DNA of 63,530 bases, counting the filler, from Candidatus Tectimicrobiota bacterium (GTDB lineage Bacteria > JACPSX01): the NCBI GenBank assembly GCA_016193065.1. It is 9 parts of 9 records of this genome, joined end to end, with 100 filler letters (N's around TTAATTAATTAA, not from the genome) between each part and the next. Parts side by side here need not be neighbours in the genome. Positions count along the whole stretch, not along the records: positions 19,985 to 30,259 come from JACPSX010000283.1; 8 more parts are not named here. One strand, given 5' to 3'. The first letter of the stretch is position 1. Each line of letters starts with the position of its first letter. The notes under the pieces were generated by a model that saw only the letters and a list, made by a program, of their open reading frames with translations, was not told the origin of the DNA and did not search any database. The position numbers were made by a program, and so were the translations under genes. Positions 1 through 63,530 of the stretch are shown here, in pieces.

Positions 1-1
1 A

Positions 2-139
2 TTGCAACGTCTGATCCGTGACATTCGAATTATTGAAGTGGCAATGGGCGATGGTGTCAAACAGGTATATGAAAATGAACGGTCGCTTATTCACAAACTG
101 CGCCGTATCAAACGGGAAATTAATATAGATGGTTTTTAG
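2..139 (+). CDS. N-acetylneuraminate synthase (NeuB) family protein, C-terminal end (partial, window edge)
   Basis: Frame from nt 2 reads LQRLIRDIRIIEVAMGDGVKQVYENERSLIHKLRR...GF* (TAG 137-139), matching the 'RDIRxIExAxGDGVKxVYExE...KLRR' tail of short NeuB proteins. Not in the ORF track. Confidence 0.75.
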   Translation: MQRLIRDIRIIEVAMGDGVKQVYENERSLIHKLRRIKREINIDGF

Positions 140-405
140 AAGAGACTTACCATCAGATTTTTATTTCCCTTCCGGTGCGACCGCTCCACTGGTGGCAGAG
201 CTGGAGGAGAGAATATACGGATCCGAGTACTTTGAAGAGTTGTATCCATTTTTGGCTACTATTAAGACCTGCTTTCACAAGGGCGGGGATGGGTCTCCTA
301 ACCCGGATTATTCACGAACGATGAAACAAAACAGCCACCGAGTCCCTCAAACGTGCTATAGAAGCGGTGTTGAAACATTTCTATGCACACTCGCGAGGAG
401 GCTCG

Positions 406-1779
406 ATGGCTACAGACTGTATACCCCAACTGACCTTCCGATTCCAGGAAAATTCCAAGCCCGTGGTGGCCACCTTCGACATGGCTCACGCCAGTTCGGA
501 TGGAGGGGCCGTCTTGCTCAAAAGCTTGGACGCCCGGCTGAAGCTGACCGAGCAGATGGCCTCGTGCCTGACCGACCAGCGACAGCCCGGCAAAGTTCAG
601 CATGAGCTCTTGGAACTCGTTCGGCAACGCGTCTTTGGACTCGCCTGTGGGTATCCCGACGGCAACGACGCCGCCCGCCTGGCCGACGATCCGATCCACA
701 AGCTCTTGGTGGGGCGCGATCCTCTGAGCGGTCCCGCGCTGGCCTCCCAACCCACGCTGTCGCGCTTCGAGAACCAGATGGGCCGCAAGGATCTCTACCG
801 GTTGAGCCTGGCTCTGGCGGATCGGGTGATCGTGCACCATCGGCGGCGCCTGAAGGGCAAAGCCCGGCGGATCACCATCGACCTGGATCCGACCGACGAC
901 CCCACTCATGGCCAGCAGGAGTTCACCTTCTTCAACGGCCACTACGACACCTGGTGTTATCTGCCCGTGGTGGCCACGGTGAGCTTCGACAAAGAGCCCG
1001 AGCAGTATCTGGTGGGCGTGGTCCTGCGGCCCGGCAATGCCTCGGCCAAGCAGGGAGCCATCGGGATCTTGCGGCGGCTGCTCTCCAAGCTGCGGACGGC
1101 TTTCCCCCGGGCCCGACTGCGGGTGCGCCTGGACGGAGGGTTTCAGGACAATGGGATCATGGATTTTCTGGAGGCCGAAGGGGTCGAGTACTTGATGGCG
1201 CTGGCCAGCAATGCGCGCCTGGAGAAGCGCGCCCGGCGGCTTTTGGGCACGGCCCGTCGGCTCTCGCGGGAGACAGGCCAAAGCGCCCAGCTCTACGGCG
1301 AGACCCGCTACGCGGCCCAGAAGTGGTCCCACAAACGGCGAGTCATCCTGAAGGCCGAGGTGGTCCGGCATCCGGGCCGCGACCCCCGGGACAATCCCCG
1401 CTTCGTGGTCACCAACCTGCCCTACAAACCCGAGACGGTATATGGGATCTACCGCCAGCGGGGGGATGCGGAGAACCGGTACAAAGAGCTGCATGCCGGG
1501 CTGGAGCTGGACCGCACGAGTTGTCATCGCTTCCTGGCCAATCAGTTCCGGGTTCTGCTCACGGCAATGGCCTATGTTCTCCTGCAGGAGCTGCGGCGGC
1601 AGGCCCGGGGGACGGACTGCGCCGACGCTCAGGTCAGTACCCTGCGCGAGCGCCTGTTCAAGCTCGCCGTCTGGGTCGAGCGCTCGGTGCGGCGCATCGT
1701 CCTGCATCTGCCGGTCTCCTTTCCCTGGCTGCGCAGCTGGCGGCAGATTGCCTGTGCCGTGGGAGCTTCTCCCGGATAA
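406..1779 (+). CDS. IS1380-family DDE transposase
   Basis: Motifs SSDGGAVLL, LASQPTLSRFEN, IDLDPTDDPTHGQQE, LRPGNA, RLDGGF, YRQRGDAENRYKE. GGAGG RBS before ATG 406. Confidence 0.92.
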   Translation: MATDCIPQLTFRFQENSKPVVATFDMAHASSDGGAVLLKSLDARLKLTEQMASCLTDQRQPGKVQHELLELVRQRVFGLACGYPDGNDAARLADDPIHKLLVGRDPLSGPALASQPTLSRFENQMGRKDLYRLSLALADRVIVHHRRRLKGKARRITIDLDPTDDPTHGQQEFTFFNGHYDTWCYLPVVATVSFDKEPEQYLVGVVLRPGNASAKQGAIGILRRLLSKLRTAFPRARLRVRLDGGFQDNGIMDFLEAEGVEYLMALASNARLEKRARRLLGTARRLSRETGQSAQLYGETRYAAQKWSHKRRVILKAEVVRHPGRDPRDNPRFVVTNLPYKPETVYGIYRQRGDAENRYKELHAGLELDRTSCHRFLANQFRVLLTAMAYVLLQELRRQARGTDCADAQVSTLRERLFKLAVWVERSVRRIVLHLPVSFPWLRSWRQIACAVGASPG

Positions 1780-1980
1780 GCCCGCAGCCCCTCCCAGTGT
1801 TCCGAGAAAAAAGCAGGGCAGCAGTGTCTCTGCCGTCGGCGTCGTTGTGTCTCTGCCGAGAATGTCCCCTTAGCAACGAGGCACAACAGGTCGACTCTGA
1901 GCCTCGAAGAGAGGGAGCACCCGGCTTTGTGGTGTTATTACAGCCATCTGGGTGTGCGACAAATTTGTGGATCCCAGGGG

Positions 1981-3282
1981 CTAGCCGATGGAGCGGGCCT
2001 CCCAGAACTCCTCCCAGCGGTTGCTGAGTTGGCAGCAACGCAGAGCGAGGATGGCGTTGGCACCCCGGACAGTCCACCGCATGCCTGATTGCTTGAGCCG
2101 GTGCCCGACAATGGTCTTGCACCCCGCCTCGACAACGCCCGATCCGACGAACAAGCCCTGGCTCCGGAAGCGGGCATAGCGCATCCGTTCCGCGTTGGTC
2201 TGGAAGTAATCGATCGCCTTGCGGACCTCCTCCTTGGCCTTCTCCTCTCGAGGTCGTAGACGGCGCATGGAGGCGACCACGGCCTCGACCTCCCCGGCGT
2301 CCAGTTGCTTGCAGCGGGCCGCCGCCCATTCCTTGGACTCGGCGCTGGCCGCTCCGTAGACGATCTTGCTCAGCGTGGCCAAGTGCTCCCGGGCGTGGTA
2401 GAGGTCGACGATCTGGATCGCCCCGTGGAAGTGCTCGTCGGCGATCGCCCAGATCCACGGCGCCCCATCTCCCAGCACGATCACCTTCTCAGCCCGCGTG
2501 AGGCCCCGCCGCACCGCCTCGGCGTAGAGGCGGCAGCCGAACAACTCGGCCGTCTCGATGGCCCCGACGTAGGTGGTAGACCCCTCGTCGCGCACCGGAT
2601 GCCCCTTCTCGTCGAGCCTCGTCTGGGTGAAGACGCATCCGAGTTTGGCCTCGCGGGTCTTGGCCTTGCCGCTTTCGTCCTTGCCCGGGCGCCCTTCGGT
2701 CTCCTGCGGGACCATCGGCACCCCCGTCCCGTCGAGGGCAATGTACAGCTTCGCTACCGACCTGAGCGGCACCACCTTGCCCGACAGAGCCAGGGCCTGC
2801 TCCCCTTGGGAGATCCTCTCCACCTGTGCGCCGAGGGCTTCCGAGAGTCGCTCTACGGCCTTGGTTTGGACCACGATGCCCGCCAACTCCTCCAGGTCTT
2901 CCCGTCCTTCCTCGAAGGGTTCCTTGGCGCCGACGCGGCCCATCATGCGACGCACGCCGGGACTGAAGGACGTTCCCACAATGTCCAGATCTTGATCCTT
3001 GGGAATGATCCCCGCTTGGCACCCCTCACAGCGGTAGTAGGCCCGTTGGACTTCCACAGCAGACAACACCGTCGTGAGCCGCTTGCTACGGTAGTCGACA
3101 AACTGGGCTTGGTGACCTTGGCCACAGTCGATTCGTGCACCGCGATGGCCTCCAGCGTCGGAGTTGATCAGTTTCTCCAACAAGATGCCACCCATCTGGT
3201 GCATGGACGAGCGAATCGCCCGCTCGAGGGCTTCTAAATCCAACTGCCCCAAGGCCTCCCGATCCCTCAGGGCCCGGGTCAC
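1981..3282 (-). CDS. ISKra4-family transposase (probably the 3' part of a -1 frameshift fusion)
   Basis: LYIALDGTGVPM, VLGDGAPWIW, IVDLYHAREHL, GSGVVEAGCK, RLKQSGMRW motifs. Confidence 0.88.
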   Translation of the reverse strand: MTRALRDREALGQLDLEALERAIRSSMHQMGGILLEKLINSDAGGHRGARIDCGQGHQAQFVDYRSKRLTTVLSAVEVQRAYYRCEGCQAGIIPKDQDLDIVGTSFSPGVRRMMGRVGAKEPFEEGREDLEELAGIVVQTKAVERLSEALGAQVERISQGEQALALSGKVVPLRSVAKLYIALDGTGVPMVPQETEGRPGKDESGKAKTREAKLGCVFTQTRLDEKGHPVRDEGSTTYVGAIETAELFGCRLYAEAVRRGLTRAEKVIVLGDGAPWIWAIADEHFHGAIQIVDLYHAREHLATLSKIVYGAASAESKEWAAARCKQLDAGEVEAVVASMRRLRPREEKAKEEVRKAIDYFQTNAERMRYARFRSQGLFVGSGVVEAGCKTIVGHRLKQSGMRWTVRGANAILALRCCQLSNRWEEFWEARSIG

Positions 3283-3689
3283 GAGAGCGTCGATTTCTTG
3301 CCTGATTTCCTCCCCGAAGGAGGCCGCGAGGTTTTTTTTACCTCCGGGCCTGCCGCTGGCACGGACCGCAGTTCACAAATCTCTTCATTGATCTCGATGA
3401 GTCGGTGGCTTAACTCTTGGAATCGGTGAAAAGTCTCTACCTCCCGTCTCAGCTTGGTCAGGGCAGGGCCGGAGCGAAACTGGCGGGTCTGGGTCTTCCC
3501 CTGCACCTTGCGGGTAAAGGTGAAATAGGGCCCATGTCCCGGGTGGCCCGGTTCCTTGCAACAACAGGTAGACTTCCCACACGTCAGATACTGTTCCACG
3601 ATGCTCCCTCGTCGCATATCCCCCAAGGCTTCAATCTCCCTTAAGGTCTGAGCCCGTTGCCGCTCTAAGGTCTCCTGGGTGTGGGCCAT
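3279..3689 (-). CDS. IS accessory protein (DUF6788-like, Cys/His-rich)
   Basis: MRRGSI...CGKSTCCC...GHGPYFTFTRKVQGKTQT. AGGAGG RBS. Lies inside the IS TIRs. Confidence 0.8.
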   Translation of the reverse strand: MAHTQETLERQRAQTLREIEALGDMRRGSIVEQYLTCGKSTCCCKEPGHPGHGPYFTFTRKVQGKTQTRQFRSGPALTKLRREVETFHRFQELSHRLIEINEEICELRSVPAAGPEVKKTSRPPSGRKSGKKSTLS

Positions 3690-4096
3690 AGAATCCTCCT
3701 TTATCTTAAAGTCTTAATACTCTAGGATTCTACGGCAACCCAACTCTTTTGTCAACTACCCACAAATTTGTCGCACACCCCAGCCATCTGACTCCCTTGC
3801 ATGGGCGTTCATGAATAATGCAGGCTAGCGGATTTGGACTTGCCTCTGCGAACGGAATGAAATGGGGGAGGGATCCCGCACCATAAGAGAAAGAAATCTA
3901 TCTCGGTATTTTTCTCGCTTTAGAGATGCTCCGATATGACGATAAATAACTCTCGGAAATAGAAGGTGATACAAGAAGAATACAACTTGAGTTCCACTAA
4001 AACTGAGCGAGACAAAAGATGAGCCATTCTCAAAGGTAGGCTTTTTCCATTTGAGGAGAGATCAAGGCAGGGTTGTCGTTGAAACACGAGACCGTT

Positions 4097-4555
4097 ATGA
4101 GGAAGGACAGTCTGAATCGCCTGGTGGCTGGCAAAATCCAGCCCTCCAGAAAACGCATCGTTGAGTGGCCCGAAGGGATTCGCTTTCTCATTTCCCACGA
4201 GAACAAGACTGTGCGGAAGTTCATTAAGGGCTGTCTTAAAGGTATGGGGTGTCCTACCCTCCTTGAATTGGTTCCTACCGGAGGAAATATCTTGATTACA
4301 GTGGTTCAAGAGCAGCCTCACGTGTTGATCTGCAGCGGCGAGACTCCAGAGATGAAGGACTGGAGCCTGGTGAGATCGATCCGCAATCACCCGGAGGTCA
4401 GCAAGACGAAAGTCATCGTTGTCAGCGGGGATTCAGCCAGAGAGTCCATTCTCGGAGCGGTGAAGGCCGGGGTCGATGACTATGTCATTCTTCCGTTTTC
4501 CGCCTCTAACTTTGAGGAACGGGTTTGGGTCTTATTTGCCAGAGGATTGGAGTGA
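4097..4555 (+). CDS. Degenerate CheY-like receiver protein (pseudo-receiver) 1
   Basis: Receiver-fold pattern (ESILGAVKAGVDDYVILPFS). Start set by alignment with the 152-aa paralog at 5431. Confidence 0.75.
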   Translation: MRKDSLNRLVAGKIQPSRKRIVEWPEGIRFLISHENKTVRKFIKGCLKGMGCPTLLELVPTGGNILITVVQEQPHVLICSGETPEMKDWSLVRSIRNHPEVSKTKVIVVSGDSARESILGAVKAGVDDYVILPFSASNFEERVWVLFARGLE

Positions 4556-4791
4556 CATGGCGGGGGAGTTTTTCGAGCTGGGGCTCAGCGAAACTGGGGT
4601 TCGCCGCTCTCATCGCCAGCCCGTGAAAATGGGCAAACCGGATACCGGAAAGTAACATTTTGTGAACCCCAGGGGGCGGATTGGGTCGGCCGGATAAAGC
4701 CCCCCCATGGTTCCCCCCTTTAGAGGCGCTGCGGCGTGACGATAAGTATCTCTGGAAAACAAGATGTTATGGAGAAAGCGGTCTGAATTCT

Positions 4792-5262
4792 ATGAAAACT
4801 GATCTGAAGGAGAAAGCGGGAGCGCCGGCTGACTTTATTCCCTCCAAAGCCGTCCGGCCCGTCCCCAAAAATCTTCGCTTTCTTGTGGCTTACGAGAATC
4901 CCAGTGTTTGCCGGACTATCGCCTCCACTCTGAAAGACATGGGGTTTTCATACATCGAGGTGCGGGGCGAAACGGAAAACCTCTACAAGATCCTCAAGGC
5001 GGACGGGATCTCCTGCCTAATCTGCGGGACTAAGGCCATGGAACGAAATCGACAAGAACTCTTCAGGATGATCCGGTCCGACGAAGACTTGAAACATCTC
5101 ATCCTGGTCGTTGTCGACGGAGGCTCGAAAAAAGAAAAAGTTCTGGAGGCCCCTCCAGCCGGCCTTGACGTCTACATCTCGGTTCCGTTTTCTATCCGAC
5201 ACTTCGAAGAGAGGATTCGTAAGATCCTGGTGGAAAAATCCCCGGGAAACCGGGCAGCATAG
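4792..5262 (+). CDS. Degenerate CheY-like receiver protein 2
   Basis: LRFLVAYEN...IRSDEDLKHL...AGLDVYISVPFS; CheY-like spacing. Confidence 0.7.
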   Translation: MKTDLKEKAGAPADFIPSKAVRPVPKNLRFLVAYENPSVCRTIASTLKDMGFSYIEVRGETENLYKILKADGISCLICGTKAMERNRQELFRMIRSDEDLKHLILVVVDGGSKKEKVLEAPPAGLDVYISVPFSIRHFEERIRKILVEKSPGNRAA

Positions 5263-5430
5263 TTGAGCCTGCGGTGGAACAGAAGAAAGATCATCCGTGC
5301 ATGGTGCTTGGGAACTGGAATCCTGAATTTGTGCGGGGATGAGAACGTTAGCGGCCGGAGATCTTCATGTAAAGACTCGGCGACACGGATGAGGCACCGG
5401 TTTCGGTCGCCACTGTAAAGTGAGGGCTTT

Positions 5431-5889
5431 ATGATCAAGGATGGTTTTAGTTCCCTGGTGGCTGGGAGAGCTCAGCCCCGAAAAAACTCCACCGTTCGCT
5501 TGCCTGAAAAGATTCGCTTTCTCATCGCTCACGAGAACCCCTCTGTGCGGAAGCTCATTCGGGGATGTCTGAAGAATATGGGGTTCACCACGGTTCTTGA
5601 TCTGACTCCTACTGGAAACATCTTTCGTACGCTCGTCGCAGAAAAAGCCCACGTCCTGATCTGCAACGGGGAAACCCCCGAGATGAAGGAATGGGAGCTG
5701 GTGAAACTGCTTCGTAACCATCCGGAGGTCTGTAAGACGAAGGTCGTCATTGTCAGCGGGAATTCCGACAAGGAATCAATTCTGGGAGCGGTGCGGGCCG
5801 GCGTCGATGACTATCTGATAATTCCGTTCTCAGCCTCCGCCTTGGAGGAGAGGATCCGAGCCTTGTTCGCCGTCAAAGCCGGCGGTTAG
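5431..5889 (+). CDS. Degenerate CheY-like receiver protein 3
   Basis: Close paralog of 4097-4555 (IRFLIAHEN, VLICNGETPEM, AVRAGVDDYLIIPFS). Confidence 0.75.
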   Translation: MIKDGFSSLVAGRAQPRKNSTVRLPEKIRFLIAHENPSVRKLIRGCLKNMGFTTVLDLTPTGNIFRTLVAEKAHVLICNGETPEMKEWELVKLLRNHPEVCKTKVVIVSGNSDKESILGAVRAGVDDYLIIPFSASALEERIRALFAVKAGG

Positions 5890-5968
5890 AGAATCGCCCG
5901 GGCTAGCTTGCCAGGGCGGTGCTCTGTTTCTCTGGCGTGGATCCGCGCGTGAACTCCCTCCGCCAGGC

Positions 5969-6865
5969 TTAGCGACCTGGCAAGCCCAGGGCCTCGATGA
6001 TCCGGCTCGGAGCAGCCGCCTTGTTGAGGACGTAGAAGTGCAGGCCGGGTGCGCCGGCGTCAAGTAGCTCCCGGCATTGCCGGATCGCGTGGGCGATGCC
6101 CACCTCCATCTCTGCCTCAGGATCGTCCCGCTTGGCCTCCAGCTTGGCCACCAGTGCTGGCGGAAGCTTCGCGCCGCACAGGGCGGTGATGCGCCGGATC
6201 TGGGCGTAGCTGATGATTGGCAGGATCCCGGGGACCAGGGGCACCTGGATGCCTGCCTCCCCGTATCGGCGGCGGAAGGCGAAGAAGTCTCGGTTCTCGT
6301 AGAAGAGCTGGGTGATCACCACGTCGGCACCGGCCTCGACCTTGCGCTTGAGATGAGCCAGATCCTCTTCTGGACTGGCGGCTTCCTGGTGGGTCTCCGG
6401 GTAGCCCGCCACGGCAATTCCGAAGTGGGGGAACTCCCGGCGGATGACAGTCACCAGCTCGTTGGCGTGTGCCGGTCCACCGTCCACCGGGGTGAAGTGA
6501 GACTCCCCGCGAGGGGGGTCGCCGCGCAGCGCGACGATATTCTCGATACCCTGGCTGGCGGCTTTTCCGAGCCAGGCGCGCAGGTCCTCGTGGGAGGAGC
6601 CGACACAGGTCAGGTGGGCTGCCGTACTGACTCCGAACCGTTTGCCAATGGCAACCGTCAGCTCGATGGTCTTTTCACGGGTGGAGCCGCCCGCACCATA
6701 GGTGCACGTGATGAACGACGGGCGGAAGGCCACCAGCGCTTTTACGGCCCCGAACAGTACGTCCTCTCCGGCCGGAGTTTTGGGCGGGAAAATCTCAAAG
6801 GACAGGCCGAACTTCCCTCTGCCGTAAGCCTCGCTGAACTTCATCGTTGGGAGCGCCGTATCCAA
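5969..6865 (-). CDS. metF: 5,10-methylenetetrahydrofolate reductase
   Basis: SFEIFPPKT, TYGAGGST, AHLTCVG, ALRGDPP, VAGYPETH, ITQLF, GLHFYVLN. Confidence 0.95.
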   Translation of the reverse strand: MDTALPTMKFSEAYGRGKFGLSFEIFPPKTPAGEDVLFGAVKALVAFRPSFITCTYGAGGSTREKTIELTVAIGKRFGVSTAAHLTCVGSSHEDLRAWLGKAASQGIENIVALRGDPPRGESHFTPVDGGPAHANELVTVIRREFPHFGIAVAGYPETHQEAASPEEDLAHLKRKVEAGADVVITQLFYENRDFFAFRRRYGEAGIQVPLVPGILPIISYAQIRRITALCGAKLPPALVAKLEAKRDDPEAEMEVGIAHAIRQCRELLDAGAPGLHFYVLNKAAAPSRIIEALGLPGR

Positions 6866-7051
6866 TGGTTGCTATTATCGCTCATGCAGTTCCGTCATTC
6901 ATGCTGTCCCGCAGTCCATGTCTCTGCTGGAACGGCCCCAGTATAGCAGACCTCCAGGACCTTCTGCACCGGAGTCAGGGCCGGAAAATCCCCAGGGGGG
7001 AAGGAGGTAACCTTAGCAAAGAGACCGTGAAAGCTGTAGACGAACCCCGGC

Positions 7052-8071
7052 TTAGCCGCCTAACGTGATCATCTCGATCTTCTGGCGGCGCTTGGGGTCG
7101 TAGCCGGTGGGGGAGAGCAGGGCCTCGAGACGCTCGTCCGAATATCGATCGCGCCTCTGTCTCCAGGTTGCAGCGATAACCTCGGCGAGGGTTTCGTCCG
7201 TCGCCCCGTTGCGCATCGGTGTCTTGAGATCGATGCCCTGTTGCGAGAAAAGGCAGGTCACGAATTTTCCGTCCGCGGTTAACCTGACCCGCGTACAACT
7301 TGAACAGAAGGGCTCGGTGACCGAAGCGATGACCCCGATGTCGCCGCTGCCGTCCATAAATTGGTAATCCACGGACGGCGCACTTCCCCGATTTCTGCCC
7401 ATTTCTCTCAAAGGAAAGCGAGTCTTAATTCTCTCGATGATCTCCTTTTTAGAGACCATCTTCTCGGAAGTCCAGTTGTTCGAGTTGCCCACATCCATGT
7501 ACTCGATAAATCGTATGGCAAAGCCGTTCTTCCTGGAGAAATCCACCAGATCGATGATTTCATCGTCGTTGACCCCCCGCTCGATCACCGCATTGATCTT
7601 GATGGGGTTTAGACCACAGCGCTGGGCGGTAAAAAGGCCCTCCAGTACCCTTGCCAGGTCTCCCCGCTTGGTGATTCTCTTGAACTTTTCAGGATCCAGC
7701 GTATCGATGCTCACGTTGATCCGCTTGAGTCCCGCGGATTTAAGCGCGGGGGCCTTTTCGGCGAGCACAGAACCGTTGGTCGTGAGGGAGAGATCGTTCA
7801 GGCCGTTCAGGGAGGAAAGCTGGCAGATGAGTTTTTCCAGGTCCCGGCGGACCAATGGTTCCCCGCCGGTGAGCCGGATCTTATCCACCCCTAACTGGAT
7901 GAAGAGGTTGGCAAGCCGGGTAATCTCTTCAAAGGTGAGGATTTCCTTCTTGTCGATCCACACGTACTCATCAAGAGGCATACAGTAAGTGCAACGAAAG
8001 TTACACCGATCCGTGACGGAGATTCGCAAATCCTTCACAGGCCGGTTGTAAAGATCGCGCACCTTGGCCAT
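7052..8071 (-). CDS. moaA: GTP 3',8-cyclase (radical SAM)
   Basis: LRISVTDRCNFRCTYCMP, RLTGGEPL, PFCSSCTRVRLTADG, C-terminal GG. Confidence 0.96.
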   Translation of the reverse strand: MAKVRDLYNRPVKDLRISVTDRCNFRCTYCMPLDEYVWIDKKEILTFEEITRLANLFIQLGVDKIRLTGGEPLVRRDLEKLICQLSSLNGLNDLSLTTNGSVLAEKAPALKSAGLKRINVSIDTLDPEKFKRITKRGDLARVLEGLFTAQRCGLNPIKINAVIERGVNDDEIIDLVDFSRKNGFAIRFIEYMDVGNSNNWTSEKMVSKKEIIERIKTRFPLREMGRNRGSAPSVDYQFMDGSGDIGVIASVTEPFCSSCTRVRLTADGKFVTCLFSQQGIDLKTPMRNGATDETLAEVIAATWRQRRDRYSDERLEALLSPTGYDPKRRQKIEMITLGG

Positions 8072-8081
8072 CGCTTTTCTC

Positions 8082-8408
8082 TTACAGCATTCCCAGTTCG
8101 AGCTTTGCCGCTTCGGATATCAAGGAGGGGTCCCAGGGCGGCTCGAAAACAATCTCGACCCTGGCGTCGCTGACTCCTGGTATGGCTCTCACTTTGGCTT
8201 CTACTTCCAGGGGAAGGTCTTCCGCCACTGGACAGTTGGGTGACGTCAGGGTCATCTGAATCTCTACTTTTCCCGAGGGATCCACCTTGACGTTGTAAAC
8301 CAGGCCCAGGTCATAGATATTAACCGGAATCTCAGGGTCAAAGCATGAGCGCAGAACTTCAATCACTTCCGCTTCGAGAACCAGTGAATTGATTGGCGTG
8401 TTTTCCAT
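8082..8408 (-). CDS. DUF59/SufT-like Fe-S cluster assembly protein
   Basis: DPEIPVNIYDLGLVY, MTLTSPNCP, PPWDP; lies downstream of sufSU. Confidence 0.9.
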   Translation of the reverse strand: MENTPINSLVLEAEVIEVLRSCFDPEIPVNIYDLGLVYNVKVDPSGKVEIQMTLTSPNCPVAEDLPLEVEAKVRAIPGVSDARVEIVFEPPWDPSLISEAAKLELGML

Positions 8409-8441
8409 TGGACCCTCCTGTGAATCTTTCGGGAACGGCCT

Positions 8442-8894
8442 CTATTCCGTCGAAATGGGCGTCTCTTTTCCTTCCAGAGCTGCATGAAGCGTGTGCCACG
8501 GCAGGCTGGCGCATTTGACCCGGATCGGGAACTCGCAGACTCCGCAAAAGACGGCAAGTTTTCCAAGCCCGGCAGGATCCGGGCACTTCCCCGGTTCGCC
8601 GGTGATCATCTTATGAAACTGCTCGAAAAGGGTTTGCGCTTCGGCCTTGGTTTTTCCTTTCACGCTGGTGGTCATCATGGAGGCCGAGGCCTTGGAAATC
8701 GCACAGCCCGCGCCTTCAAAGCTGATCTCCCGGATCACATCCCTTTCCAACTGGAGGTAGATGGTGAACTGATCTCCGCACAGCGGGTTATGGCCTTCCG
8801 CGGTCCGGTTTGCGCATTCCAGCTTCTGATAATTGCGGGGCTTCTTGCTGTGATCGAGTATGACCTGCTGGTAGAGCTCCCGGAGGTCTGACAT
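8442..8894 (-). CDS. sufU: SUF system NifU-family protein
   Basis: LYQQVILDH, NPLCGD, GCAISKASAS, RVKCASLPW. Confidence 0.93.
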   Translation of the reverse strand: MSDLRELYQQVILDHSKKPRNYQKLECANRTAEGHNPLCGDQFTIYLQLERDVIREISFEGAGCAISKASASMMTTSVKGKTKAEAQTLFEQFHKMITGEPGKCPDPAGLGKLAVFCGVCEFPIRVKCASLPWHTLHAALEGKETPISTE

Positions 8895-9934
8895 CAGGCG
8901 AACACCTCCTTGACCTTGTGGAGCCCTCTCACCAGGGCGTCGATCTCTTCCTTGGTGTTATAGAAGGCCAGAGAGGCCCGGGCGATGGCCGGTACTCCGT
9001 AGCGCTGCATGAGGGGCATGGCGCAGTGATGGCCCGCGCGTATTGCAACCCCCTCGTGATCCAGGATCGTGCCGATGTCGTGCGGGTGAATGCCATCCAG
9101 CACGAAAGACAGGACCCCGGCCTTCTCCTTGGCAGTGCCGATGATTTTCAGGCCCGGGATGGCGGAAAGCGCTTCCGTTGCGTAGGCGAGCAATTCCTGC
9201 TCGTAGGCGGCGATTCGTTCCATTCCGATTCCGTTCAGGTAGTCGATGGCCGCACCGAGCCCGATGCCGCCCGCGATATGGGGTGTTCCGGCCTCGAACT
9301 TGTACGGCAGCGCGTTGTAGAGGGTCTTCTCGAAGGTGACCGAGCTGATCATATCGCCGCCGCCCTGGTATGGGGGCATGTCTTCCAGCAAACCGGCCTT
9401 GCCGCAAAGGATGCCGATGCCGGTCGGGCCGAACAGCTTGTGACCGGAAAAGATGTAGAAATCGCAATTGAGCTCCCGGACATCAACCGCCAGATGGGGT
9501 ACCGCCTGGGCGCCATCGACCAGAACGGGAACGCCCCGGTCGTGGGCCATCTGGGTGATCTGCTTGACCGGGTTGATCGTGCCCAGGGCGTTCGATATGT
9601 GAACGATGGAGACCAGCTTTGTTCTTGGATTCAGCAGTTTCTCGTATTCATCGAGCAACAACTCGCCGGCGTCGTTGATAGGGATGACGCGCAAAACAGC
9701 ACCCTTTTCCTCGCACAACATCTGCCAGGGGACGATGTTGGAGTGATGCTCCATCACGGACAGGATGATTTCATCCTGCGCTTTGACGGCCGTCCTGCCG
9801 TAAGTCCGGGCGACGAGATTGATGCCCTCCGTAGCGCCGCGAACGAAGATGATTTCCCGGTCCTGCGCAGTGTTTAGAAACCGCCTCACCTTGGCGCGAG
9901 CGGCTTCATAGTCCTGGGTGGCCTTTTCGCTCAG
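8894..9934 (-). CDS. sufS: Cysteine desulfurase (5' end lost at contig edge)
   Basis: [31 protein letters not shown]. Confidence 0.94.
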
Positions 9935-10034
9935 NNNNNNNNNNNNNNNNNNNNNNNNNNNNNNNNNNNNNNNNNNNNTTAATTAATTAANNNNNNNNNN
10001 NNNNNNNNNNNNNNNNNNNNNNNNNNNNNNNNNN
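9935..10034. other. Artificial contig linker. Identical linkers at 15081-15180, 19885-19984, 30260-30359, 47139-47238, 52201-52300, 55421-55520 and 59044-59143
   Basis: N-run + TTAATTAATTAA (stops in all six frames) + N-run; genes are cut on either side. Confidence 0.98.
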
Positions 10035-10321
10035 CGGGGTCCCCCTTGCTTGTTTCGGAAGTTGGCGGGCAGCACCCGGTGCAGTTTCTCGGGCCAGTCC
10101 AGGCCCCGGGGGTCGTAGCGCTGCTCGGTGAAAATCACGGGGACGCCATGGGCGCGGGCAAACTCGACCACGGTCTTCACCCGGGGGATGGTTCTTTGAA
10201 ACGGGGTCAGGTCGATGCCCCGCTCGGCGAAGTACCCCTTATCCGAGAGGAAATCGTTCTGCATGTCGATCACGAGAAGGGCGCAATCATTGAGGGGGAT
10301 GTCCGGAACGGGTGACTCCAT
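10035..10321 (-). CDS. Isochorismatase/cysteine hydrolase family protein (3' truncated)
   Basis: ALLVIDMQNDF...ARAHGVPVIFT. Confidence 0.85.
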
Positions 10322-10518
10322 GGTTTCGTCTCCTCCTGTGCCTTAATCTGGAAGATCCTGTCGCCTTTGCGGTGAACGCCGGCTTTCCCCCGTGGAAAGC
10401 CTGTCCACCTGCAAGGAAGTTTCCTCAGTCGTCTCCTCGCTGCAGTTTTTCCTGTACTTGCGTGACTGCGATGTCCGTGGAATTCCCCCTCCTCTGGTAT
10501 GGATTTCCACCCAGGATC

Positions 10519-12438
10519 TCAACGATCTCCATTGCTGCTCAACCCGGCTCCAGCCGCGCTTTCGCGTACGGGAGCTTCCTCCGATTCTCCGGGTCCGGCT
10601 GCGTGCAGGCGGGCATGGATCTCCCGTGCCAGCATTATGCCGATCCCGGGCACTCCTGCAATTTCCTCCGGCGTTGCTTCCTGAAGCCCTTTCAGGCTGC
10701 CGAAGCGGCTCAGGAGATCGCGCTTTCGCCTGGAGCCGATGCCGGGGATCTCCTCCAGCGGAGAGCGCAGAGTTTCCCGTCCCCACAGCTTTTTGTGGTA
10801 CGTGATCGCGAAGCGGTGCGCCTCGTCCCGCACCCGCTGCAGGAGAAAGAGAGCTTCCGAGCTCGGGGGGAGGAAGACCGGATTCTTGCGGCCGGGAAGG
10901 TAGAACCTTTCCTCGCTCCAGGCCTTCCCTTTTCTCTCCGGCGCTTCCTGGAGGCGGCTCTTGGCAATGCCGGCCAGGTCAGGCTCACCGATTCCCAGCT
11001 CACGGAGGATCTCTTCCGCGATGCCCAGTTGTCCCTTGCCCCCGTCGATCAGGATGAGGTTCGGAAGATCCATCTCCTCGATGGCCTTGCGATAGCGACG
11101 CTCGAGGATCTCGCGCATCATGGCGTAGTCATTGGGCGTGGACAGGGTGCGGATCCGGAAGTGGCGGTAGCGGGTTTTGTCGGGCTCCCCCTCTAAAAAC
11201 GAAACCAGGGATCCCACCGCCTCCTTTCCCATGATGTTGGAAATGTCGAAGCACTCGATTCGGCGGGGCAGAGCCCGCAGGTGGAGCTTGGCCTGGATCT
11301 GAGCAAGGGCTCCCAGACGTTTTTCCTCCCGGTTGTGGGCCTGCTGGAGCGCTAGCTCGGCATTCTTGGTCGCCATCTGGATCAGGTTGCGCCGCTGGCC
11401 GCGCCGGGGAACAAGAATGCCCACGGGCCCGGACCTGCGCTCGTTGAGAATTTCGGCCAACGCCGTGGTCCCTTCGATGGAGAAGGGGAGCAGGATTTCC
11501 CGGGGGATGAAACTTTCCCCCAGGTAATACTGCTCCAGGCAAGAGGCCAGGATCTCAGGGTCGGGAAGGACCTGGTCTTTATAGAGGAACGATTTGGCTT
11601 CCGTTAGCTTCCCCCTGCGGACCAGGAGCCGCTCCATGACCACCTCGCCGTCCTTCCGGTAATAGCCGAAGACGTCCTGGTCCCGGAATTGGTAGGAGAT
11701 GACTTTTTGGGGCTCCACGGTTTGCTCGATCGCCTGGATCTTGCGATGGTAGCGAGCGGCATCCTCGAAGGCGAGCTTCTCCGAGGCCGCGTGCATCTTG
11801 TCCTTGAGTTCTCTGACCAGCTCTTCCTTGCGGCCCTGGAGGAACAGAGTCACCTGCTTCACCAGTTCCTGGTACTCTTCGTCCGTGGTCAAGCCCGCTA
11901 CGCAGGGGCCCACGCACTCCTTGATCTCGTAGTACAGACAGGGGCGGGTGCGGTTCCGGAAAATGTTGTCCGTGCAGGAACGCAGGGGGAAGTGGCGCTG
12001 GATGAAGCGCAGGGTTTCGCGGGCCGAGTAGGCCGACGAGTAGGGGCCGAAGTAGACGTTCTCGTCTTTCTGAGGGCGGCGCACGATCGTCAGGCGGGGA
12101 TAGCGCGCCTTCACGTTCAGTTTGATGCTGACGTAGTCCTTGTCGTCCCGGAAGTTGATGTTGTACTTGGGGCGGTGTTCCTTGATCAGGTTGTTTTCCA
12201 GAAGCAGGGCCTCTTTCTCCGTGTCCGTCGCCACGAAGTCGATGTCCGTAACCACGGGGAGCAGGAAGCGGATCTGCAGGCGGCCGTCCCCCGCAGCCCG
12301 GAAGTAGGAGCGCACCCGGGCCCGGAGGTTCTTGGCCTTGCCCACATAGACCACCTTGCCGGACCGGTTTTTCATCAGGTAGACCCCGGGCGATCGGGGG
12401 AATCGTTCCACCTGTTCCAGCAAGGTCTCCGTTTTCAC
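10519..12438 (-). CDS. uvrC: Excinuclease ABC subunit C
   Basis: GIY-YIG PGVYLMK..YVGKAKNLR, RIECFDIS, LIDGGKGQL, RDEAHRFA, HhH. Likely GTG start at 12438. Confidence 0.96.
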   Translation of the reverse strand: MKTETLLEQVERFPRSPGVYLMKNRSGKVVYVGKAKNLRARVRSYFRAAGDGRLQIRFLLPVVTDIDFVATDTEKEALLLENNLIKEHRPKYNINFRDDKDYVSIKLNVKARYPRLTIVRRPQKDENVYFGPYSSAYSARETLRFIQRHFPLRSCTDNIFRNRTRPCLYYEIKECVGPCVAGLTTDEEYQELVKQVTLFLQGRKEELVRELKDKMHAASEKLAFEDAARYHRKIQAIEQTVEPQKVISYQFRDQDVFGYYRKDGEVVMERLLVRRGKLTEAKSFLYKDQVLPDPEILASCLEQYYLGESFIPREILLPFSIEGTTALAEILNERRSGPVGILVPRRGQRRNLIQMATKNAELALQQAHNREEKRLGALAQIQAKLHLRALPRRIECFDISNIMGKEAVGSLVSFLEGEPDKTRYRHFRIRTLSTPNDYAMMREILERRYRKAIEEMDLPNLILIDGGKGQLGIAEEILRELGIGEPDLAGIAKSRLQEAPERKGKAWSEERFYLPGRKNPVFLPPSSEALFLLQRVRDEAHRFAITYHKKLWGRETLRSPLEEIPGIGSRRKRDLLSRFGSLKGLQEATPEEIAGVPGIGIMLAREIHARLHAAGPGESEEAPVRESAAGAGLSSNGDR

Positions 12439-12625
12439 CTGGCCGTCTCCTCGTGGGTTCCAGGTGAGAAGGGGCGTCCCCCTCGGGCTCCAGTACATTT
12501 TTGCTCGGCTGTTCTATCGTGTGTCATTCGGATTCCACTCATTGTTAGAAGGGCCATGTGACAACCGACGGGCAAAAATCTAAGTCGCCCTACGGGGGAT
12601 CGCCCCTTCTCCTGTAAGATCTGTA

Positions 12626-14653
12626 TCATCGCGGTTTGCGTTTGCCGTTGCCGGCGGGGACGGGGATCTCGAGGTTGCAGGCCTGCAGCGCATAGATCCG
12701 GTCCCGCACCTCCGCGGCTTTCTCGAAGTCGTACTTGGCGGCGGCCCGCTTCATTTCCTGGTGGAGTTTCTTGAGCTTTCTGGGCAGATCCTCCGAGGGA
12801 ATGTACTCCGGGCTCTCTTCCGCAGCCACGGGGACAGTGACGTAATCGGCCTCGTAAATTGAAGTCAGAAGGTCGGCGATGGATTTTACCACCGTTTCCG
12901 GAGTGATTCCGTTGTCCTTGTTGAACTGCCGTTGGATTTCCCGGCGGCGGTTGGTCTCCGCCAGCGCTTTTTCCAGGGACTGGGTCATCTGATCGCAGTA
13001 CATGATCACCTGCCCCCGCACGTTGCGGGCAGCCCGGCCGATCGTCTGGATCAGGGAGCGCTCCGAGCGCAGGAACCCTTCCTTATCCGCGTCGAGAATG
13101 GCCACCAGGGAGACTTCAGGGAGGTCGAGCCCTTCCCTCAGGAGGTTGATCCCGATGAGCACATCGAACGCTCCCAGGCGCAGATCGCGGATAATCTCGG
13201 TCCGCTTCAGTGTGTCGATGTCCGAGTGCAGGTATTTCACCTTGACCCCCAGCTCCTGGTAGTATTCGGTCAGCTCTTCAGCCATCCGTTTGGTCAAGGT
13301 CGTCACCAGGACCCTCTCCTTGCTCTCGACCCGCTGCCGGATTTCGTGCAGGAGGTCATCGACCTGCCCCTTGGCGGGCTTGACCACGATTTCCGGATCC
13401 ATGAGCCCCGTCGGGCGGATGATCTGTTCCACGACCAGCCCTGCGCTCTTCCGTAGTTCGTATTCAGCGGGGGTGGCCGAGACGTAGATCGCCTCGTTGA
13501 CCATGGCCTCGAATTCCTGGAAGTTCAGGGGGCGGTTGTCCAGGGCGGAGGGGAGCCGGAATCCGTATTCCACCAGGGTCTCCTTGCGGGACCGGTCTCC
13601 ATGGTACATGCCCCCGATTTGTGGAATGCTGACATGGCTCTCGTCGATGAAGAGGAGGAAGTCGCGCGGGAAGTAGTTCAACAGAACCCAGGGCGGCTGC
13701 CCCGGCAGGCGGCCGTCCAGATGGCGGGAGTAGTTTTCAATCCCTGGGCAGATTCCGGTCTCCCGGAGTAATTCCAGGTCGAACCGGGTGCGCTGCTGCA
13801 GGCGCTGGGCTTCCAAAAGCTTGTTTTGCCCTTCGAGTTCAGGCACCCGTTCCTTGAGCTCCTTCTTGATGTTCTCGATGGCCCGCAGGAGGTTTTGCTG
13901 GGTGGTGACGTAGTGGCTGGCCGGGTAGAGGTGAATTTTGCTCAAACGGCGCAAGACCTCCCCCCGCAAGGGATCAATCTCGAAGATCCCCTCGACCCGG
14001 TCTCCGAAAAACTCCACCCGGATCGCGATATCCTCCTCGTAGGCGGGGAAAATGTCGATGACGTCCCCCCGCACGCGGAAGGTTCCGCGGTGAAAATCGA
14101 TATCGTTCCTGTCGTATTGAATCTCCACCAGGCGCTCCAGGATCTGCTCCCGGGAGACCTCCAGGTCGTTCTGGAACAAAACGAGCATGTCCCGGTACTC
14201 GAAGGGGGAGCCCAGCCCATAGATGCAGGAGACGCTGGCCACTATGATCACATCCCGGCGTTCGATGAGGGAGCGGGTGGCGGAATGGCGCATTTTGTCG
14301 ATTTGATCGTTAATGGAGGAGTCCTTTTCGATATAGGTATCCGTGCTGGGGAGGTAAGCCTCGGGCTGGTAGTAATCGTAGTAGCTCACGAAATATTCAG
14401 CGGCGTTTTCGGGAAAGAGGCTGCGAAATTCGCTGTAGAGCTGGGCGGCCAGGGTTTTGTTGGGGGCAATGACCAGAGTGGGTTTGTTCGCCTGGGCAAT
14501 GACATTAGCCATGGTGAAGGTCTTGCCCGAGCCGGTAACCCCTAGAAGTACCTGGTGGCGCATGCCCTGGTTCAGGCCGGCAACCAGCTCTTCAATGGCC
14601 TTGGGCTGATCTCCCCTGGGGACAAAGTCGGTGATGAGCTTGAACCGATCCAT
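12626..14653 (-). CDS. uvrB: Excinuclease ABC subunit B
   Basis: [44 protein letters not shown]. Confidence 0.97.
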
Positions 14654-14708
14654 ATCGGCTTCATTGTATTCCTTCCCCCCTGTTTTGCAACGGCGGCCTG
14701 CTAGCGGG

Positions 14709-15080
14709 CTTCCCCACTCCGAGTTCTTGCGGGTCCATGGGAAAGGGGCCGACTCCCGCCCTTCGCTCCGCGCCTCCCGCAGCGGGGGCGGCCAGGGTGG
14801 GACCCCTCCGCTACCGCCACGATAAGTTTTCGGCTGTCTGCAATCGAGTCTAGGCTGCGCGGTTTCCCATCCCTGGCCGCTCCCGGTGGGTTCCCCCGCT
14901 GCTCCCGGCAGTTTCGCTCAGGGCGGGAAGGTCGGCCCCCTCGGTGCTCTTCGTCCAAGGGGGTAGCCCGCGGAGGCGACCGACAGAGTTGCAGAAAGAG
15001 ACCGGGTGTGCCCCGTAGGGCGACTTACCTGTCTGCGTGTCCGCACAGGCAGGAAGTTTTGCAGGCGCCGCACCCAGAAA
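14709..15080 (+). repeat. MITE-like intergenic repeat copy (cut by contig end)
   Basis: Shares GCTACCGCCACGATAAG...CTGCGCGGTTTCCCATCCCTGGCCGCTCCC...CCCGGCAGTTTCGCTCAGGGCGGGAAGGTC with 44081-44202, and with 39870-39990 in reverse complement. Confidence 0.85.
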
Positions 15081-15180
15081 NNNNNNNNNNNNNNNNNNNN
15101 NNNNNNNNNNNNNNNNNNNNNNNNTTAATTAATTAANNNNNNNNNNNNNNNNNNNNNNNNNNNNNNNNNNNNNNNNNNNN

Positions 15181-15259
15181 GCCCGCAGCGGTTGCAGCAC
15201 CAAAGCTCCTTGTCCAGGTCAATATCCAGATATTCCGTGATCCGGACCTTATCCGCCAT
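15181..15259 (-). CDS. Acetone carboxylase gamma / acetophenone carboxylase ApcB-like small subunit (N-terminus only)
   Basis: MADKVRITEYLDIDLDKELWCCNRCG resembles ApcB 'RxTEYLDxDL..E.W.C..CG'. Start overlaps the upstream stop. Not in the ORF track. Confidence 0.75.
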
Positions 15260-17330
15260 CTCCCGCTCTCCCTGACTCCATCACCCCGTTGCCGAGGGAC
15301 TCCACCGTAAAGACCTTTCCAACCGGGACGGCATAGTTCGTATACTCCCCCTCGATGATCGCCGGTCCCGTCACCCGATGGCCGGGACGCAGTTTCTCCC
15401 ACGAATAAACCGGCGTCGTCAGCCACTTCCCGAGCCAGAAAACCTCACGCTCCCCCTTTTGCGCCCGGGATCTCTCCGCGGATTCCAGCGGCTGGACCCT
15501 CAGCGTGGGGCGAGGGATTGGAGCTCTGGCCCGCAGCCTGAAAACCTCGACCTGGATCTCCTTTCCTGCGCTCCCCCCGCCGCCGGCCGCCAGGTCCGAA
15601 GCCAGGGCGGCCAAGTCCTCGGCGGTGAGCAGGTTCAAACGGGAAACGGGAATGAGCCTGGTACCTCCTCTGCTGTCCGCCGTCTCCAGCTCCAGCACAA
15701 AGGTTATCTGATCGGGAGAAAAACCCTCCCCCCGCATGTCCCGGAAAGCGCGTTCCTGCAAAGCGTTTACCGTCTGATTGAACTTCTCCCGCAGGGAGTC
15801 GCCGCCAGTCCCCGGCCCAATGCGGATGGCGGCATAAGATTCGTACACGTGAACCACTTCCATCGTGGAGGCCCCATAGGCGCAGAAGACCGGATTGTGT
15901 GCAAACGTGTAGGCTCGCGGGATGCCGCTGCCATCGGCGATCCGGCTGCAATGCAGACCGCCAGCCCCGCCGAACCCGTAGAGAACAGCCTGGTGGGCGG
16001 CCAGCCCTCTCTCGTCCAAAAGCCGCTTGAGGCGCGAGAGAACCCTTCCTTCCATCTCTTCAATCACACGGCTGGCTGCTTTCTCCAGGGAGATCTTCAG
16101 AGGCTCGGCCACCCGGCGCAGGAGGGCTTCCTCGGCCAGCCTGCGGTTGAGCCGCTTCCGGCCACCCAGGAAATAGTCGGGATTGATGAACCCCAGGACC
16201 AGATTGGCGTCGGTGACGGTGGCGGCTTCCCCCCCCAGGTTGTAACAGGCCGGCCCAGGCAGGGCTCCGGCGCTCTCTGGACCCACCTGCAGCGCGCCCT
16301 CCGCCGTGACTGAGGCAATGGACCCCCCTCCAGCTCCCAGCGTCGTGATCTCCAGGACAGGGAGATTGATGGGAATCCCCTCGATGCGGGGGCGAAACTC
16401 GTGGGGCAATCCCCCTCGCTCCAGAATCCCCAAGTCACTGCTGGTGCCGCCGATGTCCAACGTCACCACATTTCCATGCCCGTAGTACTCGGCCAGGAAA
16501 GCACTCCCGTAGAGGCCGGCCACAGGCCCGGAATTGTAGGTGTCGATGGCCCGGGTCTTGGCGACTCGAGCCGTCCCGCCGTCGGCGTGCACGATCAGGA
16601 GAGGCCGGGGATAGCCCGCCTCCCGCAGGAGATCCTCGGAGCGGTACAGGGTGCGGGCCATATTGGGGTGAAAGTACGCATTCAGGAGGGTGACGTTGGT
16701 GCGCTCCGCCTCGCCGGGGCGCACGGTAATTTCGCTCGACAGCAAAACGGGGACGGAGCCCAGATAGTGACGCGGGTATTGGGAGAGAATCACCTCCTTG
16801 ATGCGGCGCTCCGGAGCAGGGTTCAGGTGGGCTCCTTTCAAGCTCACGACGATCATCCGGGCCCCGCGCTCCAAGAGCTCTTTGAGCGCCCTCTTGACCT
16901 CCTCGGTGTCGACTTCCACGCGAACTTTCCCCTCCGAATCCAACTCGCCGCGGACCCCGAGCACCATTTCCGGCGGCACCAGGAAGCCCAGGACCGGATG
17001 GTCAACTGCAGGTGCCGCGTAGAGGGTGTTTTCATAACCCGAGGTCACCAGCACGCCGAGCTTGGGACCGTTGCGCTGGATCAGGGTGTTGGTACCGATC
17101 GTGGTGGAGAATCGCACCACCGCCGTGTCGTTGAGCAACTCCGGCAGTTGGGGGTAGCCCAGGAGCCTGGTGCCTTCCAGGAGACACTGCTGGAAACAAA
17201 CAGTCAGATCGTGGGGGGTTGTCTCGACCTTGGCACGGACAACCTCCTCCCCCCGGGTGAAGAACCCGTCCGTGTGGGTTCCCCCCGTATCGATATCAAT
17301 CGTGACCCTGCGATTCTCTCCAGAAAGCAT
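15249..17330 (-). CDS. Hydantoinase/oxoprolinase A family protein, ApcA-like
   Basis: IDIDTGGTHTD, KVETTPHDLTVCF, QYPRHYLGSVPVLL, SGPVAG, DIGGTS, VGPESAGALPGPACY. Confidence 0.9.
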   Translation of the reverse strand: MLSGENRRVTIDIDTGGTHTDGFFTRGEEVVRAKVETTPHDLTVCFQQCLLEGTRLLGYPQLPELLNDTAVVRFSTTIGTNTLIQRNGPKLGVLVTSGYENTLYAAPAVDHPVLGFLVPPEMVLGVRGELDSEGKVRVEVDTEEVKRALKELLERGARMIVVSLKGAHLNPAPERRIKEVILSQYPRHYLGSVPVLLSSEITVRPGEAERTNVTLLNAYFHPNMARTLYRSEDLLREAGYPRPLLIVHADGGTARVAKTRAIDTYNSGPVAGLYGSAFLAEYYGHGNVVTLDIGGTSSDLGILERGGLPHEFRPRIEGIPINLPVLEITTLGAGGGSIASVTAEGALQVGPESAGALPGPACYNLGGEAATVTDANLVLGFINPDYFLGGRKRLNRRLAEEALLRRVAEPLKISLEKAASRVIEEMEGRVLSRLKRLLDERGLAAHQAVLYGFGGAGGLHCSRIADGSGIPRAYTFAHNPVFCAYGASTMEVVHVYESYAAIRIGPGTGGDSLREKFNQTVNALQERAFRDMRGEGFSPDQITFVLELETADSRGGTRLIPVSRLNLLTAEDLAALASDLAAGGGGSAGKEIQVEVFRLRARAPIPRPTLRVQPLESAERSRAQKGEREVFWLGKWLTTPVYSWEKLRPGHRVTGPAIIEGEYTNYAVPVGKVFTVESLGNGVMESGRAGDGG

Positions 17331-17677
17331 CGCGATCCCCCTCCGGGGCGGGAAAAACATTCTTCCAGGTGAAACCCCTCTAGGAATGTAAGGAAGTATT
17401 GGGGATAAACGAATGTACTCTTATAGCAAAACCTCGGAGCGCTTTCAAACCTTTTTGGTTTCCGGAGAGCGGGAGCGTCCTCCAGGCCGTAACGGCTTCG
17501 GGGAAGCCGTTCCATCTTTATCGGGTCAACCCATCGATGACCGGGAAACCCACCGTATGATTCCGCTGCCAAATATGCTACAAGCAACAGGAAATTATTG
17601 GATTGGGGAGACGGGAAATCTGGAAGGGAGGGGAAGCGGGGGCAACGAAAATTGTTGTCAGGAACCTGTAAACCGCC

Positions 17678-17896
17678 ATGGAGGGGAAGGAGGCCTTCAA
17701 GAAGGCGCACTCTTCAACCAGCAAGGATCCGGCCACCCAGAAAGAGACCGTGAAGTGGGATTCCAAGGCAAACGAGGAAAAATTCCTGCGCGCTCAGTAC
17801 AACCAGCGCTTCGTGGAAAATGACGGCAGCTTGGGAGTTCACAACTACAAGTACGCCCGCCAGCTCCTCATGGACTCTCTGAGCCACCTGGAATAA
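17678..17896 (+). pseudogene. Probable C-terminal remnant of a multiheme cytochrome c (c552/NrfA-like tail)
   Basis: AQYNQRFVENDGSLGVHNYKYARQLL motif with no CxxCH in the ORF. Confidence 0.5.
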
Positions 17897-17898
17897 CT

Positions 17899-18762
17899 CT
17901 AGCGGGGAGGATTTGACGGCTCGGGAGGGATCCGGGAGCTTTTCTCCCGGTCCCTCCCATACGCGATGTACCAATCAAACTGGTGAAAAATTCCCCGCAA
18001 AATCCGCACCTCCCTTTCGTCCAGCAAGGCCCTGCCGAAGATCCGGCGCAGGGCTGTCATCATGTGCCCCGGATTCTGGGGGTTGAGGAACCGGATCCGG
18101 TTCAGGGTGCTTTCCATCTGGGCATAGAGCTCTTCCAGATCGCGGGAAGCGGCCAGAGTCCGGTCGGGGACAGAGGGCTCCGCACCCATAAGAATGGGTA
18201 CCCGAGAATGGGTACCCGCGTCCTGGGTGTGTCCGCACACATAGATCTCATAACACACCAGCATCACGGCTTGCGCGAGGTTCAGAGAAGGGAATTCCGG
18301 GTGGGTCGGAACGGTCAGGAGCTCGTGGCACAGGGAGAGTTCCTCATTGGTCAGACCCCGGTCTTCGGGGCCAAACACAATGGCCACTTCAGCCCTACCG
18401 GTGAATTCCAAAATCCTCGGCGCCAGCTCCCTGGGGAAAGCCGCCGGACCGCGGGCCTGGCCGAGCCTGCAGCTCGTCCCGACCACGAAGCCCGCTCCCG
18501 CCAGGGCTTCTCTCAGGTCCTCAGCCACCCGGGCTCTCTCCAGCAAGGGGCGGGCCCGGAGGGCCATCTTGAGCGCTTCATCGCACAGGTAATCACAGGG
18601 ATCCACGAGAACCAGGCGACGGAACCCGGTGTTGGCCATGGCCCTGGCCACGGCGCCCACATTGGCAGACCCTTGAGGGCGGACCAAAACAATGGTTATG
18701 GAGTCCAGAGAACAGCCCACGGCCCCTCTCCCGGGCTCAGCGGCGGGATTCTCGCCGGACAC
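17899..18762 (-). CDS. trmJ: TrmJ/LasT-family SPOUT RNA methyltransferase
   Basis: NVGAVARAMAN, VFGPEDRGLTNEEL, SLNLAQAV, EVRILRGI. Confidence 0.88.
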   Translation of the reverse strand: MSGENPAAEPGRGAVGCSLDSITIVLVRPQGSANVGAVARAMANTGFRRLVLVDPCDYLCDEALKMALRARPLLERARVAEDLREALAGAGFVVGTSCRLGQARGPAAFPRELAPRILEFTGRAEVAIVFGPEDRGLTNEELSLCHELLTVPTHPEFPSLNLAQAVMLVCYEIYVCGHTQDAGTHSRVPILMGAEPSVPDRTLAASRDLEELYAQMESTLNRIRFLNPQNPGHMMTALRRIFGRALLDEREVRILRGIFHQFDWYIAYGRDREKSSRIPPEPSNPPR

Positions 18763-18844
18763 GGATCAACCCATCTTTCTCGATGAAGAAAAATGGCAGT
18801 GCGCAGGGATCAGCAACCTGCGTGAAAGGAAAGGGCAGATTCTA

Positions 18845-18937
18845 CTACTTTTTCTTCTTGTGGCGCATCTTTTCCATGAGCTTCTTGTGCTTATGCTTAC
18901 GCATTTTCTTTCGCCGCTTCTTGATGACACTGCCCAT
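18845..18937 (-). CDS. 30-aa basic protein, bS22/AURKAIP1-COX24 (DUF1713) family
   Basis: MGSVIKKRRKKMRKHKHKKLMEKMRHKKKK followed by tandem TAG. Below the ORF-track size cutoff. Confidence 0.88.
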   Translation of the reverse strand: MGSVIKKRRKKMRKHKHKKLMEKMRHKKKK

Positions 18938-19025
18938 AGGCATCAACCCCTTTCTCGTCAGAAGGCATGTGGAAACCCGGTCCTTGGCCCAGAAAACAGG
19001 TGAGAGTATAGCATAAAATGGGGCA

Positions 19026-19884
19026 TCAATAGCGGTTCAGAGCATCGATCAACTGCCGCAGGCGGCCGAAGTTCTGGCGGTTGAAGTTGAGGACCAGGCG
19101 GGGGAGCTGGGCAATCTCCGGCTCATTGGCCTCCGCCGGCAGCGGCCCGCTGGCGGTGATGGAGCCGCCCGTCAACAGGTCCTGGAATTCCTGGTTCAGT
19201 TTTCTCAAGGTCTCCGGTCCCGGGGGGCGCTGCAGGCGAACCACCAGAATCCCGTCCACGTACCGGGAGGAGTGATAGTTGCGGTAGAAGCCGGAAATCT
19301 CCTCCACGGCCTCCTCGACCCGGTCGGTGATCCGGAAGAGATGAGCGTCCTCGGGGGAAATCAGCCCTCTCTTAACCAGGCACTCCTCCACAAAATCCCG
19401 CCAGCGCTTCCAGTAATCCCCGCCGGGGACGTCGATGAACACGATGGGCATGGGGTCGCTCTTTCCGGTCTGCAGCAGGGTCAAGACCTCATAGGCCTCA
19501 TCGTGGGTCCCCAGTCCCCCCGGGAACATGGCAAAGGCATCCGCCTCCTTCACGAAGACCAGCTTGCGGGTGAAGAAGTACTTGAAGGTGACGAGCTTGG
19601 GATCGCTCTGGATCACTTCGTTGGCCACCTGCTCGAACGGCAGCCGGATGTTCACGCCGAGGCTGTATTCGGGTCCCGCTCCCAGATGGCCCGCCTTCAT
19701 GATCCCCTCGCCCGCCCCGGTGATCACCATGAACCCCTTCTCCCGGATCCGGCGGGCAAACTCCCGGGCCATCTCGAAGGCCGGATCCCCCTCGTAAATG
19801 CGGGCCGATCCGAAGATGCTCACCTTGCGGTAGTGCCGGAAGGGGTGGAAAGTTTTGAAAGCGTAGCGCAGCTCCCGCAGGGCC
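19026..19884 (-). CDS. LOG-family (TIGR00730) Rossmann-fold protein (5' truncated)
   Basis: FGSAR, ITGAGEGIM, YFFTRKLVFVKEADA, PGGLGTHDE. Confidence 0.9.
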
Positions 19885-19984
19885 NNNNNNNNNNNNNNNN
19901 NNNNNNNNNNNNNNNNNNNNNNNNNNNNTTAATTAATTAANNNNNNNNNNNNNNNNNNNNNNNNNNNNNNNNNNNNNNNNNNNN

Positions 19985-20311
19985 ATAGACGACCTTTTCC
20001 CCGTTCAACCGCGCTTCAAGAATCTCGCCGCCGGGATTGACGATATCGAGGCTTCCGCTCAGGAGCGCTTGAGTTGCCGTCCCTGACGCAATGTATTTGA
20101 GATCGACCGCCAATCCATATCGGACGAACAACCCCTTGTCCTGGGCCAACCACAGGGGAGCCATCAGCCCGCTAGGCGACGAGTAATTTGCTCTGAGCGT
20201 TTCGGTCTCGGCCCCCTGTGCGTTGCTGACAACGCCCGCCCAGCATACCAGGGCGATCCAGGCTACCGCGACGGTCCGCCTTCCCCACTGCCCGCGTCTG
20301 CCTCCGGTCAT
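19985..20311 (-). CDS. ABC transporter substrate-binding protein, NMT1/SsuA type (3' truncated)
   Basis: Signal peptide; APLWLAQDKGLF..YGL.V, QALLSGSLD. Confidence 0.8.
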
Positions 20312-20547
20312 CTCCCTCCCTCCTCTTCTTTACAAATACCCTCCAGTAACCCTTCCCCTCGGGAACTCTACCATCAACTCGGGTGGTCGATCGCCACCTC
20401 ACTGCTCCCCTCGTGCCCCAGACCGCCGGCGCGGGAGACCGGATCGCACGGAGGCATTCTTCCCGGAACATGGGGAATACGGACCCCCTCTGAAGGCCTT
20501 GCGGATCCGATTGATTCCTCTCCGGCTCAGGTACTTCCCCTCCGCAT

Positions 20548-21558
20548 CTACCGGTACAGATTCGCGATGAACCCGGATCCTTCCAGTTCTCTGAGGAAGC
20601 TGTCGTCCACGAGGCGGTTGACGTCCACGGAAGCGATGCGCGGATTCAGGGGGACCTGGATCTTCACGACGGTTCTCAAGCCTTCCAGCGTCGGGTAGGG
20701 GACCCGCGCGATCATCTTCACGCCGAAATAGTGCCGGGTTTTTTCGAGGATCTTCGGGTCCTGGATTTTGCTGTACTTCGCCAGGACTTTATGAGAAGTC
20801 TCCGCATCGGTTTTGAGGATATGGATGGCGTTGACGAAGGCCTTCATGAATTTCTCGACGTTGTCCCGGTGCGCCTGGATGTAGCGCCTGGTGACGGTGA
20901 CGCAGGCCCCCTGCGTCGGGATCCCCAGGGTGGAGATGTCCACCACGGTGTGATAGCCCAGGTCCTCCCCCTTAAAGAGCATGGGAGGGCTCAACATCCC
21001 CACGTCCACCACTCCGGTCTCCATGGCGGAGACGACCGTCTCCGGAGGCCCGATCGGGTTGATCTTCACATCCGCGGGGGTGAGCTTCAAATACTGCAGC
21101 GCCAGGAGGAGGGAGTTGTGAGGCTCGCTGCCGGGCTTGTCCGTGGCGATCACCTTCCCTTTGAGGTCCGCCGCCGTCATCGGGGTCTTTGACATCAGCG
21201 AGAGCCCCGGGGTGTTCGTCAGGCTTGCGATGATCACCACGTCCTGCCCGGCCGCCCCGGCATTCACTACGGCATTGCCGGAATTGACCGTGATGTCCAG
21301 GTCACCTGCCAGCAGCGCCTTGGTGGCGTTCTGGGAACCCCGGACAAACACGACCTCCGTGTCCATCCCGTACTTCTGGTACAGATTCTTCTCTTTGGCA
21401 ATCCAGATCGGGGCCATGACCCCGCTCACCGCAACCCAGGCGATCTTGGTCCTCGTCCCCTGGGCGAAAGCCGCCTGTTCGCGACCGGCAGGCGCCACAG
21501 GACTCCAGAGAAATGCGGCAAGGACAATAATCCATACGACCCGTTTCCAGTTTCCCAT
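20548..21558 (-). CDS. ABC transporter substrate-binding protein, NMT1/SsuA type
   Basis: Signal peptide; APIWIAKEKNLYQKYG, ALLAGDLD, DLKGK, LVDDSFLREL. Confidence 0.88.
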   Translation of the reverse strand: MGNWKRVVWIIVLAAFLWSPVAPAGREQAAFAQGTRTKIAWVAVSGVMAPIWIAKEKNLYQKYGMDTEVVFVRGSQNATKALLAGDLDITVNSGNAVVNAGAAGQDVVIIASLTNTPGLSLMSKTPMTAADLKGKVIATDKPGSEPHNSLLLALQYLKLTPADVKINPIGPPETVVSAMETGVVDVGMLSPPMLFKGEDLGYHTVVDISTLGIPTQGACVTVTRRYIQAHRDNVEKFMKAFVNAIHILKTDAETSHKVLAKYSKIQDPKILEKTRHYFGVKMIARVPYPTLEGLRTVVKIQVPLNPRIASVDVNRLVDDSFLRELEGSGFIANLYR

Positions 21559-21585
21559 GGTAGTTCTCCCCATCAGGACCGCCTT

Positions 21586-21897
21586 TTACTTCGGCGCTTC
21601 GGCGGCAAAGGCGCCGAATTCATAGGTAAGGACAAACTGCCGGCCGCAGTGGGAAATCCGCTCTCCGGCCCGGACCCCTTCGGGAAGCACGATCGTTTTG
21701 CGGCACACCGGACAGCTCACAATCTCCGCGATCCGGGCCACAAGCTCCGTCCCCCTCCCCTTCAACCGAAGGGTAACCCCCGCTCAGTTCGGACAGTCCA
21801 ACAGGTCATCCTGCTTGGCCGCCTCCGGCAAGCCGATGTACCTGCCTCACCCCGGGCACCAGATCCGATCCGGATTGGACGAAACTCCCCCGTTCAT
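21586..21897 (-). CDS. Putative selenoprotein: 103-aa zinc-ribbon-like protein with two CxxU motifs
   Basis: MNGGVSSNPDRIWCPG-U-GRYIGLPEAAKQDDLLDCPN-U-AGVTLR...SCPVCRKTIVLPEG...SHCGRQF...APK*. In-frame TGA at 21847-21849 and 21784-21786, each followed by a hairpin. ATGA overlap with the upstream glutaredoxin. Confidence 0.8.
21740..21783 (-). promoter_or_regulatory. Candidate bacterial SECIS after the second UGA of the zinc-ribbon gene
   Basis: CCCUUC-GGUU-GAAGGG stem-loop. The loop starts 16 nt after UGA and begins with G. Confidence 0.6.
21800..21846 (-). promoter_or_regulatory. Candidate bacterial SECIS after the first UGA of the zinc-ribbon gene
   Basis: Long hairpin GGCAGGU/ACCUGUU, CAUC/GAUG, GCUUG/CAAGC, CCG/CGG with loop GAGG 21 nt after UGA. 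Confidence 0.7.
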
Positions 21898-22136
21898 GGC
21901 AGCTTCAGCAGCTCCTGCAGCCTGCCCCGGTCGAACCCCACGATCACTTCGCCCCCCACGGTGATCACGGGAACCGCCTGTCTGCCGCTCAAGCGCACGA
22001 CTTCGTTGAGGGCCTCGAGATCTTCGGCCACATTGAATTCCTGGAAGACAACGCCTTTGGACGAAAGAAACTCTTTCGCTGAACGGCAGGCGCTTCACGT
22101 GGGCGCCGTGTAAACTTTCACTTCCGGTTGGATCAT
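21894..22136 (-). CDS. Selenocysteine-containing glutaredoxin (NrdH/YruB-like, UxxC)
   Basis: MIQPEVKVYTAPT-U-SACRSAKEFLSSKGV...SGRQAVPVITVGGEVIVGFDRGRLQELL. TGA 22095-22097 occupies the first Cys of CxxC. AGGAGG RBS. Confidence 0.92.
22050..22094 (-). promoter_or_regulatory. Candidate SECIS of the glutaredoxin
   Basis: AGCGCCU/AGGCGUU lower stem and CGAAAGA-GUU-UCUUUCG upper stem; loop 23 nt after UGA. Confidence 0.72.
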
Positions 22137-22259
22137 CCTTTTTCCTCCTCCTGAATCATAGCCGACCCATGCGCCGCACAATTTTTCAGCTCGTTCTTAA
22201 CCGCTCTCAATGTGCCACAGTGTCCCGCCAGGCCCTTTCAGCACAATTCGCGCATGATT

Positions 22260-22784
22260 TCAAAAATCGATGTCAATCTGTAGAGAATCGATAAACTTGT
22301 TGAATGAGGCAAATAATTCCATCACTCCAAGCGCTTCGATTATCTCGGCATCAGACGGGCCGGCCTCTCTAAGGGACCCGTAATCAGAATGCGATATCTT
22401 CAGGGGAGCCACATTGGCTTTTCTTGCAAAACTGATAAGTGCTTTTTCTTTCCCGCTAAAATTCGCTTTTTCTATATTCTCTTCGATATTTCTAATCTCT
22501 TCATCCGAAACACCAATGGATTTTAAAGCGGCGGTATGGGCACGGATGCAGTAATTGCAGCAGTTGTCTCTGGAAACCAGAACAGCAATGGCCTCTTTCA
22601 CTTTGCGGCTCAGGTTTCCTTCCATCATGAGCGCCTTGACCTTGTTCCAATTGGCCCCCAGAAGCGCTGGATGATGTGCATAGGTCTTAAACAGATTCGG
22701 CGCCGTGCCAAATGCGCTTTCAATTTCGTCGAGTACTTTCTCTGTTTCCTTTGATACGGTCTGGGGCGGTTTGATTCTCGACAC
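22260..22784 (-). CDS. AhpD/carboxymuconolactone decarboxylase-family peroxidase-related protein
   Basis: PNLFKTYAHHP, LSRKVKEAIAVLVSRDNCCNYCIRAH. Confidence 0.88.
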   Translation of the reverse strand: MSRIKPPQTVSKETEKVLDEIESAFGTAPNLFKTYAHHPALLGANWNKVKALMMEGNLSRKVKEAIAVLVSRDNCCNYCIRAHTAALKSIGVSDEEIRNIEENIEKANFSGKEKALISFARKANVAPLKISHSDYGSLREAGPSDAEIIEALGVMELFASFNKFIDSLQIDIDF

Positions 22785-22832
22785 GATATTTCCTTTTCTA
22801 AATGTCCGGTTTACCCGGGAATGTCTAAAACT

Positions 22833-22851
22833 ACCGACCATTCGGTCTATT
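22833..22851. promoter_or_regulatory. Putative TetR operator upstream of the ahpD-like gene
   Basis: ACCGACCATTCGGTCTATT, nearly identical to the site at 23477-23495; resembles the NemR-type box TAGACCnnnnGGTCTA. Confidence 0.7.
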
Positions 22852-22866
22852 TACTGTTAAGAGAAA

Positions 22867-23457
22867 TTACTTCTCCAATTCAATCAGTGTCCTTAAAGAA
22901 TTCAGACAATCCTTCAAGGGTTTTTCACTTTTTTCAAGGCGTGCAAGCATGATGCCTCCTTCGATAGTCATTACTATGTGCCTAGCCATCGCTTCCGCAG
23001 ACAAATCACATCGTATCTGTCCTGAAGACTGAGCCGACCGAACCGCTACCCGCACTCTTTCGATCCATTCGCCGAATACCCTGTCGATAAACACAGCCAC
23101 TTGTTTGTCTTTATCGCTCATTTCCAGTGCACTGTTACCAAAAATGCAGCCTCCGACGAACTTTGTACTTCTATGTTTTCCCAGAACCTTCTTAAAGAAA
23201 TTATCGAGGCTTTCGCCTGCTGTCCTTCCCGTGAGAGAAGAGTCAAGAAATTCGAGGAATTCCGTACGCGCTTTTTCGAGAACGGCGTAAGTGAGTTCAT
23301 TTTTATCGGAGAAATGGAAATACAAACTTCCTTTTTTAAGGCCCGTTGCTTCCATCAAATCACAAATGCTGGTGCCCTCAAAACCCTTTCGCTGAACGAG
23401 ACGGGTCGCCTCGAGTAGAATTTTCTCTTTTGTCAAAACTCCTTTAGACTGCCTCAA
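22867..23457 (-). CDS. TetR/AcrR-family regulator (NemR/LmrA-like)
   Basis: KGFEGTSI..GLKKGSLYFHFSDKNEL HTH; GGCIFGNSALE. Confidence 0.92.
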   Translation of the reverse strand: MRQSKGVLTKEKILLEATRLVQRKGFEGTSICDLMEATGLKKGSLYFHFSDKNELTYAVLEKARTEFLEFLDSSLTGRTAGESLDNFFKKVLGKHRSTKFVGGCIFGNSALEMSDKDKQVAVFIDRVFGEWIERVRVAVRSAQSSGQIRCDLSAEAMARHIVMTIEGGIMLARLEKSEKPLKDCLNSLRTLIELEK

Positions 23458-23476
23458 TTTTCATCCTTCCTCATAA

Positions 23477-23495
23477 ACCGACCGTTCGGTCTATT
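23477..23495. promoter_or_regulatory. Putative TetR autoregulatory operator
   Basis: ACCGACCGTTCGGTCTATT about 20 nt upstream of the tetR start. Confidence 0.7.
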
Positions 23496-23543
23496 TTATT
23501 ATAGAGGGAGACAAAAGGAAAGAAAAATTTCCCTGGACTCTCC

Positions 23544-24812
23544 TCAGGTGACGGGAATTCGCCGGTCAAAGACCACAAAGCGCGACCGGCGGGTCTCTTC
23601 GAGAGCAGCTTGAATCAACTTGCGCTCCCTCGGCTTTGTGTATTGAGGCAAAACCGCCTCGAAAAATCGGGTGTAAAAGTGATCCGGGTAAACGACCACC
23701 TGTGTTCTCAACTGAAGACCGCCGCTTTCAATTCGCTTCCGGTACGTCCACTTCCAGCGGCCTCCCGGCGGGATCCGCGTGTCGTAGATCTCCCGGGAAA
23801 GATCCAGCTCGACCTCGCGACCAATGGATTTTTCCACAAGACTCCCCGCGATCCTCTTCCCCGCGCGCTCCTCGAGCCAGAATCGGACGATCACCTTGGG
23901 CGTCACGTAGGTGGGGAAGAAGTGCCCTGTCCCCCGGTTCGCGATTTGAAGGGTCGCCTCCAAAAGCTCTCCCGGACGATATCGGGATTTTCCGCTGGTT
24001 AGGGACACGTCAATCCCCTGGCGGACCATCTCCGGAGAGTGGATCCCCTGCCAGAGATGTCTGCGGTCCGGCATGTGACACCCCTGACAGGTAACCCCGG
24101 AGCGGGCGTAAGAACTCTCCAGCCACTCGGCGTAGGTGTTCTCCAAAAGTTTCCCGTTCAGGGCGAAGCCGTCCTCTCGGAACTGATGACAATCTTTGCA
24201 GAACTCGGATCGGCTGAAGGTCTCCTGAGAGGTAAAACCCCCGTGGGGAAGGGAGGCCTGTGCCGGCTTCGCGGATTCAGGCGGCCCGCCCCGCGGGGGA
24301 GGGCCAAAGCGCCGGTGTTTGCGCACGTGACAGGCGGCGCAAATCAACCCTCCTGCTTGCAGGTCCTCATCGAAGCCGGTGTTGTTGACGAACACTCCGG
24401 ATCCGGCGGGTGAGCGCAGTTTTCTGAGTTGCTCGGACCGGGGCGCATGACAGCTCTGGCAAAGTTCCGCCGTGCCGGGGTCCCTGCCCTCCATTTCAAG
24501 CACCTGCCCGAGTACTCCCGGGCCCATGCCTCGGCTGTGCCGTGAGGTCCTCCAGGCACGATATTGCTCCACGTGGCAGGTGCCGCAATCCTCCGGCCGG
24601 AGGGATGCCTCCAGTGGACTGTATCCGGCGGGAGCCTCCCCTTGAGGGGGAATGGGCTTTCGCCAGTGAGACTCCAGAAACGATTCAATCTCCCCGGCGG
24701 GAGACTGTTGGGGAAGGGTCCAGGAGAGCAAAAGACCCAGGCCTCCCAGGGCAAAGCCCAAGCTCACCAGGGCCGAAGGACGGAGTCGTTTTTTACCCGC
24801 TTGGATCTCCAA
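23544..24812 (-). CDS. Pentaheme c-type cytochrome (c554-like) with N-terminal membrane anchor/signal
   Basis: Five CxxCH motifs: CGTCH, CQSCH, CAACH, CKDCH, CQGCH. Confidence 0.88.
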   Translation of the reverse strand: MEIQAGKKRLRPSALVSLGFALGGLGLLLSWTLPQQSPAGEIESFLESHWRKPIPPQGEAPAGYSPLEASLRPEDCGTCHVEQYRAWRTSRHSRGMGPGVLGQVLEMEGRDPGTAELCQSCHAPRSEQLRKLRSPAGSGVFVNNTGFDEDLQAGGLICAACHVRKHRRFGPPPRGGPPESAKPAQASLPHGGFTSQETFSRSEFCKDCHQFREDGFALNGKLLENTYAEWLESSYARSGVTCQGCHMPDRRHLWQGIHSPEMVRQGIDVSLTSGKSRYRPGELLEATLQIANRGTGHFFPTYVTPKVIVRFWLEERAGKRIAGSLVEKSIGREVELDLSREIYDTRIPPGGRWKWTYRKRIESGGLQLRTQVVVYPDHFYTRFFEAVLPQYTKPRERKLIQAALEETRRSRFVVFDRRIPVT

Positions 24813-24891
24813 GATGAATTCGCTTCCTTACCGACGAAATGACGGAGGGAGGGGCATTTCCTCCCCTCCCTCGCCTGTGGATCTACCCGTT

Positions 24892-25260
24892 TTACTTGAC
24901 CTCCCGATCCAGCTTCTCCTTGTAGATGTTCCCGCTGCCCGGAGCGGCGCACGGATTCGCCGCCGCCCAGGGGTTGGCCGCCGCCGGCCGCGCAGTCGCC
25001 TTCGGAGAACTCACCTCCCGCTCCAGTTTCTCCCTGTAGATGTTCCCGCTGCCCGGAGCGGCACAAGGATTTTGTGCCTTGGGCGCACAAGGGTTCTGTG
25101 CCTTTGGGGCACATGGGTTGGCTGCCGGGGTGGCCGGAGAGGAGACCTCCCGTTCCAACTTTTCCCTATAGATCCTCTCCTGGGACCAGGAGACTCCAAC
25201 AGAGCCGACCAGAAAAGTCAGCACGGCCATCAGGACCACAACTGCCTTTACGGACCTCAT
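24892..25260 (-). CDS. Small secreted protein made of NPCA and IY(R/K)EKL(E/D)REV repeats
   Basis: Signal peptide and GGAGG RBS; three IYxEKLxREV units and several NPCA units; repeats visible at DNA level. Confidence 0.75.
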   Translation of the reverse strand: MRSVKAVVVLMAVLTFLVGSVGVSWSQERIYREKLEREVSSPATPAANPCAPKAQNPCAPKAQNPCAAPGSGNIYREKLEREVSSPKATARPAAANPWAAANPCAAPGSGNIYKEKLDREVK

Positions 25261-25382
25261 CGTTCCCCTCCCTCCTGGATCGCTTATAGCAATCCTCTAC
25301 TGGAATACACCCGAACTCAACCGGGAAAGCAATTCACCAGCGGTTCGGGAACCTACAAATCTCGAAATTAATTCCTCCGCAT

Positions 25383-26129
25383 CTACAGCCGCTCCAATAA
25401 CCATCGGGGCGTGATCTGGATCGCATAGCTGTTCAACGCCGTGAACGTATTCGTCAAAAGGAGGACTCCGACGATGACCAATACAAGCCCTCCGACTGTA
25501 TGGATCACGGGAACCAGGCCTCGATAACGGCGAAACAGCCGCAAGAACGAGTTCATCCCCAATGAACTCAGAAAGAAAGGGACCGCAAGGCCGATGGAAT
25601 ACAATCCCAGCAGGGCAATTCCTTGACGCACTTCCTCTGAGGTTGTTGCCAACAGCAAAATCGAACTAAGCACCGGCCCCACGCAGGGAGTCCAACCGAC
25701 AGCAAAGGTGACTCCGACCAGAAAGGCCCCCAGATAGCTGCCCGGCCGGCTTTTCACCTGGAACTGCTTTACTTGCATGAGCGGCCCAAACCGGATCAGG
25801 CCGCTAATCGCAAGCCCGAACAGAACGATCAGGCCGCCCCCGATCTGACGGATGAGATCCTGGTACTGGAACAGGGAGCGGCCAGCCAGCGAAAAGGACC
25901 CTCCCAATGTCAGGAAGACGAGGGAAAATCCCAGGATGAACCAGAGGGACCGCACAATCACACGACCGCGCACCTCTTTGAGCTTCCCGGGATCTTGCAA
26001 TTCCTCCAGAGAACTCCCCGCCACGAAGGAGAGGTACGACGGGACCAGGGGTAAAACACAGGGCGACAGGAAAGAAAACGCCCCGGCACCCAGCGCAATG
26101 ACCGAGCTGACTTCGGCAGGCGCCACCAT
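25383..26129 (-). CDS. ccdA: Cytochrome c biogenesis protein CcdA (DsbD TM domain)
   Basis: SFLSPCVLPLVP, GWTPCVGPVL, YSIGLAVPF. Confidence 0.93.
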   Translation of the reverse strand: MVAPAEVSSVIALGAGAFSFLSPCVLPLVPSYLSFVAGSSLEELQDPGKLKEVRGRVIVRSLWFILGFSLVFLTLGGSFSLAGRSLFQYQDLIRQIGGGLIVLFGLAISGLIRFGPLMQVKQFQVKSRPGSYLGAFLVGVTFAVGWTPCVGPVLSSILLLATTSEEVRQGIALLGLYSIGLAVPFFLSSLGMNSFLRLFRRYRGLVPVIHTVGGLVLVIVGVLLLTNTFTALNSYAIQITPRWLLERL

Positions 26130-26134
26130 GATCG

Positions 26135-26695
26135 CTACTTCACTTTCAGGGCCGAAATCAGCTGGTCCCATTCGGGCCTGCTCAGGTCTCGTCCCCCCAC
26201 GGCCTTCCCGGCGATTCTTCCTTTCCCGTCGATGAGAACCAGCGTCGGCGGGGCAAAAAATTCATAGGACCGGGCCACCTTCATGTCCTTGTCCAAGAGG
26301 ATCGGGAACGTCGCTCCCTTCTCCCGCACAAAGGGGCGGACCACCTTCTCTCCTTCCGCATCGATGGAGATCCCCAGGACCACCAGGTTTTCAGCTTTGT
26401 GCTTCTTGTAGAACGCCTCGAAGGAAGGAAACTCCTCCCGGCAGCTTGGTCACCAGGTGGCCCAGAAAACCAGCAGGATGGGTTTTCCCCGCCAATCGGA
26501 GAGTTTCTTCTTCCCTCCGTTGAGGTCCGGCAAAGTAAAATTCGGAGCCGGACGAACCGTCTGCGGCTCAAACCCCAGGGCCTTGAGGAGCCCCGGTTCG
26601 ACCCCCATTGCCGTGGCGCGAAAAGCAAACATCACGAGAACAATGATGCTCAGGCCATAAACCCACCGGGACGTTCCTTTACGTTGCTTTCCCAT
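26135..26695 (-). CDS. Selenocysteine-containing TlpA/ResA-like disulfide reductase (UxxC)
   Basis: APNFTLPDLNG...LLVFWATW-U-PSCREEFP...VLGISID...FPILLD...PTLVLIDGKG. TGA 26450-26452 joins the split ORFs 26450-26695 and 26135-26383 in one frame. Confidence 0.92.
26412..26449 (-). promoter_or_regulatory. Candidate SECIS of TlpA
   Basis: GGGAGGA-GUU-UCCUUCC stem-loop 17 nt after UGA; same GAGUUUC apex as the glutaredoxin hairpin. Confidence 0.68.
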
Positions 26696-26777
26696 CGGAT
26701 ATCCCCCTCCCCCTTATTCTCCCCGTGTCATCCAGATCCGAGATCGTGTCGGGGATCTCGTTAAGATCCGATCAATC

Positions 26778-27161
26778 TCATTGCAAACTCCAAGGCCAGG
26801 AAGAGATGAATGTGATCAGAAGCGCCCCTCCAGACAGGGCGATGTTTTTCCAGAAATGGTGCAACTGGTTCATGCGGACCATGGGGTCCTTCTCCGCCCA
26901 GAAGTTGTGCATCTTAAAGGCAGTGGGAACGAGGAAAATGATCAAGAGCCATCCCCCAAGCACCGGCTGGTAGCCCAGCAGGATACTAAGACCGCCCAAT
27001 AGCATCAAAATCCCGGTGCCCGCCACGGCCAGGCCGGGGGCCGGGATCCCCTTGCTGCGGGAGTACGCAGTCAGTTGGCCCATATCCGCAAAGTGATGGA
27101 TGCCATTCCAGATAAAAAACCCGCCAAAGACGATGCGACCGATCAGGAAGAGTACGTTCAT
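26778..27161 (-). CDS. DoxX-family membrane protein
   Basis: LIGRIVFGGFF, GGLSILLG, HNFW...HFWKNIALSGG. Confidence 0.9.
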   Translation of the reverse strand: MNVLFLIGRIVFGGFFIWNGIHHFADMGQLTAYSRSKGIPAPGLAVAGTGILMLLGGLSILLGYQPVLGGWLLIIFLVPTAFKMHNFWAEKDPMVRMNQLHHFWKNIALSGGALLITFISSWPWSLQ

Positions 27162-27293
27162 GGCTCCTCGCCTTTCTCGCTGTTGCCCTTTCCAGGGTTC
27201 TCAGGGGATGGGGTTTCAGGAGCCATTTTTAAGCTGCCTTCCTTTGTCGATCAAGCTTCTTTTCCCGGGCGGTTTCCTGCCCTCACCCGGATG

Positions 27294-27953
27294 CTACTTG
27301 GGGGCGCAAGGATTCTTGGGAGCGCAAGGGTTACCCGCCGCCCCGCAAGGGTTCTTTGCCGCACAGGGATTCTTTGCCCCGGCGGGTTTCTTGGAAGCAG
27401 CGGCCTTGAACTTCTTTTGAACCTCACCGGAGTAGGCAGTTAGCGCTGCCAGCTCCTTCGAATCCCAGGCCAGCGGCTTGGCCGCCATGGGGACCACCAT
27501 GCAGATCTGCACCATTTCATCCAGGTGGATCTTGGCCAAACCGGCCTTCTCCTGCACCATATCCACCGCATGCGGGTAAGGCTTGGCAAATCCGGGCTTG
27601 AAGGCTGCATTGTTCTGATGGCAGGTCTGGCAGGACAGGCCGTTGGTGCTCAGCTTGGTATCTTTCCAGAGCTGCTCTCCCAGCTTGACCAGCTCGGCCC
27701 GCTTGCCGGCAAAGAGCTTGGTCCCGGCAGGACGCGTGATCAGTTTGGGGTCCACTTCCCATTTTCCGGCCTTGGCTGGCTTGGCGGCACACGGGTTTGT
27801 TGGCGCGCACGGATTCGCCGCCTTTTTTGGTGCGCACGGGTTGGCTGCCGCGCACGGGTTAGCTGCCTTTTGCGCTGCATCGGCTGCTATGAGACCCAAC
27901 CCGAGAATACCGGCAATCAGCATCACGACGATTAGCAAACCTCGAAGTCTCAT
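27294..27953 (-). CDS. Monoheme cytochrome c (TsdA/SoxA-like domain) flanked by NPCA repeats
   Basis: Signal peptide; NGLSCQTCH; DEMVQICMVVPMAAKPLAWDSKELAALTAY; NPC repeats at both ends. Confidence 0.8.
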   Translation of the reverse strand: MRLRGLLIVVMLIAGILGLGLIAADAAQKAANPCAAANPCAPKKAANPCAPTNPCAAKPAKAGKWEVDPKLITRPAGTKLFAGKRAELVKLGEQLWKDTKLSTNGLSCQTCHQNNAAFKPGFAKPYPHAVDMVQEKAGLAKIHLDEMVQICMVVPMAAKPLAWDSKELAALTAYSGEVQKKFKAAASKKPAGAKNPCAAKNPCGAAGNPCAPKNPCAPK

Positions 27954-28428
27954 GAAATCCCCTCCTCTCAGTTCGGCGTTAGCTTCAAAGGCCACGCACA
28001 AAATAACCAACTCTGAGGTTGTAACCTTTTAACTTGCCAGATAGTATGGTTGCCTCATGCTATCTGGGGTCTGATGAACAGACTGTAGTTCAGACTACAA
28101 ATCCCTCGCTTCGGTCCTCAAAAGATCAACTTATAGATGATCGCCCCTACCCCTCCCAGGAGTAGCAACCACGTGGAGGGTCACATCTGCCTCCAAAGAC
28201 TTTTCCTCTTCATGGTTCTCCCTTCTGAAGGTCTTTCCTCCCACAAGAGGAAAATGGAATCCCGGCCAGCAAACAGGTTCGGTTCTCGGCACTCTGTCGA
28301 CTTATTTCATGCTAGATAGATGAAAGCGGATCCCGTTGGATTCAAAAACTTTCACTTTTTTCCGAAGCCACGGGGTTTGCAGATCCTGAATTCGTCTTCT
28401 GGTGCAGAGTCTAGCAGAGGATTTCTTG

Positions 28429-28660
28429 TCTACCTTCGGAGACATGGCCGCGCCGGACGCCGCGGACGAAGGGCAGATTTTCCCCGCCCATCGGAGAGCT
28501 TTTTGTTCCCTCCGTTGAGGGCCGGCAGTGTGAAATCCGGGGCGGCCTGAAGCGCCCCTGGCTCAAATCCCAGAGCCTTGAGGAGGTCCGGCTCGATCCC
28601 CAGTGCCCGCCCGATGGCCCCGAAGACGAGCAGAACCGCAAGATCCGTCCGGATTGGCCA
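28429..28660 (-). pseudogene. Truncated duplicate of the TlpA 5' region
   Basis: GIEPDLLKALGFEPGALQAAPDFTLPALNGGNKKLSDGRGK aligns to TlpA GVEPGLLKALGFEPQTVRPAPNFTLPDLNGGKKKLSDWRGK, then diverges before the active site. Confidence 0.8.
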
Positions 28661-28663
28661 CGC

Positions 28664-29047
28664 TCATTGCAGGCTCCAGGGCCATGAGGAGATGGACGTG
28701 ATCAGAAGAGAGGCTGCAGCCAGGGCGATGTTTTTCCAGAAATGGTGCATCTGGTTCATGCGGATCATGGGGTCCTTCTCCGCCCAGAAGTTGTGCATCT
28801 TATAGGCGCTCGCAATGAGGAAGATCACCAGCAACCATCCTCCAATCACCGGCTGGTAGCCCAGCAGGATACTCAACCCACCCGCCAGCATCAGTAGTGC
28901 GGTGCCCACAACGGCCAGGCCGGGAGCCGGAACCCCCTTGCTGCGGGAGTATGCAGTCATCTGCTTCAATTCGACAATGTTATAGATACCGCGCCAGACG
29001 AAGAAGCCCCCAAAGACAATGCGACCAATCAGGAAGAGAACATTCAT
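28664..29047 (-). CDS. DoxX-family membrane protein (paralog of 26778-27161)
   Basis: Near-identical termini MNVLFLIGRIVFGGFF ... ISSWPWSLQ. Confidence 0.9.
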   Translation of the reverse strand: MNVLFLIGRIVFGGFFVWRGIYNIVELKQMTAYSRSKGVPAPGLAVVGTALLMLAGGLSILLGYQPVIGGWLLVIFLIASAYKMHNFWAEKDPMIRMNQMHHFWKNIALAAASLLITSISSWPWSLQ

Positions 29048-29107
29048 GACTCTTCTCCTTTCTCGAAGTTGTCCTTCCCAGAAAAACACCCGCCCCCAAA
29101 ACCGGGT

Positions 29108-29330
29108 TTAAGGTCGACACGCCGAACCGGTTCTCCGTTTCTCCGTAAGCACCCAGTCGATCTCTAACGAGTCTTCTTTCAAGAAAACGCCGTAGGCGGC
29201 CTGGGCGGTCGCTATGGACACATAGCCGCGCCCGACGTCCCGGACGACCCGCTCCACTTCCCTGTGGAGCGGGTCTCCGTATCCACCGCCTCCCGGGTAC
29301 TCGATGAGGATGCGGTCTTCCCTGGAGAAG
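29108..29330 (-). pseudogene. C-terminal remnant of hydantoinase B/oxoprolinase
   Basis: EYPGGGGYGDPLHREVERVVRDVGRGYVSIATAQAAYGV; no start codon, upstream in-frame stop. Confidence 0.75.
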
Positions 29331-29523
29331 ATGGATCCGCATTCGTTAGAGACGGCAAGGACCCCGCCCCCATGGGATCGAAGTCCCCTCGCACAGTTTG
29401 CAAAAAACTTTCAAGAAGTTGGAGTCCAATTCTCAAGCCCTTGAGGTCTAACTGTCAAGGCTTTTTCGAAGAAGTTACGCGAAAGAGTACCGTCGTCTGG
29501 AAAAAATGCCAGCGGCCCCTGCC

Positions 29524-30259
29524 CTATTCCGCCGGCTTTTGCCGGAGGTGCTTGGGGATGACCAGGTTCTCCAGCAACTCAAAGGCAAACTCGGCGAGGA
29601 CGGCCAGCAGCGCGGCGGGAACCGCGCCTTCCAAAATCAGAGAGGGATCATTCAGAGCGAGCCCGGTCACAATCGGCTCACCCAGACCCCCGGCTCCGAT
29701 GAAGGCGGCCAGCGTGGCTGTGCCGATGTTGATGACGGCGGCCGTCTTGATGCCGGCCAGAATCATCGGAGCGCCCAGAGGGAGCTCGACGTGCCGCAGC
29801 CGCTGCCAGGCGGTGAGGCCCATGCCCACGGCGACTTTTTTCAGCACCGGATCGATGGAAAACAGGGCGGCCGCCGTGTTCCTCAAAATGGGAAGAAGCG
29901 CGTACAGAAAAAGCGCCACGATGGCGGGCGTGGGGCCGATCCCAAGCAGTGGGATCATGAAGGCCAGGAGAGCGATGGAGGGGATGGTCTGCAGCAACCC
30001 CGCCACGTAAATGACCGGCCGGGAGATCACGCGCAGCCGGTAGACGAAAACTCCAAAGGGGATCGCCACGGCCATCGCCGCCAGGAGTGCAATCAGGGTC
30101 AGCTTGAGGTGCGTGGCGACACGGGAGAGCAAGGTGACCCACTTACCCGGCTCCACGAAACCGCCCTGGCCGTGCAGCAACCCTTTTTTGCTTAGAAACC
30201 CCCGGGCGATTTCCGCAAAGCTCTTCCCCTCCAGAACGGCCATTCCGTTGAGTTCCTGC
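29524..30259 (-). CDS. Osmoprotectant (glycine betaine) ABC permease, fused type (5' truncated)
   Basis: LQTIPSIALL, YALLPILRNT, VELPL, AAFIGAGGLG. Confidence 0.88.
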
Positions 30260-30359
30260 NNNNNNNNNNNNNNNNNNNNNNNNNNNNNNNNNNNNNNNNN
30301 NNNTTAATTAATTAANNNNNNNNNNNNNNNNNNNNNNNNNNNNNNNNNNNNNNNNNNNN

Positions 30360-31180
30360 ACCCAGGTGCAGGCGACGCAGACGGCGGTGGCGGCGGCTAC
30401 TGCTGCGACTGCGGGGAATGCGCAGGCGGCCCAGTTTGCCACGCAGCAGGCCCAGCAAGCGGCGACTCTGGCCACGCAGTCCACGCAGTCGGTGGCGGCG
30501 GGCGTGCAGGCAGTGGCCCAGACCCAGGCGACCAATCCTCAGGCGGCGGTGGCGGCGGCGCAGGCGACCCAGCAGGCGACTCAGGCGACGCAGATGGCGG
30601 TGGGTGTGGTCAGCAACGTTGCCAATACGGCGGTGACGACTTCGTTGGCTCAGGCTCAACAAGGGGTGGCCCAATCGCAGGCGGCGGTGGCGGCGGCGCA
30701 GGTGGCGCAGCAGGCGGCGGCGCAGGTGAGCACGTTGGCGCAAGCGGCAGTGGTGGCGGCGCAGAGTGCTTCGCAGGCGACGGGGGCGGCGGCCCAGCAG
30801 GCGGCGGCTCAGATAGTGCAAGCGGTTCAACAGGCGGCGGAGACCCAGGTGCAGGCGACGCAGGCGGCAGTGGCGGCGGCTACGGCGGCGGCGGCGGGAA
30901 ATGTGCAGGCGGCGCAGTTTGCCACGCAGCAGGCCCAGCAGGCGGCGACTCTGTCCACGCAGTCCTCACAGTCGGTGGCGGCGGGCGTGCAGGCAGCGGC
31001 CAGGGCTGAGGCGGCCAATCCGCAAGCGGCCCAGGCAGCGGCGCAGGCGGCCCAGAGTGCGACTCAGGCAGCGCAGACAGCGGTGGGTGCAGTCAGCAAT
31101 GTGGTCAACACGGCGGTGACGGCATCGGTGGCGCAAGCTCAGCAAGGGGTGGCCCAGTCGCAGGCGGCGGTGGCGACGGC
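30360..31180 (+). repeat. Internal tandem duplication with a 483-nt (161-codon) period
   Basis: ACCCAGGTGCAGGCGACGCAG at 30360 and 30843 with about 330 nt of continued similarity. Confidence 0.85.
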
Positions 31181-32207
31181 GCAGCAAGCCACCCAGGCGG
31201 CCTCCCAGACGGCGACTGCAGCGGCCCAGGGGAACGTGGCGCGGGCGTTGCAAGGGGCACAGCAGACACAGACACTGTCTACGCAGGTACAGACGCAGAC
31301 GGCGGCGCAGACTCCCACGGCTCCGGCACCTCCGACCCAGGCCGCAGCCCCGCCGCCGGCGGCAGCCCCGGTCTTTTCCGGGTTTACGCCCCCATCCCCA
31401 TCGGTCGGGGGAGGAACAGTCACGACGACTACGACCGCCGCCGCCACAACGCCCAGCGCCTATCCGAGACCGGCGCTCGGGAGTCTTCTTACAAACTCAA
31501 CGGCAACGGGAGTCCATGGACTCTCCAATGATGGTTCCGAGCTGGTGGTTTTTGACGGATTCGCGTTTCCGTACTTCGTTGAAACGTACCCCCACGTTTA
31601 CGTGAACGCCAATGGGAACCTCACGTTTGCGGGAGGCGACGACGATCATTCGGGCGATTTGCTGAGTCGAGTCGCGAATTCCTGGGTGCGAATCGTGCCC
31701 CTGTACGCAGATTTCAATATCCAGGGCAATACGAATCCGAATAGTTCTCTCGGAACGATTCATACGGCTCAGAGGACTTCGAGCTTTTCAGTGACGTGGA
31801 AAAACGTGAACTCTCACAATGTTCCCGGAAACCAGGATACCACCTTTCGGATCACGCTATTCAGTACGGGCGCCATTGAAATGAGCTACCAGACAATTGC
31901 ACCAAAAGTCCAGGGAAGCACTCGAGACAACGTCTTTGTCGCTCTGATTCCCGGGGGTGGTCTTGAAACGGACATCCTGAGCGTGATCCTGAGTGCCGGA
32001 GGAGGCGGCAGCGCAGGCAGGCAGGTGATCAGCCAGATCTTCACTCAGAATAATGGCGGAAACATCAGCACAGATCTGGAAGGGAAAAATCTGCTCTTTG
32101 TGCCGAATGCCTCGGGGGGCTTTGACCTGATCGTGGCGCCTTTGACTGAAACAGATCCATCGGGAATTATCCCGGGTCCGCCGGAGATCGCGAGTCCTTC
32201 GATCTAG
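30360..32207 (+). CDS. Ala/Gln-rich repetitive surface/secreted protein with C-terminal NIDO-like beta domain (5' truncated)
   Basis: AQT-rich helical repeats, Pro/Thr linker, then GFAFPYF...VYVNANGNLTF...IVPLYADF...TFRITLFSTGAIEMSY. Confidence 0.7.
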   Translation, partial: TQVQATQTAVAAATAATAGNAQAAQFATQQAQQAATLATQSTQSVAAGVQAVAQTQATNPQAAVAAAQATQQATQATQMAVGVVSNVANTAVTTSLAQAQQGVAQSQAAVAAAQVAQQAAAQVSTLAQAAVVAAQSASQATGAAAQQAAAQIVQAVQQAAETQVQATQAAVAAATAAAAGNVQAAQFATQQAQQAATLSTQSSQSVAAGVQAAARAEAANPQAAQAAAQAAQSATQAAQTAVGAVSNVVNTAVTASVAQAQQGVAQSQAAVATAQQATQAASQTATAAAQGNVARALQGAQQTQTLSTQVQTQTAAQTPTAPAPPTQAAAPPPAAAPVFSGFTPPSPSVGGGTVTTTTTAAATTPSAYPRPALGSLLTNSTATGVHGLSNDGSELVVFDGFAFPYFVETYPHVYVNANGNLTFAGGDDDHSGDLLSRVANSWVRIVPLYADFNIQGNTNPNSSLGTIHTAQRTSSFSVTWKNVNSHNVPGNQDTTFRITLFSTGAIEMSYQTIAPKVQGSTRDNVFVALIPGGGLETDILSVILSAGGGGSAGRQVISQIFTQNNGGNISTDLEGKNLLFVPNASGGFDLIVAPLTETDPSGIIPGPPEIASPSI

Positions 32208-32406
32208 CGGGCAGGCTTCTCACCTTAGTCCTCTAAAGGGAAAAGACCTCCGCGTGCAGGTGGCGAGGTTCCTCTGCTCTTTCCCACCGGCTGTCCTTGA
32301 AATGATGGAAAAGGTAGAGGTTAGGGGATTCCATCAACCGCGAAAGTGACACGGGTCGGGAACCGGATCCACGTCGGCTTCAGTCAGGAGATCGCTCACC
32401 CTCGAG

Positions 32407-32640
32407 TCACCTGGCCGTGTCCAGGGATCCCGCCTCAGAGGACTTGTCCTCGCGACTCTCGCGCTTTTCCGCGGCCCGGGTCAGATGGATGTCGGACCAC
32501 TTGATCTGTGCGTCCAGGATGGACCGGATCGCCAGGAGCAGCTCCTTCTGGCTGTTGACTAAATGCTTTGCAGTCTCCCCTGGCAGGTACGATAGGGACG
32601 TAGCGATGAGATTGTTGAAAAACCCTCTCATGCCGGCCAT
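32407..32640 (-). CDS. Small hypothetical protein (77 aa)
   Basis: GGAGG RBS; helical LPGETAKHLVNSQKELLLAIRSILD. Confidence 0.6.
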   Translation of the reverse strand: MAGMRGFFNNLIATSLSYLPGETAKHLVNSQKELLLAIRSILDAQIKWSDIHLTRAAEKRESREDKSSEAGSLDTAR

Positions 32641-32791
32641 TGTTCTCCCTCCTTCCTTCCGCGCTAATCTCTCCAAAAGTAAATATATCACGAGGCAGGC
32701 CGGGCGGCTATGCGCTCTGTTTCCCCCCCCATCCCGAAGGGGGGGGAAGGGTCTAAGAAAACGGAGTTAGCAGGAGGTAGGTGGGAGCCTT

Positions 32792-37333
<4,542 letters not shown>

Positions 37334-37600
37334 GGGGTTTTCCGTTCCGGAGCCTTGGGGCTTGAGTATCGAGTTTGCAGAGAGCAGGAGGGAAATGCCA
37401 GCGGCGCCAACCCGTCTCGCGATGGTCCGGAAGGCGGTGCCTCGAAGCCCCCTCTCGGCACACACCATAATGCGTTGTTTTTAAATAACACGAAATGAGG
37501 GAATGGTCAACTTTCTTTTTGCCAAAGCTTGACCTTTTGTTGAAATCCCCTTTATAATTTTGGAAAAGTCGGCCTTTTGCTTAACAAACTTCGGACAGGG

Positions 37601-38068
37601 ATGCTTGTGGATAAAACAGACCTGAAAATTCTCGAGATCTTGCAGGACAACTGTCGCATCTCCTTGCGGGATATTGCGCGTTCCGTCGGTTTGTCCTCTC
37701 CTTCCGTGGTGGAAAGGATCCGCAAGCTGGAGAAAAAGGGAATCCTGAGGGGCTACCGGGCGATTGTCGATGCCAGGAAAGTGGGGAAGGATATTACGGC
37801 CTTCATCGGCGTCTCGGTGAGCCACCCCCAGCAAATCGGGAGCTTCGAAAAGGAAATTGAAAAAGTGGAGGACATCCTCGAATGCCACCACGTGACCGGG
37901 GATCACACCTTCATGCTCAAAGTGAAAACAGAAAACACCTCGACACTGGAAAATCTTATCCGCCAGATCCGATCCATCGAGGGGGTTACCCGTACTCTGA
38001 CCAGCGTGGTCCTTTCCACACCGATCGAAAAAACCGCCCTCCACTTCAATTCCCAGGTGGAAGAATAA
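37601..38068 (+). CDS. Lrp/AsnC-family transcriptional regulator, divergent from gltB
   Basis: DKTDLKILEILQDN..VGLSSPSVVERIRKLE, ECHHVTGD. Confidence 0.93.
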   Translation: MLVDKTDLKILEILQDNCRISLRDIARSVGLSSPSVVERIRKLEKKGILRGYRAIVDARKVGKDITAFIGVSVSHPQQIGSFEKEIEKVEDILECHHVTGDHTFMLKVKTENTSTLENLIRQIRSIEGVTRTLTSVVLSTPIEKTALHFNSQVEE

Positions 38069-38132
38069 CTTCAAGCACTCAGCATTCAGCTATCAGCCCC
38101 GAAAATCTCACCGCACCTCGGACAACAGAAGG

Positions 38133-38336
38133 TTTCCCATATCCTCCCAAGGGGTAGCCCCCGCCGGCGACCTTCTATTGCTCCTGCTGAAAGGGACCGG
38201 GTGTGCCCCGAACGGGCGACTGAAAGTTTTGCAGGCGTCGTCGCCGGAAAGCTTGAATCTCCTCGCATGCGAAAGAGAACCGACCCTCAATTGCGCTCGT
38301 GCGCAAAAGTTTCCTGGAGCCCCAAGGGGCACCCCG
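38133..38336 (+). repeat. Partial copy of the MITE-like repeat
   Basis: GGGGTAGCCC...GACCGGGTGTGCCCCG..GGGCGAC..AAGTTTTGCAGGCG, shared with 14959-15068. Confidence 0.75.
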
Positions 38337-38351
38337 GTCTCCTTTTGGAAT

Positions 38352-39482
38352 TTAGAGTTGGAGAACTTTCGGAGCGCGGGTCAGGTTCTCGCAACCCTCT
38401 TCCCGAACCACGACCACGTCCTCGATGCGCACCCCCCCGATGCCGGGGTAGTAGAGTCCGGGCTCGACGGTAACTACGTTGCCGGACTGCAGGACCCCTC
38501 CCCCCTTTCCGAGGCGGGGGAGTTCATGAATGTCGAGCCCGAGCCCGTGGCCTGTCCCGTGGAAAAAACCCTGCTGGCGCCCGTTCACTTCCCCGGTCTG
38601 GAAGCCGAGCCGTTCCAGGCGGGAAGAGACGGCCTCGTGTACCTCCTGACCTGTCACACCGGCTTTAATGCGGGAAAAGGCCTCTTCCTGAGCAGCTAAG
38701 ACCCCGTCAAAAAGTCTCTTGAGTTCGACCGAAGGCGTGCCTTTAACCACCGTGCGGGTAATGTCCGCGTGATAACGGCTGCCCAGGGAGCGGGGGAAGA
38801 CGTCAATGATGATCGACTGATGGGGGAGGAGGGGCCCTTTACCCTCTTCGTGGGGATCACACCCCTGATCACTGCAGGCCACGATTGTCTGCTCGGCAAC
38901 ACAATCGCGATCCAGAAGGCCGTGGTGAATCAGGCGCCGTAGACCCTCGGCGGTCAGTGGCTGGGAACCCTGGTACAGAAGGCCATTGCGGATCGTACTT
39001 TGGCGGATGGTCTCCAGGGCCAGCTCCAGCACCTCTTCGGTGGCCCGCAGAGCCTGGGTCATGTGGGCGATCTCCTCGGCAGACTTTCGCAAGCGCTCAT
39101 CCCAGAAGGGATCTTTTTTGAAGTTGACGCGATAACCCCTGGATCGCAGGGAATCGGCAAGTTCAAGACCGAAAGAGGCCGGGACGAGAAGCGTACCGAT
39201 GCTCCGTTCCTTCAGGATCTCTGCAATCAGTTCGGCCTGGCCGGGCTCCAGGGAACCCTGCTGCCGGAGCCGCTCAGAGTACCGGCTCAGAGGCAGGATC
39301 TCATCCACGGCTGCCTGGGCTCGAGCCCGATCGAGCTCCAAGTCGCTGACGGCAATCCACTTGCGGGAGGTGGTCTGGAGGAAGATGAAGGGGTCGGGGG
39401 CCAAAAAGCGGCTGGCGTAGTACATGTCCGCGTTGATCGTGCTTGCCGCTACGACCAGGATTGCCTCGTGGGATTGGTTCAT
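38352..39482 (-). CDS. Xaa-Pro aminopeptidase (M24 family)
   Basis: IIIDVFPR, ADITRT, HGTGHGLGLDIHE, TVEPGLY, GVRIED. Confidence 0.93.
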   Translation of the reverse strand: MNQSHEAILVVAASTINADMYYASRFLAPDPFIFLQTTSRKWIAVSDLELDRARAQAAVDEILPLSRYSERLRQQGSLEPGQAELIAEILKERSIGTLLVPASFGLELADSLRSRGYRVNFKKDPFWDERLRKSAEEIAHMTQALRATEEVLELALETIRQSTIRNGLLYQGSQPLTAEGLRRLIHHGLLDRDCVAEQTIVACSDQGCDPHEEGKGPLLPHQSIIIDVFPRSLGSRYHADITRTVVKGTPSVELKRLFDGVLAAQEEAFSRIKAGVTGQEVHEAVSSRLERLGFQTGEVNGRQQGFFHGTGHGLGLDIHELPRLGKGGGVLQSGNVVTVEPGLYYPGIGGVRIEDVVVVREEGCENLTRAPKVLQL

Positions 39483-39569
39483 GATCGAACTCGTCCTCTG
39501 GAAACGGGGTCTCCCTGCCTTGTAAAACTATAGCACATGCTGCGCTCGGGCAACAGAAGACCACGGGCG

Positions 39570-39700
39570 AAGTCCTCGGGGTGCCCCCTTGGGCTCACGA
39601 AGCGCTTGCGACGTGAGTTGCGTCGGCCGGATTGAGAGTTCTCTTCCTCGCAACCGCTTAGATCGCCTACGGGGGCAACCCCTCGGACAGGATGGGGAAG
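39570..39700 (-). repeat. Partial copy of the MITE-like repeat (second-half module)
   Basis: Reverse complement aligns with 44221-44340 (GGGGTTGCCCCCG.AGGCGA.CTAAG...GAGCCCAAGGGGGCAC). Confidence 0.75.
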
Positions 39701-39740
39701 CTTTCCATTGTCCAATGTGCAAGATGCTTGATGGCTAGGA

Positions 39741-40132
39741 GGGGCGGCGCCTGCAAAACTTTAAGTCGCCCGTTCGGGGCACACCCGGTCCCTTTCTACA
39801 AAAGCAATATAAGGTTGCCCGCGGGGGCTACCCCCTCAGGTAGAGACGACCGAAGAGGCTGCCCGATCCGCCTTGAGCGTAACTGCCGGGAGCAACGGCA
39901 CCCAAAGGGTACCCGACCGGGAGCGGCCAGGGATGGGAAACCGCGCAGCCAGAACGCGCTTTCAGATAGCTGGAAACATATCGTGGCGGTAGGGGAGGGT
40001 TCCGGGTACCCGTCCTGGGTGTGGGTGCCCCGGGTCGTTGCGGAACACCCGCGAAGCGCGGGTACCCGGAAGCGAAGGGGGGGAGGGCAGTCCTCACTAC
40101 AGGAGCACATGCAGAAACTGGGGGTGGGCAAG
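39741..40132 (-). repeat. MITE-like repeat copy in reverse orientation
   Basis: Ends with the TIR motif AAACTGGGGGTGGGCAAG; body aligns in reverse complement to 14709-15070. Confidence 0.82.
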
Positions 40133-40202
40133 GGCCAGGTATCCTTGACAAGGGGGGAGGTCTCCAATAGAGTGAATTTCCAGTGCGAGGAAAGGGCGGT
40201 AG

Positions 40203-40622
40203 ATGACTTCTGAAGAGCGGGTGAGAGAGGCAAATCGCCAGTTTTATCGGGCCTTTGAGAGCCTGGATCTGGAGATCATGGAAAAGATCTGGATCAAAGA
40301 CGGCAGGGCCCAATGCATTCACCCCGGATGGCCCTTGATGAACGGATGGTCCGAGGTCCGCGAGAGCTGGTCCCGGATTTTTGCCAATACCCAGTTCATC
40401 AAGTTCACGATTGAAGAGGTCCACATCACCCTGCAGGGAGATTGGGCCTGGGTGATTTGCCTGGAAAACCTCCTCACTTTAAGCGGAGGGGGTCTAACGG
40501 AGAGCAAGGTTTTAACCACGAATATCTTTATCGAGGAGGAGGGGGTCTGGTACCTGGTCCATCACCACGGCTCCCCGCTGTTTCTCTGGGGACCTCCGGA
40601 GCAGCCTGAGGAAGTGCAGTGA
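40203..40622 (+). CDS. SnoaL-like/NTF2-family protein
   Basis: ANRQFYRAFE, CIHPGW, TNIF, WYLVHHHGS. Confidence 0.88.
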   Translation: MTSEERVREANRQFYRAFESLDLEIMEKIWIKDGRAQCIHPGWPLMNGWSEVRESWSRIFANTQFIKFTIEEVHITLQGDWAWVICLENLLTLSGGGLTESKVLTTNIFIEEEGVWYLVHHHGSPLFLWGPPEQPEEVQ

Positions 40623-41312
40623 ATTCCTCCTTAAGAAATTTCGCGGCGGAACTGCTCTGCCATGCCCTCACCACCCCTGCCAGGCTGGGGGATCTCCTCT
40701 GGTGGGTGGGGTTCTGCACCGTTGCGGATCGGGAGCATTCTCCCATGGTTTCCGCCGCTTCTCTGGAGGAAGAGGTGGGCAGGAGAGAGGAGGAAGCGCG
40801 AGACCGCGGTATGAACGTTCCCCCCCGGTCTCTGCCGGGATTTTTCCAGTTGTTCCATGAAGGTGCGCCCGCTTCCTCCGAGCCGTTTGAAGCCCAGAGA
40901 GAAGATCGCTCTTACGGACCTGGAGAAACTTTTGAGAATCGGGGCCGGGCTTTTTAACCACGGGTTGTTCTTTGAGTTTCACGAGCTCTTGGAGGAGTCC
41001 TGGTCCCGAGCTCAGGAGCCGGAAAAGCAGTTCCTGCAAGCGCTCATCCAGATCGCCGTGGGGTTTTACCGGCTGCAGGCGCGCAAGGTGCGGGGATGCC
41101 TGCAGCTTCTCCGCGAGGGGGAGGAAAAGGCGGGTCCCCTTGCCCCGGCTTGTCTGGGGCTGGAAGTGCGGGAATTTCTGGGTGGGATTGCCGCCTGCCG
41201 TTCGGCAATTGCCCGTCTGGGGGAGCGAGCCCCCGATGAATTTGATTGGGCCTCGATCCCGTTTATGAGGTCTGTCCACACTTCCCCGGGAATCGCCTCC
41301 CGGGATCGATAG
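40619..41312 (+). CDS. DUF309 domain protein, possibly split by a frameshift (ORFs 40619-40957 and 40857-41312)
   Basis: LFNHGLFFEFHELLEESW..LQALIQIAVG in the second ORF; the first ORF starts with a GTGA overlap on the SnoaL gene. Confidence 0.6.
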
Positions 41313-41323
41313 AGGAAAGCCGT

Positions 41324-43969
41324 GTGATCTCCGATCCGGTGCGCCGCGAGCTGGAAAAAATTCTAGCGCCTGAAGATGTTCTGACAGATCCGGAGGTTCT
41401 GGTGACCTATGCGGGTGACGCGGGCCTCGACCGGGGAATGCCGGATGCCGTGGTCTTCGTGCACACTGCCGCGGAAATTCAGGCCGTCGTACGCTGCGCG
41501 CTGAGGCATCGCATCCCCTTTCTGCCCAGGGCATCGGGGACCTCCCTGAGTGGAGGTCCGGTCCCATCCTGCGGGGGGATTCTTGTGGAATGCTCCCGGA
41601 TGAGGACCATCTCCTTTGATTCAGGAAGTAAGAGAGCTTCCGTAGAACCCGGGGTCATTAACCTGGACCTGCAGAAGGCGCTGGCCTCCTCCGGTCTTTT
41701 TTTCCCTCCCGACCCTGCCAGCCAGAGGGCTTCCTGCCTGGGCGGAAACATTGCCGAGAACGCGGGTGGGCCCCTGTGCTTCAAGTACGGGGTGACCGGT
41801 CATTACGTCCTGGGTCTTGAGGCGGTTCTTCCCGACGGCGGGATCGTGCAGACGGGAGGTCTCAGCAGCGACTACCCCGAATACGATTTCAGGGGGGTTT
41901 TGGTCGGATCGGAAGGGACCCTGGGTATCGTCACCCGGGCCTATCTGCGACTGGTCAATGTTCCCGCCGCCGCGGCCACTCTCGTAGCCAGCTTTGACAG
42001 CCTGGAAGCGGCAGCCCAAGCCGTCTCTGCGATCATTGCGGCGGGCATCGTGCCCGCCGCCTTGGAGCTCATGGATCAAACCGTCATCCGCATGATCGAG
42101 GATTTTCTTCGCAGTGGGCTCCCGGTGGACGCCGCAGCGATTTTGATTGTAGAGGTCGACGGGGCTGAGGAGAGCCTGGTCCCGCAGGGGGAGGAGATCC
42201 AGAGGGTCCTTGAGGCAAACGGAAGCCGGAATGTCCGTTGCGCCAGGACCGCCGAGGAGAGAGAACGGATCTGGTATGCCCGGCGCAGCGTGGCCGGCGC
42301 CATCGCCCGTCTTGCCCCGTATCATTACACCCAGGATGGGACCGTGCCGCGCTCCCGGCTCGCCGAGGTTCTCGTAAAGGTCGGGGACATCGGGCGCCGC
42401 TTCGGGCTCTCCATTGGGAATCTGGCCCATGCCGGAGACGGGAACCTCCACCCCCTGATCCTCTTTGATCCCCAAGATGCGGAGGAGACCCGCCGGGTTC
42501 TGGAGGCCGGGATGGAGATCCTGAGGGAGTGCGTCCGGGCTGGAGGAGTGATCACGGGAGAGCACGGGGTGGGACTTGAGAAAAAAGAGGCGATGCACCT
42601 CATGTACACCCCGGCGGAGTTAAACGCGATGCGTGACCTGAAGAGGATCCTCGATCCCGAGGGGCTGTGTAATCCGGGCAAGATCTTTCCGGATACGGAA
42701 TCGTTGCCCGAGCGGGAGGATGTGCAGCCGGCAGAAATTCCCAGGCCGGCTCAAGAGGAGGAAGTTGCCTCCTGTCTTTTGGAAGCGGCACGGAAGGAAA
42801 CTCCCGTTTCCGTGGTGGGCGGCGGGACGAAGCACTTCCTGGGAAATGTCTGGAATGAAGGGACGGTCCGGCTGCTGTCCACGGCGTCCTTCTCAGGAGT
42901 CGTTGATTACGCCCCTGAGGATCTGGTGCTCACTGTGGGGGCGGGGACCCCGCTTTCTGAAATCCATCAGTTTCTGGAGGGGAGCCACCTTCAGTTGCCC
43001 TGGAGACACCCCTGGTCCCGGAGTACGGTGGGCGGTGTTCTTGCCTGCAACTGGAATCCTCCCGGCAGGCTCCGTATCGGGTCTTTAAAGGACCAGGTCT
43101 TAGGCCTGCGGGTTGTTCTTCCCCGGGGAGAGATCCTGCACTGCGGGGGCAGAGTGGTGAAGAACGTGGCGGGATATGACTTGACCAAGCTCTTTATCGG
43201 GGCTATGGGGACGCTGGGGGTGATCCTGCAGGCGACTTTGAAGCTCTCTCCCCGGCCCCAAGAAGAGGCAACGGTCGTCTTTTCGTTCCCTGGTTTGCCT
43301 GATGTGGCGGCTGCCGGGACGGCTCTCTTCGGGGATGCCCGGCTGAACCCCGATCTCCTGATGGCAGTGAGTACTGGAGGAGACCAGATTCTCGAAGAGA
43401 CTCTGGGAGTCAGGGGCCACGTTCTCATCGTCTCTCTTCAGGGGAGGAAGGAAGAAGTCAGTGCGGGTCTTCGTAGATTGGAAGCGGAGAGATCAGGCTT
43501 GCGGCCGCTGGCCTTTTCCCCGGAGAAAGGGAGCGGAGTACACCTATGGGGATCGTTTGTGGAAACCGGTGTCCGTCAGGCCCTCGAGAATGGCACGGAT
43601 TCCCTCTTTGTAAAAGGGGGTGTTCCCGGGCAAAGTCTTTTCTCCTTCCTGCAGGAGCTGGATCGGAAGGTCAGCGAATGCGGAGGGGTCCTTGCTTGTT
43701 GCGTGGAAATTGGCTTTGGTGTGTTTTATGCTTTTTTGAAATTTTCCGGCGCCGACCCGAAGGATCTCTCGGCGCTGTCCCGCGCCATGTCCCAGCGGGT
43801 TTCGGAACTGGGGGGCTATTGGATCCTGGCGGCGGCCTCCGATCAGGTCAAAGCCGGCCTTGATATCTGGGGGGAGACGAGGCCTGCTTTCTCACTGATG
43901 AAGGCTTTGAAAAGCACCTGGGATCCGAGCCACATCCTCAATCGCGGCCGGTTTGCCGGTTTCATCTGA
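41324..43969 (+). CDS. Fused GlcD-GlcE FAD-linked oxidase (glycolate/D-lactate oxidase-like)
   Basis: GlcD half: PPDPAS, GGNIAENAGG, HAGDGNLHP, GEHGVGLEK. GlcE half: VVDYAPEDLV, GGRVVKNVAGYDL, DPSHILNRGRF. Confidence 0.9.
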   Translation: MISDPVRRELEKILAPEDVLTDPEVLVTYAGDAGLDRGMPDAVVFVHTAAEIQAVVRCALRHRIPFLPRASGTSLSGGPVPSCGGILVECSRMRTISFDSGSKRASVEPGVINLDLQKALASSGLFFPPDPASQRASCLGGNIAENAGGPLCFKYGVTGHYVLGLEAVLPDGGIVQTGGLSSDYPEYDFRGVLVGSEGTLGIVTRAYLRLVNVPAAAATLVASFDSLEAAAQAVSAIIAAGIVPAALELMDQTVIRMIEDFLRSGLPVDAAAILIVEVDGAEESLVPQGEEIQRVLEANGSRNVRCARTAEERERIWYARRSVAGAIARLAPYHYTQDGTVPRSRLAEVLVKVGDIGRRFGLSIGNLAHAGDGNLHPLILFDPQDAEETRRVLEAGMEILRECVRAGGVITGEHGVGLEKKEAMHLMYTPAELNAMRDLKRILDPEGLCNPGKIFPDTESLPEREDVQPAEIPRPAQEEEVASCLLEAARKETPVSVVGGGTKHFLGNVWNEGTVRLLSTASFSGVVDYAPEDLVLTVGAGTPLSEIHQFLEGSHLQLPWRHPWSRSTVGGVLACNWNPPGRLRIGSLKDQVLGLRVVLPRGEILHCGGRVVKNVAGYDLTKLFIGAMGTLGVILQATLKLSPRPQEEATVVFSFPGLPDVAAAGTALFGDARLNPDLLMAVSTGGDQILEETLGVRGHVLIVSLQGRKEEVSAGLRRLEAERSGLRPLAFSPEKGSGVHLWGSFVETGVRQALENGTDSLFVKGGVPGQSLFSFLQELDRKVSECGGVLACCVEIGFGVFYAFLKFSGADPKDLSALSRAMSQRVSELGGYWILAAASDQVKAGLDIWGETRPAFSLMKALKSTWDPSHILNRGRFAGFI

Positions 43970-44367
43970 CTTGCCCACTCCCAGTTTTTGGAGCTCCATA
44001 GCCGGGGGGACTGCCTCCCGCCCCTCGCTTCACGCCTCCCGTAGCGACCCTTGTCGGGGCGCCCAGGGTGGGAGCCCTCCGCTACCGCCACGATAAGTGT
44101 TCAGCTATCTGCAAGCGCGTCCAGGCTGCGCGGTTTCCCATCCCTGGCCGCTCCCGTTGGGTCCCCGCTGCTCCCGGCAGTTTCGCTCAGGGCGGGAAGG
44201 TCAGTCCCCTTTGGGCTCTTTCTCCGAGGGAGTTGCCCCCGCAGGCGACCTAAGAGGTTTCGGGTCAGAAGAGACTCGATCCAGCTGACAAATCTACCGC
44301 CGAAAGCTCTTCGGGAGCCCAAGGGGGCACTCCCGAGGATGCCGAAGAGAAAGTGGGGGTGGGCAAG
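43970..44367 (+). mobile_element. Complete MITE-like element (about 400 bp) with TIRs and target-site duplication
   Basis: TIR CTTGCCCACTCCCAGTTT (43970-43987) / AAAGTGGGGGTGGGCAAG (44350-44367), flanked by TTCATCTGA at 43961-43969 and 44369-44377. No transposase. Confidence 0.85.
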
Positions 44368-44416
44368 CTTCATCTGAGCATTGACATGAGAGTTGAATTC
44401 ATTTACTTTGCAGCCT

Positions 44417-45103
44417 ATGGGAGACCAGGGGATAGGAGACCGCGGTGAAGTGAAATGGATCCCCCAAGTGATTCCTATTTTCCCCTTGCCCGATGTGGTG
44501 TTTTTCCCCGAGACGTTTCTCCCCCTCCACATCTTTGAGCCCCGCTACCGGCAGATGGTTCAAGACTGCCTTGAGGACCGGCCTTTTATCGGCATGGCGC
44601 TCCTGCGTGAGGGCTGGGAGCCGAACTATTACGGAGCCCCTCCTGTCTATCCCCTGGGCTGCGTGGGGGAAATCATTCACTCCGAGAAGCTATCCGACGG
44701 GCGCTACAACATTGTCCTGCGTGGTCTGAAGAAGTATGAAATCCTGGAAGAACTCTTTCATCGCAGCTATCGCCAGGCCTTGGTGGGTTTCCGCGACCTC
44801 CCGGAGGAAGAAGCCTCCCTCCCGGAGTCCGTTCGCGAGGAACTGGAATCCCTGATGCGGCGGTATTCCAGACTCATCGATCAAGAAATAGCCGTTGACA
44901 ACCTTCTTGCCATGGGCCTAGAATCCACTGCCTTGTTAAATACTCTCTCCTCCGTGCTCCCTCTCCCTCCAGGGGAAAAGTACTTTCTTCTGGAGTCCGA
45001 GAATCCTTCCCAGCATTGCGGAAGGCTGCTGGATCTTTTGCGCTTCAACATTATTGCGCTTCAGGGTGGAAGGGGTCCCAGCGGCCCCCCTCTTGTGCAT
45101 TAA
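44417..45103 (+). CDS. LON peptidase substrate-binding domain protein
   Basis: IPIFPLPDVVFFP..LPLHIFEPRYRQM, DGRYNIVLRG. Start uncertain. Confidence 0.88.
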   Translation: MGDQGIGDRGEVKWIPQVIPIFPLPDVVFFPETFLPLHIFEPRYRQMVQDCLEDRPFIGMALLREGWEPNYYGAPPVYPLGCVGEIIHSEKLSDGRYNIVLRGLKKYEILEELFHRSYRQALVGFRDLPEEEASLPESVREELESLMRRYSRLIDQEIAVDNLLAMGLESTALLNTLSSVLPLPPGEKYFLLESENPSQHCGRLLDLLRFNIIALQGGRGPSGPPLVH

Positions 45104-45193
45104 ATTCTCGGGGTGATGTGCCGGGCATCTACTGAGAGGGAACTTCTTGCGGATACGAACAGACGGCCTCCTGATTCTGAAAGGAGGGCGGTC

Positions 45194-46687
45194 ATGAAAG
45201 TGGCCATCGTCGGGCTTGGCGAAGCCGGGGCGGAGCTATTAAAAAACCTGGCCCGCCATCAGGCGGTCCACTTGGTCAGTGCAGTGGAGAGCAGTCCGCT
45301 TGCCCCCGGAGTGGCGCTAGCCCGCTCCTTGAGGATCCCGATCACGGCGGACCTGGATTCCCTGCTTTCCCGGAAGGGGATCGATTTGTATGTGGAGACC
45401 AGCGGCAGCCGGGAAGCCTTCGAGTCGCTCCGCCAAAAAGCAGGTCCCGACGTTGAGGTTCTGGGCCCCGTGGGAACCAAGATGTTCCTGAAGCTGCTGG
45501 GAAGGGAATCGGGTTCGGCTCTCACCAGCCTGGAAGCAAGCGAGGAGGGCCATCTTCGAGAGCAACTCATGCAGTCCGAAAAGCTGGCTGCCATGGGGCA
45601 GATCATGGCCGGGCTGGCCCACGAGCTCAACAACCCGCTGACCAGCATCATCGGCTACTGCGAGCTGGCCCTGGAGCGGATGCGTACGGGGAAGCACAAG
45701 GACTACGTGTCCAAGGTACTGCAAGAAGCAGATCGGGCCGCTAAGATTGTTCAGCACCTGGTGGCCTTTGCCCGGAAGCACAAGCCTGAAAAGGAAGTCG
45801 TGAACCTCAATGAGCTCCTCGATGCCACCCTGGCTCTCCAGGACTACTCTTTGCGGGTTAGCGGGATTCAGGTCCTCCGGGAACTGGATCCCGACCTGCC
45901 GATGACGACCGTTGACGCCCACCAGCTCCAGCAGGTGTTTCTCAACCTCCTGATCAACGCCGAGCAGGCCATCCGGGATTCGGGCAAGGGAGGGATCATA
46001 CGCATCCGCAGCTTTGCAGCAAAGGATGGGGCTCGGGCCGTCATTGAGATCACGGACGACGGTCCCGGCGTTCCCATGGAGAACCAGCAGAAGCTCTTTG
46101 AGCCCTTCTTCACCACGAAAGAGGTCGGCAGAGGGACTGGACTGGGGCTGTCGATTTCCCAGGGGATCGTACGAAGTCACGGCGGGCACATTTACGTGCG
46201 CTCCAAGTCAGGGGCGGGGGCGACCTTTGGGGTTGATCTGCCGGCGGCTTCCCAGGAGACTTCGCCGCGGGTGCGAGGCAAGGGAAGAGTCGAGAAGCGG
46301 GAAGGGGGGGGCGATATTTTAATTGTCGACGACGAAGAGACAGTCCTGGAGGTCATGGTGGAAATTCTTCAGGCGGATGGCTATCGCCCCGATGTGGCTA
46401 CCGACGGCCAGAGAGCTCTCGATATGGTCCTCGCGAAACCCTATGATCTCATGATCACCGACGTGCGCATGCCGGGCATGGATGGCCCGAGGATTCATCA
46501 GGAACTCCTGGCCCGGGACCCGGAGCTGGCCAGGCGCTGTCTGTTCACAACGGGAGACACCCTCAATCCGGAAGTGCGGAAGTTTTTTCAGCGTACCGGC
46601 TGCCCGTACCTGCACAAACCATTTTCCTCGAAGGATCTGCGGGGGGCCGTCCGCCGGGCCTTACGGGGTGAAGGAGGTCCCTGTTAG
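45194..46687 (+). CDS. Hybrid sensor histidine kinase with N-terminal Rossmann-like domain and C-terminal receiver
   Basis: MKVAIVGLGEAG; AHELNNPL; FFTTKEVGRGTGLGL; ILIVDDE..ITDVRMP..HKPF. Confidence 0.9.
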   Translation: MKVAIVGLGEAGAELLKNLARHQAVHLVSAVESSPLAPGVALARSLRIPITADLDSLLSRKGIDLYVETSGSREAFESLRQKAGPDVEVLGPVGTKMFLKLLGRESGSALTSLEASEEGHLREQLMQSEKLAAMGQIMAGLAHELNNPLTSIIGYCELALERMRTGKHKDYVSKVLQEADRAAKIVQHLVAFARKHKPEKEVVNLNELLDATLALQDYSLRVSGIQVLRELDPDLPMTTVDAHQLQQVFLNLLINAEQAIRDSGKGGIIRIRSFAAKDGARAVIEITDDGPGVPMENQQKLFEPFFTTKEVGRGTGLGLSISQGIVRSHGGHIYVRSKSGAGATFGVDLPAASQETSPRVRGKGRVEKREGGGDILIVDDEETVLEVMVEILQADGYRPDVATDGQRALDMVLAKPYDLMITDVRMPGMDGPRIHQELLARDPELARRCLFTTGDTLNPEVRKFFQRTGCPYLHKPFSSKDLRGAVRRALRGEGGPC

Positions 46688-46695
46688 GGAGAGGT

Positions 46696-47138
46696 TCACC
46701 GGGGGCTCGTGGTGGTGATCAGCAAGTACCAGATCATCAGCTCCTCCGGCCCGCTAGCGGCAAAATCATGAGCGATTCCCGAGGAGATACGGACCACAGT
46801 TCCTGCCTTCAGGAGTATCATCTCCGTCTTCTCTGCCCGGTTTAGCCGCAAGCGCCCTTGGCCTGAGAGCACGTGGCAAACCACATCTTTGTCCGTGTGA
46901 ACGATCTGCTTAGGATCCGGCTCCGGTTGGGGTTGGAAGGAGATCAGTCCGCTTTCATACCGTTCCCCTCGAAAGCAGACGCGCCGGGCTAATTCCCGGC
47001 TGAGCCGCTCAAGCTTGTTCCTCAGATTCTCGAGCTCCAACACCTCGACCCCTTGGCCCGGGGAATCCTTCTCTCGCCCGGGGGTATTCCTCAACAGGCT
47101 CGGCAGTTCCCGGACCAGGTCCTCCTGAGTAAATACCT
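46696..47138 (-). CDS. Cupin domain protein (5' truncated)
   Basis: VHTDKDVVCHVLSGQGRL...ISSGIAHDF. Confidence 0.7.
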
Positions 47139-47238
47139 NNNNNNNNNNNNNNNNNNNNNNNNNNNNNNNNNNNNNNNNNNNNTTAATTAATTAANNNNNN
47201 NNNNNNNNNNNNNNNNNNNNNNNNNNNNNNNNNNNNNN

Positions 47239-47941
47239 AGCGGGGCGCGGTCTGAGGATAATCTTCCTGCTCGCCGTGACGGCGGGCCTCGCACCAAGGC
47301 TCCAGAGGACACGAGTTGCATCTGGGCTTGGTCGGGGTGCATATCAGAGAACCGATCTCCATGAGGGCCTGGTTGAAGTCCCCCGGCCTCTTTTCCGAGA
47401 GGAGTTCCCGGGCTTTCTCCCACAAACGGCGGCTTACCCGCGCACACTTTGGATCTCCGGAGATGCGGAACAGGCGGGTGAGAACGCGGCTCACGTTGCC
47501 GTCGACCACCGGGTACGGAAGCCCGAATGCGATGCTGAGAACCGCGCCGGCCGTGTAGCGCCCGATCCCGGGGAGCCGGAGGATCGCCTCGTAAGAATCC
47601 GGCATCCGGCCCTGGTGCTCCTCAACGACGGTCTGGGCGGCGCGATGGAGGTTGCGGGCCCGGGAGTAATACCCCAGGCCCGACCAGAGTCTCAGCACCT
47701 CCTGCTCCGGAGCCCGGGCCAGAGCGGCCACATCTGGGAAGCGGGCGACGAAGCGCTCGTAGTACGGCAGCGCGGTGGGAATCCGGGTCTGCTGTAACAT
47801 CGTCTCGGCGATCCAGATCCGGTACGGGTCGGAGGTTCTCCGCCAGGGGAGGTCCCGGTGGCTGCAGGAAAACCACTTGAGCAGAGCCGTCCGCAACTTC
47901 CCCGTGTCATTCCCCGCGCTTGATCCCGATCGGCCCGCCAA
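47239..47941 (-). CDS. mutY: A/G-specific adenine glycosylase (3' truncated)
   Basis: RDLPWR, MLQQT, GLGYYSRARNL, LPGIGRYTA, VDGNV, CTPTKPRCNSCPLEPWC. Confidence 0.95.
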
Positions 47942-48096
47942 CTTCTCCCCCCCACAAACCTCGCGTTGTCACATCCGGATCCCCCTCCCCATCCCTCTCC
48001 CAGGAGGGAGATTCTTTGAAACCCTCGCCCCCGGGTACCCCGGGTGGCAACGCCCAAAGGGCACCCGGGGTACCCGGGGCGTGCGGAGAGGGTCAG

Positions 48097-48153
48097 CCTG
48101 CCTGCCGCCTGCCTGTGCGTCGCACGCAGACAGGCGCCCGCGGCGCAGGCAGG
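48097..48153. repeat. Nested short CCTGCCTG...CAGG palindromic elements
   Basis: Inner CCTGCCTGTGCGTCGCACGCAGACAGG (48108-48134) sits inside a second CCTGCCTG..CAGGCAGG. Related copy at 15028-15053. Confidence 0.8.
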
Positions 48154-48243
48154 GGTGAGGGGGGGTTCAAGCAACATATAGCAAATATTTGTGCGTCTGT
48201 ATTAGTATAACACCAACGGATTTCGAAACACTGAGGACAGGAG

Positions 48244-49188
48244 ATGGCGCAGCCCTCGGGACAGATGCCTTCCAACCTGGCCAAGCGGATCGGCTTCGCC
48301 TGCAGCGGGCTATTCATCATATTTCTGATCGGCGTGGCCGGCTACAAGCTCATCGGGGGGAATCAGTGGAGCCTCCTCGATGCGGTGTACATGACCGTCA
48401 TCACCCTGTCCACCGTCGGCTTCGGGGAAATTCACACCCTGACCGCCGCTCCGGCGGCCCGGATCTTCACCATGTTCCTCATCCTCTTCGGCGTCGGGCT
48501 GCTGGCCTTCGTGGTCAGCTCCGTGACCGCCTTCGTCGTCGAGGGGGAGCTCAGGAATCTCTTCGGGAGACAGAGAATGAAACGGGAGATCGAGAAACTG
48601 CGCGACCACTACATCATCTGCGGGGTGGGAGAGACGGGCTTCCACGTGGCCGAAGAGCTGTTCAAGACCCGGCGCCCCTTCGTGGCCGTCGACAGCAACA
48701 CCCAGCATCTGGAACGCCTGCAGACCGTGGGGCCGGTCCTTTTCATCGAGGGGGACGCCACTCGGGACGAGGATCTCTTGCAGGCGGGCATTGAGCGGGC
48801 CAAGGGTCTCGTGGCCACGCTCCCGACGGATGAGGCGAACCTGTTTGCCACCATCACGGCCCGGGAGCTGAACCACAAGATCCGGATCATCACCAAGATG
48901 ATCGATGACAGCGCCCACCGGAAATTCCTGCGGGCCGGAGCCAACGCCATCGTCTCCCCCACCTTCATCGGCGGCATGCGTCTGGTGTCGGAGCTCATCC
49001 GGCCCACAGTGGTGACTTTCCTCGACACCATGCTGCGCGGGGACGAGGCCACGTTCCGCGTGGAGGAAATCCTCATCCCTGAAGATTCCAAGCTCGCGGG
49101 GCAAACCCTCGAACAAGCCGGGATCGGCCCGCTGGCAAGACGCTTGCAGCGGGCTCGACGCTCGTCGTTCTCGGCAGCGTGGAGATGA
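48244..49188 (+). CDS. Potassium channel protein (2TM pore + TrkA-N/RCK), C-terminal TrkA-C apparently short
   Basis: ITLSTVGFGE filter; HYIICGVGETG; GDAT; AGIERA. Confidence 0.9.
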   Translation: MAQPSGQMPSNLAKRIGFACSGLFIIFLIGVAGYKLIGGNQWSLLDAVYMTVITLSTVGFGEIHTLTAAPAARIFTMFLILFGVGLLAFVVSSVTAFVVEGELRNLFGRQRMKREIEKLRDHYIICGVGETGFHVAEELFKTRRPFVAVDSNTQHLERLQTVGPVLFIEGDATRDEDLLQAGIERAKGLVATLPTDEANLFATITARELNHKIRIITKMIDDSAHRKFLRAGANAIVSPTFIGGMRLVSELIRPTVVTFLDTMLRGDEATFRVEEILIPEDSKLAGQTLEQAGIGPLARRLQRARRSSFSAAWR

Positions 49189-49238
49189 TGGAGCGGATCA
49201 ATAAGATCGTGTAGCGCGCCCGAAAAGGAGGGGGACAG

Positions 49239-50168
49239 ATGAACATCCTCGTCATGGGAGCTGGAGGCGTTGGAGGATACTACGGCGCGCTGCTGGCCCG
49301 GGCCGGCAACGACGTCTCCTTTGTAGCCCGGGGGGATCACCTCCGGGCCCTGCATGAGAAGGGGCTGGAGATCCGCAGCCCCCGCGGGGATTTTTCTCTG
49401 CTCGTCAAGGCGGCAGCCGATCCTCGCCTCCTACCTCCACCTGAACTCATCCTGTTCGCCGTCAAGACCTACGATACGGAGGAAGCCGCTCAGTTCCTCC
49501 AACCCGTCGCCGGAGCCGGCGTTACCGTGCTCACCTTGCAAAACGGCATTGACAGCGCCGAGCGGATCGGCGCCATCCTGGGCCTCGAAAAGGTCCTCCC
49601 CGGTGCCGCCTACATCTTTGCCTCCATCACCAGCCCCGGCGTCATCACCCACACGGGAAAGAACCAGGGGATCACCTTTGGAGAGTCAGCCGGTACCCGT
49701 TCCCCCCGAACACAAGAGGTCCTGCAGGTCTTGCAGGGGGCCGGGATCGATGCAAGCTTCACAGAGGACATTCGCCGGGTTCTGTGGCAGAAGTTCTTTC
49801 ACATCTGCGCCATGGGAACCGTTGCCTGCCTGTGCCGGGCTTCCGTGGGAGAAGTTTTGGGAAATCCCGAAAGCCTCGCACTACTGCGGGACGCCTTCGA
49901 GGAAATTCACCGGGTCGCCGCTGCCGAGGGAGTCCCCCTCCCGGAGGATCTCACCGACAAGGCCGTCCAGTTCTTCCGCGCCTCCCCCCCGCAGGCCAAA
50001 CCTTCTCTTCTCAACGATCTGGAACAGGGCCGCCGTCTCGAATCAGAGGCGCTGTCCGGGACGGTCGTCCGGCTGGGAGAGCGCCACCACATCCCCACCC
50101 CGATCCACCGCGCCGCCTACGCGAGCCTGCTGGTCCAGGAGCGCCGCTACCGGCCCCCTACCTTGTAA
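49239..50168 (+). CDS. panE: 2-dehydropantoate 2-reductase
   Basis: VMGAGGVGGYYG, AVKTYD, LQNG, LWQKF, SLLNDLEQGRRLE. Confidence 0.9.
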   Translation: MNILVMGAGGVGGYYGALLARAGNDVSFVARGDHLRALHEKGLEIRSPRGDFSLLVKAAADPRLLPPPELILFAVKTYDTEEAAQFLQPVAGAGVTVLTLQNGIDSAERIGAILGLEKVLPGAAYIFASITSPGVITHTGKNQGITFGESAGTRSPRTQEVLQVLQGAGIDASFTEDIRRVLWQKFFHICAMGTVACLCRASVGEVLGNPESLALLRDAFEEIHRVAAAEGVPLPEDLTDKAVQFFRASPPQAKPSLLNDLEQGRRLESEALSGTVVRLGERHHIPTPIHRAAYASLLVQERRYRPPTL

Positions 50169-50268
50169 CCTCGTGGTCCGCGAAATGCGAAAGACAGCTA
50201 ATTTGGTCGACGAGCTTAAGACCGGAAGCTACAGCCCACACCCTTTTTGCGGGAACCGACTTTCAAAA

Positions 50269-50598
50269 TTAACCAGGAATATCGAGCGCAATACCCAAGG
50301 CTTGATTTAGCGACTTGATCTTTTGGGGGGAAAGGGTACCAATAAAATTCGTGAGGACCGATTTAGGCAAGCTCACCAGTTCATCACAGTGAATGCTGCT
50401 TTCATGCTTCAAGCCTTCATCCGGTCCGACCGGAACTTGCGTGGCTAAACCATCGTAGGCTGTGTAGATGGGAGCACAAATCACCGTTGAGAAACGCGAG
50501 TCAATTACGACCCGCCGGCTTACCACCACAAAAACCCGGAACCTCTTGGGATCCCGCGCAGATGGGTGCGCCACTCGATAGAGTTCACCCCGCTTCAT
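50269..50598 (-). CDS. PemK/MazF-family toxin
   Basis: [40 protein letters not shown]. Confidence 0.88.
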
Positions 50599-50828
50599 AG
50601 GGGGATTTGATACTCCAGCACATCCGCTGCTTCTTTATTGAGGTAATCTGCCCGCCGATTGATAATCTCAAGGTCTCGGGCATTCTGCTCATCCCGGAGG
50701 AGTTGACCAACGAACGCCCAGACCGCCGCCTCGATAAAATCAGAGCGGTTCTTCTTGAATTGCTTGGCCCGCTTATCAATCGCTTTGAGCAACTCTTCGG
50801 ATAGGGTGATAGAAGTCTTGACTTTCAT
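50595..50828 (-). CDS. CopG/RHH antitoxin
   Basis: [18 protein letters not shown]...[13 protein letters not shown] overlap with the toxin. Confidence 0.85.
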
Positions 50829-51023
50829 ACTACTAAAGTACCACCACTCAACGGCTGCGTCAACGGTATTCACACCTGAATTTCGGGGAGCTACTTGCGC
50901 CGTCCAACGAAACGAATAAGGTTTTACCCGGCGTGCAACGGATGGCCGCTCACCTGCGGCCGCCCGCGCACCACCCGAGTATCGCCCGGCGGTCTCCCCG
51001 CGTGTCAACCACCCGACCGGGGC

Positions 51024-51154
51024 GGCCGACGGCTCGAATCAGAGGCGCTGCAGGGAACCGTCATCCGGCTCGGAGAGCGCCACCACATCCCCACCCCGAT
51101 CCACCGCGCCGCCTACGCGAGCCTGCTGGTCCAGGAGCGCCGCTATCGGTCCCC
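51024..51154 (+). pseudogene. Second copy of the panE 3' end (direct repeat of 50028-50158)
   Basis: GRRLESEALQGTVIRLGERHHIPTPIHRAAYASLLVQERRYR; differences mostly at synonymous positions. Confidence 0.88.
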
Positions 51155-51217
51155 CTCCCCCATCCCTGGTCCGTGGCAATAGGGCGCCGGTCCGGTGAGC
51201 GTCCGGTTGACCAGAGG

Positions 51218-51454
51218 TTAAAACTCGTCGCCGGGCAGAGGCTCTCGATCGGGAACTTTGGCAAGGATTCTCTTCAAATCGCCCTTCGTCGCCCGCTTAG
51301 CTCGCGTCGTCAGGTATTCCTCGGTCAGAATCGCGGAAATCTTCTCGGAAACCGCTGAGGAGATGAACTGGTTGATTGATACCCCTTCCCGCCGGGCAAT
51401 CTCTTTGATGTGGCGGTGAATGGAGTCCGGTAGACGCAATCTCACAGCACCCAT
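51218..51454 (-). CDS. HicB-like/RHH antitoxin-type DNA-binding protein (orphan)
   Basis: LRLPDSIHRHIKEIARREGVSINQFISSAVSEK...VPDREPLPGDE. Confidence 0.82.
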   Translation of the reverse strand: MGAVRLRLPDSIHRHIKEIARREGVSINQFISSAVSEKISAILTEEYLTTRAKRATKGDLKRILAKVPDREPLPGDEF

Positions 51455-51535
51455 GACATTTCCTCATAGGGCGCTTGCATTTCCTGCTACCCAGGTGTCG
51501 CCGATCGCCCTTGTCTCTTCCGGGGCAGAACGGCA

Positions 51536-52036
51536 TCAGGTGAGTACGCCTTGCTCAAGCCGATCAATCAGCGCTTCGACCTCGCGTGCCCCAACATCCG
51601 TTTTCGCAAGCGCAATCGGCCGTTCACCACCCAATGCTTCATTGGGTGTTGAGAGCCAGCGCCGTGCACTATCGAGGTTCCCTTCGAAGAGCTCAAGCAC
51701 CCTGCCGAAAATCCTGGAGAAGCGGACCAGTCGGTCCGACTCGTCCGGCGCCAGACGCCCCTGCTCCTTCCGGCGGTGGAGAGTTCGCGCACTCACCGCC
51801 ACAGCCTCAGCAAGATCGCTTGTCGAAAGCTTCGTATTCCGCTGAAGGCGCTCAAACGCCTGGAAGGCAAGCCCCCGTTCCACGCGCTTGACGATCCGCA
51901 GGGGATCCTGCTGGCGGATCCCCAGCAACCAGACATAGCCATAGGGCCCCGACTGGCTCGCTTGCATGGCCTCTCGATACGCCTTCACGTCCCGGGCCTC
52001 AGCGTGTGCCTTGGCAGCGATCAACCGCGATTTCAT
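51536..52036 (-). CDS. Xre/MbcA/ParS-family antitoxin (orphan)
   Basis: RTLHRRKEQGRL.PDESDRLVR...ARRWLSTPNEALGGERP...GAREVEALIDRLEQG. Confidence 0.88.
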   Translation of the reverse strand: MKSRLIAAKAHAEARDVKAYREAMQASQSGPYGYVWLLGIRQQDPLRIVKRVERGLAFQAFERLQRNTKLSTSDLAEAVAVSARTLHRRKEQGRLAPDESDRLVRFSRIFGRVLELFEGNLDSARRWLSTPNEALGGERPIALAKTDVGAREVEALIDRLEQGVLT

Positions 52037-52052
52037 GTCAACTTCCCCTTAC

Positions 52053-52088
52053 TTGCCATCTGGCACATTCTTGCCTGCCAAATGGCGA
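52053..52088. promoter_or_regulatory. Paired palindromes, putative Xre autoregulatory operator
   Basis: TTGCCATCTGGCA-N10-TGCCAAATGGCGA directly upstream of the xre start. Confidence 0.55.
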
Positions 52089-52300
52089 AGAGCAAACGGC
52101 ACTCGTACGCGTAAATTGGGGTCAGAGTACAAATATTGACGCAATCTGAGGAAAGGACTCTACTGTATGCTTCCGGATGCCCGGTCGAATCTCCCGAGAC
52201 NNNNNNNNNNNNNNNNNNNNNNNNNNNNNNNNNNNNNNNNNNNNTTAATTAATTAANNNNNNNNNNNNNNNNNNNNNNNNNNNNNNNNNNNNNNNNNNNN

Positions 52301-52622
52301 ACTCGGGCGGGCCAAGGAGATGATCTATACGGGGGCGATCATCGATGCCCGGGAGGCCGAGAGATTCGGCCTGGTCAACAAGGTGGTCCCTGCCTCCGAG
52401 TTGCGCGGCGCGGCAACGGAACTCGCCCAGAAGATCATCGAGAAGGCGCCCCTGGCCGTGCAGATGGCCAAGAAGTCGATCCACACAGGAATCCGGGGTG
52501 GACCCGCAGCGGGCCTTGCCTTCGAGAAGCACGTGCAGGCTATCCTGTTCGGCACCGAAGATAAGAGAGAAGGGACCAGCGCTTTTCTGGAAAAGAGAAA
52601 GCCCCAGTGGAAGGGGCGCTAG
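52301..52622 (+). CDS. Enoyl-CoA hydratase/crotonase family (5' truncated)
   Basis: IDAREAERFGLVNKVV, APLAVQMAK, TEDKREG..AFLEKRKP. Confidence 0.9.
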
Positions 52623-52629
52623 TTTTTCT

Positions 52630-53340
52630 GTGCGCTTCCCGCGGCCTCTGGTTCCAGGCATCCTGATCCGGCGCTACAAGCGCTTTCTGGCCGATGTCCG
52701 TTTGGCGGACGGCGCCGAGGTGACGGCTCACTGCCCCAACTCCGGCAGCATGCGTTCCTGCAACGAGCCCGGCCGGCCGGTCCTGCTCTCCCGCAGTTCC
52801 AATGAGAACCGTAAGCTCGCCTACACCTGGGAGATGATTCGCATGGGCCGGGTCTGGGTGGGGATTAACACGTCCCTTCCCAACCGGATCGTCCGGCAGG
52901 CCATTGAGGAGGGAAGGATCTCGGAACTGGGAGAATATCCGGAGATTCGCTCCGAGGTCCCCTTCGGCAAGGCAAGCCGTGTGGATCTCCTGCTCCAAGG
53001 TCCCGGTGCTCCTTGCTACGTGGAGGTGAAAAACGTCAGCCTAGTGGAGAAAGAGATCGCCTATTTTCCCGATTCGGTCACCGCGCGGGGGACCAAGCAT
53101 CTGCGCGAGCTGGCGGCCCGGGTCCGACAGGGGGACCGGGCGGTCATGTTCTATCTCGTGCAAAGGTCCGACGGGCGTGTCTTTCGCCCTGCAGACCACA
53201 TCGATCCCATTTACGGAAAGGCCCTGCGCCGCGCTCTCCGGGCGGGTGTCGAGATCCTCGTCTACCGAGCCAGAGTGTCCCCCCGGGGAGTTGTGATTGA
53301 CGGGAAGATCCCCTATGAAATTCCAGTCCTCTCCCCTTGA
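52630..53340 (+). CDS. sfsA: DNA/RNA nuclease SfsA
   Basis: RRYKRFLADV, AHCPNSGSM, YVEVKNV, FPDSVTARGTKHL. Confidence 0.93.
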   Translation: MRFPRPLVPGILIRRYKRFLADVRLADGAEVTAHCPNSGSMRSCNEPGRPVLLSRSSNENRKLAYTWEMIRMGRVWVGINTSLPNRIVRQAIEEGRISELGEYPEIRSEVPFGKASRVDLLLQGPGAPCYVEVKNVSLVEKEIAYFPDSVTARGTKHLRELAARVRQGDRAVMFYLVQRSDGRVFRPADHIDPIYGKALRRALRAGVEILVYRARVSPRGVVIDGKIPYEIPVLSP

Positions 53341-53350
53341 GTCTCAGTCC

Positions 53351-54025
53351 TTACCGAGAAGAGGGAAGGGCGATTTCCAGCATTCCGTCCCAGAACATGA
53401 GCTCGTACGCCTGCAAGAGGCGTGCAGCCCTCTTAATCTCAAGGGGAGTTTCACCCGCCGCCAACCCTGCGGCGATCACCGCAAGACCGCTCTCTTCCAG
53501 ATCGGGCGGAGGAGAGGCGAACAGATCGAAGAAAGCCACCTCGGAATCCTTGAGGCCGTGACGGCTCTTGAGAGCAGAACTCATGCGCCCGCAGTTGTAG
53601 CCCCAGGCGGGAAAGTTCACCAGGAGAGCAGCAGCCACCTGCCCCTGGCCTCCGTAAGAGCCCAGCCAAGCCAGGTACGCCGTGTAGGCCTGTCCCTTGG
53701 GAGTAGGGTCGTAGCTGTCGAGCCAGTTCTCGCTCACCCCCAGAGCGGCGGCCAGAGCTTTTAGAGCTTCCAAGGCCGCCTTCTCCCCCTGCAAAATGTT
53801 CCAGAAATACTCCCGGGAAGGGAGCGCCCCAAATCGGGTGACGAGGGCGGCAACACTGCGCAGGTCGCTGCGGATGATGTGAAACTGCTCCCCGGCAAAT
53901 TTCTGTAAGGCGGTCTTGCCGATGCTCCCCTCTGCGACTTTCGCCGGGTACGCATGAACCCGGAGGGTTTCCTCCAGATCCTTCATCTCGTTGGACATTT
54001 CACGGACGAGGCTCGCTGCATCCAT
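53351..54025 (-). CDS. TenA/THI-4/PqqC-family protein
   Basis: Heme-oxygenase-like helical pattern; AYTAYLAWL, ARLLQAYELMFWD. Confidence 0.8.
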   Translation of the reverse strand: MDAASLVREMSNEMKDLEETLRVHAYPAKVAEGSIGKTALQKFAGEQFHIIRSDLRSVAALVTRFGALPSREYFWNILQGEKAALEALKALAAALGVSENWLDSYDPTPKGQAYTAYLAWLGSYGGQGQVAAALLVNFPAWGYNCGRMSSALKSRHGLKDSEVAFFDLFASPPPDLEESGLAVIAAGLAAGETPLEIKRAARLLQAYELMFWDGMLEIALPSSR

Positions 54026-54201
54026 GCCGATCCTCCTTCGAGAACAGCCGGGAACCACGCCGCGGGAGCCGCCGGGTTCCCTGGCCGGTCAAGACTCCCG
54101 GTACCGCTCCATCAGTTTGCTGCAACCTACTCGTTTCGCCCGGTCGTCGTCTCTGCCGTAAAACGCGCTGCTCGGCTTCAAAGTATGACGCTGGAGCAGT
54201 C

Positions 54202-54729
54202 CTAGGACGCGGCCTTCCGGGCTGCTTCCAGAGCCGCTTCATAGTTGGGGTGAGAGGTTACTTCCTTGACGATTTCCACGTAGCGGACCGTGTCGTTTTT
54301 GTCGACTACGAAGATCGACCGGCTCAGCAGCCGGAGTTCTTTAATGAGGACCCCGTAGCCCAGTCCGAAGGAAGCTTCCCGGTGGTCCGAGGCGGTCTTC
54401 AGCCGGTCGATGCCTGCCGTGCTGCAAAAGCGCCCCTGGGCGAACGGCAGGTCCATGCTGATCGTAAGGATCTCAAAATTGTCCGGGAGCTTGGCGGCCT
54501 CTTCGTTGAAGCGCCGGGTTTGCTGATCGCAAACGGGAGTATCCAAAGACGGCACGACGCTGAAAAGCCGGGCTTTCCCGCGGGAACTTTCCAGTGTGAC
54601 TGGGGAGAGGTCCTTGGCGAGCACCGAAAAATTAGGGGCCTGGTCTCCAACCCTGATTTCAGGGCCGAGAAGGGTGAGGGGATTTCCCTTGAACGTGATG
54701 ACTCCGCTTCTTTCCTGGGGCATGATCAC
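54202..54729 (-). CDS. tpx: Thiol peroxidase (atypical 2-Cys peroxiredoxin)
   Basis: VPSLDTPVCDQQTRRFN, SMDLPFAQGRFC. Confidence 0.95.
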   Translation of the reverse strand: MIMPQERSGVITFKGNPLTLLGPEIRVGDQAPNFSVLAKDLSPVTLESSRGKARLFSVVPSLDTPVCDQQTRRFNEEAAKLPDNFEILTISMDLPFAQGRFCSTAGIDRLKTASDHREASFGLGYGVLIKELRLLSRSIFVVDKNDTVRYVEIVKEVTSHPNYEAALEAARKAAS

Positions 54730-54859
54730 TCCTCCTGTATGCGCACAGTTCGTTCGTTAGTTGGTCTGGAAAGGTACGCCGCGCCGCGGCGGGACGGCTT
54801 GAAAATCAATTAAATTATACCCCTCGGCTGGAATGCTGTCAAAAGAACCTCAGACAAAA

Positions 54860-55171
54860 TCATCGGTCGGGAGGGGAGATCAGTTTGTGAAGAGCGTCCA
54901 GAAGGTTGTAGTGAATCTCTCCGGGAGTCAGATTATCAAAGAAGGTTCTGATCTCCCCGAGCTTTTTCTCGGTCAGGGAGATCCGCGTATAGCCGGAAGC
55001 GCATTCGGTCTCGATGAATTTATCCGCGCATTTCCGGCAAAGCACCTCGACCCTGCGAGTGATGGAGTAGCTAGGATATTTGGGATAGAATTTTTCCACC
55101 AGATCGACGGGCTGGCCCCCGCACCATTTGCAGATCACGACCGCAAAAAGATTTCCCTTTTTGGCTCCCAT
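54860..55171 (-). CDS. Hypothetical 103-aa protein with two CxxC motifs
   Basis: CKWC ... CRKC; co-oriented with tpx. Confidence 0.45.
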   Translation of the reverse strand: MGAKKGNLFAVVICKWCGGQPVDLVEKFYPKYPSYSITRRVEVLCRKCADKFIETECASGYTRISLTEKKLGEIRTFFDNLTPGEIHYNLLDALHKLISPPDR

Positions 55172-55520
55172 GGCTCTCTTTTCTCGGCTCTGTGCCGGTT
55201 TCCCCCGGATTGAATTCCCCTCACGTTCGTGAAGGATGTATTGGTCACCCTGTAAATCAATATAGCATAACGGGATGTGGGCCACAATTTGTCTGCCCGG
55301 CTGAGGGGGAGCCGTGGCTCCGGAGTGGATCAAGACGGCCGAAGGGGCTCGCGGAGAGGCTCACCCGCAAAGCGGGTACCCGGCAAAGCGGGTACCCGGC
55401 AAGGCGGAGTTGATTCCCCCNNNNNNNNNNNNNNNNNNNNNNNNNNNNNNNNNNNNNNNNNNNNTTAATTAATTAANNNNNNNNNNNNNNNNNNNNNNNN
55501 NNNNNNNNNNNNNNNNNNNN

Positions 55521-55634
55521 CAAATGTCTCATCGCAAGCGCTTCGTGAGCCGGGTACCCGTCCTGGGTGTGGGCACCCCGAGGAGCCGATGGGGATAGCA
55601 ATTGTTCCTTCTTAGGCAAACTGGGGGTGGGCAA
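55521..55634 (+). repeat. Right end of the MITE-like repeat at contig start
   Basis: CGCAAGCGCTTCGTGAGCC...GGGCACCCCGAGG and TIR AAACTGGGGGTGGGCAA. Confidence 0.8.
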
Positions 55635-55709
55635 AACAAGATACCTTATAGATGGGGTCGGTTATAATTAACAAAACTCAGCCGTTCTGTCAAGGAGATC
55701 GGGAAAATC

Positions 55710-57425
55710 ATGATGTTTTCGAAACAAGGCCGCACGGTTTGGATGCTGGTTCTTCTAAGCCTCCTCCTCTTCACTCCGTTCGCTGGAACCGCCGCAGAGC
55801 GCTCTTCCGCGCAGAGCGCTCACGGGATGGTGGCCTCCGCCCATCCCCTCGCTTCCCGGACCGGAATCGAGATCCTCAAGAAGGGCGGAAACGCCGTGGA
55901 CGCGGCCGTGGCCATGGCCTTCGTCCTCGGGGTCGTGGAGCCCCACAGCTCGGGGATCGGCGGTGGCGGCTTCATGCTGATCCGCAGCGGCAGGAGCGGG
56001 GAGATCACGGCTCTCGACTACCGGGAAAAGGCCCCGGCCCGAGCCTCCCGAGATATGTACCTGGACAAGTCCGGCAACGTCGTCCCCGGCCTCAGCACGG
56101 AAGGCTACCGGGCCGCCGCCGTCCCCGGCACCGTGGCGGGCCTGACCCTCGCCCTGCAAAAATACGGCAGCAAGACCCTCCCGCAGGTTCTGTCTCCGGC
56201 GATCCGCTACGCGGACCAGGGATTCCCGGTCAGCGCATATCTTCGGGAGCAGATCAAGTCCCAGCAGGAGAAGCTGGCGAAATTTCCCGACAGCCGGCGG
56301 ATTTTTCTGCACAATGGCAACCCTCCCCAGGTCGGGGAAATCCTGGTCCAGAAGGAACTGGCCAACACGCTCAAAGCGGTCGCCCAGAAGGGAGTCCGCA
56401 TCTTCTACGAAGGGTCCATTGCGGACATCATCGACCGGGAGATGCGGAAAAACGGCGGCCTCATGAGGGAGGACGATCTGGCGGCTTACCGGGCCGTCCT
56501 GCGCCCGCCTGTCCGGGGAACGTACCGGGGCTACGAAATCGTTTCCATGCCTCCGCCGAGCTCCGGCGGCGTCCACCTGATCCAGATCCTGAACATCCTG
56601 GAGGGGTACGACCTGCACCGCATGGGCCGTCACTCCGCCGCCGCCGTTCATCTGGAGGTGGAAGCCTTCCGTCGTGCCTATGCAGACCGGGCTCAGTTCC
56701 TGGGAGACCCCGGGTTTGTCAAAATTCCCGTCGCGGGCCTCCTCTCCAAGCCCTACGCGACCGCCTTGAGGGGAAAGATCGACCTCGACCGGGCCACCCC
56801 GAGCCGGGAAGTAAAGCCCGGCAACCCGGCGGCTTACGAGAGTCCCAGCACAACCCATCTCTCCGTCGTAGACCGGGAAGGGAACGCGGTGGCCTTGACC
56901 CAGACCATCAACACCACCTTCGGTTCCGGCGTGGTAATCCCCAGCACGGGGATCCTTCTCAACAACGAGATGGACGACTTCAGCGCCAAGCCGGGTGTTT
57001 CCAATGTCTACGGTCTGGTCGGGAGCGAGGCCAACTCCATCGCGCCTGGAAAGATCCCCCTGAGCAGCATGACGCCGACGATGGTCTTCCGGGGAGGCAA
57101 GCTGTTCCTGGTTCTGGGAAGCCCCGGGGGCTCGCGGATCATCACGGCCGCTGTGCAAGTCATCCTGAACGTGATTGATTACGGTATGAACATTCGTGAC
57201 GCCGTCTCCGCCCCCCGGATTCACCACCAGTGGCTGCCGGACGAGGTGCAGATGGAGAAGGGGGCGCTCCCCTCCCGGGTCCTGCGAGCGCTGGAAGCCA
57301 TGGGGCACACCGTGCGGGAGAGGGACTCCATGGGGAACGTGCAGGCCATCCTGGTCGATCCAGCGACAGGCGCGCCTTCGGGCGTCTCGGATCCCCGCGG
57401 TGTAGGAGTCGCTCTGGCGCAGTAA
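55710..57425 (+). CDS. ggt: Gamma-glutamyltransferase
   Basis: Signal peptide; GGNAVDAAVA; STTHLSVVD; LLNNEMDDF; PLSSMTP; GSPGG. Confidence 0.96.
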   Translation: MMFSKQGRTVWMLVLLSLLLFTPFAGTAAERSSAQSAHGMVASAHPLASRTGIEILKKGGNAVDAAVAMAFVLGVVEPHSSGIGGGGFMLIRSGRSGEITALDYREKAPARASRDMYLDKSGNVVPGLSTEGYRAAAVPGTVAGLTLALQKYGSKTLPQVLSPAIRYADQGFPVSAYLREQIKSQQEKLAKFPDSRRIFLHNGNPPQVGEILVQKELANTLKAVAQKGVRIFYEGSIADIIDREMRKNGGLMREDDLAAYRAVLRPPVRGTYRGYEIVSMPPPSSGGVHLIQILNILEGYDLHRMGRHSAAAVHLEVEAFRRAYADRAQFLGDPGFVKIPVAGLLSKPYATALRGKIDLDRATPSREVKPGNPAAYESPSTTHLSVVDREGNAVALTQTINTTFGSGVVIPSTGILLNNEMDDFSAKPGVSNVYGLVGSEANSIAPGKIPLSSMTPTMVFRGGKLFLVLGSPGGSRIITAAVQVILNVIDYGMNIRDAVSAPRIHHQWLPDEVQMEKGALPSRVLRALEAMGHTVRERDSMGNVQAILVDPATGAPSGVSDPRGVGVALAQ

Positions 57426-57449
57426 CTCAGAGGGGATGGAACCAAATCT

Positions 57450-57650
57450 ATGACTTTCAATGAATTGATCCGGCTTCTGGAACGCAACGGATTTGAGCTG
57501 ATCAAAGAAAAGGGTTCAATCCAATACTATGGAAAACGAGGCGTAGACAGGCTGATCCGTATTGACTATCATGGGGCAAGAGAGGTGCCGACCGGCACCT
57601 GCAATGCGATCTTAAAAGCGGCCGGATTGAAACGGCGAGGTGGGAATTAA
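57450..57650 (+). CDS. HicA-family toxin
   Basis: LIRLLERNGF...KGS...HGAREVPTGTCNAILKAAGL; the usual GSH motif reads GSI. Confidence 0.8.
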   Translation: MTFNELIRLLERNGFELIKEKGSIQYYGKRGVDRLIRIDYHGAREVPTGTCNAILKAAGLKRRGGN

Positions 57651-57651
57651 G

Positions 57652-57903
57652 ATGATCGAGTTGAAATACTCCCTCGTGATCGAAGCCACCGAAGATCCTA
57701 ATTTCTTTGCTTTTTATTCCCCTGACATCGAGGGATTCACCGGAGTTGGACATTCCATAGAGGATTGCCTTTACAAAGCGAAATGGGGAATGGAAGAACA
57801 CCTCTCCCTCTTAAAGGCAAGGAAACTCCCTGTTCCCAAACCCAATCCGAATCCAAAAATTGTCATCCAGAACGCACATAAGAAACTGAAGCGAGTGGTT
57901 TGA
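57652..57903 (+). CDS. HicB-family antitoxin
   Basis: YSPDIEGFTGVGHSIEDC...LPVP. Confidence 0.85.
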   Translation: MIELKYSLVIEATEDPNFFAFYSPDIEGFTGVGHSIEDCLYKAKWGMEEHLSLLKARKLPVPKPNPNPKIVIQNAHKKLKRVV

Positions 57904-58076
57904 GTCGGACTGGTCTCGCCTTCCCGAAGGCTGGAAAATCCCCTTGCAGTCCACGCCGGACCTGCATATAGTACCTCCTGCCCTTGCCCGCTGACTGTAT
58001 CCCTGCTCTGGTCCCTCGCGCCCATATGGACGGCCCGTATCGCAAGACCGAGAACGAACCAGGGGGTTAATCAGAT

Positions 58077-59043
58077 ATGTACGCGAATGAAAAACTAGAG
58101 ACTGCCAGCCGCGATCGGATCCGTTCCATACAGGAGGAGAAGCTCCAGGCTCTGCTGGATCAGGTCGCCCGCTCCAACCGCTTCTACCAGGAAAAATGGC
58201 AAAAGGCCGGCGTGAACCCGAGGGACATCCGCACTCTGGACGATCTGAGGCGCCTCCCCTTCACCACGAAGTCGGAGCTCTCCCAGAATCAAAAAGATTA
58301 TCCCCTGTTCGGGACTGATCTTACCTACCCTCTGGAGCGTTACATCCGCTTCCACCAGACCTCGGGAACCACGGGTCAACCCCTGCGCTGGATCGACACG
58401 CCGGAGAGCTGGGACTGGTTCGTGAGCGCCTGGTCCTACATCTTCACGGCAGGCGGGGTCGGCCCCGGAGACCGCATCTATTTTGCCTTTTCTTTCGGCC
58501 CCTTCATCGGCTTCTGGGCCGCCGTGGAAGGGGCCCGTTTGGTGAGCGCCCTGGTCCTGCCCGGCGGCGGGCTCGACTCGATCCAGCGCCTGAACGCCAT
58601 TCAGGACAACGAGGCCACCGTTCTCCTGTGCACCCCGACGTACGCCCTGCGCCTGGCCGAGGCGGGCCGGGAAAAAGGAATCGATACGGCCCGCTCCACG
58701 ATCCGGACCACGATCCACGCGGGGGAACCCGGGGCCAGCATCCCCGCCACCCGGCGGCGGATTGAAGAGGCCTGGGGAGCCCGCTGCCTCGACCACGCCG
58801 GAGCCACGGAGGTGGGAGCCCACAGCTTCGAGTGTCAGGAAAACGGCGGAGGGCTCCACATCATCGAAACCGAGTTCATCGCCGAAGTTCTCGACCCGCA
58901 AACCCAGGAGCCCGTCAAGCCCGGGGAAAGGGGAGAGCTCGTGATCACAAACCTGGGGAGGATCGCCAGCCCGGTGATCCGCTACCGCACGGGGGACCTG
59001 GTGGAGCCCAACTGGGAGCGCTGCGTCTGCGGGCGCACCTTCC
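58077..59043 (+). CDS. Phenylacetate-CoA ligase family protein (3' truncated)
   Basis: LPFTTK, HQTSGTTG, CTPTYAL, AGEPG, IRYRTGD. Confidence 0.9.
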
Positions 59044-59420
59044 NNNNNNNNNNNNNNNNNNNNNNNNNNNNNNNNNNNNNNNNNNNNTTAATTAATTAAN
59101 NNNNNNNNNNNNNNNNNNNNNNNNNNNNNNNNNNNNNNNNNNNCCGATGACTATTCCGGGTTCGCCCCGAATGGTCTCAAACTGGCCCAGCGGGTGAGAG
59201 AAGACTTCGGCTTCCGCCGGCAGAGAGAGCAAGGTAAAAAGAGCGAACAGGGGGAGAACTCGGGACACGATTCGTCGCCACAGAAAGAAGCCGGAAAGCG
59301 GGCACGGGTCTCTTGCGAAAACAGGCACGATGCCCCCCCTTACAACTCTCTGACCGGGACCCTTCCCGAAAAAGAACGGCTCAACAAACAGGAAAGGGGT
59401 GTACTGCTGACTCCCTAGAT

Positions 59421-59834
59421 TTATCCAGGAAGTTTCTTGCTGATCACCTGCAGGCGGATCAAGGCTTTTTGGAGGGCGACCTGAGCCCGTTCGAAGTCCA
59501 CGGTGTCCTCGCCCCCGGCCAGCCGCTTCTCGGCCCGCCGGCGGGCCGCCTCGGCCCGTTCCCTGTCAATCTCTTCGGCCTTCTCGGCAATCTCGGCCAG
59601 GATCGTGACCGACTCGGGCTCCACCTCCGCGTAACCCCAGGCAATGGAAAGGTAGTGGCGCTCACTGCCTTTGCGGTAGCAAACCTCGCCAATTCCCAGG
59701 GAGGAGAGAAACGGCGTATGGCCCGGCAGGACTCCGAACTCGCCCAATGTACCCGGCGCCGTCACTTCATCCACGCGTTCCTCAACCACCAGCCGGTCCG
59801 GCGTGACGATCTGGAGGGATAGGATCTCCGCCAT
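59421..59834 (-). CDS. atpC: ATP synthase F1 epsilon subunit
   Basis: IVTPDR, GEFGVLPGH, IDRERAEAA. Confidence 0.95.
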   Translation of the reverse strand: MAEILSLQIVTPDRLVVEERVDEVTAPGTLGEFGVLPGHTPFLSSLGIGEVCYRKGSERHYLSIAWGYAEVEPESVTILAEIAEKAEEIDRERAEAARRRAEKRLAGGEDTVDFERAQVALQKALIRLQVISKKLPG

Positions 59835-59842
59835 GATCTCCC

Positions 59843-62180
<2,338 letters not shown>

Positions 62181-63530
62181 TTACGCTGGCCTTTCCGCCG
62201 CCTCGGCCCTGGGGGCAAGCCCTTCTTGGGTCAGGAACTGTTCTTTAAACTCCTCGATGGCCTGCCGCAGCTTCCCTTCCATTGCCTCATCGAGGTCCTT
62301 CTTTTCGACGATTTCGCGACCCACCTGGGGGTAGCGGTTCTCCATGAACGCGTAGAACTCTTTTTCAAATTTCCGGCAGGCTTCCACCGGCACATTGTCG
62401 AGGTACCCGCTTACCCCCGCATAGATCAACATGATCTGCTTTTCCACCGGCAAGGGTTCGTATTGACCCTGCTTGAGGATCTCGACCATCCTCTGCCCCC
62501 TGGCCAGTTGCGCCTGGGTCGCCGGGTCGAGTTCGCTGCCGAACTGGGCGAAGGCGGCCATCTCCCGATACTGCGCCAGATCCAGGCGCAGGCTCCCCGC
62601 GAAACGCTTCATGGCTTTGATCTGGGCCGCTCCGCCCACCCGGGAAACCGAGAGCCCCACGTTGATCGCAGGGCGGACGCCGGCGTAAAACAGATCCCCT
62701 TCCAGGTAAATCTGCCCGTCCGTGATGGAGATCACGTTGGTCGGGATGTAGGCGGAGACGTCACCGGCCTGGGTCTCGATGATCGGTAGGGCCGTTAGGG
62801 ATCCACCCCCGAGCTTTTCGTTGAGCTTGGCGGCCCGCTCCAGGAGCCGGGAATGCAGATAGAAGACATCCCCCGGATAAGCTTCCCGCCCCGGGGGCCG
62901 GCGCAGCAACAGGGAGAGCTGGCGGTAGGCGGCGGCTTGCTTGGAGAGGTCATCGTAGATGACCAGGGCGTGGCGTCCGCTGTCCCGGAAGTACTCCCCC
63001 ATGGCACAGCCCGCGTAAGGCGCAATGTACTGCAGCGGGGCCGGGTCACTGGCCGTGGCCGCAACCACGATGGTATAGTCCATCGCGCCGTTATCCTCCA
63101 GGGCCTTCACGACCCGGGCCACCGTGGAGCGCTTCTGCCCTGTCGCCACATAGATGCAAAAAACCCCCGTCGTTTTCTGGTTGATGATCGCGTCGATGAC
63201 GATGGCGGTCTTGCCCGTTTGCCGGTCCCCGATGATGAGCTCTCTTTGCCCCCGGCCGATGGGGATCATGGAGGCGATGGCCTTGATCCCGGTCTGCAAG
63301 GGTTCGTTCACGGGGAGGCGGTCCACCACGCCCGGGGCCAGGCGCTCGATGGGGGCGTTTTGCTTGGAACTGATCGGCCCCTTGCCGTCCAGGGGCTGGC
63401 CCAGGGGGTTGACCACGCGTCCGACCAGGGCCTCGCCCACGGGTACTTCCACAATGCGGCCCGTCATGCGGACCTCGTCGCCTTCCTCGATCAGGCGATC
63501 ATCTCCCAGGAGAACACACCCCACGTTGTC
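62181..63530 (-). CDS. atpA: ATP synthase F1 alpha subunit (5' part outside window)
   Basis: [21 protein letters not shown]. Confidence 0.97.

Follow-up and report, generated by a model that had tools for sequence, protein, structure and literature searches.

In most known prokaryotic selenoproteins, selenocysteine (Sec) is the redox nucleophile of a thioredoxin-like fold. The LysW/ArgW carrier is a single domain of ~55 aa with a conserved acidic C-terminal tail that ends in Glu, and in rubredoxin two CPxC(G) knuckles face each other to build a tetrahedral four-Cys site, the second Cys of each knuckle belonging to the more exposed pair. In the FmdB-family zinc ribbon (TIGR02605/COG2331), a CxxU selenoprotein was predicted in 2008 (Zhang & Gladyshev, PMC2398784), that paper giving 2 Sec sequences versus 807 with Cys, and Table 1 of PMC13188914 credits the family with 2 Sec. 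The same table holds the Sec-containing glutaredoxin (PF00462, UxxC) as an experimentally verified family, and the UxxU MerP-like selenoprotein family has already been catalogued (NF041115).

Given the FmdB prediction of 2008, zinc ribbons with Sec have some precedent. The ribbon family described here is nevertheless absent from NCBIfam 20.0 and from the table of 119 prokaryotic selenoprotein families in a 2026 review, in keeping with an earlier reading of this DNA (the sequence-only reading), which had failed to recognize it among described selenoprotein families. The families of Haft & Tolstoy 2025 were compared as they appear in Table 1 of the review and in NCBIfam. Neither "ribbon" nor "LysW" appears in the main text of the Haft & Gwadz preprint or of PMC13188914, PMC13326102 and PMC12013277, and literature searches on selenoprotein zinc ribbons and zinc fingers, on MerP and mercury and on Sec in Rokubacteria turned up no description of the family, although supplementary tables (e.g., BSepDB) might list it. 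Neither NF041197 (Dual CXXC motif small protein) nor NF045648 (MbdU) was among the NCBIfam matches of protein P0001 and its Cys homologue P0010 at E ≤ 0.01. Membership in the FmdB family was considered for P0001 and rejected (18.5 bits, where TIGR02605 requires 31.3). By the catalogues checked, the ribbon family is a new selenoprotein family, and a well-supported one.

In the window, that is, the whole 63,530-nt stretch of DNA that was analysed, positions 21586-21897 of the minus strand most probably constitute a real selenoprotein gene in which both UGAs would be decoded as Sec, each through its own SECIS element, to give a 103-aa cytoplasmic two-ribbon protein of the LysW type, a reading to which we assign a probability of roughly 85%. 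The features of this locus are as follows.

21586-21897, minus strand: candidate two-Sec tandem LysW-type zinc-ribbon selenoprotein gene, stop codon included, translated with TGA as Sec
21847-21849, minus strand: TGA 1, predicted Sec17 of the first knuckle (CPG-U); Cys in homologues, TGA in loci L031, L077, L093 and L094
21784-21786, minus strand: TGA 2, predicted Sec38 in the second knuckle (CPN-U); 30 of 93 sources, the window included, have TGA here
21800-21846, minus strand: SECIS-like hairpin 1, whose apical GAGG loop begins 21 nt past the UGA
21758-21773, minus strand: SECIS-like hairpin 2, CCCUUC-GGUU-GAAGGG with a 6-bp stem and a loop that begins 16 nt past the UGA
21894-22136, minus strand: translationally coupled Sec-glutaredoxin (T-U-SAC; TGA 22095-22097), PF00462 at 62.7 bits
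20548-21573, minus strand: NMT1/THI5-like substrate-binding protein, downstream, PF09084 at 67.2 bits
22260-22841, minus strand: AhpD-like/CMD-family protein, upstream, PF02627 at 56 bits, Cys form
22867-23457, minus strand: TetR-family regulator, first gene of the row, TetR_N at 40.9 bits and TetR_C_13 at 65.4 bits

Translation of the minus strand of 21586-21897 with TGA read as U yields a 103-aa product with the motifs CPG-U, CPN-U, CPVC and HCG and the terminator TAA (21586-21588), in which U17 and U38 correspond to the TGAs at 21847-21849 and 21784-21786, respectively. This translation is identical to that of the sequence-only reading, and several further statements of that reading were reproduced: both UGAs occupy the fourth position of their knuckles (CPG-U and CPN-U), the start codon of the ribbon gene (ATG, 21895-21897) shares bases with the stop codon (TGA) of the glutaredoxin-like gene upstream, forming an ATGA (21894-21897), and the proposed internal repeat is reflected in two stretches of the product that match Pfam PF21344. 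The gap of about 28 nt that it placed before the next gene is right for the second ATG of that gene (21558; 27 nt) and wrong for the first (21573; 12 nt). Without read-through, a C-terminal ORF of 59 aa (21586-21765) is left, and the Sec forms are, as supposed, hidden from ORF callers, which call C-terminal fragments of 54-63 aa alone; in public sources, Sec forms of the family appear only as fragments of this size or under the misnomers "ribosomal protein S27E" and "RpoP". Both TGAs of the ribbon gene are reproduced in independent assemblies (contigs from other samples) and are therefore not an artefact.

Elsewhere in the window TGA is a normal stop, since it terminates 18 of the 49 long ORFs, the glutaredoxin gene among them. 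Other TGAs at redox Cys positions are those of the glutaredoxin (T-U-SAC) and of a TlpA-like protein (FWATW-U-PSC); a window-wide scan for TGAs at Cys-type motifs gave 116 matches, mostly spurious, from which the glutaredoxin, the second ribbon site and the TlpA-like site were recovered. A glutaredoxin-like-looking TGA site at 35776-35778 (minus strand) was dropped because the surrounding translation is junk. ARAGORN found no tRNA genes in the window, and a search of the window with Rfam returned nothing at gathering score, a chance snoRNA match (E = 2) lying near the ribbon gene; selA, selB, selC and selD were not seen in the window. Among relatives with TGA forms, selB scored above cut-off in four of five genomes and tRNA-Sec was present in all five, one of them marginally (47.5 against a cut-off of 47), and the two genes adjoin each other. 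The presence of selB does not discriminate these genomes from those with Cys forms, where it was found equally often (4/5), as is to be expected when all of them carry the Sec-glutaredoxin. Decoding of the UGAs as Trp, Gly or Cys through a suppressor or an altered code, rather than as Sec, would also keep the frame open, as would any TGA-sense code. This explanation is nonetheless highly improbable given the 18 long ORFs that end in TGA, including the overlapping glutaredoxin gene, the placement of all in-frame TGAs found on redox or metal Cys columns, the SECIS-type hairpin that follows each TGA, and the adjacent selB and tRNA-Sec genes of the relatives with TGA forms.

The family comprises proteins of ~95 aa built from tandem LysW-type zinc ribbons and is found mainly in Rokubacteria/Methylomirabilota MAGs and metagenome contigs. 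The two kinds of homologue to which the sequence-only reading had looked for support were both found, namely Cys orthologues that cover both TGA columns and in-frame TGAs that recur at both columns in other organisms. Thus, 35 Cys-containing homologues of ~95 aa, at ~50% identity, span the two columns, and every full-length homologue in alignment A1 has Cys at both. TGA occurs at one or both sites in 31 of 93 classifiable loci. The states of site 1 and site 2 in the 93 classified sources are C/C in 58, C/U in 24, U/U in four (the window, L031, L093 and L094) and U/C in one (L077), the remaining six sources being cut at the 5' end, with C at site 2 in four and U in two. At site 1, TGA was thus seen in five of the 87 sources with the 5' end present (the four U/U sources and L077), while at site 2 it was seen in five of 30 genome loci. 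The tree of the family requires at least three changes at site 1 and at least seven at site 2. Judged from these sequences, positions 17 and 38 are predicted to switch between Cys and Sec, with all four combinations found.

These distributions bear on the possibility that the locus is a pseudogene in which two Cys codons (TGY) have mutated to TGA, so that the 59-aa C-terminal ORF or nothing is made. A single base change converts TGC or TGT to TGA, C-terminal fragments are all that ORF callers report, and in a strain variant (run X2) a nearly invariant ribbon residue is replaced (E93G), all of which would suit decay. Decay is, however, hard to reconcile with the fact that 31 of 93 sources, spread over several clades, have TGA at one or both of these columns, with the absence of other in-frame stops from the translations examined, or with an intact frame, start codon and ATGA coupling; L031, the closest relative, retains both TGAs at 66% protein identity. 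Moreover, dN/dS is 0.13 from the first knuckle to site 2, similar to the 0.18 found downstream (30 usable of 46 pairs), which indicates that the region upstream of the TGA is translated, and the covarying hairpin after the TGA is restricted to TGA forms. The pseudogene reading is strongly disfavoured, and we consider its probability very small.

The sequence-only reading had described a hairpin with a G-first loop 16-21 nt after each UGA, and both hairpins are present at these distances (16 and 21 nt); the two fare differently on comparison with relatives, site 2 covarying and site 1 yielding a weak consensus. Hairpin 1 of the window folds at -27.5 kcal/mol (z = -2.77), two of 200 shuffles being as good, and a local hairpin forms in each of the five TGA forms at site 1, its loop beginning with G in four. 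For these five examples, whose registers differ, RNAalifold gives a weak consensus at -5.26 kcal/mol, in which the covariation term is unfavourable (+1.84). The 60-nt stretch around hairpin 2 in the window has an ordinary folding energy (z = +0.16), and the evidence for a SECIS element at site 2 is therefore the comparison with relatives rather than energy. In that comparison, 94.7% of cells in the site-2 hairpin are paired versus 47-67% when the partners are slid, three of the six pairs show compensatory changes, and none of 500 shuffles reaches the covariation score. By counts and medians that ignore shared ancestry, all six site-2 pairs are present in 19 of 22 distinct TGA forms versus none of 52 Cys forms, and folding energies are -11.1 (TGA forms) versus -2.8 kcal/mol (Cys forms) at site 2 and -12.3 (five TGA forms) versus -8.3 kcal/mol (65 Cys forms) at site 1. 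The site-2 stems of the window and L031 are in a register one base off that of the other TGA forms. Taken as a prediction from sequence, the hairpin after the site-2 TGA is a SECIS element conserved as structure.

The LysW-like character of the ribbon, also proposed from the sequence, is upheld by the profile and structure searches. Two stretches of the window protein match PF21344 (Zn_ribbon_LysW; 29.7 bits against a cut-off of 27), and an AF2 model of the ribbon protein (pLDDT 87.8) has as its best Foldseek match in the PDB the LysW chain 3vpb_E (TM 0.71, rmsd 1.3 Å over 46 columns, E = 0.014), with nothing in the PDB at E ≤ 0.001. VIA structure comparison ranks 3vpb_F (Z 7.3, rmsd 1.4 Å over 47 residues) and 3wwl_A (Z 5.8) ahead of the next match at 3.6. 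By homology to the LysW knuckles, the N-terminal ribbon would have a single Cys2Sec2 metal site made up of C14, U17, C35 and U38. The profile IBR (half-RING, PF01485) also scores above its cut-off (28.5 against 24.3 bits), yet the match covers only profile positions 12-48 of 65, RBR ligase chains reach only Z 2.2-2.9 and the RING context is absent; our tentative reading is a shared Cys pattern.

The PF21344 match and the place of LysW at the top of the structural matches also raise the question of whether the protein is itself a LysW/ArgW-type amino-group carrier of lysine or arginine biosynthesis. To this we give almost no credence: against the NF041070 (LysW/ArgW) cut-off of 75, P0001 scores 44.6 bits and the Cys homologue P0010 57.8, the two ribbons stand in tandem, the C-terminus is without the conserved terminal Glu tail, and no lysine or arginine pathway enzyme was found among the neighbours run through Pfam, which comprised glutaredoxin, MerF, MerT-like, HMA, NMT1-like substrate-binding, CMD, TetR, ArsR and Prx-like proteins and no LysX-type gene. 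Iron in place of zinc is a further alternative, in which the two-Sec protein would be a one-electron carrier like rubredoxin with its potential tuned by the selenium ligands. The paired CPxC(G) knuckles are a rubredoxin-type arrangement, and zinc and iron are indistinguishable from sequence. The closest matches in both sequence and structure are, however, to the zinc-binding LysW, rubredoxin is not among the best 25 of 31 Pfam matches at E ≤ 1, and a partner reductase or oxygenase was not seen in the examined loci, making the iron reading unlikely.

Coupling to a Sec-glutaredoxin, noted by the sequence-only reading in the window, holds in nearly all loci, a glutaredoxin match being present in 87 of 96 ribbon loci. 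The active site of this partner (UxxC) has TGA in all 76 loci in which the motif was found and never Cys; the window copy scores 66.1 with NF041212 against a cut-off of 66. The further neighbours in the 96 loci, many of them short contigs, are HMA (41), MerT-like (33) and MerF (32) genes, and the ribbon operons include metal sensors of the ArsR and CsoR types. For example, L010 has MerF (NF033565, 56 bits against 50) and UxxU_metal_bind (NF041115, 114 against 95) as neighbours, and the gene order in L068 is ArsR - MerT-like - HMA(UxxU) - Grx(U) - ribbon(U) - NMT1 - CMD(CKF-U). An NMT1/THI5-like gene follows the ribbon gene in L067 and L068, as it does in the window. A search for longer or fused forms returned one match, P0136, in which the ribbon is fused to a MerT-like protein, a solitary case that counts for little. 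MerA scored above cut-off in none of five cluster-bearing MAGs, which is weak evidence because the MAGs are incomplete.

This company suggests, as the most likely mechanism and still a tentative one to which we give slightly less than an even chance, soft-metal exchange at the ribbon serviced by the Sec-glutaredoxin. The N-terminal thiolate/selenolate site would be a reactive, exchangeable soft-metal site rather than a purely structural one, and the ribbon may take up or hand on a thiophilic ion (Hg(II)-like) at the cytoplasmic face of MerF/MerT-type carriers, with the coupled Sec-glutaredoxin catalysing ligand exchange or re-reducing a selenylsulfide or diselenide formed there. The sequence comparisons document the gene, its Cys/Sec pairs, the predicted SECIS elements, the predicted fold and the coupling of the two genes; that the ribbon binds a metal, which ion this is, which way it moves and whether the ribbon touches the glutaredoxin are inferences, as is the metal or redox switch put forward in the sequence-only reading. 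No MerF, MerT-like or HMA gene was detected in the window at tblastn E ≤ 1e-4, so that the metal-transfer reading is borrowed from relatives.

The neighbours in the window itself point in another direction, being redox rather than Mer genes: AhpD/CMD, TetR, CcdA and the TlpA-like U-PSC protein, the genes of the last two lying 4 kb from the ribbon. The two-Sec protein could accordingly act not as a metal carrier but as a redox switch or electron relay, either zinc-centred or without metal, in which case Sec17 and Sec38 would form a diselenide or a selenylsulfide that the Sec-glutaredoxin reduces, the pair feeding reducing power to AhpD-like, TlpA/CcdA or membrane Cys-pair proteins. The obligate Sec of the partner glutaredoxin is consistent with such a role, as is the presence, in 16 of 96 loci, of a TlpA- or Prx-like gene in the vicinity of the ribbon; in L041 this gene (HW-U-PYC) comes directly after it. 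On the other side, the neighbours met most often after the glutaredoxin are Mer-type carriers and HMA genes (32-41 of 96 loci, many on short contigs), the operons contain metal sensors of the ArsR and CsoR types, and one ribbon is fused to a MerT-like protein. We regard the redox reading as somewhat unlikely; it is compatible with the metal-carrier reading, and the two are not exclusive.

A more far-reaching and rather doubtful version of soft-metal exchange would make the ribbon, with its Cys2Sec2 (or Cys4) site, the cytoplasmic end-point of a selenium-dependent, MerA-independent pathway for mercury or soft metals. The periplasmic UxxU MerP-like protein would pass the ion to MerF/MerT-like carriers and these to the Sec-ribbon, while the Sec-glutaredoxin would drive ligand exchange. 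If this were true, selenoproteins would replace the flavoenzyme step in uncultured groundwater and soil bacteria, and Hg(II) would be held or passed on via Hg-Se bonds rather than reduced.

Two predicted Sec residues at positions where a zinc ribbon binds its metal, 21 codons apart and each with its own SECIS, would represent unusual selenium chemistry. The pairing with Sec-glutaredoxin and the frequent MerF, MerT-like and UxxU MerP-like genes, with MerA unrecognised, point to a soft-metal or thiol-selenol module, hosted by Rokubacteria/Methylomirabilota-type and groundwater bacteria. The module raises the questions of what role a Sec ligand plays in a tetrahedral metal site and of how mercury-type carriers operate without a reductase.

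Compared with known systems, the ribbon protein is closest in fold to the LysW/ArgW carrier (PDB 3VPB, 3WWL, 5EIO), each half having the same zinc-ribbon fold with two Cys knuckles, and in aligned sequence the knuckles of S. tokodaii LysW resemble the second ribbon of the window protein (CPVC...HC). In contrast to that carrier, the window family is a tandem of two ribbons (~95-103 aa), the window protein is predicted to have Sec at ligand positions, and the Glu tail is absent from the family, whose C-termini vary after ...AAE (the window protein ends ...AEAPK); the partners of LysW/ArgW are biosynthetic enzymes, whereas those of the ribbon family are the Sec-glutaredoxin and Mer-like genes. 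With respect to rubredoxin, Sec in the ribbon protein would occupy the second Cys position of each knuckle. The FmdB protein, as described in the 2008 paper, is likewise a small zinc ribbon with predicted Sec in a CxxC-type knuckle and many Cys homologues, but the ribbon protein differs in having its two predicted Sec in separate knuckles of a single ribbon, with a SECIS for each, and in having a fixed Sec-glutaredoxin partner gene. The UxxU MerP-like selenoprotein, found in the same operons as the ribbon, similarly has a soft-metal site whose two Cys are replaced by Sec; it differs in its HMA (ferredoxin-like) fold, its signal peptide and probably periplasmic location, and the placement of both Sec in one UxxU. 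Lastly, the Sec-glutaredoxin has a thioredoxin fold and one Sec, and is likely a partner of the ribbon protein rather than a relative.

Translation of positions 21586–21897 on the minus strand with TGA read as selenocysteine (Sec) recovered exactly the 103-aa product that the sequence-only reading had proposed; its second half, which carries CPVC...HC, runs to the TAA stop.

Features of the ribbon gene
21586–21897, minus strand: ribbon gene, 103 aa with TGA as Sec, TAA stop
21847–21849, minus strand: TGA 1, Sec residue 17 (site 1), fourth residue of a CPxC-type knuckle
21784–21786, minus strand: TGA 2, Sec residue 38 (site 2), fourth residue of a CPxC-type knuckle

As had also been claimed, the ribbon gene and its upstream neighbor overlap in ATGA (21894–21897), which combines the ribbon start codon with the neighbor's TGA stop. 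That neighbor is a glutaredoxin (Grx; PF00462, 62.7 bits) whose active site likewise contains an in-frame TGA (T-U-SAC). The ribbon stop is separated from the downstream gene by 12 nt or 27 nt, depending on whether the first or the second ATG of that gene is used. Under the standard code the sole ORF listed at the locus is a 59-aa C-terminal piece (21586–21765), and the invisibility to ORF callers noticed in the window holds across the family: full Sec forms are missing from public sources, which list them solely as fragments of 54–63 aa, and family members are named 'ribosomal protein S27E', 'RPC12/RpoP', 'topoisomerase 1 Zn-ribbon', 'FmdE' or hypothetical.

A query with U replaced by C retrieved the anticipated Cys orthologues, 35 proteins of ~95 aa and about 50% identity spanning both TGA positions, and their alignment revealed Cys at both TGA columns in every full-length member (CPDC...CPNC). 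The DNA of relatives (30 loci from one-per-species genomes and 66 from metagenome contigs) was translated through stops, and 93 of the 97 sources, window included, could be classified; the other four comprise two 5'-truncated loci (L095, L096) and two (L003, L027) that escaped the pattern but are Cys/Cys in read-through translations.

States of the two sites in the 93 classified sources
Site 1 Cys, site 2 Cys: 58 sources
Site 1 Cys, site 2 TGA: 24 sources
Site 1 TGA, site 2 TGA: 4 sources (the window; L031, 66% identity; the divergent L093 and L094)
Site 1 TGA, site 2 Cys: 1 source (L077)
5' end absent, site 2 Cys: 4 sources
5' end absent, site 2 TGA: 2 sources

Conserved in-frame TGAs, the other expectation, recur at both columns (31 of the 93 sources, window included, have TGA at one site at least), while no TGA was seen at the other Cys columns in the locus translations read. 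An 87-row tree, itself of weak resolution, calls for at least three changes of state at site 1 and at least seven at site 2.

Among Sec-form gene pairs (30 usable of 46), the median dN/dS was 0.13 between the first knuckle and site 2 versus 0.18 downstream, and the ribbon stretch recurs in contigs from the study's other samples: an 858-nt contig of one run (X2) covers 21500–22200 and departs from the window only at 21620 (E93G), and a contig of another (X4), from a divergent strain, spans both TGA sites with no variant listed at either. On this sequence evidence, the stretch upstream of the TGA appears to be translated and the TGAs to be genuine. The difference at 21620 (T>C on the plus strand, runs X2 and X3) changes a nearly invariant Glu93 to Gly in another sample's population, and Gly occupies this column also in one distant family member, P0076.

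TGA otherwise acts as a regular stop codon in the window, where it terminates 18 of the 49 ORFs of at least 250 aa, as well as the Grx gene; no tRNA genes were found in the window. Besides Grx, a further window TGA lies at a redox Cys position, in a TlpA-like gene that probably belongs to a known family of Sec thiol:disulfide oxidoreductases.

TlpA-like gene of the window and its CcdA-type neighbor
26135–26695, minus strand: TlpA/AhpC-TSA-type thioredoxin-like gene, active-site TGA at 26450–26452 (FWATW-U-PSC)
25383–26171, minus strand: CcdA/DsbD_TM gene, overlapping the TlpA-like gene

Together, the TGAs of the TlpA-like and Grx genes lend indirect support to Sec use by the window's organism. 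Of five relatives' genomes with TGA forms, four have selB above its curated cut-off and all five have tRNA-Sec (one marginal), the two genes standing side by side on a single contig in G001, G002 and G004; selB is present in four of five Cys-form genomes as well, an expected outcome given that every one of these genomes has the Sec-glutaredoxin.

Two further minus-strand genes of the window adjoin each other: one (23544–24812) encodes a multi-haem-type protein in which CxxCH occurs several times, and the other (24892–25260) a small protein that looks secreted and is internally repetitive (units …NPCAPKAQ… and …NIYREKLEREV…). The window contains 16 runs of 44 N, paired (e.g., 19885–19928 with 19941–19984, 9935–9978, 15081–15124), which break several ORFs, including a substrate-binding gene (19937–20311), and limit annotation of the surroundings.

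The proposal that each UGA is followed by a hairpin with a G-starting loop 16–21 nt away stands for the window, where both are present; at site 2 the hairpin is moreover covarying and TGA-specific, and at site 1 the consensus is weak. The loops lie 21 nt (site 1) and 16 nt (site 2) from the UGA, distances that fit the bacterial SECIS model reported by Zhang and Gladyshev. Aligned without gaps, 22 distinct TGA forms show at site 2 a 6-bp stem starting ~10 nt 3' of the UGA with a loop containing GG; pairing holds in 94.7% of cells versus 47–67% with the 3' partners slid, three of the six pairs have changed on both sides, and the observed covariation score was reached by none of 500 shuffles. With shared ancestry uncorrected, the complete six-pair stem is made by 19 of the 22 TGA forms versus 0 of 52 distinct Cys forms, and the 24-nt cores have median energies of −11.1 versus −2.8 kcal/mol. 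The window and L031 share a stem one base out of register (CCCUUC-GGUU-GAAGGG). At site 1, each of five TGA forms has a local hairpin (−27.5 kcal/mol, z = −2.77 in the window), four with a G-first loop, in differing registers; median energies are −12.3 for these five versus −8.3 for 65 Cys forms, again uncorrected for shared ancestry. Each TGA has its own hairpin, linked to the TGA state. Conserved apical-loop guanosines are named in a figure legend of the GOS paper (PMC2398784).

Pfam Zn_ribbon_LysW matches two stretches of the ribbon protein (29.7 bits, cut-off 27). An AlphaFold2 model from the family alignment is all-beta (pLDDT 87.8, pTM 0.72); with it, Foldseek returned 3vpb_E (target TM 0.71, rmsd 1.3 Å over 46 columns, probability 1.00, E = 0.014) and VIA-align 3vpb_F (Z 7.3, rmsd 1.4 Å over 47 residues) and 3wwl_A (Z 5.8), the next row scoring 3.6, so that LysW is the sole structural match standing out for the predicted fold. 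Identity with the LysW carrier was rejected: the protein scores below the curated LysW/ArgW cut-off (44.6 versus 75 bits), consists of two ribbons in tandem and lacks a fixed acidic tail at the C-terminus, and no biosynthetic enzyme occurs among the neighbors run through Pfam. The family profile aligns the first knuckle to the CPVC knuckle of S. tokodaii LysW, and by homology C14/U17 and C35/U38 would be knuckles that together make up a single metal site. Sec is confined to the second Cys of each knuckle, in the N-terminal ribbon only; in rubredoxin-type sites the second Cys of each knuckle is the more exposed ligand. Four large proteins (P0059, P0069, P0079, P0094; 463–3051 aa) contain 6–7 repeated stretches matching the query and are arrays of similar CxxC units with a quite different architecture.

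A glutaredoxin match lies upstream of the ribbon in 87 of 96 loci, the remainder being mostly 5'-cut, and its active site has TGA in all 76 motif-matched loci and Cys in none; TGA was likewise seen there in 28 of the first 30 loci. The available flanks also hold a MerP-like metal-binding protein (HMA, 41 loci), MerT-like proteins (33) and MerF (32), downstream of the ribbon in Rokubacteria-type loci and upstream elsewhere. In L010, whose genes are linked through ATGA overlaps, MerF (NF033565) scores 56 bits (cut-off 50), the catalogued UxxU metal-binding selenoprotein (NF041115) 114 (cut-off 95), and a MerT-like protein matches weakly. HMA motifs are UU in 21 loci, CC in 13 and UC in 4; the form with a signal peptide and GMT-U-G-x-U (two TGAs) matches NF041115 (e.g., L010:4128–4418) and occurs in L001, L006, L007, L008, L010, L017, L019, L024, L025, L026, L029, L068 and others. 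L068 reads ArsR-type regulator, MerT-like, HMA(UxxU), Grx(U), ribbon (CPF-U), NMT1-like binding protein and double CMD (CKF-U), with a CsoR-type repressor and P-type ATPase on the opposite strand; the window reads TetR, CMD, Grx(U), ribbon(U,U), NMT1-like, and is syntenic with the Grx–ribbon–NMT1-like/CMD part of L068.

Redox-type genes near the ribbon
22260–22841, minus strand: window CMD gene, Cys form (CCNYC)
L068:5051–6289, plus strand: double CMD/AhpD-like protein, in-frame TGA (C-K-F-U), downstream of ribbon and NMT1-like
L041:3352–3945, plus strand: secreted AhpC/TSA-family protein (HW-U-PYC), directly after a Cys/Cys ribbon

Upstream in L041, an ECF sigma factor and anti-sigma factor were identified by eye. 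P0136 (296 aa, 1997-nt contig) joins a Cys/Cys ribbon in frame to the N-terminus of a MerT-like membrane protein, followed by a chromate-transporter-like piece, and could be a genuine fusion or a lost stop codon. MerA above the curated cut-off was found in none of five cluster-bearing, incomplete MAGs; sub-cut-off MerA-like flavoprotein disulfide reductase matches in two genomes (G009:C163:15284–16594, 326 bits; G004:C91:27500–28813, 323 bits) have one in-frame TGA apiece and may be Sec-containing pyridine nucleotide-disulfide oxidoreductases.

Gene context suggests that the ribbon protein is a cytoplasmic thiol/selenol-based partner of the Sec-glutaredoxin. We tentatively propose from the same context that it would provide an exchangeable soft-metal site acting with MerF/MerT-type carriers. 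A redox relay or switch is a somewhat less probable reading; the surroundings in the window itself, with AhpD-like and TlpA/CcdA neighbors and Mer genes lacking at E ≤ 1e-4, fit it at least as well. The soft-metal and redox readings can overlap.

No curated model in NCBIfam 20.0 (June 2026), which includes many '(seleno)protein' models, is reached by the window protein (P0001) or a Cys homologue, and a LysW-type ribbon is absent from the 119 families/subfamilies in Table 1 of a May 2026 review (PMC13188914), in keeping with the novelty first suspected. 'Ribbon' and 'LysW' do not occur in the main texts of the BSepDB and deep-Sep papers or of the preprint by Haft & Gwadz, and the accessible literature that was searched holds no description of the family. 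Judged from sequence, it is very probable (roughly 85–90%) that this is a real two-Sec selenoprotein gene founding a family absent from every catalogue checked. The ribbon family is one of bacterial Cys/Sec selenoproteins, and Sec in a zinc ribbon has thin precedent: the nearest in kind is an FmdB-family zinc ribbon predicted from two Sec reads in the GOS data (PMC2398784), a different family whose model P0001 does not reach.

Follow-up and report, generated by a model that had tools for sequence, protein, structure and literature searches.

A patchwork locus rich in probable selenocysteine codons in a Candidatus Tectimicrobiota bacterium with a candidate soft-metal zinc ribbon and a periplasmic cytochrome block

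Introduction

The amino-group carriers LysW and ArgW (PF21344, NF041070; PDB 3vpb_E, 3wwn_B), encoded among lys and arg genes, are zinc-ribbon proteins with CxxC...CxxC ligand spacing and an acidic C-terminal carrier tail, an EDWGE-type motif. In other metal-binding proteins the ligand cysteine is replaced by selenocysteine (Sec), as Table 1 of PMC13188914 records for the small FmdB-family ribbon (TIGR02605, UxxU), the UxxU HMA protein (NF041115), the dual-CXXC protein (NF041197), and MbdU (NF045648); the same catalogue holds UxxC glutaredoxins and redoxins, and describes Sec in CxxU motifs as mostly redox. Tn21/Tn501-type mer operons comprise MerR, its operator, MerT, MerP, MerE, MerF, MerB, and MerA. 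In the periplasm, the CcdA-ResA/TlpA relay supplies reductant, His/Cys-ligated cytochromes of the SoxA/TsdA superfamily (PF21342) carry two substrate Arg residues (PMC6879331), and the polysulfide reductase MccSep/ExtKL and pentaheme c552 (PDB 9WT8, 5ZE8; PMC13510729; PMC11976967) bind five hemes through CxxCH motifs. PMC12452194 lists DoxX among the core genes of Cys-repeat copper metallophore clusters.

Relatives of these systems lie side by side at positions 21586..29047 of the DNA analyzed here, a window of 63,530 nucleotides from Candidatus Tectimicrobiota bacterium (GCA_016193065.1), in which several contigs are joined with N linkers. The reading that we favor, with somewhat better than even confidence, is that the locus is a patchwork of three units whose four in-frame TGA codons likely encode Sec; a glutaredoxin-ribbon pair, drawn from a mer-type operon, would act as a cytoplasmic trap for a soft, mercury-like metal, and the cytochrome block would be a separate periplasmic thiol/sulfur redox module.

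Results

Layout of the locus

The twelve elements of the first-pass annotation are all in place, on the minus strand and in the order it gave, inside one contig (C245, window 19985-30259). It had also asked whether this contig is chimeric; in four read runs of a single study, which may include the source sample itself, assembled contigs bridge every gene junction of the stretch, and coverage is even (20-38x in X1, all 30 bins), which argues that it is not. The features are as follows.

28664..29047, minus strand: doxX copy 1 (127 aa); PF07681 39 bits, above 23.6, and tblastn
28430..28663, minus strand: degenerate partial 5' copy of tlpA, without start codon or active site
27294..27953, minus strand: secreted 219-aa cytochrome c, SoxA/TsdA-like and with one heme, the NPC cytochrome; PF21342 36.5, above 27
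26778..27161, minus strand: doxX copy 2 (127 aa); PF07681 45.9 bits
26135..26695, minus strand: TlpA/ResA-like thiol-disulfide oxidoreductase, UxxC (U82 as putative Sec), with SECIS-like hairpin
25383..26129, minus strand: CcdA (DsbD transmembrane domain); PF02683 56.3, above 27.1
24892..25260, minus strand: secreted 122-aa peptide with four NPC repeats and an internal repeat; no Pfam family
23544..24812, minus strand: 422-aa pentaheme cytochrome c, distantly related to MccSep/ExtKL and PDB 5ZE8
23477..23496, no strand: operator-like imperfect palindrome 5' of tetR; 20-nt repeat, 95% identical
22867..23457, minus strand: TetR-family regulator (TetR_C_13); GC 0.449
22833..22852, no strand: second operator-like palindrome copy, upstream of ahpD
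22260..22841, minus strand: AhpD-like peroxidase-related protein (CxxC); TIGR01926 106.5, above 81.8; GC 0.454
21894..22136, minus strand: glutaredoxin, UxxC (U14 as putative Sec); PF00462 62.7 bits, with SECIS-like hairpin
21586..21897, minus strand: 103-aa protein of LysW-like zinc ribbons in tandem, the first of which has CxxU...CxxU (U17 and U38 as putative Sec)

We divide the region into unit A (23544-29047), unit B (22260-23500), and unit C (21586-22136). Within unit A, the two doxX copies stem from a local duplication (78% protein identity, 81% DNA identity), and what had been called a tlpA remnant is indeed a partial tlpA copy, 56% identical to TlpA residues 11-74 (DNA 26483-26612 versus 28478-28607, 81%); together with doxX copy 1, it forms an 81% duplicate of doxX copy 2 and the tlpA 5' part. 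Unit B is low in GC content (0.45 versus 0.56-0.63) and carries its own twin operator; both features support the earlier suggestion of a later insertion, likely self-regulated, and the true ahpD start is probably GTG 22784. A likeness of the twin boxes to the NemR box found no confirmation in a literature search and is not claimed. Promoter and terminator scans gave chance-level counts (3 versus 2.9).

The cytochrome block

The secreted NPC cytochrome, with 912 homologs, bears eight NPC repeats distributed over both ends. A single CxxCH is present in 120/120 homologs, and C151, inside PF21342, is invariant in the 27 sequences of alignment A4 and is the predicted distal heme ligand. TsdA fills the top Foldseek rows (E 3.5e-3), although neither this search nor that for the ribbon returned a match at E <= 0.001; the initial label "TsdA-like" needs correcting for the heme count, one versus two in TsdA. 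The pentaheme family is larger (at least 2,403 homologs), with exactly five hemes in 118/120 and no non-heme Cys in 115/120; the window copy likewise lacks non-heme Cys, and its K221 is invariant.

In a sample of 400 genomes, the NPC cytochrome occurs in 12, the pentaheme in 17, and both in 8 (0.5 expected), and the two are adjacent in 5. Neighborhoods covered 11 of the 12 NPC-cytochrome genomes, the other (G355) having a short contig; only 3/22 cytochrome loci have a CcdA-like gene nearby, and by tblastn none of the 22 has TlpA proper in its vicinity. One genome (G074) keeps the order cytochrome, NPC peptide, pentaheme, thioredoxin, CcdA-like, and 4/120 pentahemes are fused to a TlpA- or thioredoxin-like domain. 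Shared genomes, this gene order, and the fusions support the periplasmic link proposed at the outset between the NPC cytochrome, the pentaheme, and thioredoxin/CcdA. Only fold likeness hints at a sulfur substrate.

A rather unlikely alternative is that unit A is a periplasmic sink for soft metals (Cu/Hg), in which NPC cysteines chelate while TlpA and CcdA keep them reduced, so that its tie to unit C would be functional rather than genetic. At least six NPC repeats, predicted to be disordered, are found in 87/120 cytochrome homologs, NPC motifs also terminate MerT-like neighbors of the ribbon, and DoxX belongs to the copper metallophore clusters cited above; on the other hand, the folded core is TsdA/SoxA-like with its invariant Cys, "NPC" has 0 occurrences in the main text of PMC12452194, and MNIO (PF05114) was not found in the host genome (86% complete). 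The last result also led us to reject a Bufferin-type RiPP reading of the repeats, on which a literature search returned nothing relevant.

The glutaredoxin-ribbon pair and its mer-type neighborhoods

A UxxC glutaredoxin adjoins the ribbon in 36/36 loci; in the window the ribbon ATG overlaps the grx stop (ATGA), and the N-terminus of the pair is not signal peptide-like. A ribbon model in which Cys stands in for Sec (pLDDT 86) matches LysW 3vpb_E best, with an rmsd of 1.3 Å over 46 residues (E 0.011), and places both Sec positions among the predicted ligands of a single LysW-type knuckle. In assembling the family, several long unrelated zinc fingers among 70 library matches were excluded from alignment A2, two weak genome matches (G077, G116) were dropped, and two full-length loci from six in a metagenome scan were kept, the four partial ones being left out of the counts; a single-ribbon search of the genome contigs gave one weak partial match. 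Since all-versus-all clustering of raw ORFs proved too noisy, neighbors were called with a codon-scored caller, which overlooks some short genes.

Clusters of MerE, MerT-like, MerR, HMA, MerF, and MerB genes lie within 3.5 kb of the ribbon at 22/28 wide loci, counts that are not independent because 21 of the 28 come from one phylum; outside this main phylum, such clusters are found at 6/7. MerF and a UxxU HMA protein score over their cut-offs, and MerB is present; the MerR and MerT-like neighbors fall below theirs, so the ribbon's metal could differ from Hg. Given that the relatives mostly sit beside mercury-resistance genes, the ribbon likely binds mercury-like metals. A mer-type operator precedes 14/27 loci, 12 and a weaker 13th before grx and one before merR on contig C64, where a ribbon paralog of the host retains both; it consists of a -35/19-bp/GTAC-dyad site, located 81-118 nt upstream of grx in the 12, and resembles the Tn501/Tn21 operator as given in PMC11049809. 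Scores are 19.9-43.5 where the operator is present and at most -0.5 at 13 loci. The best site of the window copy reaches 6.8; it has no mer operator, and among the families scored no mer gene was found on its contig, C245. From this lack of an operator and its position behind the tetR-ahpD insert, the window ribbon is likely expressed with a thiol/oxidant-stress unit. MerA is over its cut-off in 1/51 main-phylum genomes (one without the ribbon) and in 1/5 further genomes, and at one contig end the host carries the 3' part of a merA gene, which terminates in a Cys-Cys pair.

We consider it unlikely that the pair is instead a general cytoplasmic redox switch, working by diselenide or selenenylsulfide exchange and Zn release, with mer neighbors that mark the protection of thiols against metal stress and not a direct capture of the metal. 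That reading draws on the mostly redox use of CxxU Sec noted above, on the six wide loci without a mer gene (four of them from one genus), several of which lie beside a thioredoxin reductase-like gene, and on the operator-less window copy behind an AhpD-like gene. It is opposed by the placement of both Sec on the predicted ligands of one knuckle, the operator directly upstream of grx in 13 loci, and the MerF, MerB, and HMA neighbors.

One system or three

The first-pass annotation had regarded all twelve genes as a single relay, dedicated to passing electrons across the membrane in the handling of oxidants or of sulfur/selenium compounds. The genes share a strand, are contiguous on a non-chimeric contig, and are all thiol- or redox-related; TlpA-like genes near 4/28 ribbon loci, one with Sec, connect units A and C weakly, NPC motifs also end MerT-like proteins, and of the five other genomes with the ribbon in the sample of 400, two hold the NPC cytochrome as well, on different contigs. 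However, units A and C are neighbors in 0/50 other loci: pentaheme, CcdA, and DoxX occur at 0/28 ribbon loci (tblastn), and the glutaredoxin-ribbon pair or DoxX at 0/22 cytochrome loci. In one phylum of 51 genomes, the NPC cytochrome is found in 0 and the ribbon in 30, and in the window the two units are split by a low-GC insert with its own operators. As a conserved system the single relay is largely refuted, and we regard it as improbable; by the same locus and phylum counts, the co-occurrence that had been expected fails for the whole cluster but holds for the cytochrome block.

Probable selenocysteine codons

The in-frame TGAs, at 26452-26450 (TlpA, UPSC), 22097-22095 (glutaredoxin, USAC), 21849-21847 (ribbon, CPGU), and 21786-21784 (ribbon, CPNU), span 4,669 bp, bearing out the four Sec codons within 4.7 kb reported initially; three belong to the glutaredoxin-ribbon pair. 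Each aligns with a conserved Cys, and all four are likely read as Sec, as first proposed. Behind the TlpA codon lies a 7-bp stem matched by 3/300 synonymous shuffles (p=0.01), and behind the glutaredoxin codon an 8-bp stem (p=0.007), with at least 6 bp in 34/36 homologs. At ribbon site 2, a stem of at least 6 bp follows 13/13 TGA versus 3/23 Cys codons (borderline for the window copy, p=0.07), while site 1 has no SECIS excess (3/19 TGA versus 3/17 Cys; window copy p=0.27), and at this site a looser MFE-based folding test failed to tell TGA and Cys codons apart.

In the host assembly, 86% complete, selB is over its cut-off and two selD genes carry one TGA each, whereas neither selA nor tRNA-Sec was found (34 ARAGORN tRNAs; the top Rfam match has the coordinates of tRNA-Trp); selA is present in a genome of the same genus (G001) and over its cut-off in 49/51 genomes of the main ribbon phylum. 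That the ribbon TGAs are true stops in a pseudogene, leaving glutaredoxin and TlpA as the only selenoproteins, is scarcely credible: set against the missing site 1 signal and the unfound selA and selC, 32/32 in-frame TGAs among the 3,174 codons of 36 loci coincide with one or other of two Cys positions (19 and 13), no TAA or TAG interrupts any of the 36 frames, sequence is conserved on either side, and TGA forms are mixed across the tree, recurring on separate branches. The two sites read CC at 15 loci, UU at 11, UC at 8, and CU at 2; the genus with four mer-less loci holds 8 of the 11 double-Sec forms.

Discussion

In the patchwork that we favor, Zn would occupy a Cys2Sec2 site in the first knuckle of the ribbon. 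MerT/MerE/MerF-type transporters would bring in Hg(II) or a similar ion, which would displace this Zn and attach to the selenolates; the Sec-glutaredoxin, whose translation is coupled to that of the ribbon, may hold the site in its reduced state or remove the metal from it. In unit A, CcdA would hand electrons to TlpA(Sec), whose targets may be the cysteines of the NPC repeats and the predicted Cys ligand of the SoxA/TsdA-like heme, with the pentaheme as a possible electron partner of the NPC cytochrome.

We propose more tentatively that the ribbon stands as the prototype for an uncatalogued Cys2Sec2 zinc-knuckle selenoprotein family that, with the Sec-glutaredoxin, could form a selenium-based mercury sink in mer-type operons of mostly MerA-less lineages, and that it adjoins a second unstudied system, an NPC-armed, Cys-ligated monoheme cytochrome and a Lys-bearing, Cys-free pentaheme of the MccSep fold, fed by Sec-TlpA and CcdA. 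The ribbon family was not found in the 2026 selenoprotein catalogue (PMC13188914); because gene callers cut these genes, it has been missed in selenoproteomes and mer-operon surveys. With its natural CC, UC, CU, and UU forms, the family is a ready series in which to examine what Sec contributes to a metal-binding site, and whether Hg is trapped by bacterial Se without being reduced. The NPC cytochrome and pentaheme are a widespread periplasmic module, which in sequence space borders MccSep, a sulfur-respiration enzyme solved recently; the cluster of twelve genes is itself a local mosaic of little weight.

Compared with known systems, CcdA and TlpA belong to standard families and, like the UxxC glutaredoxin (a catalogued type, PMC13188914), are nothing new alone. 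The NPC cytochrome shares with SoxA/TsdA the PF21342 domain over cut-off, the invariant Cys, and TsdA and SoxAX as top fold matches, but has one heme, NPC-repeat arms, a SoxA model score of 29.8 (below 110), and no adjoining sox genes. The pentaheme has five CxxCH motifs and matches the MccSep/ExtKL and c552 profiles at E 1.1e-14 and 1.8e-12, yet stays below cut-off NF040886 (51.6 < 250); the heme-ligating C239 of MccSep aligns with Leu, U325 (Sec/Cys) is not kept, and the invariant Lys221 stands two residues from the C239 position.

The ribbon has LysW/ArgW as its best Pfam, NCBIfam, Foldseek, and Atlas match, with the same zinc-ribbon fold and ligand spacing; it differs in its tandem domain of about 95-100 aa, putative Sec at two ligands, a score below NF041070 (44.6 < 75 bits), and the lack of an acidic tail (the window copy ends AEAPK, and 1/36 ends in GE). 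As in the catalogued small metal-binding selenoproteins, Sec would replace metal-ligand Cys, but here as CxxU...CxxU in a LysW-like tandem ribbon, which scores 18.5 bits against TIGR02605 (below 31.3) and gives no match to NF041115, NF041197, or NF045648 at E 0.1. Its neighbors are grx and mer genes rather than lys or arg genes: ribbon relatives, including that on C64, share an operator-like site and transporter/regulator genes with Tn21/Tn501-type mer operons, and differ from these in the Sec-glutaredoxin and ribbon added at the operon head.

The Twelve-Gene Region Is Real but a Mosaic

The twelve-gene cluster is real, but it is a mosaic. The first-pass annotation had placed twelve elements, doxX to ribbon, on the minus strand in a stated order, and sequence, family and tblastn matches recovered all 12 of them so. 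The window joins several contigs with N linkers between them, and the cluster lies entirely within contig C245 (window 19985-30259). The four Sec codons claimed within 4.7 kb are likewise present as in-frame TGAs and span 4,669 bp:

26452, minus strand, TlpA in-frame TGA (UPSC)
22097, minus strand, glutaredoxin (Grx) in-frame TGA (USAC)
21849, minus strand, ribbon in-frame TGA, site 1 (CPGU)
21786, minus strand, ribbon in-frame TGA, site 2 (CPNU)

A chimeric contig is disfavored by contigs of four groundwater runs (all from one study, and one run possibly the source of this genome), which taken together bridge every gene junction. Coverage is 20-38x in the best run with all 30 bins covered; among the matches listed, no single piece spans the whole region and no variant falls at the four TGAs. 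A same-genus genome, G001, aligns to the region only in the flanking permease and over 171 nt on the opposite side and has no match to the ribbon, the NPC cytochrome or the pentaheme cytochrome; the region therefore looks like a variable region. Within it, the doxX pair and the tlpA remnant are products of one local duplication (81% identical).

The suspicion that tetR and ahpD were inserted later holds up: their GC is 0.45 versus 0.56-0.63, and their GC3 0.46-0.49 versus 0.70-0.77, in the other intact genes, and a 20-nt imperfect palindrome (copies 95% identical) lies upstream of each, so that the pair is likely an autoregulated insert. The reading of all twelve genes as one relay, on the other hand, did not survive a co-occurrence check, since the cytochrome block and the Grx-ribbon pair are not found together elsewhere. 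Pentaheme, CcdA and DoxX occur in none of 28 wider ribbon loci (21 from one ribbon-rich phylum, 7 elsewhere, the window left out), which include a TlpA-like gene in 4 and an NPC-motif match in 1. The Grx-ribbon pair is missing from all 22 NPC cytochrome loci, and the NPC cytochrome from all 51 genomes of the ribbon-rich phylum.

An NMT1/SsuA-like ABC substrate-binding gene (window 20548-21573), of a family with more than 25 copies in this genome, begins 13 nt past the ribbon. Elsewhere in the window, dispersed non-coding-looking repeats (14700-15080, 38140-38350, 39560-40090 and 43960-44370) belong to a family with dozens of copies genome-wide, often at contig ends, and contig C246 encodes an Ala/Gln-rich low-complexity protein (30366-32207, plus strand) whose gene is cut by the contig start and contains an internal 343-nt repeat, 86% identical.

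A Probable Selenocysteine Zinc-Ribbon Family

The ribbon, a 103-aa tandem LysW-like protein whose start codon overlaps the grx stop (ATGA), represents, with good support, an uncatalogued selenoprotein family, here in double-Sec form. Across 36 genomic ribbon loci (3,174 codons), each of the 32 in-frame TGAs replaces the final Cys of a CxxC motif (the first motif in 19 cases, the second in 13), and a UxxC glutaredoxin with its own TGA adjoins the ribbon in 36 of 36. Cys/Sec states at the two sites (CC 15, UU 11, UC 8, CU 2) are intermixed on the tree; full-length members among 70 matches in a 50%-identity library have Cys at both. Profile searches scored strongly in 5 genomes of a 400-genome cross-domain sample, recovered the ribbon from 30 of the 51 genomes examined in one phylum, and detected in this genome a paralog, on contig C64, that is sister to the window copy (support 0.85). 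Only LysW-like families in Pfam and NCBIfam claim the protein. The ribbon is not listed in the accessible part of Table 1 of a 2026 review (PMC13188914), where "LysW" has 0 occurrences in the accessible text, nor does it appear in the accessible portion of bioRxiv 2022.07.06.499078; a literature search, with most subscription journals and supplements outside its reach, returned nothing on the ribbon or NPC cytochrome families.

This genome encodes SelB and two SelD, with one TGA in each selD. The two selD genes lie on contigs C120 and C175, with the TGA at the Sec position in both. Neither selA nor tRNA-Sec was found in the 86% complete assembly; selA is present in G001 and above cut-off in 49 of the 51 genomes of the ribbon-rich phylum. 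A strict hairpin test, which counted stems of ≥6 bp against 300 synonymous shuffles, found such stems behind 34 of 36 Grx TGAs and, at ribbon site 2, behind 13/13 TGAs versus 3/23 Cys codons; site 1 has no excess (3/19 TGA and 3/17 Cys codons). In the window, p is 0.01 for TlpA, 0.007 for Grx, 0.07 for ribbon site 2 and 0.27 for site 1.

Mercury-Type Neighborhood of the Grx-Ribbon Pair

Of the 28 wider loci, 22 have MerE-, MerT-, MerR-, HMA-, MerF- or MerB-like genes no more than 3.5 kb away, among them six of the seven outside the ribbon-rich phylum. Scoring of cluster representatives placed MerF and a UxxU HMA protein above their own cut-offs and MerE, HMA and MerB above Pfam cut-offs; MerR and MerT-like neighbors score best on Hg-type models, yet under cut-off. 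In 12 loci, a TTGAC -35 box, a 19-bp spacer and a GTAC dyad, that of the Tn501/Tn21 operator as given in the accessible part of PMC11049809, stand 81-118 nt upstream of grx. Leave-one-out scores are 30.7-43.5 in these 12, 19.9 in one more and -0.5 or less in thirteen, upstream DNA being absent in one; the C64 operator-like site, upstream of merR, scores 29.6. The best score across 8 kb upstream of the window grx is 6.8, and this copy is therefore without a mer-type operator.

MerA exceeds cut-off in 1 of the 51 genomes, which has no ribbon, and in one of five others. Its absence is not a rule, because the end of contig C46 of this genome holds a merA 3' part and merE, and the whole-genome MerA search missed the fragment. 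This merA part (L116, 3800-4936) ends in a Cys-Cys pair and is also accompanied by a CC-pair membrane protein.

Contig C64 (L009/L092, 1086-2100) carries a paralogous operon of merR, Grx(UxxC) and ribbon(CxxC/CxxU) with a mer-type operator, then two ECF sigma genes. On contig C27 of genome G054 (L011, 8480-11260), a merT-like gene, Grx(U), ribbon(UU), a UxxU HMA protein (above the NF041115 cut-off), a cupin-like gene and TlpA(U) stand in a row that packs six Sec codons into about 2.1 kb. Genus g355, the source of 8 of the 11 double-Sec ribbons, has the pair beside a PrpD-family gene (L075, L076, L079, L080), with a thioredoxin reductase-like gene on the other side in three of the four and neither mer genes nor operator in any. 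At L065, L073 and L078, the MerT-like membrane proteins encoded upstream of grx have NPC motifs at their ends, which may connect such repeats with metal handling.

An Unstudied Cytochrome Module

The NPC cytochrome and the pentaheme form an unstudied cytochrome module. In a 400-genome sample, the former occurs in 12, the latter in 17 and both in 8, where 0.5 would be expected under independence, related genomes not being independent; the two are adjacent in 5 genomes, and these 5 were detected with the window protein alone, prior to inclusion in alignment A5. Genome G074 has cytochrome, NPC peptide, pentaheme, thioredoxin and CcdA-like genes in a single row. CcdA-like genes are near 3 of 22 NPC cytochrome loci, and tblastn found DoxX and TlpA proper near none of the 22.

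The NPC cytochrome has 912 homologs, the best 120 of which all contain one CxxCH, 87 of them with at least 6 NPC repeats; C151 is invariant among 27 aligned sequences, and the arms are predicted to be disordered. "NPC" is absent from the accessible portion of PMC12452194. Homologs of the pentaheme number at least 2,403; among 120, 118 have exactly five heme motifs, 115 have no other Cys, and 4 are fused to a TlpA- or thioredoxin-like domain. At L140 and L146, the pentaheme domain lies within 11-heme fusion proteins.

Secreted peptides encoded beside ECF sigma/anti-sigma genes on contigs C104 (1-300, 3950-4273) and C46 (3147-3554) of this genome contain multiple "GSIAQ..LDREI.SP" units akin to the repeat without NPC in the NPC peptide of the window (E 9e-7); NPC repeats open a frame near 6940 on C104.

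Proposed Mechanism

From neighborhood, fold and established family chemistry, we infer likely steps for the two units. The first ribbon knuckle is most likely a Cys2Sec2 zinc site and would accept Hg(II) or a similar ion from Mer-type transporters; Sec-Grx may hold the site reduced or unload the metal. The window pair would have lost mer control and, behind tetR-ahpD, likely acts as a soft-metal/thiol stress buffer. In the cytochrome block, CcdA and Sec-TlpA likely keep the cysteines of the NPC proteins reduced in the periplasm; the pentaheme would be the electron partner, and a sulfur compound or soft metal the probable target.

Comparison with Known Systems

Modeled with Cys in place of Sec, the ribbon is predicted to be all-beta (pLDDT 86), and its closest fold is LysW (E 0.011, rmsd 1.3 Å over 46 residues); unlike LysW, however, the ribbon lacks the carrier tail and scores under the family cut-off. 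In fold, the NPC cytochrome comes closest to TsdA and SoxAX, with no match reaching E 0.001; the active heme of TsdA is His/Cys-ligated, according to the accessible text of PMC6879331. The pentaheme profile matches MccSep (E 1.1e-14) and c552 5ZE8, which is without clear role in the accessible part of PMC11976967. MccSep is described in the accessible part of PMC13510729 as a polysulfide reductase that requires C239 and U325; the pentaheme lacks both and has an invariant Lys221 near the C239 position.
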